In this document: in pieces, positions 1 through 64,000 of the stretch
Layout of the letters: each line of letters opens with the position of its first letter
Numbering within the stretch: position 1 is the first letter of the stretch
Assembly: GCA_023230525.1 (NCBI GenBank)
Contig: JALNXE010000002.1
Coordinates: 8,159 to 72,158, forward strand
Reading direction: 5' to 3'
Length of the DNA stretch: 64,000 nucleotides
Source of the DNA: Desulfobulbaceae bacterium
Lineage (GTDB): Bacteria > Desulfobacterota > Desulfobulbia > Desulfobulbales > SURF-16
Translations under genes and position numbers: made by a program
The notes under the pieces: generated by a model
Told to the model about the DNA's origin: nothing
Database searches by the model: none
Seen by the model: only the letters and a program-made list of their open reading frames with translations

Positions 1-310
1 TCAAAACTATTATCTTATTGTTTCCCGGTGGTACGGATCTTGGATGCTTATACGGGGCAGAGGCGGGCCGGCTGTTGGGCAGTCCGGCCGGGCAGGGCGA
101 AAAGGTGAAAACAGAAAAATGAAAAGGAGAATGGCATGCCGGATGAGGGGGAGAATGAACGGATGGGAAGGATCATATTGCGGGGATGAGGAGGCGTGGC
201 CCTGGAATTTCCGGGCTGTAGCCGGGATGTGCGGCGGTACCGGCCAGGGCAGATTGCTGAGCAGGCCGGCCAAGCCTGGCACCTATTTTGAAAAGAAAGG
301 AATTTGACAT

Positions 311-3097
311 ATGAAATTAGCTGAAATTATGAAAAACGCGAGAATTCAATATGATGCAAAAACAGCCATTCCCCGGAAGATTGATTGCCGGGTGGCTGTA
401 TCGCCGGGGGATACACCTGAGAAGGCGGCGCTGGCGCTGCTGGCCGAGTTGGGCGGCACCCTTCGCCTGTCAACCGACAAAAAGGATCTGCAGGTTACCC
501 AGAGCAAGACCACCTCCACCGGCAGTTATGTCCGCTTCCAGCAGTATATTGACGGGGTGCAGGTCGTGGGCGGCGAGGTGGTGGTGCACATCGACCGGGC
601 CGGTTTTATCCGGCGGATCAACGCCGGCCACCAGCCCAGGGAATCGGTGCTCACCACCGTTAAAGAGGAAAAGATAACGGCTGCCGAGGCGGAGAAGATC
701 ATGCGCCGGGCGGTGGGCGAAAGTTTCACCATCAGGCCGAAAGGCAAACTGAGCACCGGCAGGGTCTATTTCCGCACGGCGGACGGCCTGCGGCTGGCCT
801 GGCTGGTCATGGCCAACACCCTGCAGCCGCCCCATGACTGGTTTGTTTATGTGGATGCGGAAAACGGCGCCGTCCTGGCCCTGGAGGATCGCATCATGTT
901 TGTTGACGGCCAGGGCATGGTCTTTAACCCCAACCCGGTGGTGGACTTAAATGACAATACCATCCGCGAGGGCATCACCGCGGAGGCCACCCTGAACGGC
1001 ACGCGGCAGACCGTCACGCTGCGGGATATCACCGGACCGGTGGGCGGCAACTATACCCTCACCGGCCCCTTCTGCAATATCGTCAACCTGGCCAACCCCA
1101 ATATCGGCATCCCCCAGGAGGCCAGCGCCACCGGCTTCAACTATGAGCGCCTGGATGATAATTTCGAGGCGGTCAATGTCTATTTTCATATCGATTCCCT
1201 GCAGCGTTACATCCAGGACACCCTGGACATCGATGATGCCAACAACCGGGCCATTGACGCCGACCCCCATGACAACAGCATGATTGCCGCCTGGTATTCT
1301 CCCGGCACCAAGGATCTGCACTTTTCCGATTCCGGACCCAGCCAGCCGGACCGGGGGGAGGATTCTGACTGCATGGTCCATGAGTACGGCCATGCCATCC
1401 AGGATGACATGGTGCCTGGCTGGGGCAACCCGGTGCCGGGCACCACCCGTTATGAAAGCCGGGCCATCGGCGAGGGCTTCGGCGATATGATGGCGGTGCT
1501 CTACAACATCCTGCACGGCAACGGCTACCAGCGGCAGGTCATGGAGGACTGGGTCTTTGTGAGTAACAATCTGGGCGACGGCCTGCGGGGGCTGCGGCGG
1601 GTGGATCATGACAAGCTCTATTCCGCTTTCTCCACCAGCGCTGATTTTTACGCTAACAGCCAAATCTGGGCAGGCGCCCTGTGGAATATCTTTCTGGCCA
1701 TGGGCGGTGATTCGCCCACCCTTGCCGACTGGGAGGAGCCCCGGGACATCCTGCTCAAGGCCATGATCGCCAGCAACCGGCTGCTCACTGCCAGCGCCTC
1801 CATGCCCGAGGCGGCGGAGGCCCTGATGAACACCCATGAGGAGCTGGAGGATCAATGCGGCCGGCAGCTCGTGCCGATGATCGACGAATTCCATGACCGG
1901 GAAATACTCGAGTGCCAGGCCGGTTCCGATATCCGGCTGACCAGTCTCTGGTCCCAGCAGGATAACGCCGGCATCAGGAGCTGGGAGCAGGTGGAGTTTG
2001 GCCAGGACAACTGGTTCTATGCGGTGATCACCAACCAGGGCACAACGGCCGCCCGCTCGCTGGTGGTAAACTTCAGCTTCAAGACCCCCTTTTCCACCCC
2101 GGTCTACCCGGCGGATTTCCGCAACAATATCATCAGCGCCGTGGCGGAATTCGATCTGGCCCCGGGCGAGACGCGCACCATCTGGGGCCGCTGGGACAAG
2201 GATTATATCCCGGCCATCCCCCCCGGCCAGACGCAGCTGCACGGCTGTATCCTGGCCGAGATCTATAATCCCGCGGACCACGTTGCTGCCGGGGTGACCA
2301 GTATCGGCGCAAGCAACGGCAAGCTGCGCCAGCGCAACACCGATATCGTGGATCTGGTGCCGGGTGATTCGGCAGATTTCCATTTCACCATCAGCAACTT
2401 TCATCTCAAATATGAGGAACTGGTGCGGTTGGAGGTGATCCGGCCCGACCGCTGGCCAGGGCTCGCGGTCTCCTTCTCCCACCATAACGAGTATGTCATG
2501 GCCGAACTCCTGCAGCAGGCCCGGCAGCTGGCCGGGCAGCGGGTCAGCGTCCAGGAGGAGCTGCTGGCCCAGCCGCAGCCGGCGGTGCGTTTCCTGCAGG
2601 CGGCCCGCATCGAGGTGGCGAGCGCCAAGGCCGGGGAACAGCTCGTGCTGGACCTTGCCCCGGATTCCACCCTGATGCTGAAGCAGACCGCGGTTTCCGC
2701 CCAGGCGGCCATACCCCGGGCGGAATTTGTCCGCTGCGATGCCGTAATGGCCAAGCAGGAGCAGGGCAGCGTTCTGCTGCTGAAACCGGGCATCCGCACG
2801 GGTTTTCTCTACATGATGAAACCCCATCAGCGCCGGACCCTGAAGGTCACGGTCCAGGCGCCGGCGGAGGCCAGAGCGGGGGAGGAGTTCACCGTGGAAT
2901 TCGTGCAGCGCAATGCCAGGGGTGAGTTCATCGGCGGCTTTGATGTGCTGGTCCGGGTGGTGGAGAGGAAAAAAACGCCCATTATTGTCAAACCACCGGT
3001 TATCCGGGAAAGGATCGAGGTGAAGGCGAAGACCGCCTCCACGGTGAAGAAGACGGCCACCACCGCCAAGAAACAGGTGGCGCGTAAAATTTCGTAA
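311..3097 (+). CDS. Zinc metallopeptidase, fungalysin/thermolysin-like (M36/M4, clan MA) with FTP/PepSY-type propeptide, long C-terminal beta-rich module and Lys-rich tail
   Basis: 928-aa ORF. FTP-like 'YVRFQQYIDGVQVVGGEVVVHIDRAG'. HEXXH 'MVHEYGHAIQ' followed by 'AIGEGFGDMMA' (M36-like GEGWSD region). No obvious signal peptide. AAAGGAA upstream of the ATG. Confidence 0.8.
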   Translation: MKLAEIMKNARIQYDAKTAIPRKIDCRVAVSPGDTPEKAALALLAELGGTLRLSTDKKDLQVTQSKTTSTGSYVRFQQYIDGVQVVGGEVVVHIDRAGFIRRINAGHQPRESVLTTVKEEKITAAEAEKIMRRAVGESFTIRPKGKLSTGRVYFRTADGLRLAWLVMANTLQPPHDWFVYVDAENGAVLALEDRIMFVDGQGMVFNPNPVVDLNDNTIREGITAEATLNGTRQTVTLRDITGPVGGNYTLTGPFCNIVNLANPNIGIPQEASATGFNYERLDDNFEAVNVYFHIDSLQRYIQDTLDIDDANNRAIDADPHDNSMIAAWYSPGTKDLHFSDSGPSQPDRGEDSDCMVHEYGHAIQDDMVPGWGNPVPGTTRYESRAIGEGFGDMMAVLYNILHGNGYQRQVMEDWVFVSNNLGDGLRGLRRVDHDKLYSAFSTSADFYANSQIWAGALWNIFLAMGGDSPTLADWEEPRDILLKAMIASNRLLTASASMPEAAEALMNTHEELEDQCGRQLVPMIDEFHDREILECQAGSDIRLTSLWSQQDNAGIRSWEQVEFGQDNWFYAVITNQGTTAARSLVVNFSFKTPFSTPVYPADFRNNIISAVAEFDLAPGETRTIWGRWDKDYIPAIPPGQTQLHGCILAEIYNPADHVAAGVTSIGASNGKLRQRNTDIVDLVPGDSADFHFTISNFHLKYEELVRLEVIRPDRWPGLAVSFSHHNEYVMAELLQQARQLAGQRVSVQEELLAQPQPAVRFLQAARIEVASAKAGEQLVLDLAPDSTLMLKQTAVSAQAAIPRAEFVRCDAVMAKQEQGSVLLLKPGIRTGFLYMMKPHQRRTLKVTVQAPAEARAGEEFTVEFVQRNARGEFIGGFDVLVRVVERKKTPIIVKPPVIRERIEVKAKTASTVKKTATTAKKQVARKIS

Positions 3098-3116
3098 ATA
3101 ATTGACCGCGTTAGAG

Positions 3117-3147
3117 AGAGGCCCCGCCGAACCCGGCCGGGGCCTCT
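3117..3147 (+). terminator. GC-rich hairpin just after the first peptidase gene (weak terminator candidate)
   Basis: Arms AGAGGCCCC / GGGGCCTCT 20 nt after the stop codon. Followed only by a weak GTTTG, so the T-tract is poor. Confidence 0.3.
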
Positions 3148-3168
3148 GCCTGTTTGAGGAATCAAGAA

Positions 3169-3242
3169 TCAGAAGCCAGGAGTCAGGAGTCAGAATAAAA
3201 CGTAATCAAATCAATCATTCTGCATTCTGTCTCCTGTCTTCT
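3169..3242. repeat. Imperfect 27-nt inverted repeat (hairpin element) between the two peptidase genes
   Basis: CAGAAGCCAGGAGTCAGGAGTCAGAAT (3169-3195) pairs with ATTCTGCATTCTGTCTCCTGTCTTCTG (3216-3242), 22/27 complementary, 20-nt AT-rich loop. It ends 4 nt before the next ATG. Confidence 0.6.
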
Positions 3243-3246
3243 GAAA

Positions 3247-6060
3247 ATGAAGAGAGAGAAGAAAATTATGACTGCTGCTGTTGTTCCCGCCACCCTTTTT
3301 TTTGATCTGGGCGATACCCTGCTCTATAATCAGAATAGCCAGGACCGTCTGTATGCCGACTGTCTGGATACCCTGCAGATCCTGCAGCAGAGGGGGTATC
3401 GCCTGGGCCTGCTGTCCAACCAGTCCACCGGAACCACCGTCAGCCAGGTGCTGAACCGGCTGAACAGCCTGGGTCTGCTGAAATATATCGAGCCGGAGCT
3501 GGTGACCATCTCCACCGAGATTGCCGGGAATGTGGGCAAACCGGCGCAACCCATTTTCGATCTGGCCCTCATCAAGGCCGGCCATGGCCAGGCCGGGGCC
3601 CAGAGTATTTTCGTCACCGAAACCGCCAGCCATATCGCGGCGGCGCGCGGCTACGACTGGCGCGCCATCCTGAAACGCAACAGCGGGGCCTGCCAGCCGG
3701 TTGACGGTGAATGCGTCGCGGGCCTGGCAGGACTGCTTGACCTGCTGCCCGCCCTCGGCGAGGTGGCCGCTACCAATCTGGAGCTGGCCCCCCGGCCGAA
3801 GGTGGTTGACGGCCTGTGGGCCGTGCCGGTAGACATCAGCCGCATCACGGCGAACTTGACCTTTGACGCCGCAAGCTTCACCGGTACCGGCGGCGCCCTG
3901 CTGGAGTTCAAGCTGGGCCGGCACAGCGGCAACCCCATCTTTGATCTCCGGCAGACCCTCACCGGCCTCTGGCTGGATGGGGAGGAGGTTCCGGCCGGCC
4001 AGGCCGCGCAGCATGATTTCGGCGGCGGCACCCATGCCGGGCTGCGGGTGCTGGAAAGGGTGCTTGCGGCGGGCTCGTCCCATCAGCTGCAGATAAACTA
4101 CAGCCTGGGGCCGCCCCAGTCTCCCATGACCGGCTCCTACCTGCCGCAGCTCAGCTGGTCGGCCGGGCCGCGGCTGACCTTTAATTTCGGTTTCACCGAT
4201 CTGGCGCCGGGCCGGTATCTGGAGGCCTGGGTGCCGGCCAACCTGATCTTTGACCAGTTTGAGTTGCTCCTCACCCTGCAGATCGTCAACACGTCAATTG
4301 CCCATACCCTGATCACCAACGGCAGCGTCACCAGTCTGGGGGCCAACCATTGGCAGGCCATTTTCCCGGCCGCAGGCTCCGCTTTTTCACCCCTGGTGGA
4401 ACTGCGGCCCGCGGATGCGCTGACCTCCCTGACGGATAGCGTGGTGCTGCCCGGTTCAGGGGCCACGGTCGCCATCGAGGCCTGGAAAACCCTGGCCAAT
4501 CCCGCAGATCTCGCCATTCAGGTGAACAATCTCAAGAGCTATCTAACGGATAATGCCACGGCTGTCGGCCCCTATCTGCATGGCGACCGTTTTGTCGCCT
4601 TTATCCACCAGGGCGGCATGGAATATGACGGCGCCACCACCACCGGCCAGGCGGCCCTGCGGCACGAGACCTATCACAGCTGGTGGGGCCGGGGCCTGAA
4701 ACCGGCCAGCCAGCCGGATGCCTGGCTGGATGAGGGCTGGACCTCCTACCAGATCGATAGCGGGCCGCTGAGCGTGCCCTTTGATTTCGCCGCCGCACCG
4801 GTGGAACTCTGCCCGCAGAACCCCTGGGTGCGCAAGACCGCCGGGCTGTCCTATTCCAGCGGCACGGCCTTCTGGCGGGGTATGGCCGGTTTTGTCGGCA
4901 CCACGGCCTTGGACGGCCTGATGCGGGATTTTTACGCGGAGTGGGACGGCAAACCGGTGCGGACCACCGCCATTGAGGAATTTCTGCTGCGCCGGGCGGG
5001 CGATCCGCTGATCGTCGATGCCTTTCACCGGTTCGTCTACGGGTTTGCCGACCCCTCGCCCGCCCCGGAGGTCTGGCTGCGCGACGATTTCAGCCATACC
5101 GGCACCGAGCAGTGGCTTGCCGGCTCCTTCTGGAATTCCCCGGATCTGTGGGTGCGCAACCGCGCTGACGATCAGCTCACCCATCAGAGCCCGGTCAGCG
5201 GCCGCGATAACTGGCTCTACGCCAGGGTCCGCAATCTGAGCACCACCACCAGGGTGGATCATTTCAGCGTGGCCTTCAACGTCAAGCCCTATGCCGGGGT
5301 CGAGTTCGTCTATCCCCAGGATTTCCTGCCCGCCACCGCCGCCGCCACGGGCTTTGATCTGGCCCCCGGTGCCTCGGCCATCGTCAAGGCCCGCTGGCCC
5401 GGGGAGCTGGTGCCGCCGTCCGGCAGCCACTCCTGTCTGCTGGCCTCGGTTTTCTCCCGTTCAAATCATCCCCTGGCCAATAAGCATGTTTGGGAACAGA
5501 ATGCCCTGGCCCAGAAAAACCTGACCATCATCGCCGCCCAGCCCGATACCTGGGTGGTGCTGCCCTTTGTGGTGGCCAACCGCTGGTCCAGCGCCAGCCT
5601 CAAATACACCCTGGAACTGGTGCGCATGAAAAAATATGCGGCCCTCAAGGCGGAACTCATCTACCTCCGCTCCCTGGACACCTCCCGGCATGCCTTGAAG
5701 AGGATCAACCAACCCGCGCCTGAACCGGACATCCGCCAGATTGAAGAGCTGCTGGCCAGCAGGCATACGGCAGCGGCTAAAAACGTAACGGAGCGTATGC
5801 GCCACGAGATCATCACCTCGGCCAATCCGGAAAATCTCGATCTGCTCTTTCCGGCCTACAAGGTCCAGCCGTTTCCGGCGCGCAGCGAGGCCCGTATCTC
5901 GCTGATCCTGGCCCCGCAGCACCATCGGTTCCTGGGGCTGCGGGTTTTTGTGCCGAAGGAGGCGAAAAAGGGTGAGGTCATCCACGTCAACCTGGTGAAA
6001 CGCAGCGTGAAGACGAAAAAGGTCATGGGCGGTATTGCCCTGACCATTGATGTGGTGTGA
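3247..6060 (+). CDS. Fusion protein: N-terminal HAD-like hydrolase domain + M1-type gluzincin peptidase domain + C-terminal module shared with the upstream peptidase
   Basis: 937-aa ORF. HAD motif I-like 'FFDLGDTLLYN' near the N-terminus. M1 signature 'HETYHSWWG...(18 aa)...WLDEGWTSY' (HEXXH-X18-E). Alternative start at ATG 3268. Confidence 0.75.
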   Translation: MKREKKIMTAAVVPATLFFDLGDTLLYNQNSQDRLYADCLDTLQILQQRGYRLGLLSNQSTGTTVSQVLNRLNSLGLLKYIEPELVTISTEIAGNVGKPAQPIFDLALIKAGHGQAGAQSIFVTETASHIAAARGYDWRAILKRNSGACQPVDGECVAGLAGLLDLLPALGEVAATNLELAPRPKVVDGLWAVPVDISRITANLTFDAASFTGTGGALLEFKLGRHSGNPIFDLRQTLTGLWLDGEEVPAGQAAQHDFGGGTHAGLRVLERVLAAGSSHQLQINYSLGPPQSPMTGSYLPQLSWSAGPRLTFNFGFTDLAPGRYLEAWVPANLIFDQFELLLTLQIVNTSIAHTLITNGSVTSLGANHWQAIFPAAGSAFSPLVELRPADALTSLTDSVVLPGSGATVAIEAWKTLANPADLAIQVNNLKSYLTDNATAVGPYLHGDRFVAFIHQGGMEYDGATTTGQAALRHETYHSWWGRGLKPASQPDAWLDEGWTSYQIDSGPLSVPFDFAAAPVELCPQNPWVRKTAGLSYSSGTAFWRGMAGFVGTTALDGLMRDFYAEWDGKPVRTTAIEEFLLRRAGDPLIVDAFHRFVYGFADPSPAPEVWLRDDFSHTGTEQWLAGSFWNSPDLWVRNRADDQLTHQSPVSGRDNWLYARVRNLSTTTRVDHFSVAFNVKPYAGVEFVYPQDFLPATAAATGFDLAPGASAIVKARWPGELVPPSGSHSCLLASVFSRSNHPLANKHVWEQNALAQKNLTIIAAQPDTWVVLPFVVANRWSSASLKYTLELVRMKKYAALKAELIYLRSLDTSRHALKRINQPAPEPDIRQIEELLASRHTAAAKNVTERMRHEIITSANPENLDLLFPAYKVQPFPARSEARISLILAPQHHRFLGLRVFVPKEAKKGEVIHVNLVKRSVKTKKVMGGIALTIDVV

Positions 6061-6078
6061 GGGATGAGGGCCGAGCCT

Positions 6079-7644
6079 TCAGGGGGTTCGTTTGCCGCCG
6101 ACAATCCGCACCAGGCCCCAGCGCACCGCTTCCGGCAGATGGCCGAAGCCGGGCATCAGGGTGCCGGGGTAGCCGTTGCTGATCACCTCGAAACTTCGCT
6201 GGGGCGTGAGGCCGTAGGCGGTGAAGTCAGGCGGCGGCGGGCGGTAGCCGCTCGATTGCGGGGTGCCCCGGCCGTCCTGGCCGTGGCAGGGGGCGCAGGC
6301 TTGGGCATACACCTGCTCGGCCTGGCTCAGGGTAGCCGCCGGGATGTCGGCGGGCAGGGGACCTGGTTTGCCCAGGGTCTGGTACCTGGCGTTCAGGTAA
6401 TCAGCCAGGGCGTCGAGTTTATGGCGGTCCAGGAAGGTGAAGTAGGGCATGGCCGAGCCGGGCACGCCCTGGGTGAGGATCTGGTGGAGATAAGGCGCCG
6501 TAGTCCGCACGGCGGCGACGTTTTCCGGGGGCACCGCCAGATTTTTCGCCTCCGGGCCGGCACCGTCCGCCAGCTCGCCGTGACAAAAGGCGCAGGCCTG
6601 GGCATAGATGGTGGGGCCATTATCGTAGACGACAGCGAGTTTGCTCTGGTAGCGGTCAAGGCTTTCCCGGGTGAATGCGCCAATCTCCCGGCCGTGGCTC
6701 CGGGACTTTTCCTGCAGGGCCGCCGTGAACGGCAGATATGTCCGGTTCTGGATCAGCTGCCGCACCAGCAGCATCGCCACCAGGATAAACACCGCCATGG
6801 GCACAATGGTCCGCAGGGAGAGGGAGGCATCCGCTCTGCCACCCATGGAAAACAGATACCAGAGCAACAGAACGCAGCCCGCCACCCCGGCAAAGAGGCA
6901 GAGATTGACCAGCATCGCAGGCCTTATCGGCAGCAGGCCATACAGCATGATGCCCAGCAGAATCTGCAGCAGGGTGCTGGCCGTAAGCCACCGCAGCAAG
7001 GATCTCCGATCCTCTTGGTCCTCGGCGGCGAAAAAGTAATGGAATGCCGCCCCGAAGACCAAGGCAGCCCCCAGCACATGCAGGTATCTCAGCAGCCAGT
7101 GGCTGAGCAGGGGACCCTGCAGGCGGTACCCCTGGTCAATGATGGCAAGCCAGCTGCCGGGATGCTCCGAGACTGAGAGGATCAGCACAAAGATACCCGG
7201 CACAATAAGCAGACAAAGCAGGCCGATGATACCCAGCAAGAGCGAGCTGATGCGGTGGCCCTCCAGACGCCGGGCCAGCAGATCAAAAAAGAGAAAGGCC
7301 ACGATGAGCAGCCCGATGACGGCCAGCCAGTACGGGGCAAAAAGGGTCACGCCGGTAAAGAAGGGAATGGTGTAGGTGACCTGGATCAGGAGCAGCGGCG
7401 CCACCCCCAGCACCACGGCCAGGCTTTTGTGGCTCATGAAGGCCCCGGCGATGCGGACCGCCAGGCGAACGGCCCGGGGACTGCCGCCCCAGTGGCCGCG
7501 CAGCATGCAGGCAATGGCCAGCATCGCCGTGCCCAGGGTGAACAGCACAAAGAGCAGATGCAGGGTGAAGGCGGTAAAGAGCAGGCCCTGCAGCCAGGGG
7601 TCGGGCAAGGGCTTTTGCAGCAGGATATCAAAGAGCATATTCAT
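6079..7644 (-). CDS. Polytopic membrane protein with C-terminal dihaem cytochrome c domain
   Basis: 521-aa ORF. The N-terminal ~330 aa is strongly hydrophobic with multiple TM segments. The C-terminus carries 'CAFCHGE' and 'CAPCHGQ' haem-c motifs. Its start abuts the stop of the upstream CydA-like gene. Confidence 0.75.
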   Translation of the reverse strand: MNMLFDILLQKPLPDPWLQGLLFTAFTLHLLFVLFTLGTAMLAIACMLRGHWGGSPRAVRLAVRIAGAFMSHKSLAVVLGVAPLLLIQVTYTIPFFTGVTLFAPYWLAVIGLLIVAFLFFDLLARRLEGHRISSLLLGIIGLLCLLIVPGIFVLILSVSEHPGSWLAIIDQGYRLQGPLLSHWLLRYLHVLGAALVFGAAFHYFFAAEDQEDRRSLLRWLTASTLLQILLGIMLYGLLPIRPAMLVNLCLFAGVAGCVLLLWYLFSMGGRADASLSLRTIVPMAVFILVAMLLVRQLIQNRTYLPFTAALQEKSRSHGREIGAFTRESLDRYQSKLAVVYDNGPTIYAQACAFCHGELADGAGPEAKNLAVPPENVAAVRTTAPYLHQILTQGVPGSAMPYFTFLDRHKLDALADYLNARYQTLGKPGPLPADIPAATLSQAEQVYAQACAPCHGQDGRGTPQSSGYRPPPPDFTAYGLTPQRSFEVISNGYPGTLMPGFGHLPEAVRWGLVRIVGGKRTP

Positions 7645-7645
7645 G

Positions 7646-9004
7646 TCACCGGCCTTTGCTCAGCGGCGTGAATCGGGACGGCACGCCGGGTTTGATGCTG
7701 CCGTCGGCCAGCCCGAAAAGAAAGTCGGCCATGGTCCGCCGCTCCTGATCCGTGCCGGAAAAAGGGGGCATGAAGGGCACCATCTCCTGGGTGTGGCCGA
7801 GGATGACGTAGATGCCGTCAGCAGATCTGCCCTGCACCCGGTCAACGATACTGTTGATGCCGCCGATGGTATGGCAGGCCGCGCAGTTCTGGGCAAAGAG
7901 ATAGGCGCCCCGGCTCAGCGGATCGGCCTTTTTGGCGGTGGCGTTGTACCAGTAAGAGCGGGGCAGCATGCCTTCTTTCATGAACAGCGGCGTTTCCTCA
8001 AGCAGCACCTGATTGGCATACATATAGCCGGGCATCAGATAGGGGCCGCGGATAAATTCCCGGATGCGCTCGAACTGGGCCACGAAAAGCATCGCCACCA
8101 CCAGGGCCGGCACCACCAGCAGCCGGGCGGAGATGACGGACCTGCCCAGGGCCAGCAGGCAGAAAAGCAGCAGAAAAACCGCGCCGCCCAGGTTGATCTG
8201 CCGGAACAACTCGGGCTGCTGGGACAGGCGGGAGGTCATGACCGCATACAGGGAATGGGTCTTGAAGGCGGAGGGCACCACGGTGAAATACCAGGCCCCG
8301 GCAAGCAGCGTAACCGCCAGGCTGACCAGCCCCACCCTGCCGAAAAAGGCCAGGGCCTCCCGGCGGAACTGGCGGTCCCGGCGCGTAAAAACAAGGTAGC
8401 CGATGGCAAAGAGGGCGCCCAGCTCATAGGCGATGCCCAGGCGCAGGGCCAGCTGCGGCAGGTAACTCTGGTTGAAGAAGGCCGCCCAGAGCCCCTTGTG
8501 CCACGGCCAGCCGTCCGGGGTGAGCATGAAGCCTAAAATTCCGGTGATCAACAGGGCCGAGCACAGGGCCGTCACCACATAGCCGACCCCGAGATGCAGG
8601 TGCCGTTTCTTCCTTTCCCCGGTCCATTTCCGCCAGGTGTAGTAGTAGATGAGCACGATGATCACCTCGGCGGTGAAAACCCCCCACTCGATAAACCAGG
8701 GCCAGAAAAAGACCCGGAGCAGCGAGCCGATGCCCCGCGGCGCCAGGGCGCTGGTGATCAGCCAGATGCCGACCCCGGTCATGGCGCCGACGCTGGTGGT
8801 CAAGACAACGATAAAGCCGAGAAAATCCCTGGCAAAGACCTCCCAGGCCCCGGAAGAGCGGCGCTGGCCCATATATTCGGCGCACACCACCATGGAAACC
8901 GCGCCAATGGCCAGGCCGTGGCTGATGATGACATGCAGCACGGCATCAAGGGCTATGGTCATGCCGTTGCCGAGATAGGGCACCTGGAAGATCGGAAACT
9001 CCAT
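7646..9004 (-). CDS. Cytochrome bd-like quinol oxidase subunit I (CydA-like) fused to a C-terminal monohaem cytochrome c
   Basis: Start chosen at 'MEFPIFQVPYLGNGMTIALDAVLHVIISHG' (ATG 9004; the track ORF extends to 9133). CydA-like N-terminal His and the 'FFWPWFIEWGVFTAE' region. C-terminal 'CAACH'. Confidence 0.75.
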   Translation of the reverse strand: MEFPIFQVPYLGNGMTIALDAVLHVIISHGLAIGAVSMVVCAEYMGQRRSSGAWEVFARDFLGFIVVLTTSVGAMTGVGIWLITSALAPRGIGSLLRVFFWPWFIEWGVFTAEVIIVLIYYYTWRKWTGERKKRHLHLGVGYVVTALCSALLITGILGFMLTPDGWPWHKGLWAAFFNQSYLPQLALRLGIAYELGALFAIGYLVFTRRDRQFRREALAFFGRVGLVSLAVTLLAGAWYFTVVPSAFKTHSLYAVMTSRLSQQPELFRQINLGGAVFLLLFCLLALGRSVISARLLVVPALVVAMLFVAQFERIREFIRGPYLMPGYMYANQVLLEETPLFMKEGMLPRSYWYNATAKKADPLSRGAYLFAQNCAACHTIGGINSIVDRVQGRSADGIYVILGHTQEMVPFMPPFSGTDQERRTMADFLFGLADGSIKPGVPSRFTPLSKGR

Positions 9005-9023
9005 GCTCTTGCTCTCCCCGCTG

Positions 9024-9890
9024 CTAGTTGGCGCTGAAATGGGGCCGCGGCTGGGCGGTGATATAGTCCGCCAGATCAAGGGCGTCCTCCACGGCGAGAT
9101 CCGGGTTGCCCAGGGGCATGTTGAGCTGGGCAAAGGCAGCCATGTTCACCGGCTTGTGCATGCCGGCCCCATCGTTAAAGGAGTCTTGGCCCCACAGGGG
9201 CGGACCGGCGGCGGTGCCTTCGCCGTTTTTGCCGTGGCAGGCGGAACACTTGACGCCATAAAGCTGCTCACCCCTGGTCTTGTCCGGAACATGGGTGCTC
9301 GGCAGGGGTTTTATGGTCAGCCAGGGGATCTCCGCGTAAACCGGCAGCCCCTTGGATATCCACTGGTAGTAGGTGACAATGGCGGTCATCTCCTTGCTTT
9401 CCTCGGGCAGTGGCCTGCCGTTCATGCTCCGTTTAAAGCAGTCGTTGGTGCGGGTGACCAGATCCACGGCATAGTCCTGCCGTTTGCGGTATTTGGGATA
9501 GGTGGCGCCCACGCCCACCAGGGACAGGCCGCCGTTTTTGCCCCCCTGGGTGAGGCCGGCCTTGAAATGGCAATTGCTGCAGGAGAGCTTGTTGCCCACA
9601 TACGGGGTGGCATATTTGCCGGTCTCCAGGAGGATGTTGTAGCCGAGCAGCACCGCTTCCCTGATGGCCGGCGGCGCATCCTGGGGAGAGGGCGGGGAAT
9701 AGGTGAGTGCTGCCGCGGGTTCCTGGATTGGGGCGGCCTGGGGCGGAAGGTTTGGCCCGGAAATCGGCGCGGTATCAGTGCCGGCGCCGCCAAGATTCAT
9801 GAACCGGCTGAAAAACACCGACAGGCCGGCGCCGAGAATTACCATGGCAACAGTGGTGATCAGAACAAAGGCCAGTCCGTTATTTTTCAT
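9024..9890 (-). CDS. Membrane-anchored dihaem c-type cytochrome
   Basis: 288-aa ORF. N-terminal TM/signal anchor 'LAFVLITTVAMVILGAGL'. Two haem-c motifs, 'CSNCH' and 'CSACHG'. First gene of a three-gene minus-strand cluster. Confidence 0.8.
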   Translation of the reverse strand: MKNNGLAFVLITTVAMVILGAGLSVFFSRFMNLGGAGTDTAPISGPNLPPQAAPIQEPAAALTYSPPSPQDAPPAIREAVLLGYNILLETGKYATPYVGNKLSCSNCHFKAGLTQGGKNGGLSLVGVGATYPKYRKRQDYAVDLVTRTNDCFKRSMNGRPLPEESKEMTAIVTYYQWISKGLPVYAEIPWLTIKPLPSTHVPDKTRGEQLYGVKCSACHGKNGEGTAAGPPLWGQDSFNDGAGMHKPVNMAAFAQLNMPLGNPDLAVEDALDLADYITAQPRPHFSAN

Positions 9891-10339
9891 TTCCTTTCAC
9901 CTGGTTAAAACGTGAAGCAAGCGAGAGCGCCGGGCCCGCGGAACTTCCTGGGCATTACCGGTCACTTTCATGGTCCAAAGGCCTGTTGTACACGCTCACC
10001 CCGTTGTTGTGCAAGTGACAATCAAGGGGTATCCGTTAAATTTTCGCCGGCAGGCTGGGGTGACGTTTATGGGAATCTTGCAGAATTGGTTTTACAGAGT
10101 TTTTTTCAAGGAAGGCGGGTTTTGGGGGCGCAACAACGATGGCTGGATTTTCTGCAGTACGGCTACCGCTCATCTGCCCGGCATGAAGACGATATTGCTG
10201 CCGCGGCAAAGCATCAACCTGCATCCACCCGGAAAACGGGGGCAAGTTGGCGGTGCCATGGGCGGCTGAACTTACAGCCCATGACACCGGGCATCAGACA
10301 TTGGCTGAGGGCGTGTTTTTTGTCCCGGAGTGCGTCGGT

Positions 10340-10507
10340 TTAGCTGCTGACCCGGCTGACACCCCGCTCCGCCGCACTCTCGGGAACCGGCTCGCCGATA
10401 ATAAAGCGGAGCAACATGCCGATGGGTGAGAAGAGAAGAGGGGCAACTACCCAAAGGAAAAGAGGGAAAAGCCAAAGGTAAACAATGAGTTCCGGATGGT
10501 ATAACAT
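10340..10507 (-). CDS. Possible 55-aa small hydrophobic protein (below the ORF-track size cutoff)
   Basis: Hand translation: MLYHPELIVYLWLFPLFLWVVAPLLFSPIGMLLRFIIGEPVPESAAERGVSRVSS, with a G-rich stretch upstream of the ATG. No family recognised. It could be chance. Confidence 0.2.
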   Translation of the reverse strand: MLYHPELIVYLWLFPLFLWVVAPLLFSPIGMLLRFIIGEPVPESAAERGVSRVSS

Positions 10508-11155
10508 GATCGCGCCCCCCTTTGCTGTGTTTAATGAGGTGAATCGCCCTGGGTTGGGAAAACCAATTTTGGCTGCCGGGTAACACTCTGTACTGCATCA
10601 ACAAAAGAGAAAACGTACTGCAACGGGCAGGATCAGGATGAAATGAAATGGCCGCCCGAGCCTGCCGATACCGCTACGAATCGGAAATTATAGTTTCATG
10701 TTAAGTGGTCAATTTGGACTTGTCAATATTTTTCGAGTGGCGGTATTTTTATTATCGTTAGGCGAAAAAACACCTAATGTCAACTAGTTGGAGTATTCAG
10801 GTGAGTTGTGCATTCTCTTGTCGATAGCCGTTCATCGGTCTTGGGCAAACGCGCGAATGGCAGAGGGATTTTGGGCAATTTTGAGGGAAAGAATGAATGA
10901 TCGGCAGACTGGGCCGGCCGCAGCTGTTATCTTTCCTGCCCAACGTGAACCGGGCAAGGTAAGTTTTAAAGGTAATCCTGCAGAATTGCTTTTTGCAGTT
11001 TTGCCTGAATATGGTAATGATTTTCCGAAAAACCTCATCTGATCTCATACCCTTCCCAATTAAACATGCATAGCCAGAAAAGGGTGCCGATAATTCCGGA
11101 TTGGAGCAGAAAAATTGTGGCTATCCCTTTCATTTAACGTAATAGTGTTTGGCAA

Positions 11156-13228
11156 ATGAACTCCGAAGAACTGAAACAACTTGAAAATGATCTCTGGCGC
11201 AGCGCCGACACCCTGCGGGCCAATTCCGACCTCAAGGCCAGTGAGTATTCCACCCCGGTGCTGGGGCTGATCTTCCTGAAATTCGCCGACAACCGCTACC
11301 GCCGGTATGAGAAGGAGATTCTCAAGGAATACGCCAGGCTCAAAGGAACGCGGCGGGAAAAACCCCTCAGCGACATCGCCGTCGAGAAGTCCGGCTTTTA
11401 TCTGCCGGATCATGCCCGCTATGACTATCTGCTCAACCTGCCGGAAGAACAGGACATAGCCAAGGCCATCAAAAAGGCCATGGAGGCCATCGAAGAGTAC
11501 AAGCAGGAGTTGCGCGGCGTCCTGCCCCAGGACGAATATTTCCGGCTGACCCGCACCGACCGGACCATCCCCGGCCAGTTGCTGAAGAACTTCGCCAATA
11601 TCCCGGCCGATGCCGAAGGCGACATCTTCGGCCAGATCTATGAATATTTTCTCGGCAATTTCGCCATGGCCGAGGGCCAGGGCGGCGGTGAGTTTTTTAC
11701 GCCCCGCTCGGTGGTGCGGCTGATGGTGGAGATCATCGAACCCTTCGGCGGCGCGGTCTTTGACCCGGCCTGCGGCTCCGGCGGCATGTTCGTCCAGTCG
11801 GCCAAGTTCATCGACCGCCACCGGGACGAACTGGTCAACGGCGACGGCGGCGATATCTATGTCTACGGCCAGGAAAAGACCCTGGAAACCGTCAAGCTGG
11901 CCAAGATGAACCTGGCGGTCAACGGCCTGCGCGGTGACGTCAAGCAGGCCAACACCTACTCTGATAATGTGCATGACAGCTTCGGCCGCTTTGACTATGT
12001 GCTGGCTAATCCACCCTTCAACGTGGATGAAGTCAATCTCAGCACTGTAGAAAAGGACCGGCGCTTCAACACCTACGGCATCCCCCGCAACAAGAGCAAG
12101 ATCAAGAAGGGCGAGCAGGGCAAGGAGACGGTGCCCAACGCCAACTACCTGTGGATCAACCTCTTCGCCACCTCGCTCAATGACAAGGGCCGGGCCGCCC
12201 TGGTCATGGCCAATTCCGCCTCCGATGCCCGCCACTCCGAGGCCGATATCCGCCGGGCGCTGATCGACAGCAACCTGATCTCCACCATGCTGACCCTGCC
12301 CTCCAACATGTTCTACACCGTCACCCTGCCGGCCACCCTGTGGTTTTTTGACAAGGCCAAGCAGGATGAGCGCATCCTGTTCATCGACAGCCGCAATATC
12401 TTCACCCAGATCGACCGGGCCCACCGGGAATTTTCCGAGGAGCAGATCAATAACATCGCCGTGGTCAGCCACCTGCGCCGGGGCAAGCGCCATAAATTCG
12501 TCCAGCTCATTGACCGCTATTTTGCGCAGGGCATGGAAAAGCTCAGCGAAAACAAGGAGAAGGTCGGCCCGGTGGCCGGGCAGCTCCTGGCGGTGCTGGA
12601 CAACAACGGCGGCAAACAGGCGGTGGCCGATCTGCTGGCCCAGTGGAGCGGGCTGAAAAAACTGCAGGTCCAGCATGATAAGTATCTCGCCGGGGAGGCC
12701 GGCGCAGCAGCCATCGACACAAAAAACGCGGCCCAGCAGCAATTGCGGCAGGCCTTCGACCCATTCTTCACCAGCCTGCACGAGGGGTTGAAACAGCTCG
12801 CCAGGATCATCCGCTGCCATGAAAAGGAACAGGCCGAGGTTGCCAAAAAGACCAACAAACGGCAGGCCGTGGATCGCAAGATCAAAGCCCTGAAAACTGC
12901 TCTGGAGGAACTGCAGGGTGAGGTGAAAACCGCCGAAAGCTTTTTCCGCCACATCCACTGGCTGCAGGAGCGTTTTCCCCAGGCGGAATATGCGGATGTC
13001 ACCGGACTGTGCAGGCTGGCCACCCCGGAGGAGGTCAGTGAGCAGGATTATTCCCTCAATCCCGGCCGCTATGTGGGGGTGGTGATCGAGGAGGATGGCA
13101 AGACTGAGGAGGAGTTTATTGAGGAATTACTGGCGATGAATGAGGAGCTGACGCGGCTGAATAACGCTTCAGGTGAATTAGAGACTGTGATTTCAAAGAA
13201 CATAGGACTGATGGTGGGAGAACAATGA
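11156..13228 (+). CDS. hsdM: Type I restriction-modification system, DNA methyltransferase subunit M
   Basis: 690-aa ORF. HsdM N-terminal domain 'LENDLWRSADTLRANSDLKASEY'. AdoMet motif 'VFDPACGSGGM'. Catalytic 'NPPFN'. 4-nt overlap with hsdS. Confidence 0.95.
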   Translation: MNSEELKQLENDLWRSADTLRANSDLKASEYSTPVLGLIFLKFADNRYRRYEKEILKEYARLKGTRREKPLSDIAVEKSGFYLPDHARYDYLLNLPEEQDIAKAIKKAMEAIEEYKQELRGVLPQDEYFRLTRTDRTIPGQLLKNFANIPADAEGDIFGQIYEYFLGNFAMAEGQGGGEFFTPRSVVRLMVEIIEPFGGAVFDPACGSGGMFVQSAKFIDRHRDELVNGDGGDIYVYGQEKTLETVKLAKMNLAVNGLRGDVKQANTYSDNVHDSFGRFDYVLANPPFNVDEVNLSTVEKDRRFNTYGIPRNKSKIKKGEQGKETVPNANYLWINLFATSLNDKGRAALVMANSASDARHSEADIRRALIDSNLISTMLTLPSNMFYTVTLPATLWFFDKAKQDERILFIDSRNIFTQIDRAHREFSEEQINNIAVVSHLRRGKRHKFVQLIDRYFAQGMEKLSENKEKVGPVAGQLLAVLDNNGGKQAVADLLAQWSGLKKLQVQHDKYLAGEAGAAAIDTKNAAQQQLRQAFDPFFTSLHEGLKQLARIIRCHEKEQAEVAKKTNKRQAVDRKIKALKTALEELQGEVKTAESFFRHIHWLQERFPQAEYADVTGLCRLATPEEVSEQDYSLNPGRYVGVVIEEDGKTEEEFIEELLAMNEELTRLNNASGELETVISKNIGLMVGEQ

Positions 13229-14463
13229 GCGAATGGAATAAAGTTCCCTTCGCGGATCTTCTGGTTGAAAGTAGGGATGGAGAGTGGGGGGAGGGACAAA
13301 GCGCAATTGGACATCAACTTTGCGAAGTTGTAAGAGGTACTGACTTCTCAGGTTTGCATGATCTGAAACTAGAGCTGCCTCGTCGTTGGATTAAGGATCG
13401 TTTGCTAGAACGAAAAAAGCTTCAGCCAGGAGATATTGTATTTGAAATGGCTGGTGGGACTGCAAAGCAATCCACGGGACGGAGTGCTTTACTTAATACA
13501 ACCTTTTTTGAAAAGCATAATAAGGTCCCAGTTCTTTGTGCAAGCTTCTGCCGGCATTTACGTTTAGATCAAGTGCGATATAGCCCCACGTTCATTTATT
13601 ACCTGCTCCAAGGGCTGTATGATGCCGGGTACATGGCTGTTTACAACATTCAACATACTGGCGTTTCCAGGTTTCAGTATACGTCATTTAAAAAAATGAC
13701 GGCTCTTAATGTTCCATCGATGCCCACACAGAAAAAAATCGCCGCCATCCTCTCCGCCTACGACGACCTGATCGAAAACAACAAACGCCGCATTGCCCTG
13801 CTGGAAAAGATGGCCGAGGAGATCTATTGCGAGTGGTTCGTGCGCTTCCGTTTCCCCGGCTATAAGCAGGCGAAGATGGTGAAGGGCGTGCCGGAGGGGT
13901 GGGCACAGAAAAGATTTGGCGATTTTTGCATGCTCCAGCGTGGTTATGACCTCCCTGATAAGCAAGTTGTTCCTGGACCTTACCCGGTTGTAGCCTCAAC
14001 CTCGATCAAGACACATCACCATCAATTTAAAGTAAAGCCTCCGGTTATTACTACGGGAAGATCGGGAAGTTTGGGAACGGTCCAGTATATATCCGAAAAT
14101 GCCTGGCCCTTGAATACGTGCCTGTATGTGAGGAATTTTTATGGCAATTCGAGTTATTTGGTCTATTACACCCTGAAAAACATGGGGCTTGAGAACTTTA
14201 ATGCTGGCGCTGGAGTGCCTTCTTTGAACCGTAATCATATCAACGGGATTTCTATTTTAATCCCCTCCAAACTATTGCAAAAACAGTTTGATTCGATAAT
14301 TGCCCCGCTATTTCATCAAAAAGAGCGGTTGGCGCAGGGAAATACGGTATTGGAGAAAACACGCGACCTCCTCCTCCCCCGCCTCATCTCCGGCAAACTC
14401 CCGGTGGAAAACCTCGACATCCATTTCCCGCCCGGCATGGAGGAGGCTATGCATGAAGGGTGA
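13225..14463 (+). CDS. hsdS: Type I R-M specificity subunit S
   Basis: 412-aa ORF with two lower-GC target-recognition halves. These are separated by the conserved helix 'KIAAILSAYDDLIENNKRRIALLEKMAEEIY' and end in 'LEKTRDLLLPRLISGKL'. Confidence 0.9.
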   Translation: MSEWNKVPFADLLVESRDGEWGEGQSAIGHQLCEVVRGTDFSGLHDLKLELPRRWIKDRLLERKKLQPGDIVFEMAGGTAKQSTGRSALLNTTFFEKHNKVPVLCASFCRHLRLDQVRYSPTFIYYLLQGLYDAGYMAVYNIQHTGVSRFQYTSFKKMTALNVPSMPTQKKIAAILSAYDDLIENNKRRIALLEKMAEEIYCEWFVRFRFPGYKQAKMVKGVPEGWAQKRFGDFCMLQRGYDLPDKQVVPGPYPVVASTSIKTHHHQFKVKPPVITTGRSGSLGTVQYISENAWPLNTCLYVRNFYGNSSYLVYYTLKNMGLENFNAGAGVPSLNRNHINGISILIPSKLLQKQFDSIIAPLFHQKERLAQGNTVLEKTRDLLLPRLISGKLPVENLDIHFPPGMEEAMHEG

Positions 14464-14482
14464 AAAGATGGGTACGGCGGTT

Positions 14483-14905
14483 TTACAACTCCCAGGGATT
14501 GAAGACCTGCGGGTAGGACGCGAAGTCCCGTACGTTGCGGGTGACGATGGTGAGGCCATGGCATTGGGCTATGGCCATGAGGAGCGCATCCATCACCGGC
14601 AGGGGCTGGCCGGCGAGTTCAGCTTGAGCGGCGATCTGTGCCCAGACGTGGAACGCGGCACTATCGAGCGGCAGGATGCGCCCGGCGAAGCGCTGCTCCA
14701 CCTTGCCCAGCCAGGCGGTGAGTCTCTGGCTGCGGCCAGGGTCGGTTGGGCGCAGCTTAAGGATGCCCTTTTCGATCTCGCCCAGGCTGATGAGACTGAT
14801 GAAGAGGCTTTCTTCGTCCTGCTGGTCCAGCCAGTCGATGACGTGTGGTGCGGGAACCTTCCTGGCGTATTCGGAAAGCACGCAGGTGTCGAGCAGCCAA
14901 CTCAT
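14483..14905 (-). CDS. vapC: PIN-domain toxin, VapC family (type II TA)
   Basis: 140-aa ORF beginning 'WLLDTCVLSE' with the conserved acidic residues of the PIN fold. 4-nt overlap with the upstream antitoxin gene. Confidence 0.9.
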   Translation of the reverse strand: MSWLLDTCVLSEYARKVPAPHVIDWLDQQDEESLFISLISLGEIEKGILKLRPTDPGRSQRLTAWLGKVEQRFAGRILPLDSAAFHVWAQIAAQAELAGQPLPVMDALLMAIAQCHGLTIVTRNVRDFASYPQVFNPWEL

Positions 14906-15153
14906 AATTCGAGGTCGCGGCCGGTGTCGCGGCTGCGGGAAAGGTCGAGGTCGTCGATGGCAAGCTCAGGGCGCAGCAGCGCGCTGGAGAGCTTGCCCCG
15001 CTGGCGGGTGAGCCGGGCGTATTCTTCCACCGAAACCACCACCGCCGTCGGCTTGCCGTGCACCGTCACCACCTGGGCCTCGCCGCCCGCCGCCCGTTTG
15101 ATGAGCTGGCTCAGGTTGCCCTTTGCTTCCTGCAGTTGCCATTCGCTGCGCAT
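14902..15153 (-). CDS. Phd/YefM-type antitoxin partner of VapC
   Basis: 83-aa ORF 'WQLQEAKGNLSQLIKRA...VVTVHGKPTAVVVSVEEYARL', typical of the Phd/YefM antitoxin N-domain. Translationally coupled to vapC. Confidence 0.85.
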   Translation of the reverse strand: MRSEWQLQEAKGNLSQLIKRAAGGEAQVVTVHGKPTAVVVSVEEYARLTRQRGKLSSALLRPELAIDDLDLSRSRDTGRDLEL

Positions 15154-15215
15154 AGTAACTCCTCCCTGTTCTGGTCTGTCTGGTCAGAATATAATACAAA
15201 CCCGGCAGGCAGGCA

Positions 15216-18200
15216 ATGGCTAACTTCATCTCCGAAGAGCAGATCGAGCAGGCCATGCTGGAGAAGCTGCACCAGTTCGGTTTTGAGCTGCTGAACTGCC
15301 ACACCGTTGATCCGGCTGATCTGCACGACGGATCGGGACGCCGCGATAAACGGGAGGTGATCTTTGCCGGCCGGCTGCGGGAGGCGGCCATCCGGCTCAA
15401 CCCCGCCATCCCGGAGGCGGCCATTGAGACGGCCCTGGCCCGATTGATTGACAAACGGCCGGCCATGACAGCCATTGCCGCCAACCGGGAGATTGACACC
15501 CTGATCCGGGACGGCATTCCGGTGGAGTTTGACAACGCAGAGGGCAAAAAAGAGCAGGAACGGGTGCGGGTGATCGACTTCAACCAACCGGAGAATAATC
15601 ACTTTCTGGCCGTGTCCCAGCTCTGGATCAGAGGTGAATTGTACTTTCGGCGGCCGGACATCCTGCTCTACATCAACGGCATCCCCCTGGTGTTCATCGA
15701 ACTGAAGAACTCCAACGTCAAACTCAAATCCGCCTATGACGACAACCTCACCAATTACAAAAAGGACATCCCCCAGCTCTTTTTGACCAACGGTCTGTGC
15801 ATCCTCTCCAATGGTATCGAGACCAAAGTGGGCAGCTGCACCGCCGGCTGGGAGCATTTTTTTCCCTGGCTGCGGGTGGCGGATGAAAAGGAAAAGGTGG
15901 ACCGGGAGCGGGTCAGGCGGGAAGGCACCAGCCTGGAATACGTGGCGGCCGGGCTCTGCGCGCCGGGCAGGCTGCTTGACTATGTGGAGAACTTCATCAT
16001 CTTCCACAAGGAAACCCAGAAGATCATCGCCATGAACCACCAGTTCCTCGGCGTCAACCGGGCCTATGCGGTCTTTCTGGAGCGGGCGGGGCGGCAGGGG
16101 AAACTCGGCGTCTTCTGGCACACTCAGGGGTCGGGCAAGAGCTTTTCCATGATCTTCTATAGCCGCAAGATTTTCCGCAAAGTCCCCGGCAACTTCACCT
16201 TTGTGGTGATCACTGACCGCGAGGACCTGGACGGCCAGATCTATCGCAACTTTCTCAACACCGGCACGGTTAAAAAACACGAGGCGGCCCAGCCCAAAAA
16301 CAGCGAGGAGATGCGCAGGTTCCTGGGCCGGAACAAGCGGATCGTCTTCACCCTGATCCAGAAGTTCCGCTATGACAAGGGCAAGGACTACCCGCTGCTC
16401 TCCGACCGGGACGACATCATCGTTATCGTCGACGAGGCGCACCGCACCCAGTACAAGTCCCTGGCCGAAAACATGCGGCATGGGCTGCCCAACGCCCAGT
16501 ACCTGGCCTTCACCGGCACGCCGCTGCTGGGCCGGGAGCGCAAGACCAACGCCTGGTTCGGCGATTACGTCAGCGAGTACAACTTCCAGCAGTCCATGGA
16601 CGAGGGCGCCACGGTGCCGCTTTTCTACCGCAAACGGGTGCCGGAGGTGTGCATCCAGAACGAGGAGTTGAGCGAGGAATTCTACCAGATACTGGAAGAG
16701 GAGAACCTGGACGAGAGCCAGCAGGCCAAGCTGGAGAAAAAATTCGCCGCCGAGATCGAGGTGATCAAGCGCGACGACCGGCTGGAGGCCATTGCCAGGG
16801 ACATCGTCTATCACTTTCCCCGCCGGGGCTATCTGGGCAAGGCCATGGTCGTCGCGGTGGACAAGTTCACGGCGGTGAGGATGCATGACAAGGTGCAGCG
16901 GTTATGGAAGGAGGAGATCAAAACCCTGGTGGGCCGCATCAAGAAGTCGGATAACGATCTGGAAAAGCACCGGCTGAAAAAGCTTGTCGAGTACATGCGA
17001 CGGGTGGAGATGGCGGTGGTGGTCAGCAGCGAGGCCGGGGAGGAAGAGAAATTCAAGGCCCGGAAGCTGGACATCAAACCGCACCGCACTCGCCTGGAGC
17101 AGGTGGACGAACACGGCCATGATATCGAGTACAACTTCAAGGACCCGGAGCACCCGCTGCAGCTGGTCTTTGTCTGCGCCATGTGGCTCACCGGCTTTGA
17201 TGCTCCCACCCTCTCCACCTTGTATCTCGATAAGCCGATGAAGGACCACACCCTGATGCAGACCATTGCCCGGGCCAACCGGGTGACCTCCTTTGCGATC
17301 AACGGGGTGGCGAAGCGCAACGGCGAGATCATCGATTACTACAACGTCTTCCGCAACATGAAAAAGGCGTTGCAGGACTATGCCCGGGGCGAGGAGGGGC
17401 TGGACGAATCCCCGGTCCGGGACAAGGAGGAGCTGTTCCGGCTGCTGGAGGACGCCATCGGCCAGGGTCTGGCCTTCTGCCGGGAACGGCGGATCGACAT
17501 TCCTGAAATCCTCGAAAATCGTAATGTCTTTAAAAACATCGGCCTGTTCAATGCCTACGCCGACACCCTGCTCGGCAATGACGAATGGCGCAAGAGCTTC
17601 AATGTCTATGAAAATACCATCTCGGCGCTCTATGAGGCCTGCAAGCCGGAAATCCTGGGCCGGGGCACCGGCCGGCTGGTGGCGGTTTTCCAGTACCTGC
17701 GCGGGGTGATCGAGAGCATCATCGACCGTCAGGATATCGAGGCGGTGAGCCTGCGCATCAGCGAACTGCTTGACGAAAGCGTGGTGGTCAATAAAACGGA
17801 ACAAGGGGTAGCCGGTCAGGAGACCCCCTCTTTTCAGATCGTCCAGACCGGCAGGACCTGGGATCTCAGCAAAATCGATTTTGACAAGCTCAAGGAAGAT
17901 TTTCGGCATGCCGCCTATAAGAATATCGAAATCGCCGACCTGCGCGCCTTCATTGGCGGCAAGATTACTCAGATGCTGCGGCAGAATATGACCCGTACCG
18001 ATTTTGCCCAAAAGCTGCAGACGATCATCGACGCCTATAACGCCGGCGGCTCGTCCACCGAGAATTATTATGATGACCTGATGAACCTTGCCAGGGGCTT
18101 GCAGGACGAGGATGAGCGGCATATCCGGGAAGGCCTGTCCGAGGACGAACTGGAACTTTTTGATCTGCTGAAAAAGGAGAAAATGACCAGGGAAGAGGAG

Positions 18201-18446
18201 CAAAAGGTCAAGCTGGCCGCCAAGTCCCTGCTGCACCGGCTGCTGGAGGAACATCCCAGGGTGCTGATCCAGGACTGGTACAAGGATACCCATACCAGGG
18301 CCATTGTCCGCTCCACGGTTGAGCGGATTTTGGATGAACAACTGCCCGACAGTTACGACCGGCTGCTGTTCAAGGAAAAATGCGACAGCATCTTTGACAT
18401 GATGCTGCAGTATGCCAACAGCGGCCAGAAGTGGGCGGCCGCCTGA
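15216..18446 (+). CDS. hsdR: Type I restriction enzyme, R (helicase/nuclease) subunit
   Basis: 1076-aa ORF. N-terminal nuclease region 'RPDILLYINGIPLVFIELK'. Walker A-like 'HTQGSGKS'. DEAH box 'IVDEAHRTQ'. Helicase C motifs 'TGFDAP' and 'QTIARANR'. Confidence 0.95.
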   Translation: MANFISEEQIEQAMLEKLHQFGFELLNCHTVDPADLHDGSGRRDKREVIFAGRLREAAIRLNPAIPEAAIETALARLIDKRPAMTAIAANREIDTLIRDGIPVEFDNAEGKKEQERVRVIDFNQPENNHFLAVSQLWIRGELYFRRPDILLYINGIPLVFIELKNSNVKLKSAYDDNLTNYKKDIPQLFLTNGLCILSNGIETKVGSCTAGWEHFFPWLRVADEKEKVDRERVRREGTSLEYVAAGLCAPGRLLDYVENFIIFHKETQKIIAMNHQFLGVNRAYAVFLERAGRQGKLGVFWHTQGSGKSFSMIFYSRKIFRKVPGNFTFVVITDREDLDGQIYRNFLNTGTVKKHEAAQPKNSEEMRRFLGRNKRIVFTLIQKFRYDKGKDYPLLSDRDDIIVIVDEAHRTQYKSLAENMRHGLPNAQYLAFTGTPLLGRERKTNAWFGDYVSEYNFQQSMDEGATVPLFYRKRVPEVCIQNEELSEEFYQILEEENLDESQQAKLEKKFAAEIEVIKRDDRLEAIARDIVYHFPRRGYLGKAMVVAVDKFTAVRMHDKVQRLWKEEIKTLVGRIKKSDNDLEKHRLKKLVEYMRRVEMAVVVSSEAGEEEKFKARKLDIKPHRTRLEQVDEHGHDIEYNFKDPEHPLQLVFVCAMWLTGFDAPTLSTLYLDKPMKDHTLMQTIARANRVTSFAINGVAKRNGEIIDYYNVFRNMKKALQDYARGEEGLDESPVRDKEELFRLLEDAIGQGLAFCRERRIDIPEILENRNVFKNIGLFNAYADTLLGNDEWRKSFNVYENTISALYEACKPEILGRGTGRLVAVFQYLRGVIESIIDRQDIEAVSLRISELLDESVVVNKTEQGVAGQETPSFQIVQTGRTWDLSKIDFDKLKEDFRHAAYKNIEIADLRAFIGGKITQMLRQNMTRTDFAQKLQTIIDAYNAGGSSTENYYDDLMNLARGLQDEDERHIREGLSEDELELFDLLKKEKMTREEEQKVKLAAKSLLHRLLEEHPRVLIQDWYKDTHTRAIVRSTVERILDEQLPDSYDRLLFKEKCDSIFDMMLQYANSGQKWAAA

Positions 18447-18468
18447 TGAAAAGGAGGAAACGTGCCTT

Positions 18469-19131
18469 ATGGCCAAGCGCATAGCCGACCTGCCCAAACA
18501 TGACCGGCCCAGGGAAAAGATGCAGAGCAAGGGGGCCGCTGCCCTGACCGATGAGGAACTGGTGGCCATTCTGCTGGGCTTCGGCACCAAGGGCCATGAT
18601 GTACTGACCGTGGCCAGACGGATTGTCCGGCTGGTGGACGATCAGCACGGCAGGCCGGACCTGGCCGATCTCCAGCGCTTAGAAGGAGTGGGGCCGGCCA
18701 AGGCCACCCTTGTCGCCGCAGCCCTGGAATTCGCCCGCCGCCGCATCCGGCCGGAGGGCATCAAGATCAAAACCCCGGTTGATGTGCTGCCCCTGGTGCG
18801 ACACTACGGCGACCGCAAGCAGGAACATTTTCTCTGCATTTCCCTGAACGGCGCCAATGAGGTCATCACCACCCGCGTCGTCTCGGTCGGTCTGGTGAAC
18901 AAAACCCAGGTTCACCCCCGTGAAGTCTTTGCCGATCCCATCACCGACCGGGCTTCAGCGGTTATCCTTGCTCACAATCACCCCTCGGGCAACCTCACGC
19001 CCAGCAAGGAGGATCTGCAGATCACCCGGCAGCTCAGGGAGGCGGGGGAAACCCTCGGCATCGCCGTGCTGGACCACATTATTTTCAGCCGGCAGGGACA
19101 TTACAGTTTTCTGGAACACGGGGAGTTGTAG
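18469..19131 (+). CDS. radC: RadC-like JAB/MPN domain protein
   Basis: Start at 'MAKRIADLPKHDRPREK'. HhH region 'LQRLEGVGPAKA'. JAMM motif 'ILAHNHPSG' with 'PSKEDLQIT'. Confidence 0.9.
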   Translation: MAKRIADLPKHDRPREKMQSKGAAALTDEELVAILLGFGTKGHDVLTVARRIVRLVDDQHGRPDLADLQRLEGVGPAKATLVAAALEFARRRIRPEGIKIKTPVDVLPLVRHYGDRKQEHFLCISLNGANEVITTRVVSVGLVNKTQVHPREVFADPITDRASAVILAHNHPSGNLTPSKEDLQITRQLREAGETLGIAVLDHIIFSRQGHYSFLEHGEL

Positions 19132-19178
19132 ATACAGGGCATTTTTGGGGGGCAAACGTAAAACACAATACCGGGAGA

Positions 19179-19511
19179 TTACCGGCTTCGGTTCCCGGAC
19201 TGATAAAAAATCTTGCCAACCCGCTCGATATGCGCGATCAGGTCCGGATTATCAATCTGGTGATAGATGGAGAGGTCGACATGATAAGGCAGAAGCAGGT
19301 CGTCGATGGCCAGGCTGATTTTATTGAGGAGTTGCAGATTCAGCCATTCTCCCTTCAAGGTCAGGTCGATATCCGAACCGAGCCTGAAATTTCCCTTGGC
19401 ACGGGAACCATAGAGAATCGCTTCATCCACCTCGGGGTATTTGGCAAAAACGCCTTTAATTCCTTCTACTGTTTCATCCTTCAAGCCGTAAGACATGCCA
19501 CCATTCCTCAA
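19179..19511 (-). CDS. mntA: Minimal nucleotidyltransferase (MntA-like antitoxin, type VII TA)
   Basis: 110-aa ORF with NTase signature 'LYGSRAKGNFRLGSDIDL'. Confidence 0.85.
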   Translation of the reverse strand: MRNGGMSYGLKDETVEGIKGVFAKYPEVDEAILYGSRAKGNFRLGSDIDLTLKGEWLNLQLLNKISLAIDDLLLPYHVDLSIYHQIDNPDLIAHIERVGKIFYQSGNRSR

Positions 19512-19512
19512 C

Positions 19513-19932
19513 TCATGTCTGATCAGCGAGAAGATTCAGCAGTCGTGTTTCCAAAGCAAGGAAAAGCGGGAAATAATTGAGCAGCACTGCCCGGCATATC
19601 TCTTCCGCAACTTCCTCATTATAGGTGTGGGAGGTGAGATTCCTACTTTTAAGCATGTCCATCCAGCCTTCACCGTCTTCCACCAGGCCAAGCTCAAACG
19701 CCTTGCGAATAGCATCCCTTGATCCGTAGATCTCGCTTTGGCCTCGGTATTCCAAAAAGTCCTTCAGGCTGTTCCAGGCAAGCTCGAAGGTATATTCAAA
19801 TGCCTTGACCAGGCCCTGCTGTTCAAGTTCGGACAGGTCACCCTTGTCGACAAATTTCCGCAACTGGCTCAAGGCTTTCCGAAAATTTGCGAAACGCTGC
19901 GCCCATCTGATGTCCTTTCCGGTCATAGACAA
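19513..19932 (-). CDS. hepT: HI0074-family nucleotidyltransferase substrate-binding protein (HepT-like HEPN toxin)
   Basis: 139-aa ORF with RX4HXY HEPN motif 'RNLTSHTY'. Ends 1 nt before the mntA start. Confidence 0.85.
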   Translation of the reverse strand: MSMTGKDIRWAQRFANFRKALSQLRKFVDKGDLSELEQQGLVKAFEYTFELAWNSLKDFLEYRGQSEIYGSRDAIRKAFELGLVEDGEGWMDMLKSRNLTSHTYNEEVAEEICRAVLLNYFPLFLALETRLLNLLADQT

Positions 19933-19960
19933 TCCTCACAAATAAAAAAAACAATACATA

Positions 19961-20137
19961 GAGCCTCTTGCAAAATGAACGTCGTAGCGAGATCGAGAGG
20001 AAAATATTCTGTGCAAGGATGAGTGGTGAAATCGCCCGGAAGCGTAGCAGTGCTACGTTGAGGACGATTTCACCAGGAAGACGCCGCACAGGTGATTTTT
20101 AGCCGATCGGAGTAGATGTTCATTTTGCAAGAGGCTC
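19961..20137. repeat. 177-bp structured inverted-repeat element (MITE-like or ncRNA-like) at the right edge of the defence island
   Basis: Perfect 20-nt terminal IR GAGCCTCTTGCAAAATGAAC (19961-19980) / GTTCATTTTGCAAGAGGCTC (20118-20137). Nested inner stems: CTGTGC/GCACAG, GGTGAAATCG/CGATTTCACC, CGTAGC/GCTACG. Confidence 0.6.
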
Positions 20138-20220
20138 CATAGTTTAATTGATTGACTATACACTTTGCCTGATATTGATCAAAGAGTAAAATAATTGCCT
20201 ACCAAAAAGGGGGGAAGGAC

Positions 20221-21012
20221 ATGATGCGATTCGAGGGGGGTACTGAAAATAAGCAGCCAATACTTGTCGACACCCATGCGCATATCTGTGACCATGCCTT
20301 TGATCAGGACCGGCAGGAGGTGATCAACCGGGCGCAGGAAGCAGGCGTTGCGGCCATCGTCATGGTCGGCGAGACCCTGGAGGATGCCCGGCGCAATCTG
20401 GAGTTGGCCGGACAGTATCCGGTCCTGAAACCGGCGGCAGGCCTGTATCCTGAATTTGCCGACATGGAGGAGGCGGAGCGGTTGAGCGGTTTTATCCGGC
20501 AGCATGCAGCACGTTTTTATGCCATCGGTGAGGTTGGGCTTGATTTTTGGCTTGCCCAGGAGGAAGAGGCGAGGGAAGTGCAGCGGTTGGTTTTTCGAAA
20601 ATTTATAGAACTTGCGGAAGGGCTCGATCTGCCGCTCAATGTCCATTCCCGTTCCGCCGGCCGCCAGGCGGTTGCCCTGCTGCTGGAGCAGGGTGCAAAG
20701 CGGGTGCAGATGCACGCCTTTGACGGCAGGTATTCCGCCGCCCTGCCGGCGGTGGAGGCGGGTTTTTTCTTTTCCGTGCCGCCGTCGCTGGTCCGTTCCC
20801 GTCAGAAACAGAAGCTGGTGGGGCTCCTGCCGCTCTCCTGTCTGCTGGTGGAAAGCGACAGTCCGGTCCTTGGCCCTGATGTCGGCCAGAGAAACGAACC
20901 GGCCAATGTGGTGATCGCCGTAAAGGCCATTGCGGAGATCAAGGACATTGCCGTTGACGCGGTGCTTGCGGCGGTGCGGGAAAATACGCGCAGGCTGTAC
21001 GGGGATCTGTGA
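20221..21012 (+). CDS. tatD: TatD-family metal-dependent hydrolase/DNase
   Basis: 263-aa ORF with 'LVDTHAHI' metal-binding motif, 'GEVGLDF' and 'HSR' motifs. GGGGGGAAGGA RBS. Confidence 0.85.
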   Translation: MMRFEGGTENKQPILVDTHAHICDHAFDQDRQEVINRAQEAGVAAIVMVGETLEDARRNLELAGQYPVLKPAAGLYPEFADMEEAERLSGFIRQHAARFYAIGEVGLDFWLAQEEEAREVQRLVFRKFIELAEGLDLPLNVHSRSAGRQAVALLLEQGAKRVQMHAFDGRYSAALPAVEAGFFFSVPPSLVRSRQKQKLVGLLPLSCLLVESDSPVLGPDVGQRNEPANVVIAVKAIAEIKDIAVDAVLAAVRENTRRLYGDL

Positions 21013-21053
21013 TCATCACTGCGTCATGAGTCCGCTCCATCCCGCGTCAGGTC

Positions 21054-23045
21054 TTACCTGTTCCTAAGCTCCCTGGAAAAGTGCTTGAAACACAGAGGCG
21101 CCGGGCCCCCGTCCTGGCCGGGCTGCAGGGCGCTGGCCAGATAGCGCTGCATGAAGGACTCCTCATGCCTGCGGGCCTCGGCCAGGGAGAATTTGGGACG
21201 GAGGGCCTTCTTCGGCCTATGGGTGGGATTTTTTGCCCCGGGCCACTCCTGGGCAAAGGCCCTCTGGCCCAAGCGCAGCAGGTAGAGAAAGGAGTGGTGG
21301 GTGGAGATGGCCCCGGCCCAGGGGTAGTGGTCGAGATGGTAGCGCCGGGAAAGGGCGGCGATGCTGTCATCCAGGGTATCCGCCGCATCTTCGCCGCCGC
21401 CGTTTTCGGCCATGCGGTACTGGGGGAAAAGTTTGAAGACATCGCCCGCGGTATGGTAGATCGCGGCAATGCCATACTGCTCCGGCCGGCAGGCGATGAG
21501 TGAACCCGGGGTGAGATTGAAGTCGCCGACAATGAACTGATCGATCATGGGGCTTTGCCGTTCGATGAGGGCCAGGGTCTCCATCGCCTCCGGCCAGGTC
21601 TCGCCGGGATGCTGGAGAAAGGTCATCCAGCTGGTGGCGATGCCCGCCTGGTGGAAATTGCGGTTGATGCGGCGGATCAGCTCCACCTTGATGCCCTTGT
21701 TCATCAGCCCCAGGATCCGGTCCGAGCCGCTTTCGATGCCGAAGGCCGCGGCCCGGAGCCCGGCCTGCTGGAGCTGGCGGCAGTTCTCCGGGGTGTAGGC
21801 GGCCTCGATGCGCAGGTCGGTGGACCAGCGGATATCCAGCCCCGCATCAATGATGCCGCGGGCCAGGTCGAGGGCATAGGCCGGGGCCAGCACGTCGCAG
21901 GAAAAATAGAAATTTTTCACCCCGAACTCTTGCTGCAGGCCGCGCAAATCGGCCACCGCCTGTTTGACCGGGATTTCCCGGTAGAGGTGGCGGCCAGACT
22001 GGTTGAAGCCGTAACAGCAGAAGGAGCATTTGTTCCAGTAGCAGCCCCTGGTGGGACTGTAGAGCAGCAGACGGTCCGGCGCCAGATAGCGGTCAAGGTC
22101 GAGGTCGCTGTAATCCGGGGCCGCGCCGTCGGCCAGATTCAGGGTCCAGGCCGGTCCCCGCAGCAGGGCGCCGGTGTGCGGATCTTTCCTCACCAGGTTG
22201 GGGATGGTGGCGAGCCGCTCCGGATCGGCAGGACCCGCGGCCAGCAGCGGCAGCAGCTCCGCCAGGGTTTTCTCCCCCTCCTGCAGGCCCACCGCGTCCG
22301 CATAATCGAAGATGCGGCCCACCGCCTCAGGGGCGGCGTTGCGGACGATCTGGTCGATGCAGGGGCCGCCCAGCATGACGAAACAGGCCGGAAAGTATTC
22401 CTTGATCAGTTTGCCCAGATAAAAGGTCTCGGGAATCTGGGAGACAAAGGTCAGGGAAAGGCCGGCAAAACGCGGCGGGTCGAGCTTATCGAGCTGAGCG
22501 CGGTAAAAGCCGTCAAACGGGCTGCAGCGGCCGGCGATATAATGGTCCAGCAGGTCGAAGTCCCAGGGCGCGGCCAGATGATTGGCCCGGTTGAAGCCGA
22601 AGCGGAAGGGGAAAAAGACCGCCTCCATGAGGAGGAAGAGTTCTTCAAGGCCGTCGCGGCTGCGCTGGTAAGCCTTTTTCCGGTAAAACCGCTGCGGGTC
22701 GCGCATGATTGCGGCGCATTGACCGAAATCGCGATCCAGGGCCATGGCCTCCGCCACCCGCCGGTATTCCATCTGCTCGTACAGCGTGAGCCGCCGCTGG
22801 TTATTCAAAGCATGGAAACGATCCGTCAGCCGCTGCCGCCATCCGGCAATGGTGCCTGGGTCCAGCAGAAAATCAAGCCCCTCAATATTGAGGTCCCGCA
22901 CCACGGTCTCGATGCCGCGTTGCCGCAGATATCCCTTGAGGGCGGGCAGGGCCACATAGGGCCAGGTGGGATCGGCGAAAGGCGGGAAGAGCAGCAGTGA
23001 TTCGCTGCCCGGCGCCGGGTGGCAGGTGTTATCGGTTTTCAGCAT
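21054..23045 (-). CDS. B12-binding-domain radical SAM protein
   Basis: 663-aa ORF. N-terminal B12-binding-like region. Radical SAM cluster motif 'CYWNKCSFCC' (CX3CX2C). Confidence 0.85.
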   Translation of the reverse strand: MLKTDNTCHPAPGSESLLLFPPFADPTWPYVALPALKGYLRQRGIETVVRDLNIEGLDFLLDPGTIAGWRQRLTDRFHALNNQRRLTLYEQMEYRRVAEAMALDRDFGQCAAIMRDPQRFYRKKAYQRSRDGLEELFLLMEAVFFPFRFGFNRANHLAAPWDFDLLDHYIAGRCSPFDGFYRAQLDKLDPPRFAGLSLTFVSQIPETFYLGKLIKEYFPACFVMLGGPCIDQIVRNAAPEAVGRIFDYADAVGLQEGEKTLAELLPLLAAGPADPERLATIPNLVRKDPHTGALLRGPAWTLNLADGAAPDYSDLDLDRYLAPDRLLLYSPTRGCYWNKCSFCCYGFNQSGRHLYREIPVKQAVADLRGLQQEFGVKNFYFSCDVLAPAYALDLARGIIDAGLDIRWSTDLRIEAAYTPENCRQLQQAGLRAAAFGIESGSDRILGLMNKGIKVELIRRINRNFHQAGIATSWMTFLQHPGETWPEAMETLALIERQSPMIDQFIVGDFNLTPGSLIACRPEQYGIAAIYHTAGDVFKLFPQYRMAENGGGEDAADTLDDSIAALSRRYHLDHYPWAGAISTHHSFLYLLRLGQRAFAQEWPGAKNPTHRPKKALRPKFSLAEARRHEESFMQRYLASALQPGQDGGPAPLCFKHFSRELRNR

Positions 23046-23539
23046 GGGGACGGTGAATTAATAGGTGCCGGTGCTGCCCGGAAATAGAGATAGCGCAAGG
23101 CGATGAGCAGTGCGGGCGGAAGCAGCGGAGGTATGGTAACCCGTTGCTTCTCTCCTGACAACAAAATTTCACGAAGTTGTGCCAGCCAGATAGATTCATT
23201 ACGTCCTGATTCCATAAAATTGTAAATTCGTTCCGAGTATCTGGAATTAAAATAAATTCTTAAAATTAGCTTCAAACTAACTTGCTGAAATTTTACCAAT
23301 TTTTTTGGGCGGCAAATCGGTCTGAATATTGCAAGATGATCAACCCGACTTGTGCGATTTGTGCATAGTATGACATAAACCAAAAAATAACAAAAAAAGA
23401 AAGGAGCAAATAATGATGTGATCCGCATGGTTATTGGCTCCAATTAAATTGTGACAAAATCCCCGAATTGATCGGTCACAAGAATCAAAACCTCTTCCCC
23501 GCCTGATGAGCCGGGGATAACAAAAATGGAAAAATCAAG

Positions 23540-24298
23540 ATGAAGAAAAAACTTTTGGCAGGATTGACAACCGGGATGTTGCTGTTCGGCATGGCGGGGG
23601 CGGCGGAGGCGGCACTGACCGTAATCGGCACTGCAACCTATGACCTTGACGGTGTGGGCGGGGCTGCCCCGATCGGAGAATTCAACCTGATCTGGGACAA
23701 TGACAATAATGGTAATTCCGTAGTCTGGCTGGATTATACCCATGCCGGTGCAACTTGTGGGGCGCAGAATGCCTGGGCCGCAGGGCTGGATTCGACTTTA
23801 ACCTATAATATTAATGCTGGTTATCGAGTTGCCTGGGATGATAACACCTGGCGGCTGGGCAGTACCGTTGATGGTCCATATCAATGGGGTTGGGATGGCA
23901 CCACCACGACAGGTTATAACATTACCAGCTCGGAGATGGGCCATCTGTTTTATGAGGAATTGGGTAACCTGGCATATTACGATACTGCTGGAAGAAGTCC
24001 CCAGGCGGGATGGGGCCTGCAGAATACTGGAGATTTTAATAATTTAACTTCGTCCTGGTACTGGTCCAGCACGGAGTGGGCGGCTGTCAATCCGGGCTAC
24101 GCCTGGACCTTCGACATGGACCGCGGCGGCCAGATCTACGCCCTCCAGTCCTTCAACGGCGGTTCCGGGTTAGCCCTTCGCAACGGAGAAGTTTCAGCGG
24201 TTCCCATACCTGGAGCCATTTGGTTGCTTGGATCAGGGCTAACCGGCTTGGCCGCCTTTGGAAAACGTAAAAAGAAGGGGCAGCGGTTGATTATTTGA
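23540..24298 (+). CDS. Secreted PEP-CTERM sorting-domain protein (DUF1566/Lcl-like body)
   Basis: 252-aa ORF. Signal peptide 'LLAGLTTGMLLFGMAGAAEA'. C-terminal 'VPIPGAIWLLGSGLTGLAAFGKRKKK' (PEP-CTERM-type anchor). Confidence 0.8.
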   Translation: MKKKLLAGLTTGMLLFGMAGAAEAALTVIGTATYDLDGVGGAAPIGEFNLIWDNDNNGNSVVWLDYTHAGATCGAQNAWAAGLDSTLTYNINAGYRVAWDDNTWRLGSTVDGPYQWGWDGTTTTGYNITSSEMGHLFYEELGNLAYYDTAGRSPQAGWGLQNTGDFNNLTSSWYWSSTEWAAVNPGYAWTFDMDRGGQIYALQSFNGGSGLALRNGEVSAVPIPGAIWLLGSGLTGLAAFGKRKKKGQRLII

Positions 24299-24306
24299 TT
24301 ATCGGA

Positions 24307-24406
24307 GAGCCTTTGGCAAAATGAAACCACTGACGCCGCCGGCTGGATATCCATCCGTCAAGACCGCCACAATCTGGTAAGTCATTCGTCATTTTGCCAG
24401 AGGCTC
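24307..24406. repeat. 100-bp inverted-repeat element, same family as 19961-20137
   Basis: Terminal IR GAGCCTTTGGCAAAATGA (24307-24324) / TCATTTTGCCAGAGGCTC (24389-24406), 17/18 complementary. Arm sequence is closely similar to the 19961 element. Internal palindrome TGGATATCCA. Confidence 0.55.
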
Positions 24407-24423
24407 ATAACGTTTCTTGATTT

Positions 24424-24645
24424 TCAGCGCATCAGAAAATAAAGGCAGAGCAGGCCAATAAAAAGAACAAACAGGGTGCCCCAGAGCACAGGGCGAAAGC
24501 AGCGCCCGGCCGGCGGGGGTTGCTGCCTGATATCATCCATGACCCTGCTTTGCCAGCCGGCAGAAGGTTCAACCTTATCCTTATTTTGGTGAACACCACG
24601 AAAGGTGTTGAAAATTTTTGAAAGAGCTTCCTTGCTCAGTTTCAT
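24424..24645 (-). CDS. Small single-pass membrane protein, putative anti-sigma factor
   Basis: 73-aa ORF directly downstream of the ECF sigma gene, with one C-terminal TM 'VLWGTLFVLFIGLLCLYFL'. Assignment is by position only. Confidence 0.45.
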   Translation of the reverse strand: MKLSKEALSKIFNTFRGVHQNKDKVEPSAGWQSRVMDDIRQQPPPAGRCFRPVLWGTLFVLFIGLLCLYFLMR

Positions 24646-24657
24646 AAATTCACCTGG

Positions 24658-25251
24658 TCAGTGATCCCTCAGCAGATCCTTGCAAAGTATTTTCAGCTTG
24701 GCCCGGGCCCTGAATGATCTGATTTTTACGTTGGCGACACTCCAGCCGAGCAGTTGGGCCGCCTCGCCGCAGGAATATTCCTGCAGATAAACCAGTTCCA
24801 GCACCATGCGGTCGGCCGGGGAAAGCTTGGCCAGCATCCAGGCCAGCATCTCCCTTGCCTCAAGCTGCCGGTGGCCGTCGGCATGGCACGCCTCCGACTC
24901 GTCGGTAACGGTCCTCTCCAGCCAGTCAACATGCTGGTCGGACAGGGCGCTGATGGGCACTTCCCGTGACCGGTATTTTTTTCTCCAGAAATCATAACAT
25001 GTTCTCACGGCAATTGACGAGAGCCAATTCTTAAAATCTCCTTTATTGCTGAAATGATTCAGGGACCGGTAGGCCCTGACAAAAACATCGTGGGCGGTTT
25101 CCTCGACAAACTGGGCGGCCATGTGGTTGTTGACGATGTGGAAAACAAGTTTCTTATGGCGCTCAATCAAACAGGCAAAGGCATTTACCTCGCCATGCAG
25201 TACCTGCGCGATGATCTCGAGATCGCTTGCTTCGCTTGCCGGATTTTTCAT
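24658..25251 (-). CDS. ECF-type RNA polymerase sigma-70 family factor
   Basis: Start chosen at 'MKNPASEASDLEIIAQVLHGEVNAFACLIERHKK' (track ORF extends to 25329). Region 2 'VEETAHDVFVRAYR'. Region 4 'ELVYLQEYSCGEAAQLLGWSVANVKIRSFRARAKL'. Confidence 0.85.
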   Translation of the reverse strand: MKNPASEASDLEIIAQVLHGEVNAFACLIERHKKLVFHIVNNHMAAQFVEETAHDVFVRAYRSLNHFSNKGDFKNWLSSIAVRTCYDFWRKKYRSREVPISALSDQHVDWLERTVTDESEACHADGHRQLEAREMLAWMLAKLSPADRMVLELVYLQEYSCGEAAQLLGWSVANVKIRSFRARAKLKILCKDLLRDH

Positions 25252-25439
25252 GATGCCCCGTCTGTTGTCGTTTGGTAAGGTGATGACCTGCGACCGCAAT
25301 ATGTTGCCGGTCAGGCGAGAAGAAGACATAAATTATTCTCGGCTTACCAAAGCGAAAACTCACGTGAAGTTTTGTTAAAAAACGGGGTTGCATTATTAAC
25401 AAAACTTTACATGCGGGACGGGACCTTGCAGGGAGGCGT

Positions 25440-25467
25440 GCAGGGGCGCTGCGCGAACCGCCTCTGC
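25440..25467. repeat. Degenerate copy of the GGGGCGGTTCGCGAACCGCCCC palindromic (REP-like) repeat
   Basis: GCAGGGGCGCTGCGCGAACCGCCTCTGC lies just downstream of the flgL stop. Compare with the copies at 30980 and 34046. Confidence 0.5.
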
Positions 25468-25488
25468 ATCCACTTCTGCATTTTTGCC

Positions 25489-27468
25489 TTACAGAAAATC
25501 CACCAGACTCAACTCCGTGACCTTGGCAGCGGCGGCCAGGGCTGCCTCATAGGCGGTGGTTTTTGCCGCAAGCTGCATGGCCGCCTCAACCAGGTCGGTG
25601 TCCTCCTTGTTTGACAGGTTTTCCTGGATGGCCAGGTCCAGATCATCATAGATCTGGCTCTGCACGGTGATACGGTTATAGGCCGCGCCGCAGGAGGAGA
25701 CCTGGGAGGCGATCTCCTCCATGCATTGCTGGAGGCCGGCAAGCGACTGGTCCAGGGCCTGGCTCTGCATGGTTGCATCCGTCAGTCCGGCAAGCTGCAG
25801 GAAGTTGGAGCTGTCGTCAGCCAATGAAAAGCTGTAGCGCTCCGCCTCGCTGCTCTCCACCTGCAGCAGGCCGTCCGCATTCCAGCAGGAGGTCAGGCCG
25901 GGCACCCCGTCGATCTTGGCCGCCACGCTCTCCAATGAATCATAGGCGGTGTCCACCGGGATCTCCACGGACAATTCATGGGGCGGATTGTAGGCATGAT
26001 CAAAGACCGTGACCAAGAAACTGCCGTCGGTAAACACCGTGCCGTCCTCTATGTTCTCAAGCCCCGTGGCATTGTCGATTAGCAAGGCGGTGGTGTCGTC
26101 GGCGGGATTGCCGCCCGTTGCCGCGGTATAGCCGCTGCCCAGCAGGGCCTGCTGCAGCTTAGAGAGCACGTCGAATATGCCGGTATCCGCCACCGCGTTC
26201 TGCCCGTTAACCCCAACGGTCAGGGTGCTGCTTACGCCGATCTTGATCAGCAGATCATGTGCATCGCCGGTATAGCGGACGTTGCCCTCCTGCTGGGCGA
26301 TGGTGTTCACGGTCAAGAGACCGTCGCCGGCCGTATCATCCGCCTGGCCGGTAATGCCGGCCCCGCCGTCCATGCCCAGCGCGGCCAGGGCGCCGGTGGC
26401 CTGCTCCTCGGCGTTTATGGTGAAGGGGCTGGCGGAGGAAAGAAAGACGGAGCCGAAATAGACCTTGTCCTGGGCCGCCGCCGGGTCAGCGCCGTTGAGG
26501 TGGCTCACCGACTCGCCGCTGGCGGAGGTGGTGACCTGGATGTTGCGCCCGTCGCCGGCGCTTAACAGCAACTGGCCGTTGCTGTTTCTGCAGGCCGATA
26601 CCCCGGTTGCCGCGCTCCGGCTGTTGATGGCCTCGATAAGGGCATTGTCTTGGTCATCTGCCAGAATGTCCGTGGCTGAGGAGAAGATATCCACCCCGTT
26701 GATGACCAGATCCCCGCTGGTGAGCGTGCCCGCCGTTACCGCCTGACCATTGGCGATCACGGCCGGGGTGACGGCGGCGCTCACCCCGGTCTCGGCGGAG
26801 ACGGCATTGACGGCCGCGGCCTTGGCCGTGGCCGAGGCGTCGGCAAAGATGGTGGATACGGCATCGGCCTGAGGCCCAGGGACCGCAATGCCATTGATCA
26901 GCAGTTCGCCGCCGCCCAACTGGTAGCCATAGTCCGGGATGCCGTCGTTGTCCGCATCTTCGAGGCTGGTCAGCGGCAGGCTGAGGGTTGCGCAGGCCGA
27001 GCCGTTTGCCTGGTAATGATCCGCCACTCCCTCCATGAAGGGGGTTGGTTCGCTGTCCGTATAGCCGGTGGTGCGATAGCCGCCGAAGATATACTTGCCG
27101 TTGATCCGGGTATTGGCCAGGTCGATGGCCTGCTCAAACAGGCTGTTGATCTCCCCGGCGACGATGTCGCGGTCCGTTTGACTCAAGGAGGCGTTGTTGG
27201 CCTGCATCAGCAGATCCTTCATCTGGGTGAGGGATGTTTCCGCCGCCGTGACCATGGTTTTGCCGTAGTCGAGATTCTCCTGGTACTGGCTGATGCCGGC
27301 GATATCGGAGCGCAGCCCCAGCGCCGTCACCAGGTTGACCGGGTTGTCCGCGATGCTGGCCATCTGTTTGCCCGAGGAGATCTGGCGATTGACCGTCTGG
27401 GTATCGCTGTTGAGCGAGTTCAGGTCATGCTGCATGTTGCGGTAAATCATGCGGGTGGTGATGCGCAT
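25489..27468 (-). CDS. flgL: Flagellar hook-associated protein 3 (hook-filament junction), enlarged
   Basis: 659-aa ORF. Flagellin-type N-terminus 'MRITTRMIYRNMQHDLNSLNSD...ISSGKQ', and C-terminus 'AKTTAYEAALAAAAKVTELSLVDFL'. Central 'LLINGIAV' and 'LVINGVDI' IN-type motifs. Confidence 0.85.
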   Translation of the reverse strand: MRITTRMIYRNMQHDLNSLNSDTQTVNRQISSGKQMASIADNPVNLVTALGLRSDIAGISQYQENLDYGKTMVTAAETSLTQMKDLLMQANNASLSQTDRDIVAGEINSLFEQAIDLANTRINGKYIFGGYRTTGYTDSEPTPFMEGVADHYQANGSACATLSLPLTSLEDADNDGIPDYGYQLGGGELLINGIAVPGPQADAVSTIFADASATAKAAAVNAVSAETGVSAAVTPAVIANGQAVTAGTLTSGDLVINGVDIFSSATDILADDQDNALIEAINSRSAATGVSACRNSNGQLLLSAGDGRNIQVTTSASGESVSHLNGADPAAAQDKVYFGSVFLSSASPFTINAEEQATGALAALGMDGGAGITGQADDTAGDGLLTVNTIAQQEGNVRYTGDAHDLLIKIGVSSTLTVGVNGQNAVADTGIFDVLSKLQQALLGSGYTAATGGNPADDTTALLIDNATGLENIEDGTVFTDGSFLVTVFDHAYNPPHELSVEIPVDTAYDSLESVAAKIDGVPGLTSCWNADGLLQVESSEAERYSFSLADDSSNFLQLAGLTDATMQSQALDQSLAGLQQCMEEIASQVSSCGAAYNRITVQSQIYDDLDLAIQENLSNKEDTDLVEAAMQLAAKTTAYEAALAAAAKVTELSLVDFL

Positions 27469-27478
27469 ATGTTCCTCC

Positions 27479-29962
27479 TCAGATGGTGTCCAGCAGGGTC
27501 TGCATCATTTCATCGGCCATGGTGATCAGCTTGGCGGCGGCGCTGTAGGCCTGCTGGTACTTGATGAGATTGGCCATCTCCTCATCCAGGGAGATGCCGG
27601 AGGCGGAATCGCGCAGGTCCATGAGCTGGTTGCCGAGCAGGGTCTGGTATTCCAGATTGTCGGTTGCGGCCTGGCTGTCCAGGCCGATATCACCCACCAG
27701 GGAACTGTAAAAATCATTCAGGCTGGTCTGGCTGCCGCCGGTAAAGGCCACATCTTCCCGGTCGCAGATATTGCCGAGCAGGAGGGCGTTGTTGTTATTG
27801 CCGGTGTAGATCTCCCCATCCTCGCCCACCAGGCCTGCGGCAAGATAGTCCGGGTTGTCGGTCACCGTCTGGTTGATGGCCATATCCGCTGCGCTGCTGC
27901 CGGTGAAAAAGGTGTTCAGTTCCGCGCCGGCGAGAAAGTTTGTGTTGTCACCCCCGAAGGCGAACTGATGATCGCTGTCCGGGGTAAGCACCAGCCGGTT
28001 GTCCCGGACCGAGGCGGTGAGCCAGGCCGGGCTGGCGCCGGTGGTGTTGGCAAGCGAGGTGTTGATGGCCTCCGCCACATCCTGCAGGGTGTAGGCCCTG
28101 GTCAGATCAACGCTCACCGCATCCGGCCAGGCGAGGCTGCCGTCTCCGTTGTAGAGCCACAGGTCAAAGCCGCCCCCGTCGGTCTGCAGCTCATCCGCAT
28201 AGGCCAGCCCCTGCAGCACGCCGCTCACCGCATTGTCACTGGCCCGGAAGGTCAGTTGGCCGTCCCCTGCCACGTCATCGCTGCTGACATTGCCGCCGCC
28301 GAGCCCGAGTTGGTCCAGGTAGGTATCATTGCTGCCGGCCTCGATGGCAATATCTTCGGTGGCAAAGAGCGACACCGTGCCGCTGTTGTGCGTCGCATCC
28401 GCGCTGAAGCTGCCGCCGGTCAGACCAAGTTTGCCCTCCGCTGCCTCAGCGGCATCAATGCCGCTGATGACGATGGCCGACTCGTCGCCGGCATTGGTGT
28501 TGCGCAGGATAAGGCTGTCCGCGGCCCCGCCGTTGGTCCCGTCGCCCACCATAGCCTCCATGGTCATCTCCGGGCTGTTGGCCGGGTCACTGTTATAGGC
28601 GGTGATGGCGCTGTTGATGGCGTCAACCAGGTTTGCCGCCGTCTCCCCGGCCGTCTCCGGGGCGGCTGCGGTGTAGGACACCTCGATGCCGCCCACCGTG
28701 AAGTTCACCGTTTCGCCGGCAGCAAGACCTGCGGTGATGGCCGTCCCGCTGACCTGGCTGGTGAGTTTGGCCGTGACCCCGCATGCTGCGGCGTTGATCG
28801 CCGCCGCCGTATTGGCGGATTTTGCGGCGGCCAGCCCAGAACTTGCCGCCCCGCCGGCAATCCTGCCGATATTTACGCCGTTGATCTGCAGGGTGCCTGC
28901 CGGGATGGCCGTGCCGGCCTGACCGGCGTCAAGTGCGGCTGTGAGCAGGGCCGTATCCGGGATCTGCACGCTCTGCAGCTCCTGGCTGAAGGGCGCCAGT
29001 CCCACCCCCTGGCTGTACTGCTGATTGATCTCCCGGATCAGGGCATTGGCAAAGGCGTCGAGCTGACCCGCGTAGTTGTCCGAATTACCTTCCTCGATCT
29101 GGCCGAGAACCTCGGTCCAGCCGCCGATTTTCCCGCCGAGATCGCTGCCGCCCTTGATGGCGGTTGCGCTTGATTCGCCGCCGGCATTTTCGCTGATCCA
29201 GGAAAGCCCGTCCTCATTCCAGGCAATGTCCCACTGTTGGCCGGCATCCACCAGGCTGTGGCCGTCGGCCAGCATCACCGTGCAGGCCCCGTTGCCTGAC
29301 TCGAAGGAGGTGACGTCAAGGTAGCCGGCCAGTTCGTTGACCAGGGCATCCCGTTTGTCCCGCAGGTCATTCTGCTGGGCCGTGGCGGTTTCGGTGGAGC
29401 TGATCTGCCCATTGAGATCGGCGATCTGCCGGGTGATGGCATTCACATCGCTCACCGCCGCATCCATGCTGACATTGAGGTCCGAGCGCAGTTCGCCGAT
29501 GGCGGCGGTGATGTTCTGCACTTTATCGATGAGCAGCTGGCCCTGTTCCAGCACCTGCTGGCGGGAGGAGTCCAGTTCCGGGTTGTCGGACAGCGCCTGC
29601 CAGCTGTCCCAGAAAGAGTTCAGCAGGTCACTCACCCCCAGGTCCCCGGTCTCGTCGAAAATCGCCTCCAGGATGGGGTAGGCCTCGCTTTGGGCCTCGA
29701 GATAGCCCAGCGTTGAATTCTGCTCGACAATCTGCCGGCTGATGAACTGATCATACTGGCGCATGATGCTGACCTGCTGGACCCCGTTGCCGAGATAGCC
29801 GATGCCGATGGCAGAGGAAGCGGCGGTGGTCAGGGTCAGGCTCTGTCTGCTGTAGCCCTCGGTATCGGCATTGGCGATATTATGACTGGCCACGCTGATG
29901 GCGGTCTGCTGGGCGAGCAGCGCCTCTTTGCCGATATTGAGAATGGTGGAGATTCCGGACAT
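27479..29962 (-). CDS. flgK: Flagellar hook-associated protein 1, enlarged
   Basis: 827-aa ORF. N-terminus 'ILNIGKEALLAQQTAISVASHNIANADTEGYSRQ'. C-terminus 'SGISLDEEMANLIKYQQAYSAAAKLI'. Internal 'LQINGVNIG' motif. Confidence 0.9.
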   Translation of the reverse strand: MSGISTILNIGKEALLAQQTAISVASHNIANADTEGYSRQSLTLTTAASSAIGIGYLGNGVQQVSIMRQYDQFISRQIVEQNSTLGYLEAQSEAYPILEAIFDETGDLGVSDLLNSFWDSWQALSDNPELDSSRQQVLEQGQLLIDKVQNITAAIGELRSDLNVSMDAAVSDVNAITRQIADLNGQISSTETATAQQNDLRDKRDALVNELAGYLDVTSFESGNGACTVMLADGHSLVDAGQQWDIAWNEDGLSWISENAGGESSATAIKGGSDLGGKIGGWTEVLGQIEEGNSDNYAGQLDAFANALIREINQQYSQGVGLAPFSQELQSVQIPDTALLTAALDAGQAGTAIPAGTLQINGVNIGRIAGGAASSGLAAAKSANTAAAINAAACGVTAKLTSQVSGTAITAGLAAGETVNFTVGGIEVSYTAAAPETAGETAANLVDAINSAITAYNSDPANSPEMTMEAMVGDGTNGGAADSLILRNTNAGDESAIVISGIDAAEAAEGKLGLTGGSFSADATHNSGTVSLFATEDIAIEAGSNDTYLDQLGLGGGNVSSDDVAGDGQLTFRASDNAVSGVLQGLAYADELQTDGGGFDLWLYNGDGSLAWPDAVSVDLTRAYTLQDVAEAINTSLANTTGASPAWLTASVRDNRLVLTPDSDHQFAFGGDNTNFLAGAELNTFFTGSSAADMAINQTVTDNPDYLAAGLVGEDGEIYTGNNNNALLLGNICDREDVAFTGGSQTSLNDFYSSLVGDIGLDSQAATDNLEYQTLLGNQLMDLRDSASGISLDEEMANLIKYQQAYSAAAKLITMADEMMQTLLDTI

Positions 29963-30016
29963 GTCAGTTCATCCCGCGCGGAATTTTAAAAGAGAAATCT
30001 GTTCACAACCGCCGTA

Positions 30017-30694
30017 TTACGTGGTGCCGTTGTGCACCCCGATCACCGCTCCCACCTCAACCGGGATGGCGTTGTCCAGGGTCAGCACCGCCGTGCCTGA
30101 CTGGTAATCGAGCCCGGTCACCGTGCCGGTGGTCTGGTATTCCACCTCTGCCTCGGTGCCGTCCGCGGTCGTGCCGTTCACCGCAAAAAGATAGAGACCG
30201 TCCTCAACGGTATTCCCTCCGCTGTTGGTGCCGTCCCATTCCAGCGTGTAGGTGCCGGCCTCAAGGCTACCCAGATCCAGGGACTTTATGACATTGCCGG
30301 AGGAGTCGGAGATGTCCACCTGGCAGGTGGCGACGGCGGACGCCAGGGTGAATTCCCCGGTGCCCGGTTGCCCGTCACTCACCGCCACCACATTGGATGA
30401 TGCCGTCACCTCGCTGCCCAGCAGGGAAATGAGCTGCACATTGTTCTGCGAAACCTGGTACTCCAGGAGTTTTTCGATATTACCCGCCATCTCCTGGGTG
30501 GCCTGCATGTTGCTGAACTGGGCCATCTGCGAGGCCATTTCATAGGTGTCCAGCGGTTCCAGGGGGTCCTGGTTCTGCAGCTGGGTGATCAGCAGGTTCA
30601 TGAAATCCTCGCTGTCCAGGGTGCTGTCTCCCACGGTCGTGTAAAGACTCGGCTCCTGATAGAGTAACGAACTGTCCAGGGCTGAAACGGTCAT
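30017..30694 (-). CDS. flgD: Flagellar hook capping/assembly protein
   Basis: Start chosen at 'MTVSALDSS' (ATG 30694, GGAGG RBS; track ORF extends to 30805). FlgD motif 'EDFMNLLITQLQNQDPLEPLD' and an Ig-like C-terminal region. Confidence 0.85.
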   Translation of the reverse strand: MTVSALDSSLLYQEPSLYTTVGDSTLDSEDFMNLLITQLQNQDPLEPLDTYEMASQMAQFSNMQATQEMAGNIEKLLEYQVSQNNVQLISLLGSEVTASSNVVAVSDGQPGTGEFTLASAVATCQVDISDSSGNVIKSLDLGSLEAGTYTLEWDGTNSGGNTVEDGLYLFAVNGTTADGTEAEVEYQTTGTVTGLDYQSGTAVLTLDNAIPVEVGAVIGVHNGTT

Positions 30695-30754
30695 GACTTT
30701 CCTCCTTTGTTTAAGCAGCTTTTTCACCACCACACCTGCGGGACTGCGGAGCCT

Positions 30755-30781
30755 CTGCACCTTGTTCATGGACGCCGGGCA
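30755..30781 (+). repeat. 27-nt direct repeat, copy 1 (flgD-flgE intergenic region)
   Basis: CTGCACCTTGTTCATGGACGCCGGGCA. It matches copy 2 at 31122-31148 in 26/27 positions, 367 bp away. Confidence 0.7.
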
Positions 30782-30979
30782 TGAAACTGAAGCGAATCCG
30801 TTCACTGTGCAGGCTTGACCATCCCTGGCCAGCTCCCTTTGCCTGCTTCAGTCGCCGGGGGGGAAGAGCCGGTTACATTTTTTTTACGGTTGCCGCCATC
30901 CGGCAACGTGTCGCATGCCGTAGGAGCGGGCCTTGCCCGCGATACGGAGGTTGCGCATGCCAGGTCCGCGCGCCAGGCA

Positions 30980-30999
30980 GGGCGGTTCGCGAACCGCCC
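30980..30999. repeat. Perfect 20-nt palindrome GGGCGGTTCGCGAACCGCCC (REP-like), inside the flgD-flgE spacer
   Basis: Self-complementary by inspection. Embedded in GC-rich flanks (GTAGGAGCGGGCCTTGCCCGC ... CCCCCTACAG). Related copies at 34046-34067 and 25440-25467. Confidence 0.7.
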
Positions 31000-31121
31000 C
31001 CTACAGGCCCGGGTCTCTCCGCGTGAGATGGCAGTTTCCGGGGCTGTCAAAATAGTGATGCAAAAAAAACGTAACCGGGCAGGGGACCGGAGCGTCTATC
31101 CAATCATGCACCCCTGTTCTC

Positions 31122-31148
31122 CTGCACCTTGTTCATGGACGTCGGGCA
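31122..31148 (+). repeat. 27-nt direct repeat, copy 2
   Basis: CTGCACCTTGTTCATGGACGTCGGGCA, located 67 nt upstream of the flgE ATG. Confidence 0.7.
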
Positions 31149-31214
31149 AACGCTAGAGCACGCATTGCCGGGATGAGTTTTGCGGCAATGCGGCGAAGGG
31201 AAGAGGAGAAAAAC

Positions 31215-33995
31215 ATGGGTATTTCGAGTTCTTTATATTCCAGCATCAGCGGCCTGAACACCCTGGGCAATGCCATGAGTGTGTTGAGCGACAACGTGGC
31301 CAACGTCAACACCGTGGCCTTCAAGTCGAGCCGGTCCACCTTTCAGGACGTGCTGTCCCAGGCCGTTTCCACGGCGGCGGGCAGTGCGCAGGTGGGCCGC
31401 GGGGTTACCCTGAGCACGGTGGACGGTCTGTTTGCCCAGGGGGCATTCGAGTCCACCTCCACGGCCACCGATCTTGCCATCGGCGGCCAGGGGTTTTTCA
31501 TGCTGCGTTCGGAAAACAGCGCCCAGGCGGACATGTATACCAGGGCCGGGGAATTCCGTTTCGACCAGGAGGGCAATCTGGTCAGTCCGGCCGGCTACTT
31601 TGTCCAGGGCTGGTCCATTGATTCGGCCACCGGCCAGGTGCAGGGCACCATCGGCGACATCACCATCGGCACCTCAACCCCGCCGGTGGAAACGGATCTG
31701 ATGGAGGTGATCGTCAACCTGGATTCCACGGTGGATAACGAAACAGTCAGTGTTCCCCTCTATGAGGCTTGGAACGGCACCAATGCCGCGGCGGTCAACC
31801 CCTCCGACCCCATCGACGCCAACAACTACGAGTATACCTCCTCCATGACCGTCTACGACTCCAAGGGGGCCAGCCACGATGTCACCATCTACTTTGACCG
31901 GACCGCCAACAACAACGAGTGGGAATTCCTGGTGAGCTGCGATCCGGCCGAGGATCTCCGGCTGCTCGAAGGCGACGAGCTGACGACCTATGCCCCGAAC
32001 ACCACCTATAACTATGAGGAGAATGCCGGGGCCGGGGCCTTGCTGTACGGCATCATCAATTTCAACACCTCGGGCGACATCACCAATATCGCCGCGTGGG
32101 ATGTGCCGCCGGACGGCGAGGTTGATCCGGCCCTCGCTGAAAACCGCATCAATCTCGAACCGGGTGACAGCTATTACAGTTTTGACTGCAACTTCACCGG
32201 GGCCTCAACCAACCAGAGTGTTGAACTGAACTTCGGCGCCGCCTTCAGCGGCCTGGTGACCAGCCAGACCCAGGTCCTGGTCAGCAACAGCGGGGCCTTC
32301 AGTAATGTGGACCTGACCGATAGCGTTACCAGCGCGACCGTCTGGGACAGCGTCTATGACGGGGTCGGCAATGTGATGAGTGACGGGGATGTCTTTACCT
32401 TCAGCGGGTTCGCCAATGACGGCACCGCTGTTTCCGGCCAGTATGTGGTGGGCGCCGCGGACAAGGTGCAGGATCTGCTGGACGCCCTGAGCGCCACCTT
32501 CGGCGCCACGGCAGGCATTGATGCGGCAGGACGCCTGAAGCTCACCGATAACACCGGCGGGGACAGCAGCCTGGCCATCAGCGGCTTTGTCACCTCCTCG
32601 CTCACCGGGGCCGATCCTTTCGGCGGGGGCGGCCTGGTGGAGGATCAATGGGCGGTGTCGGCAGGCCCGGCCAGCGCCGACGGCGGCGCCACGGTGATCA
32701 GCGACCCGGCCAGCCTGCTGACCACCATCGGCGGCGGCACCGGTACGGTAACAACGGGCGACGTCTTCACCTTCAGCGGCACGGCCGTGGACAGCAGCGA
32801 TGTGACCCTGGCGGGCAACAATATCTTCACCGTGGGGGCAACCAGCACCATCCAGGAGCTGCTTGATTTCATGTCCGCCCTGTATGAGGACGGTAATTCC
32901 GCCGGCCCAGCCACCGGCCTGCTCACCGCGGAGCTTGATGACGCAGGTTTCCTGCGGCTTTTTGACAACACCGCCTCCGGCAATCTGGATGTGGTCATGG
33001 GCTTTTCCGATGCGGACGCCAGCGGCTTTGCTGATCCCTTCGGCGGCTCCTTTGCCATGCAGGACGCCATATCCGGCCAGATCAACATCACCACCTCCAA
33101 GACCGAGGTGATTTCTCCGGGCCGGGCCTTGAGCACGGCAACCGGCACCCCGCCGGCGATCAGCGCCGAAACCGCCTGGACCAGTGTCTACAGCGATGAA
33201 ACACCGGGCACCGCGGCGAGCGGCGTGATCAGTTTTTCCGGCACCCGGGGCGACGGCACGGCTGTTACCTTATCCTATGATATTGATGCGGCCAAAGGTG
33301 CGGGGGAGACGGTGCAGGATCTGCTTGCTCAGCTGGAAGAGGCGTTTGGCGCCGATGCCGGCATTGACGAGGCGGGCCGCCTGGTGCTGCGGGACCGGCT
33401 TGCCGACACGGCCACGGAAACCAGCGGACTGGCCCTGACCGTCACCGGCTACGGCACCGGTCCGGAGATCTTCGGCCCGGCCGGGGACGCCTTTGAGACG
33501 GTGAACGGCGATCTGCTGGCCGACGGCAGCCGGGAAGGGGATGTGGTCAGTTCCCTGTTTGAGTCCGAGGCCCTGGCCTCCACCCAGTATGCCAACAGCT
33601 CCACCACGGTCTTCCAGGACCAGGACGGTTTTGCCTCGGGCTTCCTGCAGTCAGTCTCGGTGGATACCGCCGGGGTGATAACCGGCCACTATTCCAACGG
33701 CCAGGTGCTGGGCAAGGCCCAGGTGGCCCTGGCCAATTTCAATAACCTCAACGGGCTCTACAAGGAGGGGGGCAATGTCTTCAAGGAAACCACGGAATCA
33801 GGCGCACCCATCACCGGGGTGCCGGGCAGCAACGGCCTGGGCTCCATCTCCTCCAATTCCCTGGAGCAGTCCAATGTGGAGCTCAGCGCCGAGTTTGTCA
33901 AGCTGATCACCACCCAGCGCGGCTTTCAGGCCAGCTCGAAGATCATCACCACGGCGGATGAGATGCTGCAGGATCTCATCAATATCAAGAGGTGA
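31215..33995 (+). CDS. flgE: Flagellar hook protein, giant form (~926 aa) with three tandem inserted modules
   Basis: Start chosen at 'MGISSSLYSSISGLNTLGNAMSVLSDNVANVNTVAFKSSR' (GGAGAAAAAC upstream). C-terminus 'LEQSNVELSAEFVKLITTQRGFQASSKIITTADEMLQDLINIKR'. Normal FlgE is roughly 400 aa. Confidence 0.9.
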   Translation: MGISSSLYSSISGLNTLGNAMSVLSDNVANVNTVAFKSSRSTFQDVLSQAVSTAAGSAQVGRGVTLSTVDGLFAQGAFESTSTATDLAIGGQGFFMLRSENSAQADMYTRAGEFRFDQEGNLVSPAGYFVQGWSIDSATGQVQGTIGDITIGTSTPPVETDLMEVIVNLDSTVDNETVSVPLYEAWNGTNAAAVNPSDPIDANNYEYTSSMTVYDSKGASHDVTIYFDRTANNNEWEFLVSCDPAEDLRLLEGDELTTYAPNTTYNYEENAGAGALLYGIINFNTSGDITNIAAWDVPPDGEVDPALAENRINLEPGDSYYSFDCNFTGASTNQSVELNFGAAFSGLVTSQTQVLVSNSGAFSNVDLTDSVTSATVWDSVYDGVGNVMSDGDVFTFSGFANDGTAVSGQYVVGAADKVQDLLDALSATFGATAGIDAAGRLKLTDNTGGDSSLAISGFVTSSLTGADPFGGGGLVEDQWAVSAGPASADGGATVISDPASLLTTIGGGTGTVTTGDVFTFSGTAVDSSDVTLAGNNIFTVGATSTIQELLDFMSALYEDGNSAGPATGLLTAELDDAGFLRLFDNTASGNLDVVMGFSDADASGFADPFGGSFAMQDAISGQINITTSKTEVISPGRALSTATGTPPAISAETAWTSVYSDETPGTAASGVISFSGTRGDGTAVTLSYDIDAAKGAGETVQDLLAQLEEAFGADAGIDEAGRLVLRDRLADTATETSGLALTVTGYGTGPEIFGPAGDAFETVNGDLLADGSREGDVVSSLFESEALASTQYANSSTTVFQDQDGFASGFLQSVSVDTAGVITGHYSNGQVLGKAQVALANFNNLNGLYKEGGNVFKETTESGAPITGVPGSNGLGSISSNSLEQSNVELSAEFVKLITTQRGFQASSKIITTADEMLQDLINIKR

Positions 33996-34045
33996 TGCAT
34001 CGGACAGATCGAGAATTCAGCCGCGGAGTTCACGGCGATCCTGCG

Positions 34046-34067
34046 GGGGCGGTTCGCGAACCGCCCC
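34046..34067. repeat. Perfect 22-nt palindrome GGGGCGGTTCGCGAACCGCCCC (REP-like) between convergent flgE and the aminotransferase gene
   Basis: Self-complementary by inspection. Could act as a bidirectional hairpin, but there is no flanking T/A tract. Confidence 0.7.
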
Positions 34068-34117
34068 TGCTCCCAGTGCGTGTCTCTGTGGTTGATGGGA
34101 CTGTCCCTGCGGCGAAC

Positions 34118-35320
34118 TTATTGTTTTGCGCCTCTTTCCATGAGTTCCCGTATCGCCTTGCCCAGCCTGCCGATGCCGACATCGATTGTATCCACGTCGG
34201 CGCATGAGAAGTTGAGCCGCAGGGTACGGTGCCTGTTGCCCCGGACATAAAAGGGATCGCCCGGTACGAATACGACCTTATCCAGGACCGCCAGCTCGAA
34301 CAGGTCCATGGCGGCCATGTCCAGCGGTAATTCAGCCCACAGGAACATCCCTCCTTCCGGCCTGGTGTAGGTAACCTCGGCAGGGAAATACCTCTGTATA
34401 CTGTTTTGCATGGCCTGGCACTGGCGGCCATAGACGTCTCGAATCATGCGGATGTGTTCGTCAGCGTCGTTATCCCGCAGGTACTGGCAGACGATGCCTT
34501 GGGTGAAATGGCTGGTGTGGAGATCCGTGGCCTGTTTGGCCGTGATCAGCTTCTGCATGAGCGCGGGCGGGGCGACGATCCATCCCAGCCTCAGGCCTGG
34601 CACCAGGCTTTTGGAAAATGAGCCGAGCAGGATGGTATTGCCGGGCAAAAGTTCCTTGAAAGAAGTCCTGGCGTGGCCTGTGAATCGCAGGTCACCGTAA
34701 GGATCGTCCTCGATCAGCAGTGTGTCGGTTTCCTCAAGTATCCTGGCCAGTTCCAGTCTGTTCTGATCCGAGTAGGTGATTCCCGACGGGTTCTGGAAGT
34801 TCGGCACGGTGTACATCAATTTTGGCCGGCTGGACAATGCGCTGCGCAAGGCGACGGGGTCCATTCCCTCCCCGGAAACCGGGACGGGCAGGAACCGCGG
34901 TCTGTAGAGGGAAAAGGCCTGAATGGCCCCCAGGTAACCTGGCTCTTCGATGACTACCGCGTCGCCCTCGTTGAGAAGCGTCTTCCCCAGTAAGTCCAGG
35001 CCTTGCTGTGAGCCGCTGGTGATGAGGATACTGTCGACGGGTATATCCAGATTGGCCTTCTCTCGATAGCGCGTCGATATATATTCCCTGAGTCCTGCAT
35101 GGCCTTCCGAGCCGGCATACTGCAGGACGTCCCTGCCCTGGGTGTCGAACACCTTGCATGTCGCTTCCTTAAGCGCCGCCACGGGAAAGAGTTCCCTGTT
35201 GGGCAAGCCTCCGGCAAAGGAAATCACCGAGGGGTCAAGCGCCACCTTAAGTATTTCGCGAATAAAAGAGCGGGGTACGTCGGATATTCGGTCCGAAAAG
35301 ATGCGATCAAGTTTTGACAT
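34118..35320 (-). CDS. PLP-dependent aminotransferase (class I/II, 2-aminoadipate/aromatic aminotransferase-like)
   Basis: Start at 'MSKLDRIFSDRISDVPRSFIREILKV' (AAGGA RBS; a GTG at 35338 would overlap the upstream gene). 'ISFAGGLPNRELFP' and 'LGSFSKSLVPGLRLGW' (PLP-lysine region). Confidence 0.85.
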   Translation of the reverse strand: MSKLDRIFSDRISDVPRSFIREILKVALDPSVISFAGGLPNRELFPVAALKEATCKVFDTQGRDVLQYAGSEGHAGLREYISTRYREKANLDIPVDSILITSGSQQGLDLLGKTLLNEGDAVVIEEPGYLGAIQAFSLYRPRFLPVPVSGEGMDPVALRSALSSRPKLMYTVPNFQNPSGITYSDQNRLELARILEETDTLLIEDDPYGDLRFTGHARTSFKELLPGNTILLGSFSKSLVPGLRLGWIVAPPALMQKLITAKQATDLHTSHFTQGIVCQYLRDNDADEHIRMIRDVYGRQCQAMQNSIQRYFPAEVTYTRPEGGMFLWAELPLDMAAMDLFELAVLDKVVFVPGDPFYVRGNRHRTLRLNFSCADVDTIDVGIGRLGKAIRELMERGAKQ

Positions 35321-35331
35321 ATTTTTCCTTT

Positions 35332-36153
35332 TCACCACAGAAACGCAACGGCGCGTTTGTCCAGAATGGCGTCATCAAATATCGTGGACGCCGGTTTGTC
35401 CGCCATGGCAAGACAGACATGGAGCGGCAGCAGATGTTCTTCGCGGGGGTGGCAGTAGCGGGCCGAAGGGGCCTTTTCCCAGTTGGTCACAAGCTGTTCG
35501 CGCGCAGCCTGGGAGAGGGGGCCGGTGCACACCTCAACCAACCAATCCTGGAAGGCATCATTGGCTGGGTCCGGCGCATCCCCTCCTTGCCGAAAAAATT
35601 CCCGCATGTTGTGGAAGGAAAATCCTGAGCCGACCACCAGGATATTTTCATGCAGCAATTCCCGCAAGGCTTGGCCCAGGGCTATATGTGCCGCCGGGTT
35701 CAGACCGCGCATCAGCGAAAGCTGCAGGGCCGGGATATCTGCCTGGGGGTACATCATTTTTAGCGGGATGAAGAGGCCATGGTCAAATCCCCGCTCATGG
35801 TCGAGCCGGCCCGGTATATTGTTTTTTATCAAGAGTTTTGCTATCCTGTCGGCAAGTTCGGGGCTGCCGGGGGCCGGATAGTTGATCTCATAGGCTTCTT
35901 CAGGGAAACCGTAATAATCGTACAACATGGGAGGGGCAGGGGAAGAGAGCAGGGTTGCCGTGCTTTCTTCCCAATGGGCGCTGATGACGAGGATGGCATC
36001 CGGTCTGCGCAGCCGGGATGGCAGCTGCCGCATGAAATTTACCATCGCCTGGTGGCTGGGGTCCCCGAGAATCGGCAGGGGACCGCCGCCGTGGGAGAAA
36101 TAGACTATTTGGGCTTGCTTGGGAGGATTGTTTTGATTCGGCATGAAGGGCAC
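35332..36153 (-). CDS. Class III extradiol dioxygenase, 4,5-DOPA dioxygenase (YgiD/LigB) family
   Basis: 273-aa ORF. 'VYFSHGGGPLPILGD', 'ILVISAHWE', 'VVGSGFSFHNM', typical of the LigB/DODA family. Confidence 0.85.
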   Translation of the reverse strand: MPFMPNQNNPPKQAQIVYFSHGGGPLPILGDPSHQAMVNFMRQLPSRLRRPDAILVISAHWEESTATLLSSPAPPMLYDYYGFPEEAYEINYPAPGSPELADRIAKLLIKNNIPGRLDHERGFDHGLFIPLKMMYPQADIPALQLSLMRGLNPAAHIALGQALRELLHENILVVGSGFSFHNMREFFRQGGDAPDPANDAFQDWLVEVCTGPLSQAAREQLVTNWEKAPSARYCHPREEHLLPLHVCLAMADKPASTIFDDAILDKRAVAFLW

Positions 36154-36384
36154 TCCATTGGATCATTCTTCGGTTGTTTTTCAGTTGGAAACGGCGCTTG
36201 CTGCGTTTTTATATTGTATTTACATGGAAGTTGGCACTCAAAGAAAAGTGGGGCAGGATTGAATTTATAAATTTATGGGCGTCCCCTTCTTCTGTGTCTT
36301 CCGAGGGAAAGTCCGTAGTCAGCGGAAAATAGGACGTAGGTCTAGGTTCCCGCTGAATTGCATGGTTAAGCATTCCGTATTATT

Positions 36385-37860
36385 TCATTGTGTCTTTTCG
36401 ATATTCATAAAAAATGCTGCGGGAAAACGATCAGGGAAATGTTTCCTTCTTTTATATGAGGCTGCCAGAGTGGCTGCACCGACTGTCACTGCCGCTGCCC
36501 CGACGAATAATCCGTGTCCTGCAGCTATCAAAGGACCTGCAGCTAATAAACCAGCACCGGCCTCCTGGCCGAGAATTTTTAGTAGGTCTTGGTCTATTTT
36601 GTCCCATTCTTCTTTTGCTATGGAAACTTCATCTCTTAATTCCTCTGCAAACAATCTGGCATTAGTTTCGTCAAATGGCTCCTCAGTGCGTGCTTGTTTC
36701 CAGACCTTTAACAGAAAACTTCGAAGTGACTCCAAACGCCCTTCAGTTCTCAACCGTAATGCGTGCTCCAACTGGAGATTGTTGAGAAATTTGAGAGGGG
36801 ATTCCTGGAATGCTTTGGCAAAAGGGGACCAAACGCGACTCTCCGCATTGTTTTTAGATCGGTCAATTTCTATTTCTTTCCATTTGCTATAAATATCTGT
36901 CACGAGATATGATTTTGTAATGCTTGCTGTCAATTGGGCAATGTCATAACTGGTTCCTGAAAACATCATATGCAACTGCCCATCTGCCCCAGGCCCTATA
37001 GGTTCCAAAAAGTTTGGGTCTCTTTCCCGTTGTTTATTTACATATTTTATAAAATCTTTGGCTGTATATCCGTCTTTCTCCAACCCCAGCTTTTTTATCA
37101 AACTTTCGATATATGAATTAGGTGCACTTAATAGCAGATCGTTTTGCAATTGCTTTTCCATATGTCGTTTTTTCAATTCCTCGACAGAGCGTTCGGAAGC
37201 AGCTTTAAGTTCAGCCGTCTCTTCAAACTTTTTCCACTGCCTTTGCATTGATTCCCAATTCAATCGATGATCAAAGTCAGCAGGTGTGCGAATAACTTCT
37301 ATAAGCCCAGAATCAATCCAAGGAAGCAGTGACAGCCAGAAGTTGACATTTTTTAAGGTTTGGCTCCTATATTGCGCAGGCTCAATAATGGGATTGTATT
37401 CATCCCTGACACTGCCGGGATATATAAATGGATCAACAATAAGAATTTTATTGGCATAAATAGAATGTCTAACGATGCCTCGAGAGATATATTCAATGTC
37501 GTAATCTCCTATATACAACCCGGAGACATCTTCAGATGTTGATTGAAGGATGTTCGTGATATCTGAATTTGGTGCCCAAACTTCGAAAATTGCTTCATGA
37601 ATTTCACGGACTGCCTTCTCCGTAAACCCTTTTTTATAATCAGAGAGATTTTTAACTTTACGAGAGTCTAATTGTAAAATCTCTGCGATTCTATTAACAA
37701 AATGTAAATTTCTACCTCGAATTGATAAGTAAGGCCTCCAATCTTTCCCTGAACGAAAAATTTCATTCCAATCTACCTTGCTATAACAGCACTGTTTAAA
37801 TTTTTTTCCGGTGCCACAAGGACAAAGGTCATTTCGGCCAATTTTTCTATTTTTTACCAT
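36385..37860 (-). CDS. SEC-C motif protein of unknown function with C-terminal Gly/Ala-rich TM segment, on a low-GC islet
   Basis: 491-aa ORF. N-terminal 'GRNDLCPCGTGKKFKQCC' (SEC-C metal-binding motif). C-terminal 'GAGLLAAGPLIAAGHGLFVGAAAVTVGAATLAASY'. Markedly AT-rich compared with its flanks. Confidence 0.7.
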   Translation of the reverse strand: MVKNRKIGRNDLCPCGTGKKFKQCCYSKVDWNEIFRSGKDWRPYLSIRGRNLHFVNRIAEILQLDSRKVKNLSDYKKGFTEKAVREIHEAIFEVWAPNSDITNILQSTSEDVSGLYIGDYDIEYISRGIVRHSIYANKILIVDPFIYPGSVRDEYNPIIEPAQYRSQTLKNVNFWLSLLPWIDSGLIEVIRTPADFDHRLNWESMQRQWKKFEETAELKAASERSVEELKKRHMEKQLQNDLLLSAPNSYIESLIKKLGLEKDGYTAKDFIKYVNKQRERDPNFLEPIGPGADGQLHMMFSGTSYDIAQLTASITKSYLVTDIYSKWKEIEIDRSKNNAESRVWSPFAKAFQESPLKFLNNLQLEHALRLRTEGRLESLRSFLLKVWKQARTEEPFDETNARLFAEELRDEVSIAKEEWDKIDQDLLKILGQEAGAGLLAAGPLIAAGHGLFVGAAAVTVGAATLAASYKRRKHFPDRFPAAFFMNIEKTQ

Positions 37861-38098
37861 AATATTTCAAATGCTTAACAAGTTAATATCAAGTTTATTA
37901 ATATCTACCCCAACCTGACATTCTTGACAACGAAATAGCGGGCAACCTACTCAATACTAACCTGATATCATTCAACAGGGAGTGATAAGCGTAAACTTGT
38001 TCCGGCAAGGCATCTCAGGCAACGCATCCCTGCACCACATGATTTGTCAAAGGGGATTCCCACACAACCAGCGTAACTCCCCTTTGTGCCAATGAATT

Positions 38099-38434
38099 TC
38101 AACTTCCCTGGAAATACTCCTCCAGCTTGGCAAATACCTCGTGTTCAGCCGGGTGGGAGACGACGGTACGGACATCTTCCAGTTTTTCCAGTTGTTTGAC
38201 AATCTGGTCGAGCTGGCTGGTGCCGGCAATCTGTATCCAGATGCGGCTCAACTTGCCGTCACCGATGGGCATGCACAAAATACCCTCCATGTTGAAGGCC
38301 CGGCGGGAAAACAGGCCACAGATATGGGACATGACGCCAGGGTGATTATTGACGGTCAACTCCAGCACCTTCTGCCCGGCGGCAGCGGACGGCTGGCAGG
38401 GATATGACTCTTTAAGCGTTTGCATGATTTTCAC
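38099..38434 (-). CDS. ilvN: Acetolactate synthase small (regulatory, ACT-domain) subunit, IlvN type
   Basis: 111-aa ORF. 'LELTVNNHPGVMSHICGLFSRRAFNMEGILCMP' closely parallels E. coli IlvN '[33 protein letters not shown]'. Confidence 0.85.
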   Translation of the reverse strand: MKIMQTLKESYPCQPSAAAGQKVLELTVNNHPGVMSHICGLFSRRAFNMEGILCMPIGDGKLSRIWIQIAGTSQLDQIVKQLEKLEDVRTVVSHPAEHEVFAKLEEYFQGS

Positions 38435-40097
38435 CTCCTATCATCTCTTTGTTGGCGGCCCCCGGCGGCACCATGGGGTAGACCTCTTCATTTCTGCCGA
38501 TGGGGACGTGAACCAGGCACGGCCCTCGTGTCTGCATGGCCTCGGTCAGGGTGGCGACGGGATCATCGCTTGCACCAAGGGCAAAGGCCTGCATGCCGAA
38601 TCCCCTGGCAATGGTGACGAAATCAACATGATGTTGGTATTCGGAAGCAAAGTACTGTTTGCCGAAAAACAGGTTCTGCTGCTGCCGGACCAGGCCCAGG
38701 GACGTGTTATCCAGAACAAAAATTTTGACGTTCGCCCGCTGTTCAACCGCAGTGGCAAGCTCCTGGATATTCATCAGGATGCTGCCGTCACCGCTGAAAC
38801 AGACGACAGTTCTTTGGGGATGGGCCAAAGAGGCGCCGATTGCGGCAGGCAGACCAAATCCCATGGTGCCGAGCCCGCCGGAGGTCAAAAGCTGCCGCGG
38901 CCGGCAAAAGGGGTATGTCTGGGCAACCCACATCTGATGCTTGCCGACATCGGTGGCGATAAGCGTCTCATGGTCGGCCAGGGCGGCTATCTGTCTGATC
39001 AGTCCATAAGGCATGCGGGGATCGTCAGCTCCCTCTATGATAAAGGAATTTTCCTTTTTCAGGAAGGCCATTCTGTTCAGCCAGTCCTGCCGGCTTTTTG
39101 ACTCGACCTGGGGCAGCAGTTCCGCAAGGACACTGCCTGCATCGCCGACCAGTTGCAGATGGGCTGTCCGCAGCTTGTTGATTTCGCCGGGATCGATATC
39201 GATATGGATAATCTTGGCCCCGGGGCAGAACTCGGCAATCTTGCCAGTGGCCCGATCATCAAAGCGGGCACCGGCAACCAGCAGCAGATCACATTCCTCC
39301 ATGGCCAGATTGGTGTAACGGGCTGCATGCATTCCCAGCATTCCCAGGGCCAGAGGATGCTCCGTCGGCATACTGCCGAGACCGAGCAGGGTCATGGTGG
39401 TGGGCAGGTTGTTTTTTTCCGCCAGACGGATTGCCGCATCATGGGCATTGCCGTGCCTGATGCCGCCGCCCAGAAAGAGTATGGGCCGCTCCGCCGCATT
39501 GATCATGGCTGCGGCCTGCTCGATATCCTGCTTCCTATACTGTTTGACACATTCTCTTTGCGGCATTGCCGGCCAGTCTGCAAACTCAACCATTTCCAAC
39601 TGGACATCCTTCGGGATATCGATCAGCACCGGCCCTGGCCGACCTTCGCTGGCAATGCGAAATGCGGCCGGGATGACCTCCAGCAGCTCCCTGGCGGAAC
39701 GAACCAGAAAATTATGTTTGGTGATGGGGATACTCATGCCGTAGGTGTCGATTTCCTGAAAGGCGTCCGTGCCGATCAATGATTGCGGCACCTGGCCGGT
39801 AATGCAGATAATCGGGATTGAGTCCAGTTTCGCATCGGCAAGGGCAGTCATCACATTGGTTGCGCCGGGACCTGATGTGGCAAAACAAACTGCCGGTCTG
39901 CCGCTTGAACGGGCCATGCCCTGGGCAATGAAGCCGGCTCCCTGTTCATGCCGGGCCAGGACATGGCGGATAGTGGTACTGTGCGATAGGGCGTCATACA
40001 GGGGCAGGTTGGAACCGCCCGGTATGCCAGCAATGATGCCGACGCCGAAACGTTCCAGCAGTTTGATGGTAAGCTGTGCCCCATTCATTTTGTTCAT
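38412..40097 (-). CDS. ilvB: Acetolactate synthase large (catalytic, ThDP/FAD) subunit
   Basis: Start at 'MNKMNGAQLTIKLLERFGV' (GGAGG RBS; track ORF extends to 40136). ThDP motif 'GGLGTMGFGLPAAIGA...GDGS...N'. Confidence 0.9.
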   Translation of the reverse strand: MNKMNGAQLTIKLLERFGVGIIAGIPGGSNLPLYDALSHSTTIRHVLARHEQGAGFIAQGMARSSGRPAVCFATSGPGATNVMTALADAKLDSIPIICITGQVPQSLIGTDAFQEIDTYGMSIPITKHNFLVRSARELLEVIPAAFRIASEGRPGPVLIDIPKDVQLEMVEFADWPAMPQRECVKQYRKQDIEQAAAMINAAERPILFLGGGIRHGNAHDAAIRLAEKNNLPTTMTLLGLGSMPTEHPLALGMLGMHAARYTNLAMEECDLLLVAGARFDDRATGKIAEFCPGAKIIHIDIDPGEINKLRTAHLQLVGDAGSVLAELLPQVESKSRQDWLNRMAFLKKENSFIIEGADDPRMPYGLIRQIAALADHETLIATDVGKHQMWVAQTYPFCRPRQLLTSGGLGTMGFGLPAAIGASLAHPQRTVVCFSGDGSILMNIQELATAVEQRANVKIFVLDNTSLGLVRQQQNLFFGKQYFASEYQHHVDFVTIARGFGMQAFALGASDDPVATLTEAMQTRGPCLVHVPIGRNEEVYPMVPPGAANKEMIGGENHANA

Positions 40098-40134
40098 TGT
40101 AACATTCCTCCTGTGGTGGTGAGTTGGTAAGCCC

Positions 40135-40173
40135 AAAAAACAAAACCCCCGCCGGCTTCTGCGCCGACGGGGG
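40135..40173 (-). terminator. Rho-independent terminator (attenuator) between the leader peptide and ilvB
   Basis: On the minus strand: CCCCCGTCGGCGC-loop-GCCGGCGGGGG (10 bp plus 1 mismatch) followed by TTTTGTTTTTT, about 38 nt upstream of the ilvB ATG. Confidence 0.7.
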
Positions 40174-40205
40174 TTTTGTAAAAATTTATTTTTAGCTGAT
40201 TCCCG

Positions 40206-40310
40206 CTAAGGCGCTCCTCCTTGCATGTTACGCACCACCACCACCACGACGCTTACAAAAGCGACATGAACGAGAGTAGTAATGGTCATCGGAGAAGCGG
40301 TAATTTTCAT
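40206..40310 (-). CDS. ilvBN leader peptide (ivbL-like), 34 aa, Val-rich
   Basis: Hand translation MKITASPMTITTLVHVAFVSVVVVVVRNMQGGAP with an AGGA RBS. Resembles E. coli IvbL (…AAVVVVRVVVVVGNAP). Lies immediately upstream of the terminator. Confidence 0.65.
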   Translation of the reverse strand: MKITASPMTITTLVHVAFVSVVVVVVRNMQGGAP

Positions 40311-40497
40311 CAAAATTTTCCTAAAACAAGTGAATCATAAAAAAGAGCATGTCGTATTTCAAAGATTGTGTCAATAGAGAAGTCAAAGGTGGAGAGTATC
40401 CACAATAATGCCAGAGTCCCCATTATTACCCGAGATGGAGACGGTAAGCACTTCTCTAGCTTTGGTGAGAAGACACCCCAACCCAACCAACCGCTGA

Positions 40498-41631
40498 TTA
40501 GAGGCGGGTTCTGAGGCTGCCGCTCCGGTTTTTCTTCCGCATCCCGGCCAGGCCGAAAACAACAAGGCAGAGAACAAAACCAATCCCGACCCCGATAAAT
40601 ATTTTGCTCCAGCCGGGGTCGCCTGCCTTTGCCAAAGGAGCAGCAACCGGTTCCGGTTGGGGGGCGGTTGCGGGTGCTGTTGCTGCGTCAGGAGCAGGCG
40701 GCGCCGAAGCGTTGATGACAGCGGCAGGTGCGGTCTGCAGCGGCTGCGCGGCCACAGGCAGCGGTGCAGCGGCAGCCTGGGGTGGTTGCAGTTGCGGCGG
40801 TACAAGGATGAAGCCCTTGGCCAGCAGTTCAGCGGCCTTGGCATCGCGCACCTTGCGGTCCTTGCTGCCCATGACCAGGGCGATAATCCGCACCCCGGCT
40901 CTTTTGGCAGTGGCGGCGATGGAAAATCCGGCCGCATCGTAATAACCGGTTTTGAAACCGTCACAACCGGGAACCCTGGTCAGCAGTTTGTTGTGGTTGC
41001 GCATAATGAATTTATCATCGCGGAATCCCCTGGTCTGGGTGCCGGTGTATTTCAAGGCTTCAGGCCGTTTCGCCAGCTCGCGGCAGAGAATGGCGAGATC
41101 CCGGGCCGTGGTGACATCGGGCTGCTGTCCTGCCGAGGGCGGCAGGCCATGCACGGAGTAAAAATGGGAGTTTTTCATCCCCAATTCCTGGGCCTTCTGG
41201 TTCATCAGGGCGATGAATCCCTCCTTGGAACCGGCGATATGGGTAGCCAGGGCAACCGCGGCATCGTTGGCTGACTGCACCATCAAGGCGTAGATGAGGT
41301 CTTCCACGGAAAATTGTTCCTTGGGATCAAGATAGACCTGCGACCCGCCGGTTTTGGCGGCTTCCGCGGTCACCTGCACCATCTCGTCCAGTTTCAGCGC
41401 CCCTTGGGCGACACGGTCGAGGATGACATAGAGATTCATCAGCTTGAGGACGCTGGCCGGATATACCTGGGCGTCGGCATTTTCTTCAAACAGGGTTTTG
41501 CCGCTATCCGCATCGATCACCAGGGCGGAAACATAAGGATCCCTGGAGAGAACGTGTAAGGGAGTGCGGGCAGCCATGGCAACAGGTGCGAGCAAAACCA
41601 GGAAAAGCACACAAAGGGTAAGACGTTTCAT
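40498..41631 (-). CDS. D-alanyl-D-alanine carboxypeptidase (PBP5/6-type, peptidase S11) with Pro/Ala-rich linker and C-terminal anchor
   Basis: Start at 'MKRLTLCVLFLVLLAPVAMA'. SXXK 'ASVLK', SXN 'SAND', KTG 'FKTGY'. C-terminal 'PPQLQPPQAAAAPLP...' followed by a TM segment. Confidence 0.85.
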   Translation of the reverse strand: MKRLTLCVLFLVLLAPVAMAARTPLHVLSRDPYVSALVIDADSGKTLFEENADAQVYPASVLKLMNLYVILDRVAQGALKLDEMVQVTAEAAKTGGSQVYLDPKEQFSVEDLIYALMVQSANDAAVALATHIAGSKEGFIALMNQKAQELGMKNSHFYSVHGLPPSAGQQPDVTTARDLAILCRELAKRPEALKYTGTQTRGFRDDKFIMRNHNKLLTRVPGCDGFKTGYYDAAGFSIAATAKRAGVRIIALVMGSKDRKVRDAKAAELLAKGFILVPPQLQPPQAAAAPLPVAAQPLQTAPAAVINASAPPAPDAATAPATAPQPEPVAAPLAKAGDPGWSKIFIGVGIGFVLCLVVFGLAGMRKKNRSGSLRTRL

Positions 41632-41989
41632 ATTTTTTACAAAGCTCCTTAAAAGTCCATTTTCACCACAGAGCACATGGAGATCACAGAGAAATATATT
41701 TTATTGCGGTTGGCCGGCTCAGTGAGCCCGGTGCTCTCTGTGGTAAATTTTCAGTTTTTTCTGGATAATCATCTTTAAGTTACTTGGAAGATTGATCGGT
41801 GAAAAAGAGGGGGAATCGCCAAAAAATCTAACCAGAAGAGGAAGCATCATGAAAGCGGAGTCAGCCTACTGCAAATGAGAGAAATTTTCAATAGGATACG
41901 TGAGCATCCCGGAAAAGCTTTAGGGGATGCGCCGCGTTGCAGTTCAGGAGAATGGGGGAGTATCTTGCCGGTCCTGAAGCCGCGGTAAC

Positions 41990-42024
41990 AAAAAAATGCC
42001 GTCACCCGGATGGGCAAACGGCAT
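41990..42024 (-). terminator. Rho-independent terminator candidate downstream of fliD
   Basis: On the minus strand: ATGCCGT-loop-ACGGCAT (7 bp) followed by a T7 run. About 150 nt after the fliD stop. Confidence 0.5.
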
Positions 42025-42027
42025 GAA

Positions 42028-42080
42028 GAGCTGTAACGAAAATATTCAAGAAGGCAGAGGCGGTTATTTCGTAACGGCTC
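42028..42080. repeat. Hairpin repeat, family 2 (GAGCYGTAACGAAA ... TTTCGTAACGGCTC), copy 1
   Basis: 14-nt arms with a conserved central A-A mismatch and a ~25-nt loop. The upstream context AAACGGCATGAAG is also shared with the copy at 54251. Confidence 0.55.
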
Positions 42081-42174
42081 CCGGGAAAGTAAAACCGGCC
42101 CGTTTGCCGGCGTGAGCCGGGCGAGGGGTCAGGGCCACGGCTCTTTTTTTCAAGAGGTTTTTTCTCCAGCCGTT

Positions 42175-43557
42175 TCAGTCGGAGGAGCCGGTGATGGCGG
42201 CAAAGGTCTGGGTGAGATAGTCGGACATGCTGGTCATCTCGCTCAGGTAGGAGTCCAGTTCGACGTACTGTTTGGTCAGTATCTCGTATTTTTTATCCAG
42301 CCGCTCCGTGTCCTTTTCGATCTGCTCTTCCAGGCTGTCAATGCGCTGCTGCACCAGCGAGGTTTCCGAGGCATAGATACCGCTGTCCTCGGTGGCGGCA
42401 TTGCGCAGGAAATCGCTCACCTTGTCGGCAAAGCCTGTGATGTCCGAGTCGTCGTCGCCGTTGAAGAAGGCGGCGAGATCAGCAAAGTTTTCTTCCAGCA
42501 TGGTGGTCAGGGTGTCATCATCGATGGTGATGGTCCCGTCCGATTCATAGGAGAGCCCCAAGTCGAAAATGGAGGTCACCGGGCTGTCCGAGCCGGCCTG
42601 GATAAAGGTGTTCATCAGGTTTTGCATGCTGGAGGGCAGATCGTCAAAACCGGTGGAGGCGAGAATGCCGAGTTCCTCGGTGTCGGTGTCATAACCGCTG
42701 TTTGCTGAAATTTCCGTGAGGATGTCATTATAGGCGGTCACCAGATTGGTGATTAACTCCTTGATCTTCTCCTCATCGTTGCTGACCGAAATGGTGCTGG
42801 CGCCGGTACCCTGCAGGGTGAACTGCACGGAGGGGATGATGTCCGTGATGGTGTTGCTTTGGCGCTGGTAGTCGATGCCGTCCACGGAAAATCGGGCATT
42901 GAGGCTGGCACCGTCCGCACCCGTCTTTTCCGTCAGGGCCAGCGCGGAAAGCTGGGTGAGCAGTGAGATCCTGTTGTCCTCGCCGGTCTCATCGGCCTGC
43001 AGGACCAGCTGGTAGGGATTGTCCGCATCGCCGTTGTTGACCAGGCTTGCGGTGACGCCGGGGTTGCTTGCGTCGTTGTTGATCAGCTCGGCCAACTCCA
43101 TAAGGGTGGTGCCGCCGGCCACCGCAAGCGTCACCGTGGTCTCGCCCAGCTGGTAGGAGAAGGTGGTGCTCTCGTCGCTTTCGGCATCATACACCACGGT
43201 GGTCTGGCCGGCCACGCCGTCCGCGATCCACGAACTCCTGGCGGCCAGGGCCGTTACGGTAACCTGCGTGTCCTGCACCGCTGCCCCGTCGCTTGTGGCC
43301 AGGGTCAGCACGCTTGCATCGGACACCGTGGCGTCGCGGGAAATAAAGGTGCTTTCCAGGGAGAGTTCCAGGGCATATCCTTTCATGTCGAGCAGTTTGC
43401 CCTGAACCACGGTGAATTCGCTGAGCTGGGTTTCATAGGCGCTGACCTTAGCTTCCTTGGCGGTAATGACCTCCTGATCGATCTCCCGCAGCGAATCAAG
43501 GGTGCCCTGCAGATCAATACTGGAACCAAGTCCCAGCGATGAAATTGTTCCTGACAT
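42175..43557 (-). CDS. fliD: Flagellar filament capping protein
   Basis: 460-aa ORF. N-terminus 'MSGTISSLGLGSSIDLQGTLDSL...'. C-terminal coiled region 'LVQQRIDSLEEQIEKDTERLDKKYEILTKQYVELDSYLSEM'. Confidence 0.85.
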   Translation of the reverse strand: MSGTISSLGLGSSIDLQGTLDSLREIDQEVITAKEAKVSAYETQLSEFTVVQGKLLDMKGYALELSLESTFISRDATVSDASVLTLATSDGAAVQDTQVTVTALAARSSWIADGVAGQTTVVYDAESDESTTFSYQLGETTVTLAVAGGTTLMELAELINNDASNPGVTASLVNNGDADNPYQLVLQADETGEDNRISLLTQLSALALTEKTGADGASLNARFSVDGIDYQRQSNTITDIIPSVQFTLQGTGASTISVSNDEEKIKELITNLVTAYNDILTEISANSGYDTDTEELGILASTGFDDLPSSMQNLMNTFIQAGSDSPVTSIFDLGLSYESDGTITIDDDTLTTMLEENFADLAAFFNGDDDSDITGFADKVSDFLRNAATEDSGIYASETSLVQQRIDSLEEQIEKDTERLDKKYEILTKQYVELDSYLSEMTSMSDYLTQTFAAITGSSD

Positions 43558-44001
43558 TTCCGTCCTCCTTCTGGGTCATGTGTTGCTGCCGGCGAGTCAT
43601 TAAAGAACCCGGCTCCCGGCGTCGGAGCGGGCCAGGCCCGCGACCCCTGGCATTGGGGAAAGAGATTATCCCGGATAACCGCTCCCGTTGGCTTGTAAGT
43701 CGCGGCGGAAGAGGGGACCGGTTACAGGAAAAAATCGGCACCGGTGTAACCGTGGGGGGGAGCTGGGCCGACCTGACGGGGCATGGGGAGCGGGAAATGC
43801 CCGGCAATCCCTGGATTGTAAAGTTTTGTAAACAGGGGAGCGGCAGTTTTAACATAACTTAACATGAGTTTTGCGGGCAATGGGCCGATGATGAAATGTA
43901 ACCGCCGGCAAGTCCGAAACAAGGGTGGAGGACGGATGGGCCGGTAATTGCCATACCCTGACGAAAATCACCGGCAGGTACACCAAAGGAGGAGGTAGAA
44001 C

Positions 44002-44715
44002 ATGAGCACAATCAGCAGTCTGGGGAGTTCCATGGGTACGATGATGAATGCCATGGCCATGCAGCGCCCCGACAAACAGCAGATGTTCGGCAAGGTTGAT
44101 ACGGACGGCAGCGGCGCGGTGGATCAGACCGAGTTGGCATCCTTTGCCGAGGGGCTTTCCGAGCAGACCGGCATTGAGATCAACGCCGAGGAGGCGCTGT
44201 CCGCCTATGATGCGGATGGGGATGGCGCTTTGTCCCAGCAGGAAATGGAGGCGATGATGGGGGCCTATATGCCGCCCCCGCCGATCATGCCCGCCGCGGG
44301 GGAAGAATCCGGCGACACGGCGATGAATCCCGGCTCAATGCCGCCCCCGCCGGATAAAGAGGAGATGTTTAACAGCATTGATGCGGATGGCAGCGGCACC
44401 ATTGATGAGAGCGAGCTGGCCTCCTTTGTTGACCAGCTCGCCGAGGATACGGGCATTGAGCTCAACGCGGAAGACGCTCTCTCCACTTACGACACGGATG
44501 GGGATGGCGCTTTATCCCAGGAGGAAATGGATACCATGATGACCGCCAGCATGCCATCGCCCCCGCCGCCTCCACCATCCCAGGTCATAGCCGCCTATAA
44601 CCAGAACAGCGGCGGCAGCGACAGCGAGACGATTTCCCAGTTGCTGTCTCTGCTCGGCGATTCCGGGGAGGAGGAGCAAAGCTCCTCGTATATGCCGTTA
44701 AATATTACGGCATAG
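44002..44715 (+). CDS. EF-hand calcium-binding protein, internally duplicated (4 EF loops)
   Basis: 237-aa ORF. Loops 'DTDGSGAVDQTE', 'DADGDGALSQQE', 'DADGSGTIDESE' and 'DTDGDGALSQEE'. Pro-rich linkers. AGGAGG RBS. Confidence 0.8.
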   Translation: MSTISSLGSSMGTMMNAMAMQRPDKQQMFGKVDTDGSGAVDQTELASFAEGLSEQTGIEINAEEALSAYDADGDGALSQQEMEAMMGAYMPPPPIMPAAGEESGDTAMNPGSMPPPPDKEEMFNSIDADGSGTIDESELASFVDQLAEDTGIELNAEDALSTYDTDGDGALSQEEMDTMMTASMPSPPPPPPSQVIAAYNQNSGGSDSETISQLLSLLGDSGEEEQSSSYMPLNITA

Positions 44716-44801
44716 GGGGAAAAACTGGCCAGACGGGACAGGATGGCCGCCTATCAGCAGGCGGTCTTCCTGTTTGGTGATTTCCGCAAAAAATTGCCCG
44801 G

Positions 44802-46196
44802 TCAGCCGGTCAGGGGCAGGGCGATGGTGATCAGCAGGCCGCCGCCCTCAGCGTTGGCGGCGGTCATGCTGCCGCCATGCAGGCGAACGGCCCGTTCGGC
44901 AATGGCCAGGCCGATGCCGGTGCCGCCGCTTTGCCGGTCACGGGCCTCGGCCACCCGGAAAAAGGGTTTGAAGAGATGATGCAGGCACCATTCCGGAGCC
45001 CCGGGTCCGTGGTCGCGCACCGCGATGACGGCGAGCCGGGCTTCCCCTTCCGTGACCGTTGCACAGGAGATCTCTACTTGGGTGTTTTCGCGGGTGTAGC
45101 GCACCGCGTTGCGGATGACATTTTCCAAGGCGCGCCGCAGAAGTTCCCTGGAGCCGTGCATGACTGCCCCGGCAGCACAGCCGGCCGCCAGGGTTACCCG
45201 GCAGTTGCGGCTGCCTGCCTCAAAATCCGCGTCAATGGTGACTGCCCGCAGGAGTTCCGTCAGATCCACGCTGTTTTTTTCCAGCTCCTGCACCCCGGTC
45301 TCCAGGACCGTGAGGGTCATGAGCTGGCCGATCAGTTCATTGAGCCGTTCCGACTCCTTTTCGATGCGGTCAAGGAACTGGCCGGCATTTTCACCGGCCC
45401 GCTGCCGGGCCAGTTCCAGGGCCACATTGAGCCGGGCCAGCGGCGAGCGTAATTCATGGGAGATGTCGCGCAGCAGCCGTTTCTGGGACAGCAGCAGGCC
45501 CTCGATCCGTTCCGCCATGGTGTCGAAATCCCGGCCCAGGTCCGCCACCTCGTTGCCTTTTCCGCCCATCTCCTTGGCGACCCGCACCGAGAAATCACCG
45601 CCGGCAATGCGGTTGGTCGCCTCCCGCAGCTTGCGGATGGGAGCGGTCAGCGAGCGGGCCAGGAAATAACAGACCAGGCCGCCGAAAATGGAGAAGAGCA
45701 GGATATTATCCCAGGGACGATGGCCCATGGGAGGAAACAGCGGACGGGGCGGCTCCGGTATCTTCAGCACGATGACCAGGGGTTGCCCGTCCTGATCGGC
45801 ACCCTGATCAAGGCGCAGGCCAAGCCATTTATCCCCGGGCCCCGGCGGCGGGGGGCGGTTTTCTTCGCCGGACAGGATCCCGGCGGCGGTATCCCTGGCC
45901 GCGTCCGGGGCCGTCTGACCGGAAAGGGGATTGCCCCGGCCGGCAAAGAGATAGATGGCGATGCCGGAATGCTGCTCGATCCCTTCCTCATAAGCGCGCA
46001 ATCCCTGCTGGCCGCCTTTCTGCCAGGCGGCAAGGGCTTGCTCGCCGTACCTGGCCATGGCCTGCATGCTGAAATCGCGCATGCCGGGATAGGGATGCTC
46101 CGGCCGGTTTTTCAGGCCCACGAAATAAAACGGCACGCCCATCAGGATGATGGTCAGCCAGAAACTGAAGAAAATTTTCAGGAATAAACTGCGCAT
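44802..46196 (-). CDS. Sensor histidine kinase (periplasmic sensor + HAMP + HisKA + HATPase; CpxA/BaeS-like)
   Basis: 464-aa ORF. H-box 'ISHELRSPLARL', N-box 'NVIRNAVRY', G-boxes 'DHGPG' and 'GGTGIGLAIA'. Two TM segments. Confidence 0.9.
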   Translation of the reverse strand: MRSLFLKIFFSFWLTIILMGVPFYFVGLKNRPEHPYPGMRDFSMQAMARYGEQALAAWQKGGQQGLRAYEEGIEQHSGIAIYLFAGRGNPLSGQTAPDAARDTAAGILSGEENRPPPPGPGDKWLGLRLDQGADQDGQPLVIVLKIPEPPRPLFPPMGHRPWDNILLFSIFGGLVCYFLARSLTAPIRKLREATNRIAGGDFSVRVAKEMGGKGNEVADLGRDFDTMAERIEGLLLSQKRLLRDISHELRSPLARLNVALELARQRAGENAGQFLDRIEKESERLNELIGQLMTLTVLETGVQELEKNSVDLTELLRAVTIDADFEAGSRNCRVTLAAGCAAGAVMHGSRELLRRALENVIRNAVRYTRENTQVEISCATVTEGEARLAVIAVRDHGPGAPEWCLHHLFKPFFRVAEARDRQSGGTGIGLAIAERAVRLHGGSMTAANAEGGGLLITIALPLTG

Positions 46197-46226
46197 GATC
46201 TCCGTGGGGCCAGCCGTGGCCGGGGT

Positions 46227-46931
46227 TTATGGTGCGGCTTGGGTATAAAGATAGCCCACGCCGCGGATGGTCTTGATTCTTTCCCGGCCCTTGCTCGCAT
46301 GGCCCAGTTTTTTCCGCAGGCTGCTGACATGCACGTCGATGCTGCGGTCAAAGGTGGAAAGTTTGCGGTCCAGCACCTTTTCGGTGAGTTCCTCGCGGCT
46401 GACCACCTGGCCGGCCGTCTTCAACAGCTCGTGGAGCAGGGAAAATTCAACGGTGGTCAGCTCGACGTTGCCGCCATTCTGGACAACGGTTCTGGTGCCG
46501 GGATCAAGACGGATATCGCCGACGGTCAGCTGTTCCGCCCGGGTCTGCTGCCCGGCTTCAAGCCGGCGTGCCTCGCTACGGCGCTGAATGGCCCGGATCC
46601 TGGCCAGCAGCTCCCTGGGATTGAAGGGTTTGGGCAGATAATCGTCAGCCCCCATTTCCAGGCCGATGATCCGGTCAATCTCTTCTCCCCGGGCGGTGAG
46701 CATGAGCACCGGCACGGTGGAGCCTGCGCGGATATGGCGCAGGACATCAAAGCCGTTCATGCCCGGCAGCATCACGTCCAGCACCACCAGATCATGCTCG
46801 CCGGACAGGGCGCAGGCAAGCCCCTGGCGGGCCTGGTGCATGGCCGACACGGCAAACCCTTCCGGCTGCAGATAGTCAATGAGCAGCTCGCACAGCTCCG
46901 TGTCATCATCAATTACCAGTATCCGGTTCAT
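46227..46931 (-). CDS. OmpR-family response regulator (CpxR-like)
   Basis: Start at 'MNRILVIDDD' (alternatives 46940 and 47000). Receiver Asp 'LVVLDVMLPGMNG'. Winged-helix 'IDVHVSSLRKKL...IKTIRGVGY'. Confidence 0.9.
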   Translation of the reverse strand: MNRILVIDDDTELCELLIDYLQPEGFAVSAMHQARQGLACALSGEHDLVVLDVMLPGMNGFDVLRHIRAGSTVPVLMLTARGEEIDRIIGLEMGADDYLPKPFNPRELLARIRAIQRRSEARRLEAGQQTRAEQLTVGDIRLDPGTRTVVQNGGNVELTTVEFSLLHELLKTAGQVVSREELTEKVLDRKLSTFDRSIDVHVSSLRKKLGHASKGRERIKTIRGVGYLYTQAAP

Positions 46932-47401
46932 GGCCAGCATCTTACACCCGAAATGATCAGCGAGGTAATGGGTATTCCGAAACGCCCTGAAATATCTCAT
47001 TTTACTGAGGCATGTTAGAATTTGCTGTTAAGAATTGTAAAGTTTGTTTTCCGGCCGAGGTGCGACTTTGGCGTAACTTATGGGGGTAATAGGCTGATTT
47101 TTCAGGTGTTTCTTTGTGGCCTATTTGGCGATTTGCAACCGAGGTAAATTTTTTTACAGATAAAGGCCGGGGAATACCATGCCTCATTTTTGCCGGATGG
47201 TAGCCCAAGGCAGGATAATCAGAGGTTTTTAACATTGCTGGCAGCGGGAAAAACTATCTGGCAGGGAAATTGCTGTAAGTTTGCAGGATTATGCGGTATG
47301 ACATGAGGCAGGAGAGGTTAAAAAAAACAGGGTGGAGTAATGGTTGCAAGGGTTGCGGCAGACTCCGCGATTTTTATGGAACACAGCAAAGGAGGAGAGC
47401 A

Positions 47402-49198
47402 GTGAGAAAAATATTGTCAAAGTGTCTTATGGGGGCGACAGTCTTCGGGGTGGTGGCAATCCAGGGAACCTGCAGCGCGGCAAATCAGGCCGCCGCCGGG
47501 GACACGTTCAGGACGGGAGAGATCGTCATGGCCGGCACGGCAGCGCAGGTGCCGGGCGGCTATAAAATCAAAAAGGTGCTGCCCAATGCCGGGCTCGTTG
47601 TGCTTGAGGTGGCAAAAGGGCAGGAGGCGCGGCATGTCTCCTTATTGCAAGGCAAGGGGAAAAAATGCGGCTTGAACCTGAAATATCAGGCTTTTTCCAC
47701 CCCGGATGATACGTATTACGGCAGCCAGTGGAATATGCGCATGGTGCAGAGCGAACAGGCCTGGGATATCAGCACCGGGAGAAACGCCACCGTGGCCATT
47801 CTTGACACGGGCCTGAAAACGGCCGGGGCTGAAGATGGCATTGGCTGTACGGAGATCCTGCCGGGCAGCGATATCGTCAACAGTGACAGTGACCCGGAGG
47901 ACGGCGCCGGCCACGGCACCCATGTGGCCGGCACCGTGGCCCAGACAACGGACAACGGCATCGGGGTGGCCGGGCTGGCCTATGGGGCCTGTGTCATGCC
48001 GGTCAAGGTGCTCGATGACAGCGGCGCAGGCACCTCGGCGGATATTGCCGAGGGCGTGGCCTTTGCCGTGGCCAAGGGGGCCTCGGTCATCAACATGAGC
48101 CTGGGCTGGAGCGCCAAGTCGCGGGTCACCACGGATCCGGTCCTTGATCCGGCCCTGGCCGCCGCCCATGCCGACGGGGTCACCATTGTCTGCGCTGCCG
48201 GCAATGAAGGCTGGAGCAAAAATGTGAGTTATCCGGCCATTTCTCCCTACACCATCGCCGTAGGGGCGGTTGATATCAACGGCACGGTGGCCTCCTATTC
48301 CAACGGCGGCACCGGCCTTGACCTGGTGGCCCCGGGGGGAGGGAACACGGTTGCCGGAGACGGGATCCTGCAGGAAACCTTTGATGACAGCGGCTGGAAC
48401 TACTTCTTTTACAGCGGCACCTCCATGGCCACCCCCCATGTCGCTGCGGCCGCGGCCATGCTCTATGCCAAAGATCCCTCCATCACCCCTGAAGAAGTGC
48501 TCGCCGCGCTTACCGCTACCGCCAAGGATCTCGGCTCCGCCGGCTATGACAGTGCTTACGGTCATGGCCTGCTGCAGGTCTATGATGCGCTTAACGCTGT
48601 CGGGGAGTGTCTTGATGCCGACGGAGATACCTGGACCACCTGCAGCGGGGACTGCAATGATGGCAGCAGCGCCGTTTTTCCGGGTGCCGAAGAGGCATGC
48701 GGCGACGGGATCGACAACAACTGCAACGGCGTCATTGACGAAGGCTGCGAGGTATGTACTGATAATGACGTAGACGGCCTGACCACCTGCGACGGGGACT
48801 GTGATGACCACAACAGCTCTGTCTATCTTGGTGCCCCGGAACTCTGCGGCGACGGGATCGACAACAATTGCGACGGCGTCATTGACGAAGGCTGCGAGGT
48901 ATGTACTGATAATGACGTAGACGGCCTGACCACCTGTGACGGGGACTGTGATGACCGCAACAGCTCTGTCTATCTTGGTGCCCCGGAACTATGCGGCGAC
49001 GGGCTCGACAACAACTGCGACGGCGTTATTGACGAAGGCTGCGAGGCCTGCACCGACAATGACGGGGATACCTGGACCAGTTGTGAAGGTGATTGTGACG
49101 ACGACAACTACTATATCAATCCCGGCCGGCCGGATAGCTCGGGACGCTGGAGCAGGGATGGCGTTGACAACGACTGCGACGGTTTGATCGATAAGTAA
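47402..49198 (+). CDS. Secreted subtilisin-family serine protease (S8) with four C-terminal Cys-rich repeats
   Basis: GTG start preceded by AGGAGG (track ORF begins at 47291). Signal peptide 'LMGATVFGVVAIQGTCSA'. Catalytic triad regions 'AILDTG', 'HGTHVAG' and 'GTSMATPHV'. Confidence 0.85.
   Translation: MRKILSKCLMGATVFGVVAIQGTCSAANQAAAGDTFRTGEIVMAGTAAQVPGGYKIKKVLPNAGLVVLEVAKGQEARHVSLLQGKGKKCGLNLKYQAFSTPDDTYYGSQWNMRMVQSEQAWDISTGRNATVAILDTGLKTAGAEDGIGCTEILPGSDIVNSDSDPEDGAGHGTHVAGTVAQTTDNGIGVAGLAYGACVMPVKVLDDSGAGTSADIAEGVAFAVAKGASVINMSLGWSAKSRVTTDPVLDPALAAAHADGVTIVCAAGNEGWSKNVSYPAISPYTIAVGAVDINGTVASYSNGGTGLDLVAPGGGNTVAGDGILQETFDDSGWNYFFYSGTSMATPHVAAAAAMLYAKDPSITPEEVLAALTATAKDLGSAGYDSAYGHGLLQVYDALNAVGECLDADGDTWTTCSGDCNDGSSAVFPGAEEACGDGIDNNCNGVIDEGCEVCTDNDVDGLTTCDGDCDDHNSSVYLGAPELCGDGIDNNCDGVIDEGCEVCTDNDVDGLTTCDGDCDDRNSSVYLGAPELCGDGLDNNCDGVIDEGCEACTDNDGDTWTSCEGDCDDDNYYINPGRPDSSGRWSRDGVDNDCDGLIDK
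48740..49033 (+). repeat. Two near-identical 147-bp tandem repeats inside the S8 protease gene
   Basis: Units 48740-48886 and 48887-49033 differ at only a handful of positions. Each encodes 'CTDNDVDGLTTCDGDCDD(H/R)NSSVYLGAPELCGDG(I/L)DNNCDGVIDEGCE(V/A)'. Confidence 0.85.
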
Positions 49199-49232
49199 GA
49201 TGTAAAAAAAGATGTAAAAAAAAACTAAACCC

Positions 49233-49276
49233 ATTACAGGCGTAGAATCGCATGATTCCACGCCTGTAATTTTTTA
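49233..49276 (+). terminator. Rho-independent terminator of the S8 protease gene
   Basis: ATTACAGGCG / CGCCTGTAAT 10-bp stem with an 18-nt loop, followed by TTTTTT. Confidence 0.7.
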
Positions 49277-49495
49277 TGGCGAAGTCATGGTATTTCCGGG
49301 CCGGCAGACAAACAAGACCGGGACAGCTTGCCTTCTTGTGGGGAAATGGTCGTTTGCCCTGAAAAGCACGGCAGCAGAACAATAACAATTTGACATGAGG
49401 AGTGCGGCAGGCATAAAAGATAGACAGGGGGTTGTTCTGGACAATGGCGTCCGTCATGCCCCCCTTTCCCTGATCCGGAGATTTCTTCAGAACAT

Positions 49496-52249
49496 ATGCA
49501 GAACAATCGGAATGCTCTTGCCTCTTATGTATTTCTCGTCATCGGCGGCCTTATTTTCGGGGCAGTTGCCGGGGACTCCTCCGGACCGGTTTTCGGTGCG
49601 TTTCTCGGCTATCTGCTGGCCGACAACATGTGGCTCAAAAGACGGCTGGATGGGCTGGAACGGAGATCCGTTTTCCCCCGGGCAGACAAAATAGCCGCCG
49701 CCGTGGCAGACCAGCCGGCCGCGGGCGATGATTTTGATAATGCAGCTATTGCAACAACTTCCGCTGCGGCAGAGACCGCGTCCCTGGCCACGGAGGACTC
49801 TCGGGTCAGGGACGCGGTTGCCCGCCCTTCCTTTACCAGTCCTTCGGAAATCTGGAAAACCGGAGAGCAGCAGGTTCCGCAGGCTGCCCCTGCAAAAACA
49901 GGCGGGGGTGAGGAAATTTTTTACAGAATTTTCGTTGCCGCCAAAAACTTTTTCACCACCGGCAATATCATTCTCAAGATCGGTTTGATCGTGCTTTTCT
50001 TCGGAGTTTCCTTCCTGTTGAAATATGCGGCCCAGAGAAATTTTGTGCCCATCGAGCTGCGCCTGACCGCGGTCTGTCTGGGAGGGCTTGCCATGCTGGC
50101 CATCGGCTGGCGTCTCCGCCTGCAACGGCAGTTTTACGGACTCCTGCTGCAGGGCGGCGGGGTCGGCATCCTCTATCTCACGGTGTTTGCCGCCGCCAAG
50201 CTCTATCACCTGCTCCCTTTTGTCTTGGCCTTTGGCGTCATGCTGGGCATCGTCCTGCTGGCCGGCGCCCTGGCCGTGCTGCAGGATGAAAAATGGCTGG
50301 CCATGGCCGGCTCAACCGGCGGATTTCTCGCCCCGGTTCTGCTTTCCACCGGCAGCGGCAGTCATGTGGCTCTCTTTTCCTATTACCTGCTCCTCAACCT
50401 GGGCATTCTCGGCATCGCCTGGTTCAAGACCTGGCGTCTGCTCAACCTGCTCGGCTTTGTTTTCACCTATGTCATCAGCGCCATGTGGGGCCTGAAATTT
50501 TATCAACCCGCCTATTTCGCTTCAGTGGAACCCTTTCTGCTTGTCTCCTTTCTGCTCTATGCCGGGGTATCGATTCTTTTTGCCCTGAAACAGCCGGTGG
50601 AGCTCAAAGGTTATATCGACCCGCCTCTGGTCTTCGGTCTGCCCATCATCACCTTTGCCATGCAATACGGCCTGGTGCATGATACGGAATTTGGTCTGGC
50701 GCTCAGCGCCGTGGGGTTCGGCATCTTTTACCTGCTTTGCGCCCTGCTGCTCTGGCGCCGCCATCAGGCCATGGGCATGCTGGTGGAGATCTATCTCTCC
50801 TTTGGCGTGGTCTTCGGCAGTCTGGCGATTCCCCTGGCCCTGGACGGCTACTGGATCACCGCGGCCTGGGCGCTGGAGGGCGCCGCCCTGATCTGGGTGG
50901 GCGTCCGCCAGAGCCGGATCAGGGCCAGAGTTTTCGGCATCCTGCTGCAGGTTGGCGCAGGCCTCAGTTTTCTTGAAGCCCTCAACGGCCAGGCGGGAAC
51001 CCTGCCGGGGTTAAACGGCATTTTCCTGAGCAGCCTGTTGCTTGCCATGGCCGGTCTTTTTTCCTCTTATTATCTGGACACCAAGGGGGAGAATATCCGG
51101 TCCTGGGAGAGGCAGCTGGTCATTCCCCTGCTGCTCTGGGGTTTATGCTGGTGGTTCGGCGGAGGAACCAGGGAAATCGATCATTTTGCCCGGTCAGCCG
51201 ACAAGATGCACATTTTTCTGCTGTTTATCTGCGCCAGCTCTCTGCTGATGGGTTTTACCGCCCGCAAACTGGCCTGGCGCCTGCTGGCTTATCCTCCCGT
51301 AGCTCTGCTGCCGCTGCTGGCCGTTCTCAGTTTTAATTCCCCTTTTGGGGAGGTCATCCTCCCCCATCTCTTTGCCGGCTGGGGTGCCCTGGCCTGGACG
51401 GTTGCCCTGGCCGGACAATATATCCTGCTGCGCATTTCGGAAAACAAATGGCCGCTGAAGGTGGTGAATTTTTACCACCAGCTCTCCTTTTGGCTCATCC
51501 TTTATATCCTGAGCGCGGAGAGCGCCTGGTTCATCGGGCAAACCCTGGGCGGCAGAGTCTGGTCCTTTCTCTGCTGGGGGGTGGTGCCGGCCGCCGGCAT
51601 CTTGCTGCTGGGAGGGGTGGGAAGAAAACTTGCCTGGCCGGTCCGCCGTTTCGAGCAAGCATACCTGGTTACCGGTTCCGCCGTTGTGGTCGCCTATCTC
51701 TGCTGCTGGTGCCTGGCCAGCCTGCTGCAATCCGGTGATCCGGCTCCGCTTCCCTTTCTGCCGCTGATCAACCCCCTGGAGGTCTTTCAGGTTGTCGTGC
51801 TGCTGGTCAGTCTGCAATGGGCCGTGCAGCATCGCCTCTGGCTGGCGGATCAGCTGCGCGGCAGGATAAGCCAGCCCATCCTGTATGTCGCCGGAGCCAT
51901 CATTTTTCTCTGGCTTAATGCGGCGGTGGCGCGCACGGTTCATTTTTTTGCGGGGGTTCCCTATCTGGCGGTTAATCTTTTTCATTCCACCGTTTTTCAG
52001 GCCGCGATCTCCATTCTCTGGGGCCTATCCGCTCTTTCCATCATGGTTTTGTCCACCAGAAAAATGAACCGGCATATCTGGATGCTGGGAGGCGGGCTGC
52101 TGGGACTGGTGGTTGTAAAGCTTTTCCTGGTCGATCTTTCCGGCACCGGCACCATCGGCAGAATCGTCTCATTTCTGGTGGTTGGCCTGCTGATGCTGCT
52201 GATCGGCTATTTTTCTCCCCTGCCGCCGAAACAGGAGCAGAGCGCATGA
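49496..52249 (+). CDS. Large polytopic membrane protein (DUF2339-like)
   Basis: 917-aa ORF. Short soluble N-terminal region followed by more than 20 hydrophobic segments. Family label is from memory of the DUF2339/DUF3999 gene pair and is unverified. Confidence 0.75.
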   Translation: MQNNRNALASYVFLVIGGLIFGAVAGDSSGPVFGAFLGYLLADNMWLKRRLDGLERRSVFPRADKIAAAVADQPAAGDDFDNAAIATTSAAAETASLATEDSRVRDAVARPSFTSPSEIWKTGEQQVPQAAPAKTGGGEEIFYRIFVAAKNFFTTGNIILKIGLIVLFFGVSFLLKYAAQRNFVPIELRLTAVCLGGLAMLAIGWRLRLQRQFYGLLLQGGGVGILYLTVFAAAKLYHLLPFVLAFGVMLGIVLLAGALAVLQDEKWLAMAGSTGGFLAPVLLSTGSGSHVALFSYYLLLNLGILGIAWFKTWRLLNLLGFVFTYVISAMWGLKFYQPAYFASVEPFLLVSFLLYAGVSILFALKQPVELKGYIDPPLVFGLPIITFAMQYGLVHDTEFGLALSAVGFGIFYLLCALLLWRRHQAMGMLVEIYLSFGVVFGSLAIPLALDGYWITAAWALEGAALIWVGVRQSRIRARVFGILLQVGAGLSFLEALNGQAGTLPGLNGIFLSSLLLAMAGLFSSYYLDTKGENIRSWERQLVIPLLLWGLCWWFGGGTREIDHFARSADKMHIFLLFICASSLLMGFTARKLAWRLLAYPPVALLPLLAVLSFNSPFGEVILPHLFAGWGALAWTVALAGQYILLRISENKWPLKVVNFYHQLSFWLILYILSAESAWFIGQTLGGRVWSFLCWGVVPAAGILLLGGVGRKLAWPVRRFEQAYLVTGSAVVVAYLCCWCLASLLQSGDPAPLPFLPLINPLEVFQVVVLLVSLQWAVQHRLWLADQLRGRISQPILYVAGAIIFLWLNAAVARTVHFFAGVPYLAVNLFHSTVFQAAISILWGLSALSIMVLSTRKMNRHIWMLGGGLLGLVVVKLFLVDLSGTGTIGRIVSFLVVGLLMLLIGYFSPLPPKQEQSA

Positions 52250-53674
52250 AGATATCAGTGGTGCTGGTTGCCTTGCTGTTACTGGGGCAGACCGCCGGAG
52301 CCGGAACATGGACCAGGGAGGATTTTGCCCAGGGCTTTGATCTGGAATTCCGGCCCACCGGAGCGGTCCACAGTCTGCTGTTGCCGGAGAAGATCTATAC
52401 CACCGTCGTCCATCCGGATCTTGCCGATCTCCGGGTCTTTAACGGCGCAGGCAACGCCGTTCCCCACCTGCTCAGAATTGAACAGCAGGAGCCGCCGCAG
52501 ATCGTCCGGCAAGACGATGTGCCTTTTTCCCTCTCTCTATGATCCGCTGCCGGGCGATACGGTGCGCCAGATCGAAACCAGGATTGCCAGAGGCGCAGAA
52601 GGAGCAGGCAAAGCGCCTGTCGCCATCACGCAGTCGATTCGGGACAAAAAGGAGGTAACGCGGCAGCTGAGCGGTTATCTGCTTGATATGTCAGCCATCA
52701 CCACCACCCCTTTCCGTCTGCAGTTGACCATCAGCGGTGCGAGCGATTTCCTGACCACCGTGACGCTGGAGGGCAGCGACGATCTCACCGGTTGGTCTTA
52801 TATCAATCGGGAGACTCTGGCGCGGCTCAACTTCCACGGACATCTGATTGAAAAAAATGCAGACAGCCTCATCCAGCGGGGGAAAAGGTATATCAGGCTC
52901 AGTTGGCCGGCTGGGGAGCAAAACCTGATCATTGACAGAATCCGGGCCGTATCATACAGCAGTGTCCAGCCGCCGGTCCGCAACTGGACCGCACTGCAGC
53001 CGGCTTTGCCCGAAAAACAACCGGCTGCCGACAGGATTGTGCTGGAATACGACAGCAAAGGTTTCCTGCCGGTGGACACCATCCGGGTTGGCTTGGCCGG
53101 GGGCAATAACCTGATCCAGGGGGTGATAAAATCCCGCCCTGACCGCGAGGCAACCTGGCGCTTCAGAGGGCAGGGGACCTTTTATCGCCTGCAGCAGGAA
53201 GGGGTGGCCCTGGGCAATGATACCATCTCCGTGCCGATGACCACCGACCGCTACTGGCAACTGGAGATTGCGGCAGAGGGAGGCGCGTTTCCCAGGGATT
53301 TGCTGCCTCAGCTCAAGTTGGGCTGGCGTCCCCACACACTCTATTTCCTTGACCAGGGCGAGGGGCCCTACATTCTTGCCTTTGGCAATGGGCGCATGGG
53401 ATCGGCCAGTGGAAGTCCGGAAAACGGACTGAAAGACCTGCTGCAAGACATCGCCCAGCAAAAGACAATCATCCAGACGGCCCTGATCGGCAAAGAAATT
53501 GCGCTGGGCGGCCCGCAGATGCTTATTGCTCTTCCCCCGCCGCCACCCTGGAGAAAATGGCTTCTTTGGGGGGTACTGATCAGCGGGGTGATGCTGATCG
53601 GCGGCATGGCCTACAGTCTTTATTGCCAGATGCGCTCCGCCAGGGTCTCCGACAAAGCGGACAAGGGGGCCTGA
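52246..53674 (+). pseudogene. DUF3999-like exported protein, reading frame interrupted (frameshift near 52524-52540)
   Basis: The signal-peptide ORF (52246-52542, 'MKISVVLVALLLLGQTAGAG') stops at a T5/CT-rich tract. The body continues in the next frame (track ORF 52268-53674) to a C-terminal TM segment. The ATGA overlap with the upstream gene supports 52246 as the true start. Confidence 0.6.
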
Positions 53675-53749
53675 CCTCGGCCCTCATTCGGAACCCCGCC
53701 TCACTGCCCATCAGGATTCCCGGCATGCCCCCTGATGTTGCCGGGCCCT

Positions 53750-54061
53750 CTACTTCCTGATGCCCATTTTCCCCATGATCTCTTCCACCTCGCCTGCGCC
53801 GTGGTCGTAAAAGCCCTGCTCATCCGGGGCCAGATGGTGGAGCAGCCTGAGGAATTCGCCGGCGTGTTCCCGCTCCTCATCGGCGATGTCCTTGAGCACC
53901 GCTTTGGCCAGGGCGTTGTCCGTGCTTTCGGCAAGCTGCATATAAAGCTGGATGGCCTCGTACTCGGCGGCCACCATGAAACGGATGGAGCGGATAAGCT
54001 CCTCATCAGTGAGTTTGCGGCCATGGGCAAGGCCTGAAAAGGGATTTCCGAATTCTGGCAT
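53750..54061 (-). CDS. Small ferritin-like di-iron protein of the encapsulated-ferritin (EncFtn/Flp) type
   Basis: 103-aa ORF. 'AAEYEAIQLY...DEEREHAGEF' gives Glu/Tyr/Glu/His spacing (E, +7 Y, +30 E, +33 H) equal to the EncFtn ferroxidase ligands as I recall them. C-terminus 'GKMGIRK'. Confidence 0.7.
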   Translation of the reverse strand: MPEFGNPFSGLAHGRKLTDEELIRSIRFMVAAEYEAIQLYMQLAESTDNALAKAVLKDIADEEREHAGEFLRLLHHLAPDEQGFYDHGAGEVEEIMGKMGIRK

Positions 54062-54250
54062 GATGCTTCTCCTTTTTTTTGCGAAAGGTTTCGTATTTTG
54101 GGCGCGATATGTTCAGCCCGCCGGATCGAGCAACCGGGGCGGGCATGATGTTGAGGGTTTTTCCTGCAAGAAAACCAGTCAGTTCAGCTAAGCCGGTGTA
54201 ACAAAATAATGTCCTCATCCGGCTTGTAAAACGGCAGAAGGAGCCGTAAC

Positions 54251-54298
54251 GAAATGGGTCAGAAAGCCGGGGTTTTTTCGTAACGGCTTCTAAAATCG
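54251..54298. repeat. Hairpin repeat, family 2, copy 2
   Basis: GAGCCGTAACGAAA (54251-54264) / TTTCGTAACGGCT (54286-54298) with the same central A-A mismatch. Preceded by AAACGGCAGAAG, as in copy 1. Confidence 0.55.
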
Positions 54299-54407
54299 AA
54301 TTCAGCTTAATACGAGGTCCAGAGCAAGGTCAAGATGAAATGTCAGGCTGGAGCCTGACACAGGAGAGGGAAAGCGGGACAATAATAAGGTTGTTCCGTG
54401 ACGGCCC

Positions 54408-56474
54408 CTAAGGGCGCAGGTGCGCTATTTTTGGCAAGTTCAGCTCTTGTTCACCCGCCAGATGATGATGGGCAAAGCTGTAGCTGGCAGACTGGTAATA
54501 GGCAATGGCCTGCCTGGCCATGGGCGCATCTTCGGGGATGGGCGCGAGACTGTCAGTCCGCGGGTCCCAGTCATAACTTGCTACCTGCTGCAGGGGTTTG
54601 AGTATGGTCAATTGGTTATCCCGCAGATAACCCAGCTTCTGATAATTGCCGATGAAGGCACGCTCCTCGCCGGGCTGCATGGCGAAGATGTTCTTGCCGT
54701 AGAACTGGCTTTCATAGCTCCAGTGCAGCAGTGCCAGCAGGGTAGGGGCGTAATCGATCTGGCTGCAGAGCTTGTCGATTTTTTCCGGCTGAAACAGCTG
54801 GGGATTGTAAATGATCAGGGGAATCCGGTAATTGTTCACCGGCAGGTCGGTCTCGCCGGCGCTGCCGGCGCAGTGGTCGGCCACGATGACAAAGACCGTA
54901 TCGGCGAACCAGGGTTTTTTAGAGGCCTGGCGGATGAATTCGCCGATGGCATAATCAGTGTACTTGACGGCTCCGCGTCTGCCGGTGTGCGAGGGGATGT
55001 CTATCCGGCCGTCCGGATAGGTGAAGGGCCGGTGGTTGGAGGTGGTCATGACGAAGTGGTAAAAGGGCTTTTCCGCAGCATAGGAGCGGTCCGCCTCCTG
55101 CAGCTCCCAGCTGTAAAGATTTTCATCGCAGGCGCCCCAGACATTGGCAAAGGTAACGGCCTCTGCCGGTACCGCGGCCCGGTCAATGACCCGGTAGCCG
55201 TTATGGCCGAAAAAATAATTCATGTTGTCGAAATACCCGTACCCGCCGTAGAGAAAGGCGGTATCGTAGCCGCGTTCCTGAAAGACCGAGCCCAGGGAAA
55301 ACAGGTGCTCATTGCCGGGACGCTTGATGATGGAGCGGCCAGGGGTGGGCGGCACGGACAGGGTGAGCGCCTCCATGCCCCGGTCAGTGCGGGTGCCGGT
55401 GGCATAGAAGTTAGTGAACAGGATACCCCGGCGGGCCAGATCATCCAGATTCGGGGTCAAATCCGGGTTGTTGCCGAAAGCAGCCAGATACTCGGCGCTC
55501 AGACTCTCAACCGTGATCTGGATGACATTGTAATGCTTTTCCATTCCTGCATTTTTGACGAGCCGGTTGATATCCTTCTCGCCGGGGGTGAGGAAGAGCG
55601 AATCACCGGTTTTGACGAGTTCCCGCACCTGCCGGAAGGCCTCCCCATTGCTCTCGGTCCGGTAAAATCTCTGGAAGTCAAGCTGGTTCTCCCGAAAGGC
55701 GGCAAACAGGGAGTAGCCGCCGTTTTTTGCCAGTTCCTGGTTGTAGTTGTTGGCAAAGGCCGGAACCATCCGGTTATTCAAAGTCAGGGTGAAAAGCACG
55801 GGAAGCAGAAGAACGGCGCTGCCCCAGGCAATCCGGCTTCTGGCCGGAGTTTGCGCGGCAAACCAGATGTTGAGCCAGCCACGGCGGCGCGCCGGGTAAA
55901 AAAGCATGGCGGCCGCCAGCAGCAGGCCGGTGAGGATTGCCGGCAAAGGATATGATTCATAAATGTTGCCGACGACTTCAGTGGTATAGACCAGATAATC
56001 CACTGCGATGAAGTTGAAGCGCGCCCCGAATTCATCCCAGAAAACCCATTCGGCCACCCCCGTAAAAAGCAGTCCGTAGAGCACGAGAAAGAAGAAAAGG
56101 GACGTGACATGGCGGTGCCACCGCGACAGGAATATTTTCTCCGGCAGCAGGCTCAGGTAAACCACCAGGGGGATGACAAAGTAGGAGGCGGCTGCCAGGT
56201 CGTAGAGCAAGCCCCAGAGAAAAATTTTGAGCAGCGCGAGCGGCGCATGGTCAATCAGGGTATATGATTTGCACAGCAGGGCGAACCGGGTCAGCAAGGC
56301 AATGGAGATAAAGGCCAGGCCGAATAGCAATACCCCGCCAAGCCGGTGGGAGAGTATCTTGCGCAGCAAAACCACGGGACCAGCGGGTAATGGCCTGGCG
56401 TTCCGGTCAGCGGCAGGATTGGGCAAAACTGGTTTTTCGTATTTGGTCGGCAAGTGATCTTTCATCATTTTCAT
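54408..56474 (-). CDS. LTA-synthase/phosphoglycerol-transferase-family sulfatase-domain membrane protein
   Basis: Start at 'MKMMKDHLP' (GGAGG RBS; track ORF extends to 56660). Five N-terminal TM segments, then an alkaline-phosphatase-superfamily domain ('ESLSAEY', 'TNFYATGTRTDRGMEA', 'VADHC'). Confidence 0.85.
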   Translation of the reverse strand: MKMMKDHLPTKYEKPVLPNPAADRNARPLPAGPVVLLRKILSHRLGGVLLFGLAFISIALLTRFALLCKSYTLIDHAPLALLKIFLWGLLYDLAAASYFVIPLVVYLSLLPEKIFLSRWHRHVTSLFFFLVLYGLLFTGVAEWVFWDEFGARFNFIAVDYLVYTTEVVGNIYESYPLPAILTGLLLAAAMLFYPARRRGWLNIWFAAQTPARSRIAWGSAVLLLPVLFTLTLNNRMVPAFANNYNQELAKNGGYSLFAAFRENQLDFQRFYRTESNGEAFRQVRELVKTGDSLFLTPGEKDINRLVKNAGMEKHYNVIQITVESLSAEYLAAFGNNPDLTPNLDDLARRGILFTNFYATGTRTDRGMEALTLSVPPTPGRSIIKRPGNEHLFSLGSVFQERGYDTAFLYGGYGYFDNMNYFFGHNGYRVIDRAAVPAEAVTFANVWGACDENLYSWELQEADRSYAAEKPFYHFVMTTSNHRPFTYPDGRIDIPSHTGRRGAVKYTDYAIGEFIRQASKKPWFADTVFVIVADHCAGSAGETDLPVNNYRIPLIIYNPQLFQPEKIDKLCSQIDYAPTLLALLHWSYESQFYGKNIFAMQPGEERAFIGNYQKLGYLRDNQLTILKPLQQVASYDWDPRTDSLAPIPEDAPMARQAIAYYQSASYSFAHHHLAGEQELNLPKIAHLRP

Positions 56475-56867
56475 TTGCAATCCTCCGGCGGCTTGCATGG
56501 AGCAGTGGACCGATTTGCGGCCGTTACCGTTTTGCCGCACTATAAAGTGAGTTGCTGAAGGATCGGTGAAGAAGGTCTTCACGCTTTCTTCATGCAGAGC
56601 GGTCGGCTCAATCGGAGTTGCGGGTGTATTTGTCTGGCGGGCGGGAAGGCCGGGGGGCAAAGAAACAGAAATACGGCCGGAATGTTGCCCCGCTGAATAG
56701 CGCTATTTTGCATAGCCATTCCCTATTTAACATCTTGATTTTTTGGGGATTAACTATTGGACAAAGTGCCGCACCTGGTTTAACAATACGCAACCTTGGG
56801 TACTGGGCGCTAATGATGAGCTTTTTTAAGCATATCAGGGCGCTTTTCATTAAAATGAGATGGATAA

Positions 56868-58703
56868 ATGCAAAAAGTGTCTGCCAGTGTTTCTGCGGAA
56901 AAACCGGTCAACGGGCCTCAGCTCGCCAAAGAGTTACGCATTCAGTCGGAAAAATGCATTGAGTGCAAACTGTGCCGCAAGGAATGCGGGTTTTTGCGGA
57001 AGTACGGCTCTCCCAAACATATTGCCGATACCTATGATCCCGCCTCGACCCAAGGCTGGCTGATGGCCTTTGAGTGCAGCCTCTGCCAGCTCTGCGCCGC
57101 GGTCTGTCCGGTCAAGATCAATCCGGCCGCCATGTTCCTGGAAATGCGCCGTGAGGCCGTGAGCCGCGGGGGCCAGGATTTCACCGATTATGGCAGAATT
57201 CTGGGCTATGAAAAAAAGGGTACCTCCAGGCGTTATTCCTACTACGGCCTGCCGGCAAACTGTGACACCGTCCTGTTTCCCGGCTGCACCTTGCCCGGCA
57301 CCAGACCGGACAAGGTCAAGGCCCTTTTTGATCATCTGCGCCAGACCATTCCCGGCCTCGGCATAGTGCTCGACTGCTGCACCAAACCCTCCCATGACCT
57401 GGGCCGCGACAAATATTTCCAGGCCATGTTCAGTGAGATGCGGGAGTATCTCCTGCGGCACGGGGTGAAAAACGTGCTGGTGGCCTGCCCCAACTGCTAC
57501 CGGGTGTTTAAACAGTATGGCGGCAGCCTGCAGGTGCAAACCGTGTACGAACATCTGGCGGCAACCTCCTTGCCCCAGACGGCAAACATTGCGGGCACGG
57601 TTACCATCCATGACCCCTGCGGCACCAGAAATGAGGAGCAGATCCACGCGGTCATCCGCCGGCTGGCCGGCGAGAAATCACTGACCATCCAGGAGATGAA
57701 ACACCATGGCGCAAGAACCATCTGCTGCGGCGAGGGCGGGTCGGTGGGCTGCGTCAATCCCGATTTTTCCAAGGGCTGGGGCGCGCGGCGCCGAGACGAA
57801 GCGGGCGGGGTCAGGATTCTCACCTATTGCGCGGGCTGCGCCAATTTCTTAGGCTCGCTCAATCCCACCAGCCATATCCTGGATTTACTCTTTGAGCCTG
57901 CGGCGACGCTGGCAGGCACGGTGAAAATTTCCAAGGCCCCCTGGACCTACCTCAACCGTCTGCGGCTTAAAAGTCATTTTAAAAGGCACATCACGGCCGC
58001 GGCGTCCCGGGAAAGGACGTTCAGCGGCGAGGAACGGGCCAGGGGCGGCATGGTCAAACGTCTGGTCATTCTGCTGGCCCTGGTCGGGGTGATCGCAGCT
58101 GTCCGCCTGAGCGGTGCCACCCAATATCTGGAGCAGGAGAAACTGCGCGCCCTGATCGCCGGTTACGGCACCTTGGCGCCCGTCATCTATATGCTGACCT
58201 ATGCCCTGGCGCCCGCGCTGTTTCTGCCCGGCCTGCCGCTGACCATCGCCGGCGGCATCCTGTTCGGCCCGTTCTGGGGGGTGGTCTACACCATTTGCAG
58301 CTCCACCGTGGGGGCCTGCGCGGCCTTTCTGGTTTCCCGCTATATCGGGCGGGAGTGGATCGCGGCCAAGCTCAGCAGCCCCCGCTGGAAGAAGCTTGAC
58401 GAGATGGTGGAAACCCATGGCTGGAAAGCGGTGGCCTTTACCCGGCTGATCCCGCTGTTTCCCTTTAATCTCCTTAATTATGCCTTTGGCCTCACCAGGG
58501 TGAAATTCCTCCATTACGCCCTGGCTACCTTTATCTGCATGCTGCCGGCCTGCATCGCCTATATCGTTTTTTCCAGTTCGCTGCTGAGTGTCCTAAAAGG
58601 GCAGATTACCCCCGAGTTTTTGATCGGCATGGCCCTGATCATCACGGTGTCGCTCCTGCCCGTGGTTTACCGGAAAATCAAGGCACGCAGTGAGAAAAAG
58701 TAA
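56868..58703 (+). CDS. Fusion: HdrD/GlpC-like Fe-S oxidoreductase (2x[4Fe-4S] + 2 CCG domains) + TVP38/TMEM64 (DedA-superfamily) membrane domain
   Basis: 611-aa ORF. 'CIECKLCRKEC' and 'CSLCQLCAAVCP'. CCG-type motifs 'LDCCTKPSHD...ACPNC' and 'TICCGEGGS...YCAGC'. C-terminal 'FLPGLPLTIAGGILFGPFWG...FLVSRYIGR...RLIPLFPFNLLNYAFG'. Confidence 0.8.
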   Translation: MQKVSASVSAEKPVNGPQLAKELRIQSEKCIECKLCRKECGFLRKYGSPKHIADTYDPASTQGWLMAFECSLCQLCAAVCPVKINPAAMFLEMRREAVSRGGQDFTDYGRILGYEKKGTSRRYSYYGLPANCDTVLFPGCTLPGTRPDKVKALFDHLRQTIPGLGIVLDCCTKPSHDLGRDKYFQAMFSEMREYLLRHGVKNVLVACPNCYRVFKQYGGSLQVQTVYEHLAATSLPQTANIAGTVTIHDPCGTRNEEQIHAVIRRLAGEKSLTIQEMKHHGARTICCGEGGSVGCVNPDFSKGWGARRRDEAGGVRILTYCAGCANFLGSLNPTSHILDLLFEPAATLAGTVKISKAPWTYLNRLRLKSHFKRHITAAASRERTFSGEERARGGMVKRLVILLALVGVIAAVRLSGATQYLEQEKLRALIAGYGTLAPVIYMLTYALAPALFLPGLPLTIAGGILFGPFWGVVYTICSSTVGACAAFLVSRYIGREWIAAKLSSPRWKKLDEMVETHGWKAVAFTRLIPLFPFNLLNYAFGLTRVKFLHYALATFICMLPACIAYIVFSSSLLSVLKGQITPEFLIGMALIITVSLLPVVYRKIKARSEKK

Positions 58704-58735
58704 TCGCACAATGATCATCCGGGAATATCAATGGT

Positions 58736-59386
58736 ATGAATGGTAACGCCACAGCGGCAACAGCCGGCTACAACTTTAAAAAATCTCTCATTATCAAAGC
58801 CGTGATCGTGGTCTCCCTCACCATGCTTGCCGCCACGGTCTTTTATCTCATCCGCCGCTATTTTTATATCCTTGACGCCTATGTCTATACCGGCGAGTTT
58901 CATCTGCTTTTCATCACGAAAAACATGCAGATGACGAAACTTGAGCTATTTACCGAATACCTGAAACCCATGGGTTTCCTCATGGCCCTGCCTGTCTGTC
59001 TGACCGGGACCTGCTATGCCGGCCTGGACCCGTCATCCTCCCAGCAGGTGCTGATCCGGGCAACCGCTGATGCCTTTGGCGCGCCCATGAGTTTTCTTTT
59101 CGGATTCCTCGGCTTTTTTGTCCTGGGGCTGCTTGCCTTTGGCCTCGGCTCCCTGATCTTCGGGGATATCGTGCCGCTGGTAACCAAAAAATGCTACCCG
59201 GAGTATCTGGACAAACTGAAGAAACCCGCTTTGCTGCTTTTTCCCATGGCCTTTGCCCTGCCCTTTGTGCCGATCATCATAGCTTCCGTAATGGCCGCCA
59301 TTGTCAAGGTCCCTTTTGCGAGGCTGCTGCAATACATGCTGGCCGGTTTCATGCTGCGCACCCTTGCCCTGGTGCTGCTGCAGTGA
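58736..59386 (+). CDS. Hypothetical polytopic membrane protein
   Basis: 216-aa ORF with 4-5 hydrophobic segments, 'LPVCLTGTCYAG' and 'VPFARLLQYMLAGFMLR'. Start uncertain (internal ATGs). No family recognised. Confidence 0.5.
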   Translation: MNGNATAATAGYNFKKSLIIKAVIVVSLTMLAATVFYLIRRYFYILDAYVYTGEFHLLFITKNMQMTKLELFTEYLKPMGFLMALPVCLTGTCYAGLDPSSSQQVLIRATADAFGAPMSFLFGFLGFFVLGLLAFGLGSLIFGDIVPLVTKKCYPEYLDKLKKPALLLFPMAFALPFVPIIIASVMAAIVKVPFARLLQYMLAGFMLRTLALVLLQ

Positions 59387-59437
59387 AAAAAGAGAGAGGA
59401 CGGGCAAGGGGCTTTTCAATCAAACAAGGAGAACAAG

Positions 59438-60310
59438 ATGAAAATAAATCAAGAAGGTAAATGCTCCTGCTGCACCGGGGGCTCCCGATCGGTGCTGCTC
59501 GGCAGGGCCGCTGATGCAGGTCACGAGACGGGCCATACCGGCGGCATGACCAGGGGAGAATTTCTCAAGGTGGTTGGCCTCGGCATCCTGGGCCTCAGCA
59601 CCATACCCGGCACCAAGGCCTATGCCGCGGCGGAGAAGGACGGCAATATCAAGATGGTCCAGGGGAAAAACGACCGCATGGTGGTTGACCTGGAAAACCG
59701 GGAAATCCGGGTTTCCACGGACATCACCAAGGACCCGTCCAAACCATCGGTCATTGACTGGGGCCGGAGATTCCAGGCCTTTTTCGGTACGTATGGCGGC
59801 AAGATGGAAAAATTTTTCGTGTTCACCACCGATGTTTCCCGCACGGATATCGATAAGGCCATCCAGGAAATCGGCATCAAGTCCCGCCGCCAGATTCCCA
59901 TGGAGGAGGTGGAGCAGCGCAAAGGGCTGAAGGCCACCACCACCATGGCTGATTATCTGGACGGCGATCCGGTCATTGTCATCGTGCGGTTCATCAAGGA
60001 CGGCAAAATCGTTGAAACGGCCCTGGAAGATCTGATCGAGGAAAAAATCATGGTCGATGGCGCCGAGGTGGTAAAGCCCTATACCCCGCACTGGGTTTAC
60101 CACGGCACCGGCGAGGCGATCACCTTTCCCTCCGGCTGCTGCGTCTGCCCCTCCGACTGCAACGGCGGCATTATCACCGATAACGTCCTGCCGCTGAAAA
60201 CCACGGAAAACTACTACCGTATCAACTGGGAGCGGATGCCGCCCGTCGGTTCCAAGGCGGAAATCATCATCAAATCCATTTACAGCTCGGCCAGGCACGC
60301 AACCATCTGA
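59438..60310 (+). CDS. Cys-rich exported protein of unknown function (Tat-like signal with single Arg)
   Basis: 290-aa ORF with a strong AAGGAGAA RBS. N-terminal 'KCSCCTGG...HETGHTGG', then 'TRGEFLKVVGLGILGLSTIPGTKAYA'. C-terminal 'PSGCCVCPSDCNGG'. Confidence 0.6.
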   Translation: MKINQEGKCSCCTGGSRSVLLGRAADAGHETGHTGGMTRGEFLKVVGLGILGLSTIPGTKAYAAAEKDGNIKMVQGKNDRMVVDLENREIRVSTDITKDPSKPSVIDWGRRFQAFFGTYGGKMEKFFVFTTDVSRTDIDKAIQEIGIKSRRQIPMEEVEQRKGLKATTTMADYLDGDPVIVIVRFIKDGKIVETALEDLIEEKIMVDGAEVVKPYTPHWVYHGTGEAITFPSGCCVCPSDCNGGIITDNVLPLKTTENYYRINWERMPPVGSKAEIIIKSIYSSARHATI

Positions 60311-60409
60311 TGCCTGCCGGATAAGGCCGGTCAAACGCTGCAAGGAGAGGGGGGCGGTGCATCGCCCTTCCTCTCTATTGCCGTCAACCTCTTTTAAGCC
60401 ATCATCGCC

Positions 60410-61048
60410 ATGCAGGGAACAACCTATTCCGACAGTCTCGGAGACATCCGGAGCATTGCCTCGCGCCTGACCGCTGTTGAACAGCTGGTCAGGGACAGCG
60501 TCATGGCGCAGATCATCGACCGCGGCGGCCCGGTGACCGCCCGCGGCCTGAAACAGGTGGCGGCCCTGCGCAACCTGGATGTGGAGGAGCAGCTTGCCGC
60601 CCTGCTCAAAAAACGGACCATTGTGGTGAACCCGGAGGGATACATCACCTTTTCCTATCCGGTTTCAGCCCTGCCCACCAGTCACCGGGTGACGCTCGCG
60701 GACGGCAGATCGTTTTATGCCATGTGCGCGGTGGACGCCCTGGGGGCCGCCTTCACCTTCAACCAGGATATCAGGGTGGACTCCCAGTGCAGCCACTGCC
60801 GGCAGCCGGTGCATCTGGAAATAGGCAATCAGCGGATTATCGATCTGCAGCCCGCCGCAACCCAGGTGCTCCACGTCGATCTGAACCGGTATGACAACTG
60901 GTCGGGCAACTGCTGAAACATCATGAACTTCTTCTGTAGGAAGAAACATTATGAACAGTGGCTGGCACAGAGGCAGGTCACGCTAAAGCATTTCTGTCTG
61001 ACCGCGGCACAGGCGCTGCAGGTGGCGCAGATGCTGTTTGCCCGGTAG
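60410..61048 (+). CDS. MerB-like (alkylmercury lyase family) protein with in-frame UGA (60914-60916), probable selenocysteine
   Basis: The track ORF ends at TGA 60916, but the frame stays open to TAG 61046-61048. 'YAMCAVDALG' parallels MerB 'YAWCALDTL'. Read-through 'GNC-U-NIMNFFC...YEQWLAQ' parallels MerB '[11 protein letters not shown]...AEDWASK'. Confidence 0.7.
60922..60953 (+). promoter_or_regulatory. SECIS-like hairpin downstream of the in-frame UGA
   Basis: Lower stem CAUG/UAUG, internal loop, upper stem UUCUUC/GAAGAA, apical loop UGUAG. The apex is about 21 nt from the UGA. Confidence 0.5.
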
Positions 61049-61104
61049 GCAGGCGGCAGGCAATTACCGGAAGAGAAGAAAACTTTTCGGGTCTTTATGA
61101 CTTG

Positions 61105-62301
61105 TTAGCCTGTCTCCTTGGTATTGCCGGAAAAGGCGGAGATGAAGCGATCCATGGCGGCAAAGAGCAGCTCGACACTGTAGCCGGCAATAAAGGCGAT
61201 GGCGAACTGCGATAAGGAGGCAAAGGGCAGCTGGCTGTCGCCTTCCTTGATGAACCAGACGATGGCCAGGCCGGACAAGGCGCCCAGGTTCATCCTCAGC
61301 CGTAAACAGATATCCGATTCCGGGGTATAGGTGAGGCTTCTGATCTGCACGGCCAGGGTGCGCAGCACATAAGTAATGGCGCCCAGCAGTCCATAGAGGA
61401 TGGGCAGCAGATAAATCTGCAGGGCATAGATGGCGAACTGGGAAGTTTTCAGGGACTTCAGCAGCCGCTGGTAGGGATCGGCATCAGCTTCCCCGTCTTT
61501 GGCGCTCCCTTTCGGAGAGCTGCCCATGATGCGGCCGAGAAACTGGAGCGGCCGCCGCCAGTACTCATTCCAGTTGTTGAGGATCTCGAAATTGAGCTCG
61601 GTTGACTGCTCGTAATTATCCAGGCGGGCGTCAATGATGCTGATTTCGTTTTGTTTTTTGGCGAGTTCGGCCTCCAGCTGTCCATCACCTCCGGCATTGT
61701 CCGCCGCCGGGGCGCTGCTCTTTTCCCGGTGTTCCTTCAGCCGTTCCTCGATGGTTTTCGCTTCCCGCTGCAGAAGTTCCTTCCGGCTTTTATCCGTGTC
61801 CACCTGCTTGAGGGTGGCAGTGACATCGTCGGTAACCGAAGAGCCCACCACCCAGTAGGTTTGCACCACGAGCAAAAAGATAAGGGTGCCCAGGGCCCAA
61901 AACCGGAAGCGGCGCACCGACAGGGTGGCCAGGGAGACGCGCCGGGGGGATCGCAGAATTTTGCTTCTGAAATGGCCGGTCAGCGAGGTGTCGTCCTGTT
62001 TGTCGTAACTGGCGCGCAGACTGGCTACGGTAACCGGGCTCACCGCCTTGGCCAGGGCCTCAGAGGCCTGCAGAAAGAGGGTTTCCATCTCCACCGGGTC
62101 AGGCGCTGGCTGGCCGCTGCCAGAGGAGTGTCTCAGCCGGATGATGTTTTCGATGGTTTCCCTGGGCAGGGTGATCCCTGTTTCCGAGGCGTAGGACAGC
62201 AGAAGCTCGGCGTTGCGGAGCTGTTCGGTGTTGATCCGGCTGGGGCTGCCTTCCTGTGCCGCGTTAACGTCTGCCATGGATTTTCCTTTTTGGGCCATCA
62301 C
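61105..62301 (-). CDS. Hypothetical membrane protein with central coiled-coil region
   Basis: 398-aa ORF. A TM segment near residue 150, then the charged coiled stretch 'KSRKELLQREAKTIEERLKEHREK...LEAELAKKQNEISIIDARL', then 3 C-terminal TM segments. 4-nt overlap with the upstream gene. Confidence 0.6.
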   Translation of the reverse strand: MMAQKGKSMADVNAAQEGSPSRINTEQLRNAELLLSYASETGITLPRETIENIIRLRHSSGSGQPAPDPVEMETLFLQASEALAKAVSPVTVASLRASYDKQDDTSLTGHFRSKILRSPRRVSLATLSVRRFRFWALGTLIFLLVVQTYWVVGSSVTDDVTATLKQVDTDKSRKELLQREAKTIEERLKEHREKSSAPAADNAGGDGQLEAELAKKQNEISIIDARLDNYEQSTELNFEILNNWNEYWRRPLQFLGRIMGSSPKGSAKDGEADADPYQRLLKSLKTSQFAIYALQIYLLPILYGLLGAITYVLRTLAVQIRSLTYTPESDICLRLRMNLGALSGLAIVWFIKEGDSQLPFASLSQFAIAFIAGYSVELLFAAMDRFISAFSGNTKETG

Positions 62302-62837
62302 CTGACGGAGATGGCATATTCGCAGGCCTTGTCACCCTCGCAGAGCACAGCGGTGCCATCGGCATAGACCACCTTGACCACCCATTTGCCCTGCCGGATA
62401 TGATCCTTCATGCTCCAGGTGCGCCAGTCAAAGAAGCCGCGGCTGGAGATTTCCGTTTGCAGCTGGCCGGCCAGGGCAGGGTCACCGGCGGAGATCATGA
62501 TGTTGTCAATCATGGTGGTGACGCCTTCTGCCGAGACGCCGATGATGGAATGGCGGAACCACTGGTGGTAAATGGGAAGTTTGCCGGCTTCCTGCAGCCG
62601 CTGCAAAGCCCAGTTCGATCCCTTGACCTTCATCCACAGATAGAGGGGGCCGACCGGGGCGGTGTTGTCGTATATCGCTCCATGATCCCTTTCATCGATA
62701 CCGCTGGTCCATACCGCCTGCTCCACCGTAAGGCGGGCCTCCTCGGCCAGGGAGTTGAGGGAATAAAGTATAGCCAACATATTGAGACAAAAGGTGAAAA
62801 GCAGAATAAGGCAGGGCTGGCGATGGCTGCGGGACAT
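62298..62837 (-). CDS. Hypothetical exported protein (DUF2914-like by recollection)
   Basis: Start at 'MSRSHRQPCLILLFTFCLNMLAILYS' (AAGGAGAAAAAA RBS; track ORF extends to 62882). Ends 'GKWVVKVVYADGTAVLCEGDKACEYAISVR'. Confidence 0.6.
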   Translation of the reverse strand: MSRSHRQPCLILLFTFCLNMLAILYSLNSLAEEARLTVEQAVWTSGIDERDHGAIYDNTAPVGPLYLWMKVKGSNWALQRLQEAGKLPIYHQWFRHSIIGVSAEGVTTMIDNIMISAGDPALAGQLQTEISSRGFFDWRTWSMKDHIRQGKWVVKVVYADGTAVLCEGDKACEYAISVR

Positions 62838-63116
62838 TTTTTTCTCCTTGATCCTGTTGTCACACGGAGTGGGCAGAAGCATGGCCCGCGGCCCGGCAGG
62901 GGACGGGCGATTGCCCTGCTGCGGGGCGGACGTGTAAAATCAGGCTGTTATCCCCTTATTAATATGCGGGATGGAAGAATGTCAAGGCGAACGTCAGGCT
63001 GGGGTGACAAAACGGAAAAAACCGGGGGCTGCCCCGACCGGCATGGCACGGGTAAGTAAAAGGAGGCCGTGATAAGGTTTATGGCGAAGAAAATTATTAT
63101 TTAATATAATAACAAT

Positions 63117-64000
63117 ATGACAACCCCCAAGCTTTTCTTTTTGTTCTTTCTGGCCGTCTCCGTCTTGAGCCTCTGCAATGGATGTGCGTCCTTGCCGAAC
63201 GTTTCCGAGGTAATTGATGATGCGCCGACCGCCCAGAAACCTCGTCAAATCGTTTCGTCCAAAGGATTGTTATCTCCCCAAAAAAGCAAAGCCATCATGG
63301 AGCGGCTGAAGCGATCGGTCGACCAGACGGACATCCTGGAACGCTATACTGCCGTGGTGGAATCGGTCACCGAAAGCCCGCTGACCAAAGGGAACAAAGT
63401 CACGCTCCTCGCCGATGGCCCGGCTACCTATGCCGCGATGTTCGAAGCCATGGGGAATGCCAAAGAACATATCAACCTTGAAACCTTTATCCTTGAAGAT
63501 GATGAAGTTGGGCGCAAATTTACCGAACTGCTGTTGCGAAAACAGGCGGAAGGTGTCCAGGTAAATATCATTTACGACAGCGTGGGAAGCATAAAAACGC
63601 CTGAATCCTTTTTCAAGCGCTTGCGGGACGGAGGGATTCAAGTGGTCGAATTCAATCCGGTAAATCCGCTGAAGGACAACGGGGAATGGTTTCTGATCCA
63701 CCCGGATCACCGCAAGATTCTGATCGTTGACGGTAGAGTCGCCATGCTCGGAGGTATCAACATCAGCAAGGTTTATTCGGGAGGGCTTTCCGGAAGGAAA
63801 AAAGTAAAAGGAGAGCCGCTGCCCTGGCGTGACACAGATATTCAAATTGAAGGACCCGCGGTGGCTGAAGTCCAAAAACTTTTTCTTGAAACCTGGTCGA
63901 AACAGGAAGGACCGCAACTCGCCGAAGACAACTATTTACCTGATCAGAAGGAATACGGAAAGGCTCTGGTGCGGGTGGTCGGCAGCACGCCGGGGCAGAG
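63117..64000 (+). CDS. Phospholipase D / cardiolipin synthase-family lipoprotein (partial, runs off the window)
   Basis: Hand translation: 'MTTPKLFFLFFLAVSVLSLCNGCAS' signal/lipobox-like, then '...LLADGPATYAAMFEAMGNAKEHINLETFI...' and HKD motif 'HRKILIVDGRVAMLGGINIS'. Missing from the ORF track because there is no stop codon within the window. Confidence 0.8.
   Translation, partial: MTTPKLFFLFFLAVSVLSLCNGCASLPNVSEVIDDAPTAQKPRQIVSSKGLLSPQKSKAIMERLKRSVDQTDILERYTAVVESVTESPLTKGNKVTLLADGPATYAAMFEAMGNAKEHINLETFILEDDEVGRKFTELLLRKQAEGVQVNIIYDSVGSIKTPESFFKRLRDGGIQVVEFNPVNPLKDNGEWFLIHPDHRKILIVDGRVAMLGGINISKVYSGGLSGRKKVKGEPLPWRDTDIQIEGPAVAEVQKLFLETWSKQEGPQLAEDNYLPDQKEYGKALVRVVGSTPGQ

Follow-up and report, generated by a model that had tools for sequence, protein, structure and literature searches.

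A heterodisulfide reductase–like Fe-S/CCG module fused to a YdjX-type DedA/VTT membrane domain recurs in anaerobic bacteria and may take part in chalcogen transport

The window analyzed here, a stretch of 64,000 nucleotides from a Desulfobulbaceae bacterium, contains at 56868..58703 a gene encoding a 611-aa fusion protein, CCG-VTT1, on the forward strand, as are all features described below. Its open reading frame starts with ATG and runs to the stop codon over exactly the span reported in the first-pass annotation, and the gene is further defined by its Pfam/NCBIfam domains and its conservation over the full length. In the topology that we infer, a cytoplasmic Fe-S/CCG module is followed by a linker helix and a VTT/DedA domain of the YdjX type (VTT1). 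The earlier reading of the two halves as an HdrD/GlpC/LldE-like module and a TVP38-type domain holds under HMM analysis, and the Fe-S motifs that it named—two of ferredoxin type and two CCG cysteine clusters—are all present, with cysteines that are invariant in 103 homologues sharing 58–86% identity with the fusion protein. The ferredoxin-like domain (aa 27–84; 56946..57119) scores 37.6 bits for Fer4_8, over the same residues, and 35.1 bits for Fer4_17 (Pfam gathering cutoffs of 27 and 22.2, respectively), and its two CX2CX2CX3C motifs (C30/33/36/40 and C70/73/76/80) are predicted to bind two cubane [4Fe-4S] clusters. The second CCG repeat (aa 245–328; 57600..57851) matches PF02754 with 37.1 bits (cutoff 20.6), aligns to the CCG domains of EtfD and HdrB, and has five invariant cysteines (C251, C286, C287, C321, and C324) around the sequence CCGEGG. 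It is the only one of the two repeats that passes in Pfam: the first (aa 134–216; 57267..57515), which reads DCCTKPS and thus has CCT instead of CCG, gave no separate scored stretch in the fusion protein, and BLASTP gave no signal of an internal repeat between the two CCG halves. We nevertheless accept repeat 1 because its five cysteines (C140, C170, C171, C207, and C210) are equally invariant, because alignments to NF045663, TfrB, and LdhH span aa 134–325, and because homologues P0150 and P0235 each have two CCG stretches scored by Pfam; repeat 1 also aligns to EtfD. Neither motif has lost its CC pair or any of its five cysteines, which would give them Hdr-like catalytic potential, and they are predicted to bind two noncubane clusters of the Hdr type. 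EtfD (PDB 9ojn) is the best PDB match of the module, both in sequence (E 1.5e-18) and in fold (Foldseek E 2.5e-10), followed in Foldseek by LutA (E 1.4e-5) and HdrB (E 1e-3).

The two halves are joined by a linker helix (aa 356–385, KAPWTYLNRLRLK) that leads into the first transmembrane helix (aa 396–416; 57933..58115 for both). Linker residues P358, T360, Y361, N363, R364, L367, K368, R381, and R383 are invariant or nearly so among homologues, the structure model has helices at 359–374 and 394–414, and hydropathy peaks at 400–412. The VTT core (aa 453–570; 58224..58577) matches PF09335 almost end to end (model positions 1–122 of 123; 101.5 bits, cutoff 33.9, E 5.9e-29). Over ~200 aa the domain is 34% identical to Escherichia coli YdjX (E 3e-30) and 31% identical to YdjZ (E 2e-24), the two E. 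coli DedA paralogues covered by the comparison, which places it in the COG0398 (TVP38) type. The TVP38 signature strings quoted in the first-pass annotation are indeed there and correspond to conserved re-entrant-loop motifs (F466-G467-P468, R526-L527-P529-P532, and N534/N537/Y538). G462/G463, F466-G467-P468, R526, L527, P529, P532, N537, Y538, and G541 are kept in fused relatives, stand-alone relatives, and YdjX. In the AlphaFold model, the N-terminal half has a pLDDT of ~90 and the VTT half is weak (37–80), with a second re-entrant loop of low confidence.

Two genes that follow consecutively on the same strand complete, with the fused VTT1, a module of the ydjXYZ type. The first encodes VTT2 (58736..59386), a divergent VTT-like membrane protein of 216 aa whose PF09335 score of 27.2 bits lies under the cutoff. 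VTT2 belongs to a rare family (13 clusters), and when this family was compared with the fusion alignment in hhalign, the right motifs were aligned with a probability of only 3.9%. We call it VTT-like not on that basis but because 16 of 18 family members have a subthreshold PF09335 match, and because VTT2 is fused in frame in other genomes: it is 30% identical (E 2e-24) to the C terminus of an 842-aa fusion, P0102, and is also fused in P0145, P0150, and P0305. VTT2 probably pairs with VTT1. In a MAFFT alignment of the triple fusions (A3), the VTT2 rows fell onto VTT1. The next gene (59438..60310) encodes a 290-aa YdjY-domain protein (NF040466, 82.2 bits, cutoff 50) with a cysteine-rich GCCVCPSDC motif, which is probably extracytoplasmic and is 62.5% identical, from residue 1, to the product of the YdjY gene that adjoins a reverse-order fusion at locus L088.

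Further along (60410..61048) lies the gene for SaoL, a MerB-like organometallic lyase selenoprotein (NF040728, 182.2 bits, cutoff 140). Reading through an in-frame TGA at 60914–60916 gives a Cys-Sec pair (C168-U169) and another 43 residues up to a TAG stop, and L021 and L088 have kept the sequence that follows the UGA, N(I/V)MNFFC.KKHY. Truncation of SaoL at this CU pair has been described by Haft and Gwadz (bioRxiv 10.1101/2022.07.06.499078). Directly 3′ of the UGA, a hairpin at 60910..60961 (MFE −13.4 kcal/mol, z −2.47; 2 of 200 shuffled sequences fold equally well) is a candidate bacterial SECIS element. SaoL is the only one of the nine products of the SAO locus (saoT, E, C, X, L, B, P, A, and D) found beside the fusion, as scanning the open reading frames from 54.4 to 62.3 kb with the Sao models gave no other match. 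A promoter and terminator scan of the window operon returned nothing above chance.

The fusion, which the first-pass annotation called unusual, is not rare: it represents a large and old family in anaerobic Thermodesulfobacteriota and Nitrospirota, and the gene is genuine and widely conserved among anaerobes that reduce sulfate or metals. As one way in which the idea could fail, the first-pass annotation had named a sequencing error that merged two genes; we found nothing in favor of this, or of an assembly error. The junction is intact, with no stop or frameshift in any relative examined; the fusion is covered over its full length in >120 clusters at 59–100% identity that come from independent projects; full-length fusions are found in ~55 of the best 80 species-level genome loci, spanning several classes and two phyla; and the linker and first transmembrane helix are conserved. 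The probability of an artefact is thus negligible. Database entries label members of the family as "VTT domain-containing protein" or "YdjX/Fe-S oxidoreductase."

The same modules occur in a variety of arrangements. The window gene has the order CCG-VTT1; the reverse order, VTT1-CCG, is found in >100 clusters, and there are also CCG-VTT1-VTT2 (P0010, P0102, L021, and L025), VTT1-CCG-VTT2 (P0145 and P0305), and CCG-VTT2 (P0150) proteins. At L072, the CCG and VTT modules are separate adjacent genes. Moreover, NF045663, a separate protein with NADPH/FAD, dicluster, and CCG parts, is found beside stand-alone VTT relatives at 4 of 25 loci and beside fused CCG-VTT genes at 0 of 57, a complementary distribution. 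Together, the permuted fusions, the split genes, and this distribution strongly support a functional coupling of CCG and VTT, and with it the redox coupling that the first-pass annotation proposed for whatever is moved by the membrane domain, as an inference from comparative evidence. Both modules also have other partners. The closest VTT relatives (L079 and L081) are VTT-rhodanese fusions, and the CCG module is joined to a rhodanese (P0163), via a transmembrane helix to two rhodaneses (P0165), to the transmembrane domain of an MprF-type flippase (P0153), or to a response-regulator receiver domain (P0151), with many stand-alone copies of 350–400 aa. The receiver fusion, the stand-alone copies, and the fact that HdrD-like proteins often have diverse membrane anchors would all be compatible with a more passive arrangement, in which VTT only anchors an HdrD-like reductase of a soluble cytoplasmic substrate, or the Fe-S module is the redox sensor of an ordinary DedA protein. 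We find this unlikely. Conservation of the VTT half equals or exceeds that of the Fe-S half and extends to all its transporter-type re-entrant-loop motifs, the independent fusions, in both orders and with VTT2, speak for a partnership that is specific, and sensing usually needs fewer than four Fe-S clusters.

The gene neighborhoods, like the fusion partners, point to reductive steps on sulfur or selenium compounds at the membrane. In raw counts, at least 45 of the 57 fusion loci have a neighbor of S/Se/As type, and 12 of the 57 have none; at two loci of distant homologues on long contigs (P0091 and P0012), the gene stands alone among unrelated genes, with no conserved neighbors. Periplasmic rhodaneses and YdjY are the commonest neighbors of the fusion: the gene for YdjY, a lipoprotein, is adjacent to it at 17 of 57 loci, and a double rhodanese with 30% identity to E. 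coli YnjE (E 1e-35) recurs beside it, as does a small rhodanese that resembles the rhodanese part of TsoB, a rhodanese/DsbD-like selenoprotein. SelD is found at six fusion loci and YedF at five, spread over four classes, and SaoL is near the fusion in the window, L021, and L088, the last of which has the order selD-yedF <> VTT1-CCG-VTT2-saoL-ydjY. Other neighbors are MauE/DoxX proteins (11 loci), an ArsS radical-SAM (seleno)protein (TIGR04167, 336.7 bits) that comes with TIGR04283/TIGR04282 glycosyltransferases, and, at ~12–13 loci, GT2 and GT-C glycosyltransferases, namely a polyprenyl-phosphate-sugar-synthase-like GT2, an MptB-like GT-C, and a cellulose-synthase-like GT2.

The rhodanese and YdjY neighbors could be explained by an outward relay of reductant like that of DsbD/CcdA, in which the CCG module would reduce cysteines of periplasmic rhodaneses or YdjY, or discharge persulfides, with VTT as the conduit. 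Besides the prevalence of rhodaneses and YdjY, such a relay is consistent with the single transmembrane helix by which P0165 ties periplasmic rhodaneses to a cytoplasmic CCG module, with the TsoB-like small rhodanese, with the MauE/DoxX proteins, and with C484, C557, and C562 of the VTT half, which are conserved among close homologues. However, across the wider fused family these residues are found in only 34, 39, and 45 of 53 members, respectively, and C557 and C562 are both missing in L021 and in E. coli YdjX and YdjZ, which have no C484 either. A two-cysteine relay is therefore not a property of the family, a thiol relay inside the conduit cannot be claimed, and we have downgraded it. To our knowledge, there is also no precedent for an electron or thiol relay through a DedA fold, and we regard an outward relay as very unlikely.

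What we propose instead is that the fusion protein is one subunit of a membrane redox-transport module, in which a VTT1/VTT2 conduit would carry a chalcogen cargo and a cytoplasmic Hdr-type reductase coupled to it would break S-S, S-Se, or similar bonds in that cargo. The sulfur/selenium part of this reading stems from the rhodanese fusions of both CCG and VTT and from the S/Se/As-type neighbors, and the parallels in E. coli, in other COG0398 fusions, and in selenite resistance given below also speak for it. We hold the proposal as a whole to be quite possible, if somewhat short of probable. A thiol-reactive chalcogen species would be caught outside the cell by YdjY and/or YnjE-like rhodaneses; this may be sulfane sulfur; among specific candidates, selenium in a form resembling a selenotrisulfide or perselenide comes first. 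The cargo would move through or along the VTT1/VTT2 pair to the N-terminal 390 residues, which would be cytoplasmic and are hard-wired to the YdjX-type VTT1. Hdr-type noncubane clusters provide the active-site chemistry by which heterodisulfide reductases split S-S bonds, and the CCG clusters would likewise cleave the S-S or S-Se bond of the cargo reductively and release it into the cytoplasm, with electrons from a soluble donor entering via the two cubane clusters. The product, HS−/HSe− or a carrier-bound form, might then pass to SelD/YedF, to ArsS-type radical-SAM enzymes, or to SaoL. In a narrower and more tentative version, to which we give a rather low probability, CCG-VTT1, VTT2, and YdjY would together serve anaerobes as a system dedicated to acquiring selenium: outside the cell, the element would be caught by YdjY and rhodaneses, the VTT pair would carry the thiol adduct inward, and the Hdr-type clusters would reduce its S-Se bond, giving selenide to YedF/SelD, SaoL, and ArsS. 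The topology, the VTT1/VTT2 pairing, the cluster types, the nature of the cargo, and the direction of both electrons and cargo are deduced from sequence comparison.

Comparison with membrane-bound Hdr-type proteins highlights similarities and differences. HdrD of HdrDE and mycobacterial EtfD also have two cubane motifs and two CCG domains on a membrane part. In HdrE and EtfD, the membrane domain is a heme-b protein serving methanophenazine or menaquinone, whereas here it is a VTT fold of transporter type with no heme. The fusion protein is not an HdrDE heterodisulfide reductase proper, which would have a heme-b membrane subunit (HdrE or NarI-like) and belong to CoM-S-S-CoB metabolism: neither the window nor the 57 loci have a cytochrome-b-type gene next to the fusion, and the host lineages are bacterial. 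The first CCG motif of EtfD lacks one cysteine and acts as an electron wire (bioRxiv 10.1101/2025.05.14.654035), whereas the fusion protein keeps all ten CCG cysteines, as HdrB does. EtfD, whose solved structure comes closest, is HdrD-like and reduces menaquinone, which nevertheless invites a lipid-linked reading, in which VTT1, with or without VTT2, would flip or scramble a polyprenyl-phosphate(-sugar), a phospholipid, or an isoprenoid quinone, and the Fe-S/CCG module would gate it by redox or feed electrons to a lipid-soluble acceptor held in the VTT cavity, as EtfD does with menaquinone. DedA relatives act as flippases of UndP or scramblases of phospholipid, and COG0398 is similar to the scramblases of eukaryotes (PMC10127716); the GT2/GT-C set is of a pathway type that requires a flippase. 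A lipid or polyprenyl phosphate as substrate would account for these glycosyltransferases and the MprF-type fusion no less well than a chalcogen. However, COG0398 proteins do not have the residues that have been associated with binding of UndP and coupling to the PMF (PMC10127716), the fusion protein has no heme-binding membrane domain, unlike EtfD and HdrE, and its CCG motifs have the full catalytic-type cysteine set instead of the wire-type set of EtfD. Furthermore, glycosyltransferases are missing from the window operon and from most fusion loci, and a lipid substrate alone leaves the rhodanese fusions and the SelD, YedF, SaoL, and YdjY neighbors unexplained. We consider this reading rather doubtful.

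Three other systems are related to the chalcogen transport that we favor. The best curated match of aa 21–410 is NF045663 (diclust_near_Sec; 225.9 bits), but the fusion protein stays far below its cutoff of 530, matches only model positions 297–706 of 759, and has a VTT domain instead of the N-terminal ~300-aa GltD-like NADPH/FAD domain. A true member (530.5 bits) is found at L074, where its operon also encodes a stand-alone VTT relative, a double rhodanese, and a glycosyltransferase of TIGR04282, and a near-member (502.4 bits) at L071. In the E. coli cluster ydjX-ydjY-ydjZ-ynjA-ynjBCD-ynjE, as at fusion loci, two VTT proteins, YdjY, and a periplasmic YnjE-like multi-rhodanese occur together. 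The gene order differs, the similarity between the YdjY of the window and that of E. coli is distant in BLAST although both match NF040466, and E. coli has no CCG module, with YnjA, an AhpD-like thiol protein with a CxxC motif, in the slot of the cytoplasmic thiol-redox partner. Finally, in the sHdr and TsuA/YedE-YedF sulfur relays, Hdr-like CCG proteins work alongside rhodanese/TusA/DsrE carriers and transporters of the YeeE/YedE type. The parallel lies in a membrane importer, persulfide carriers, and a CCG enzyme, and YedF and SelD are neighbors at several fusion loci; the differences are a DedA/VTT fold instead of YeeE/YedE and a single HdrD-like chain instead of the sHdrAB1B2C1C2 complex.

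DedA/VTT proteins are nearly universal and include human TMEM41B and VMP1. The published account of the COG0398 branch links it to aerobic metabolism and regards its members, by homology, as probable phospholipid scramblases (Todor et al., mBio 2023, PMC10127716), whereas here the YdjX/TVP38 branch is hard-wired to an Hdr-type Fe-S reductase in strict anaerobes, repeatedly and in permuted orders, within a network of rhodaneses, YdjY, SelD/YedF, ArsS, and SaoL. The premise of the first-pass annotation that DedA proteins normally stand alone is broadly right, since ~90% of COG0398 DedAs carry PF09335 only; fusions were already known in this subfamily, most often to disulfide oxidoreductases of the glutathione/mercuric-reductase type (PMC10127716). 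Searches of the literature for CCG with VTT/DedA, ydjXYZ function, "dicluster-binding protein," and ArsS with DedA/rhodanese found no paper describing this fusion or system. The COG0398-PF07992/PF02852 fusions and ours share the DedA subfamily (see the identity to YdjX above) and a partner class that reduces disulfides, selenotrisulfides, or Hg-thiolates. They differ in that the partner is an oxygen-sensitive Fe-S/CCG protein of the Hdr type and not an FAD/NAD(P)H flavoenzyme, that the carriers here are strict anaerobes, and that there is an additional divergent partner, VTT2. Our analysis thus offers a testable hypothesis, the reductive import or hand-off of sulfur/selenium species, that bears on the cargo of COG0398 DedAs, on the route of selenium to SelD in anaerobes, and on the role of the E. 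coli ydjXYZ-ynj cluster. If the selenium version were true, it would be the first specific small-molecule transport function for the YdjX/TVP38 branch of the DedA superfamily. It would also explain the link of a DedA protein to selenite resistance (Ledgham et al. 2005, as cited in PMC10127716) and would make the FAD-disulfide-reductase fusions of aerobes the same system with another reductase. Cultured carriers are available in Megalodesulfovibrio gigas and Desulfosoma caldarium, both of which have the reverse-order form.

The first important finding of this analysis is that the fusion protein is, by both sequence and fold, an HdrD/HdrB-type CCG protein joined to a YdjX-type DedA protein. The gene (56868..58703, + strand) is a single ORF of 611 amino acids running from ATG to stop, and in its product Fer4_8 and Fer4_17 (aa 27-84), CCG (PF02754; aa 245-328), and VTT_dom (PF09335; aa 453-570; 101.5 bits, E 5.9e-29) all score above the Pfam gathering scores. 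Cysteine conservation was judged on alignments of 25, later 103, homologues with 58-86% identity to the fusion. C30/33/36/40 and C70/73/76/80, which form two CX2CX2CX3C motifs, are invariant, as are two complete five-cysteine CCG motifs, C140, C170-C171, and C207/C210 in the first repeat and C251, C286-C287, and C321/C324 in the second. These domains and motifs bear out the first-pass annotation, which had recognized ferredoxin-type and CCG cysteine clusters followed by a VTT domain. In the window protein, Pfam separately scores the second CCG repeat only; the first is identified by its cysteine pattern, by longer alignments to NF045663, TfrB, and LdhH, and by homologues in which Pfam scores two CCG stretches. 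BLASTP gave no signal for an internal CCG repeat in the fusion protein.

The possibility that two genes were artefactually misjoined now has virtually nothing in its favor. It is refuted by >120 clusters of full-length proteins with 59-100% identity and an identical Pfam set, found by searching a word index of 5.8 billion proteins, and by the ~55 full-length fusions among the best 80 of 587 relatives detected with each species represented by a single genome. The survey of domain architecture and phylogenetic spread proposed at first pass reveals a real fusion present in several lineages, including Thermodesulfobacteriota carriers (Desulfobulbaceae/Desulfocapsa, Desulfuromonas/Geobacter/Trichloromonas, Syntrophales, Syntrophorhabdus, Syntrophobacteraceae, Desulfobacterales, and Desulfarculus) and Thermodesulfovibrionales/Nitrospirota. 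The window protein is 100% identical to that of a Desulfobulbaceae MAG, and HMMER, run exhaustively on 1.84 billion representatives, extends the fused family to ~34% identity.

The two halves have distinct relatives. With identities of 34% to Escherichia coli YdjX (E 3e-30) and 31% to its paralogue YdjZ (E 2e-24), the C-terminal half belongs to the COG0398/TVP38 branch of DedA superfamily proteins, and its two re-entrant loops both retain their Gly/Pro motifs. The best match of the N-terminal half is NCBIfam NF045663 ('diclust_near_Sec'), over the last two-thirds of that family's length. The fusion is not a member of this family, since its 225.9-bit score is below the cutoff of 530 and the NADPH/FAD domain of NF045663 is missing from it. 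Nor is the protein an HdrDE reductase, since the heme-b partner is absent. The nearest solved structure to the N-terminal half is mycobacterial EtfD (9ojn; sequence E 1.5e-18, Foldseek fold E 2.5e-10), followed by LutA and then HdrB in the Foldseek fold match. EtfD has lost one cysteine from its first CCG motif, where it binds a linear [3Fe-4S] cluster, and its clusters serve as an electron wire (bioRxiv 10.1101/2025.05.14.654035). In contrast, the fusion has the CC pair in both CCG motifs, as does catalytic HdrB. An AlphaFold model of the fusion has a mean pLDDT of 78.7, with ~90 in the Fe-S half and weaker values of 37-80 in the VTT half.

Another significant finding is that these modules are extensively permuted. 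The next gene downstream (58736-59386, + strand) encodes VTT2, a highly divergent VTT-like protein of 216 aa matching PF09335 with 27 bits, which is below cutoff, and such sub-threshold matches are seen in 16 of the 18 members of its rare family (13 clusters). In some relatives, CCG-VTT1-VTT2 proteins of 831-855 aa are encoded in frame. The reverse order, VTT1-CCG (~610-655 aa), occurs in >100 clusters, including those of cultured Megalodesulfovibrio gigas, Desulfosoma caldarium, Desulfonatronospira, and Desulfobacter, while proteins P0145 and P0305 are VTT1-CCG-VTT2 and P0150 is CCG-VTT2. At locus L072, CCG, VTT, and rhodanese are separate genes side by side, and L074 and L071 each pair an unfused VTT relative with a protein that is, or nearly is, an NF045663 member, combining a GltD-like NADPH/FAD domain with dicluster and CCG parts. 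NF045663-type proteins adjoin stand-alone VTT relatives at 4 of 25 loci whereas they adjoin none of the 57 fused ones, the distribution to be expected were the fused CCG module a replacement for the NF045663-type protein. A VTT domain with two ends that would both be cytoplasmic is compatible with every arrangement; this topology has reportedly been shown by experiment for TMEM41B.

The identity of alternative fusion partners is informative. CCG modules with 44-51% identity are fused to a TM helix and two rhodanese domains (P0165), a single rhodanese (P0163), the TM domain of an MprF-type flippase (P0153), or a receiver domain (P0151), and the closest relatives of the VTT half carry a rhodanese fusion (L079 and L081) or DUF3047 (P0273 and L064:8127-9590; 268 bits). 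These partners point to sulfur or selenium transfer and, less strongly, to lipids.

Gene neighborhoods were compared by clustering the ORFs around 54 fusion loci and annotating cluster representatives. At least 45 of 57 loci have one or more S/Se/As-type neighbors; 12 have no marker gene, and the P0091 and P0012 fusions are counter-examples lying amid unrelated genes. Recurrent neighbors include YnjE-like double-rhodanese lipoproteins (15-19 loci, often in 2-4 copies; 30% identity to E. coli YnjE, E 1e-35), YdjY-domain proteins (17 of 57), an OM-like 283-aa protein (15), a small rhodanese resembling the TsoB N terminus (13), MauE/DoxX (11), the ArsS radical-SAM (seleno)protein TIGR04167 (8-11; 336.7 bits against a cutoff of 300), a BioB-like radical-SAM protein (9), double-cubane reductases (6), and YedF (5). 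SelD is encoded at 6 loci over four classes versus ~0.2 expected by chance, a rough estimate that takes a 16-kb neighborhood as ~0.4% of a 4-Mb genome and uses no formal genomic background. SaoL is a neighbor in the window and at L021 among forward-order loci; in the window it is the sole Sao gene among the ORFs from 54.4 to 62.3 kb, so this is not a full SAO locus. Glycosyltransferases are also recurrent: 'arsenosugar biosynthesis' enzymes of TIGR04283 (7) and TIGR04282 (9) type, a polyprenyl-phosphate-sugar-synthase-like GT2 (13), an MptB-like GT-C (12), and a cellulose-synthase-like GT2 (12). Together with the MprF-domain fusion, the similarity to EtfD, and the scramblase literature, they speak for a lipid- or quinone-linked function, which we consider unlikely overall.

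Two further observations concern these loci. In Geobacter, Desulfuromonas, Desulfobacterales, and Syntrophobacteraceae (L008, L009, L020, L026, L028, L029, L033-L035, L039, L040, L042, L046, L050, L051, L053, and L054), the fusion lies in a recurrent cluster of ~10-14 genes with several periplasmic rhodaneses, the 283-aa OM-like protein, a 171-aa protein, ArsS, the BioB-like enzyme, three GT2s, one GT-C, and MauE, which looks like an undescribed pathway for an S-, Se-, or As-containing glycoconjugate. In a Desulfocapsa genome (L003/L004, 12008-12151), a 48-residue remnant of the YdjY C terminus (67% identity) just downstream of the fusion suggests recent loss of partner genes.

The reverse-order family provides independent confirmation of the neighborhood pattern. 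The M. gigas gene adjoins a rhodanese, the Desulfosoma gene directly abuts two, and at L088 selD (366 bits) and yedF (TIGR03527, 208 bits) are divergent from VTT1-CCG-VTT2, saoL, and ydjY, which makes this locus a candidate compact selenium-handling island. Its selD and YedF-type (TusA plus DsrE-like) genes lie at 7062-8677 (- strand). The window operon, CCG-VTT1, VTT2, YdjY, and SaoL, has these partners in common with L088. Window SaoL (60410-61048, + strand) is a MerB-like selenoprotein gene in which Cys168 is followed by TGA (60914-60916) and then 43 conserved residues ('UNIMNFFCRKKHY...') to a TAG stop, with a hairpin 3' of the UGA (dG -13.4, z -2.5); the C-U read-through is common to L021 and L088, and standard gene callers would truncate the protein. 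YdjY (59438-60310, + strand) has 'CSCC' near its N terminus and 'GCCVCPSDC' near its C terminus. A longer, overlapping antisense ORF (59420-60343, 307 aa) would mislead length-based gene calling; in favor of the + strand, the protein is 62.5% identical to L088 YdjY from residue 1.

The best-supported reading, which we hold tentatively, is that VTT1, plus VTT2 where present, would be a membrane conduit for a chalcogen cargo whose S-S or S-Se (or related) bond would be reductively cleaved by the cytoplasmic Hdr-type clusters. YdjY and rhodaneses would deal with the cargo on the outer side, and carriers or enzymes such as YedF/SelD, ArsS, and SaoL would do so within the cell, with electrons from a donor entering via the two cubane clusters; in unfused systems, the donor would evidently be NAD(P)H via the GltD-like domain. 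Selenium is the leading specific candidate, sulfur or arsenic species being possible. A link between DedA and selenite was reportedly described in 2005. In E. coli, ydjX-ydjY-ydjZ lies next to genes for an AhpD-like thiol protein and for YnjE, a rhodanese, and glutathione/mercuric-reductase-type flavoenzymes are the most frequent fusion partners of COG0398 DedAs (PMC10127716), all of which fits this reading. A role as passive anchor or sensor appears improbable, and an outward, DsbD-like relay of reductant, weakened by membrane cysteines that are not family-wide, quite improbable.

Databases already contain the CCG-VTT architecture under generic names ('VTT domain-containing protein' at NCBI and 'YdjX (TVP38/TMEM64 family)/Fe-S oxidoreductase' at JGI), and DedA fusions to disulfide oxidoreductases have been published (PMC10127716); our literature search found no paper on the CCG form or its permutations, on VTT2, or on the network of neighbors. 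The unknown function of the YdjX/TVP38 branch thereby becomes a hypothesis directly testable in cultured organisms. Elsewhere in the window, a gene divergent from the fusion (54408-56660, - strand) encodes a 750-aa polytopic sulfatase/LtaS/phosphoglycerol-transferase-type protein (PF00884, 141.6 bits), a predicted lipid-headgroup transferase acting outside the membrane that is not recurrent near fusions, and large ORFs at 11156-18446 (+ strand; 690, 412, and 1076 aa) resemble, in size and order only, a type I restriction-modification system.

Follow-up and report, generated by a model that had tools for sequence, protein, structure and literature searches.

SaoL, the 'selenocysteine-assisted organometallic lyase' (NF040728), was described by Haft and Gwadz (2022, bioRxiv 10.1101/2022.07.06.499078) as a branch of MerB-like proteins whose members invariably terminate at an aligned Cys that precedes a UGA, beyond which the reading frame resumes for ~50 residues. 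In that study, SaoL was proposed as the marker of a nine-gene SAO locus, with partners comprising the SaoA/B/P/X ABC importer, the SaoE efflux pump, SaoC, SaoT and SaoD. Two SaoL homologues with a CC motif (Cys in place of Sec) were also reported; the SECIS check was manual, and prediction servers failed (bioRxiv 10.1101/2022.07.06.499078). Prokaryotic selenoproteome reviews from 2022 and 2026 list SaoL with the motif CU and one Sec.

We analysed a 64-kb stretch of a 126-kb metagenome contig (the window) in which a first-pass annotation, made by reading the letters alone, had pointed to a candidate selenoprotein at 60410-61048 and had left open whether its family was already catalogued. It is catalogued, as SaoL NF040728. 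Since the family was described in 2022 and is listed in catalogues, the central claim of the annotation is a correct rediscovery, and it confirms that a real selenoprotein can be spotted by reading raw sequence without tools. Comparative analysis of the DNA shows a single 212-codon gene with a Sec-type codon at position 169, a SECIS-like hairpin, MerB-type catalytic residues and a place in a four-gene cassette. We put at roughly 0.87 the probability that 60410-61048 is one saoL gene in which UGA specifies Sec169 within a MerB-type site, and that this gene is the last of a cassette distinct from the SAO locus.

A MerB-like reading frame continuing across UGA

The ATG at 60410 opens an ORF of 168 codons that stops at TGA 60914-60916, and the same frame then runs on for 43 sense codons to TAG 61046-61048. 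The read-through product contains YAMC(106)AVD(109)ALG followed by NWSGNC(168)-UGA-NIMNFFCRKKHYEQWLAQRQ...AQMLFAR, and the stretch WSGNC-UGA-NIMNFFCRKKHYEQW is present in the saoL translation. The features of the gene are as follows.

60410-61048, + strand: full-length saoL CDS for a predicted MerB-like organometallic lyase selenoprotein, 212 codons including Sec169, plus TAG (translation, Pfam, NCBIfam, tail conservation)
60725-60736, + strand: codons for Cys106-Ala-Val-Asp109, counterparts of MerB Cys96 (metal ligand) and Asp99 (proton donor) (alignment)
60911-60916, + strand: TGC-TGA, the Cys168-Sec169 ('CU') dipeptide, with the proposed selenocysteine codon TGA at 60914-60916 (80/80 loci, MerB alignment)
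60917-61045, + strand: 43-codon C-terminal tail (NIMNFFCRKKHYEQW...AQMLFAR), predicted to complete the MerB fold (Pfam, dN/dS)
60921-60954, + strand: SECIS-like stem-loop with lower stem 60921-26/60949-54, upper stem 60929-35/60939-45 and apical loop GUA 60936-38 (fold, comparative pairing)

With Cys in the place of Sec, the full 212-residue product hits the Pfam MerB profile (PF03243) at E = 3e-32 over residues 86-210, a match that covers profile positions 2-125 of 126 and spans the UGA. The 168-aa ORF alone covers profile positions 2-71 only (74.8 bits), and the 43-residue tail alone matches positions 87-125 of 126 (E = 4e-5). Because these separate matches cover complementary parts of the profile, the tail is the missing C-terminus of the MerB fold. 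The product also scores 181.2 bits against the NCBIfam model NF040728 (MerB-like organometallic lyase SaoL; cutoff 140), over profile positions 2-159 of 159. It can thus be assigned to the SaoL family on the equivalog cutoff, on the CU dipeptide at the column of the C-terminal catalytic Cys of MerB, and on the resumed frame, which is 43 codons long here and ~45-50 residues, with homology to the MerB C-terminus, in the family definition. Curated models of MerB itself scored well under their cutoffs (NF009710, 80 bits vs 193; NF033555, 69 vs 200), so the product passes only the broad PF03243 profile when tested as a MerB organomercurial lyase (EC 4.99.1.2). An NCBIfam scan of 46 window ORFs revealed neither merR nor merA, merT or merP, and no mer operon context for saoL in that set.

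When the product was aligned to MerB structures (1S6L/3F0P), Cys106 and Asp109 fell on Cys96 and Asp99 ('YAWCALDTL') and Cys168-Sec169 on Cys159-Cys160. All columns of the MerB Cys96/Asp99/Cys159 triad are accordingly occupied, by C106, D109 and the C168-U169 pair, and both C106 and D109 are invariant among 26 homologues. In MerB2 (5C17), the lone catalytic Cys falls in the Sec column, a placement anchored on both sides by a conserved Trp and Phe. The in-frame UGA therefore sits where MerB and MerB2 have Cys. The first-pass annotation had described the 168-aa ORF and its 43-codon continuation, called the product MerB-like, likened YAMCAVDALG to the Cys96/Asp99 region of MerB and placed the UGA inside the active-site dithiol; translation, the PF03243 match and the structural alignments bear out all four statements.

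The UGA, the tail and the hairpin across relatives

Database searches returned 98 homologues. None of the 95 close ones (E <= 1e-23) has the tail or covers more than 79% of the query; with few exceptions they comprise ~155-183 residues, the last being the same conserved Cys. Standard gene callers thus still truncate SaoL. As these shortened proteins are ambiguous taken alone, we examined the DNA of the loci. A scan with one genome per species gave 587 relatives, and the best 80 of these 587 loci were analysed. They span at least five phyla and include complete genomes of isolates; among the taxa are Desulfobacterota, Geobacter/Desulfuromonas types, Syntrophobacter, Peptococcaceae-type Firmicutes, Tissierella, C. 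difficile, Paraclostridium, Lachnospiraceae, Actinobacteria, Chloroflexia and a Cetobacterium plasmid.

Among these best 80 of 587 loci, TGA directly follows the conserved Cys codon in 80/80, and TAA or TAG in none, while ordinary long ORFs in the same loci stop at TAA (379), TGA (225) and TAG (198). No homologue with Cys in place of Sec occurs among the 80. At every locus whose contig extends further, a conserved tail of 42-64 codons follows the TGA in frame, and the second stops are mixed (42 TAA, 23 TAG, 11 TGA). Within the tail, conservation is strong at N170 (76/77), M172 (77/77), N173 (76/77), F175 (77/77), W/Y184 (77/77) and F211 (66/77). For three close relatives, dN/dS is 0.17-0.32 in the tail and 0.18-0.46 in the N-terminal part, values that are indistinguishable, and nucleotide identity is 79-91% across the tail, dropping to 19-34% directly past the second stop. 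The annotation had named homologues that terminate here with no conserved continuation as the result that would count against it. The database proteins are indeed shortened, but the underlying DNA retains both the TGA and the tail, which supports the candidate selenoprotein.

Bacterial SECIS models place a stem-loop directly 3' of the UGA, with an apical G(U) loop roughly 16-37 nt downstream. The hairpin after the saoL UGA, which can also be read as a 6-bp stem with a UGUAG loop and its apex 21 nt past the UGA (the form in which the annotation had described it), agrees with this geometry, as does its family: in every sequence the loop begins 18-22 nt past the UGA, and G-U is present in nearly all loops. 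Folding of the window hairpin was marginal relative to dinucleotide shuffles (z = -1.54) and somewhat stronger relative to synonymous recodings of the same peptide (z = -2.04, p = 0.043). The significance of the hairpin consequently comes from comparative data and not from the window sequence alone.

In a gap-free alignment of 78 sequences, the pattern UUCUUC-UGUAC-GAAGAA is kept even at synonymous sites. The helix pairs at 84% across 76 distinct sequences from several phyla, compared to 53-69% for slid controls, counts that are not phylogenetically independent. Covariation is also seen: four pairs are changed on both sides, and the 21 double-change cells (likewise not phylogenetically independent) were reached by 0/500 shuffles. 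Lachnospiraceae-type loci encode another peptide (NFFCSSAEF) and have a hairpin, UUCUGCA-GUNN-UGCAGAA, that is shifted by 3 nt and still has 7 bp. RNAalifold on the mixed 78-sequence alignment gave no consensus structure, probably because these two hairpin registers coexist. We therefore turned to direct counts of paired positions and to folding of each sequence against synonymous recodings, in which the peptide is fixed and the locus's own codon usage is applied. By this measure the natural sequence folds better in 66/67 loci, which are not phylogenetically independent, with a mean z of -2.1. Codon bias in the stem gave p-values from 1e-7 to 1e-20. In AT-rich genomes, UUC was used at stem codons in 24/29 and 28/29 cases (expected 0.18), ACG in 16/16 (expected 0.06) and AAG in 16/18 (expected 0.28).

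The suggestion that the hairpin is a SECIS is thus supported by conservation, compensatory changes and biased synonymous codons, and a hairpin lacking covariation in orthologous loci, another outcome that the annotation had set against itself, is not what we see. Because the published SECIS check was manual, the covariation and codon statistics add some support. We conclude that the apparent stop of saoL almost certainly encodes selenocysteine, as judged from these comparisons.

Three other explanations for the interrupted frame were considered. In the first, the TGA is a true stop, and a 168-residue product is made alongside the product of a separate 41-codon ORF (ATG 60923 to TAG 61048), for example by termination-reinitiation, giving a split enzyme. 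Gene callers do report 168-aa products and a separate 41-aa ORF in loci L082-L084, and the AUG at codon 172, two codons past the stop, is invariant in 78 sequences. Reinitiation, however, needs no specific stop, and the strict use of TGA would be unexplained. The two codons between TGA and AUG behave as coding sequence, with the near-invariant Asn170 showing synonymous C/T variation, and no Shine-Dalgarno-like sequence precedes the AUG. Furthermore, neither MerB nor the reported CC-motif homologues of SaoL are split into two chains, and the conserved G-U-loop hairpin would be left without a role. We consider a split enzyme very improbable.

Just as improbable, in our view, is that the UGA is read as a standard amino acid (Trp, Cys or Gly) through an alternative code or near-cognate suppression, without selenium. 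Misincorporation of Cys at Sec codons is known for some selenoproteins, and some database entries of a related MerB-like family with two in-frame TGAs (see below) are translated with TGA as Trp. Within the window, however, TGA terminates 41/73 long ORFs. It is the most frequent ordinary stop, so the genome is not recoded; ydjY and other genes likewise stop at TGA with no conserved continuation, as expected for the standard code. The UGA falls where a catalytic Cys is expected from the alignment, a classic site of Cys/Sec exchange, and the conserved downstream hairpin, which readthrough of this kind leaves unexplained, argues for SelB-dependent decoding. Finally, a pseudogene, or a sequencing or assembly artefact that changed a Cys codon (TGC/TGT) to TGA, is effectively refuted: although TGA is one substitution from a Cys codon and the source is a metagenome assembly, the identical protein occurs on two independent assemblies, TGA occupies the same column at 80 loci, isolates' complete genomes among them, and the tail has no frameshifts or extra stops and a dN/dS well below 1.

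The window was also scanned for other elements. No selA, selB or selD was found among 46 ORFs scanned in this 64-kb window of a metagenome contig (NCBIfam), no tRNA gene, tRNA-Sec included, was detected in the window by ARAGORN, and Rfam gave no match in the window. Around the operon, predicted terminators and promoters were no more numerous than in shuffled sequence.

The genes beside saoL and a second MerB-like gene

The saoL gene is the last of a compact cassette on the + strand (56868-61048), with upstream intergenic gaps of 32, 51 and 99 nt. The three genes that precede it are listed here.

56868-58703, + strand: fusion protein of 611 aa, N-terminal part HdrD/GlpC-like (2x[4Fe-4S] + CCG), C-terminal part VTT/DedA (Pfam Fer4_8, Fer4_17, CCG and, at E = 6e-29, VTT_dom)
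58736-59386, + strand: putative VTT/DedA-family (YdjX/YdjZ-like) membrane protein of 216 aa (Pfam VTT_dom E = 6e-6, 27 bits, under the gathering score of 33.9)
59438-60310, + strand: YdjY-domain protein of 290 aa, directly upstream of saoL (NCBIfam NF040466 E = 3.5e-23; PF27149 in precomputed annotation)

The fusion protein partially matches NF045663 'diclust_near_Sec' (226 bits vs a cutoff of 530) and is 50-86% identical across cassette loci. The 216-aa DedA protein is conserved in position in these loci, at 23-88% identity. In an alignment from 11 cassette loci, this Cys-rich, putatively exported YdjY carries an N-terminal C-S/A-C-C motif (CSCC in the window) ahead of a hydrophobic, Tat-like segment that may act as signal or anchor, and the cluster FPSGC[CIV][VL]CPSDCNGG is invariant. 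No PDB relative of YdjY was found. Sec in this partner was considered and rejected, as ydjY has ordinary stops and the sequence after them is not conserved.

The trio (Fe-S/DedA fusion, DedA and YdjY) lies beside SaoL in ~10 further Desulfobacterota-type loci, with the gene order permuted, and the four genes remain neighbours even though the window, L083 and L086 have three different sets of genes around them. We searched for the eight SAO partner families by tblastn with C. difficile proteins, six of which were identified by NCBIfam, with SaoD and SaoT assigned by position and motif; the C. difficile locus L044 has the order SaoE-SaoC-SaoX-SaoB-SaoP-SaoA-SaoL. None of the eight families was found in the 64-kb window, which therefore lacks a nine-gene SAO locus. 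SAO partners were also not found by tblastn in loci L001, L005, L006, L008, L011, L021, L031, L049, L056 and L083-86. These SAO-free loci carry the trio beside SaoL, except for the short contig L001, in which only YdjY was found. The same queries match ~38-55 other loci, and the complete set is present in about 55 of the loci. In a rough neighbour-joining tree, cassette-type SaoLs are interspersed with SAO-type sequences, and we rejected the idea that they form a distinct subfamily; repeated origins of the association with the cassette, or poor resolution of the tree, could account for this pattern.

The cassette with SaoL looks undescribed. The Fe-S/CCG-DedA fusion, DedA and YdjY families are unmentioned in the SaoL paper (bioRxiv 10.1101/2022.07.06.499078), and literature searches on YdjY function and on DedA proteins with selenium gave nothing specific. 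Since SaoL is coupled to DedA, YdjY and Fe-S proteins here and in ~10 other loci, a requirement of SaoL for the SAO ABC transporter becomes less likely. We tentatively propose, at somewhat less than even odds, a Desulfobacterota-type four-gene SaoL module that is independent of the ABC transporter and replaces the whole SAO set and, separately, an uncatalogued double-Sec MerB-like family on the contig. If this holds, the module would be a second architecture for selenium-assisted trafficking of organometals or organometalloids, and the uncharacterised ydjXYZ-type genes of E. coli would gain a first hint of function. The cassette is a testable functional lead for YdjX/Y/Z-type genes, and a tractable organism with the smaller cassette could be a simpler route to the SaoL substrate.

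A second MerB-like gene (L081:17951-18661) was observed on the same contig, ~7.5 kb downstream of saoL and about 4-7 kb beyond the end of the window. In this gene the Cys96 and Cys159 columns are both TGA, and a hairpin follows each; the second hairpin consists of a 7-bp stem capped by a GGUC loop. Among homologues of the gene, Cys and Sec alternate at the two sites: both are Cys codons in L088, the first is TGT and the second TGA in L089 and L090, and both are TGA in L087. The database protein for L087 reads Trp because it was translated with the wrong genetic code. A two-TGA gene with Cys-containing homologues and hairpins implies that the organism decodes Sec. The gene was considered as a partner of the cassette and rejected, being unlinked to it in the other loci examined. 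It may represent an uncatalogued MerB-like selenoprotein family with Sec at both catalytic positions. Both this two-Sec gene and the alternative cassette go further beyond published work than does the saoL finding itself.

Proposed mechanism and comparison with known systems

In MerB, the metal is ligated by the catalytic Cys residues, the carbon is protonated by Asp and the carbon-metal bond is cleaved. From homology and gene order, we infer a related lyase chemistry for SaoL and a supporting role for the cassette. Conservation of the stem-loop at 60921-60954 suggests that it recruits SelB-GTP-Sec-tRNA(Sec) to a ribosome paused at the UGA. After insertion of Sec, the chain would run on through the 43-residue tail, the predicted last helices of the MerB fold, and the finished site would combine Cys106 and Asp109 with the Cys168-Sec169 pair. 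By analogy with MerB, Cys106 and Sec169, possibly with Cys168, would ligate the soft metal or metalloid of an organometallic substrate, and Asp109 would protonate the carbon so that the carbon-metal bond is cleaved. The softer selenolate, with its low pKa, should raise affinity and speed ligand exchange.

The rest of the cassette may supply capture, membrane passage and reduction of thiols and selenols, roles proposed for the SAO transporter proteins elsewhere. More speculatively, YdjY could bind the substrate outside the cytoplasm, the DedA/VTT proteins could carry it across the membrane, and the HdrD-like CCG domain could keep the Cys and Sec sites reduced. Together, the YdjY, DedA/VTT and CCG components might replace the SAO ABC importer and efflux pump.

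Compared to published SaoL proteins (e.g., C. difficile WP_238476746.1), the saoL product described here has the same curated-HMM family, database truncation, conserved tail and type of hairpin, and the C. difficile SaoL loci L042-44 align to it without gaps. The difference lies in the context: published SaoL belongs to the nine-gene SAO locus, whereas saoL here adjoins an Fe-S/CCG-DedA fusion, DedA and YdjY. The product shares the fold family PF03243 with MerB (plasmid R831b, PDB 1S6L/3F0P) and MerB2 (Bacillus megaterium, 5C17). It likely carries out the same carbon-metal protonolysis as MerB, to go by that homology, but only the saoL product has Sec in the predicted active site and, unlike that of MerB, its substrate need not be mercury.

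The E. coli gene order ydjX-ydjY-ydjZ, which we take to encode a DedA/TVP38-family protein, YdjY and another DedA/TVP38-family protein, resembles the cassette, in which a VTT/DedA, YdjY and VTT/DedA trio is also adjacent on one strand. The cassette differs in that one DedA is fused to an HdrD-like Fe-S/CCG part, YdjY has extra Cys clusters and a selenoprotein lyase is added. A literature search found no function for E. coli ydjX, ydjY or ydjZ. A parallel to the Cys-Sec pair is in the 'CU'-motif selenoproteins HgcA, SaoB and SaoC, for which an adjacent Cys-Sec pair is likewise proposed to bind a soft heavy-metal atom. These proteins have folds unrelated to that of SaoL and act at other positions in their pathways, and HgcA makes a carbon-mercury bond rather than cleaving one.

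A second MerB-like gene downstream of saoL

Beyond saoL, the MerB-like gene whose UGA is very probably read as Sec169, the longer source contig of the window (L081) carries a second gene of this kind about 7.5 kb downstream of saoL, roughly 4 kb past the window's end:

L081 17951-18661: second MerB-like gene, 236 codons, two in-frame TGAs

The first TGA falls at the MerB Cys96 column ('KWYGQ-U-GIEVLAV') and the second at the Cys159 column ('AWGSA-U-SRMNLFRSEEH'), while the Asp99 column is occupied by Glu. A hairpin lies 3' of each TGA, the second with a 7-bp stem and a GGUC loop, and at either site homologues carry Cys or TGA. The product scores below both the SaoL and the MerB cutoffs. Since SaoL is the sole MerB-like protein catalogued in a 2026 selenoproteome review, this gene may represent an uncatalogued selenoprotein family.

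Four JGI database proteins of this second family (P0099, P0103, P0115 and P0121) show Trp at both catalytic columns. The DNA for P0099 (L087:39-746) has TGA at both; evidently a code with TGA = Trp was used for the short contigs encoding these proteins, thereby masking two candidate Sec codons. In two further loci, both in an assembly from GCA_009772125.1, site 1 is TGT and site 2 is TGA:

L089 8001-9182 and L090 5336-6517: second-family MerB-like gene

In both, the MerB-like frame continues into a separately annotated adenylate/guanylate cyclase gene (PF00211), making this a possible Sec-containing MerB-like sensor-cyclase fusion.

Genes in and around the cassette

Within the cassette that ends in saoL, two Cys clusters are invariant in the YdjY-domain protein:

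59438-60310: YdjY-domain protein

Cluster 1 ('C-S/A-C-C') is N-terminal and precedes a Tat-like '[TS]RxxFLK' hydrophobic segment; cluster 2 ('FPSGC[CIV][VL]CPSDCNGG') lies in the mature domain. A search for a PDB relative of this protein found none.

The following genes flank the cassette in the window:

47291-49198 (+): subtilase (Peptidase_S8) with four MopE-type putative copper-binding repeats
49496-53674 (+): adjoining pair, DUF2339 (917 aa, membrane protein) and DUF3999 (468 aa)
53750-54061 (-): rubrerythrin/encapsulated-ferritin-like ORF, 103 aa
61105-62301 (-) and 62298-62882 (-): two genes, 398 aa and 194 aa, convergent on saoL

Several of these recur at other cassette-type loci. L083 has a homologous subtilase/MopE-repeat architecture at 740-2392, with the cassette following a few kb downstream. 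The 103-aa ferritin-like ORF, which lies just upstream of the cassette in divergent orientation, is present again at L083:5752-6063, L084:3934-4245 and L085:3565-3876; it adjoins the cassette in these three loci, whereas a sulfatase-family gene intervenes in the window. Synteny of the 398-aa/194-aa pair, for whose products no family match was found, is kept in L083 and L084, with a P-type cation ATPase inserted between saoL and the pair.

It should also be noted that the window contains:

11156-19131 (+): type I restriction-modification system (HsdM, probable HsdS, HsdR), then RadC
21054-23045: B12-binding radical SAM gene
25489-33995 and 42175-43557: flagellar hook/filament gene cluster

Variation around the probable SaoL Sec codon

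The Cys directly before the TGA is missing in three SaoL homologues (L046, L049 and L067), so the CU dipeptide is not universal in the family. Their Sec sites read 'NWACGA-U' and 'NWACGT-U', both with CxxU spacing, and 'DWATKT-U', with no Cys close by. In Lachnospiraceae-type loci (L053, L054, L057, L059-L061, L063, L066, L070, L075 and L080), the hairpin (UUCUGCA-GUNN-UGCAGAA, with a 3-nt shift) and the peptide at the hairpin (NFFCSSAEF) both differ; here the hairpin sequence is replaced and the structure retained.

One codon within this region is fixed:

60920-60925 (ATC ATG; columns 19-21 of A2, the gap-free alignment): Met172 AUG, two codons 3' of the Sec codon

In many SaoL sequences the lower stem joins this AUG to a CAU further 3'. 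The AUG is invariant in all 78 aligned sequences, whereas the residue at this column differs in MerB and MerB2.
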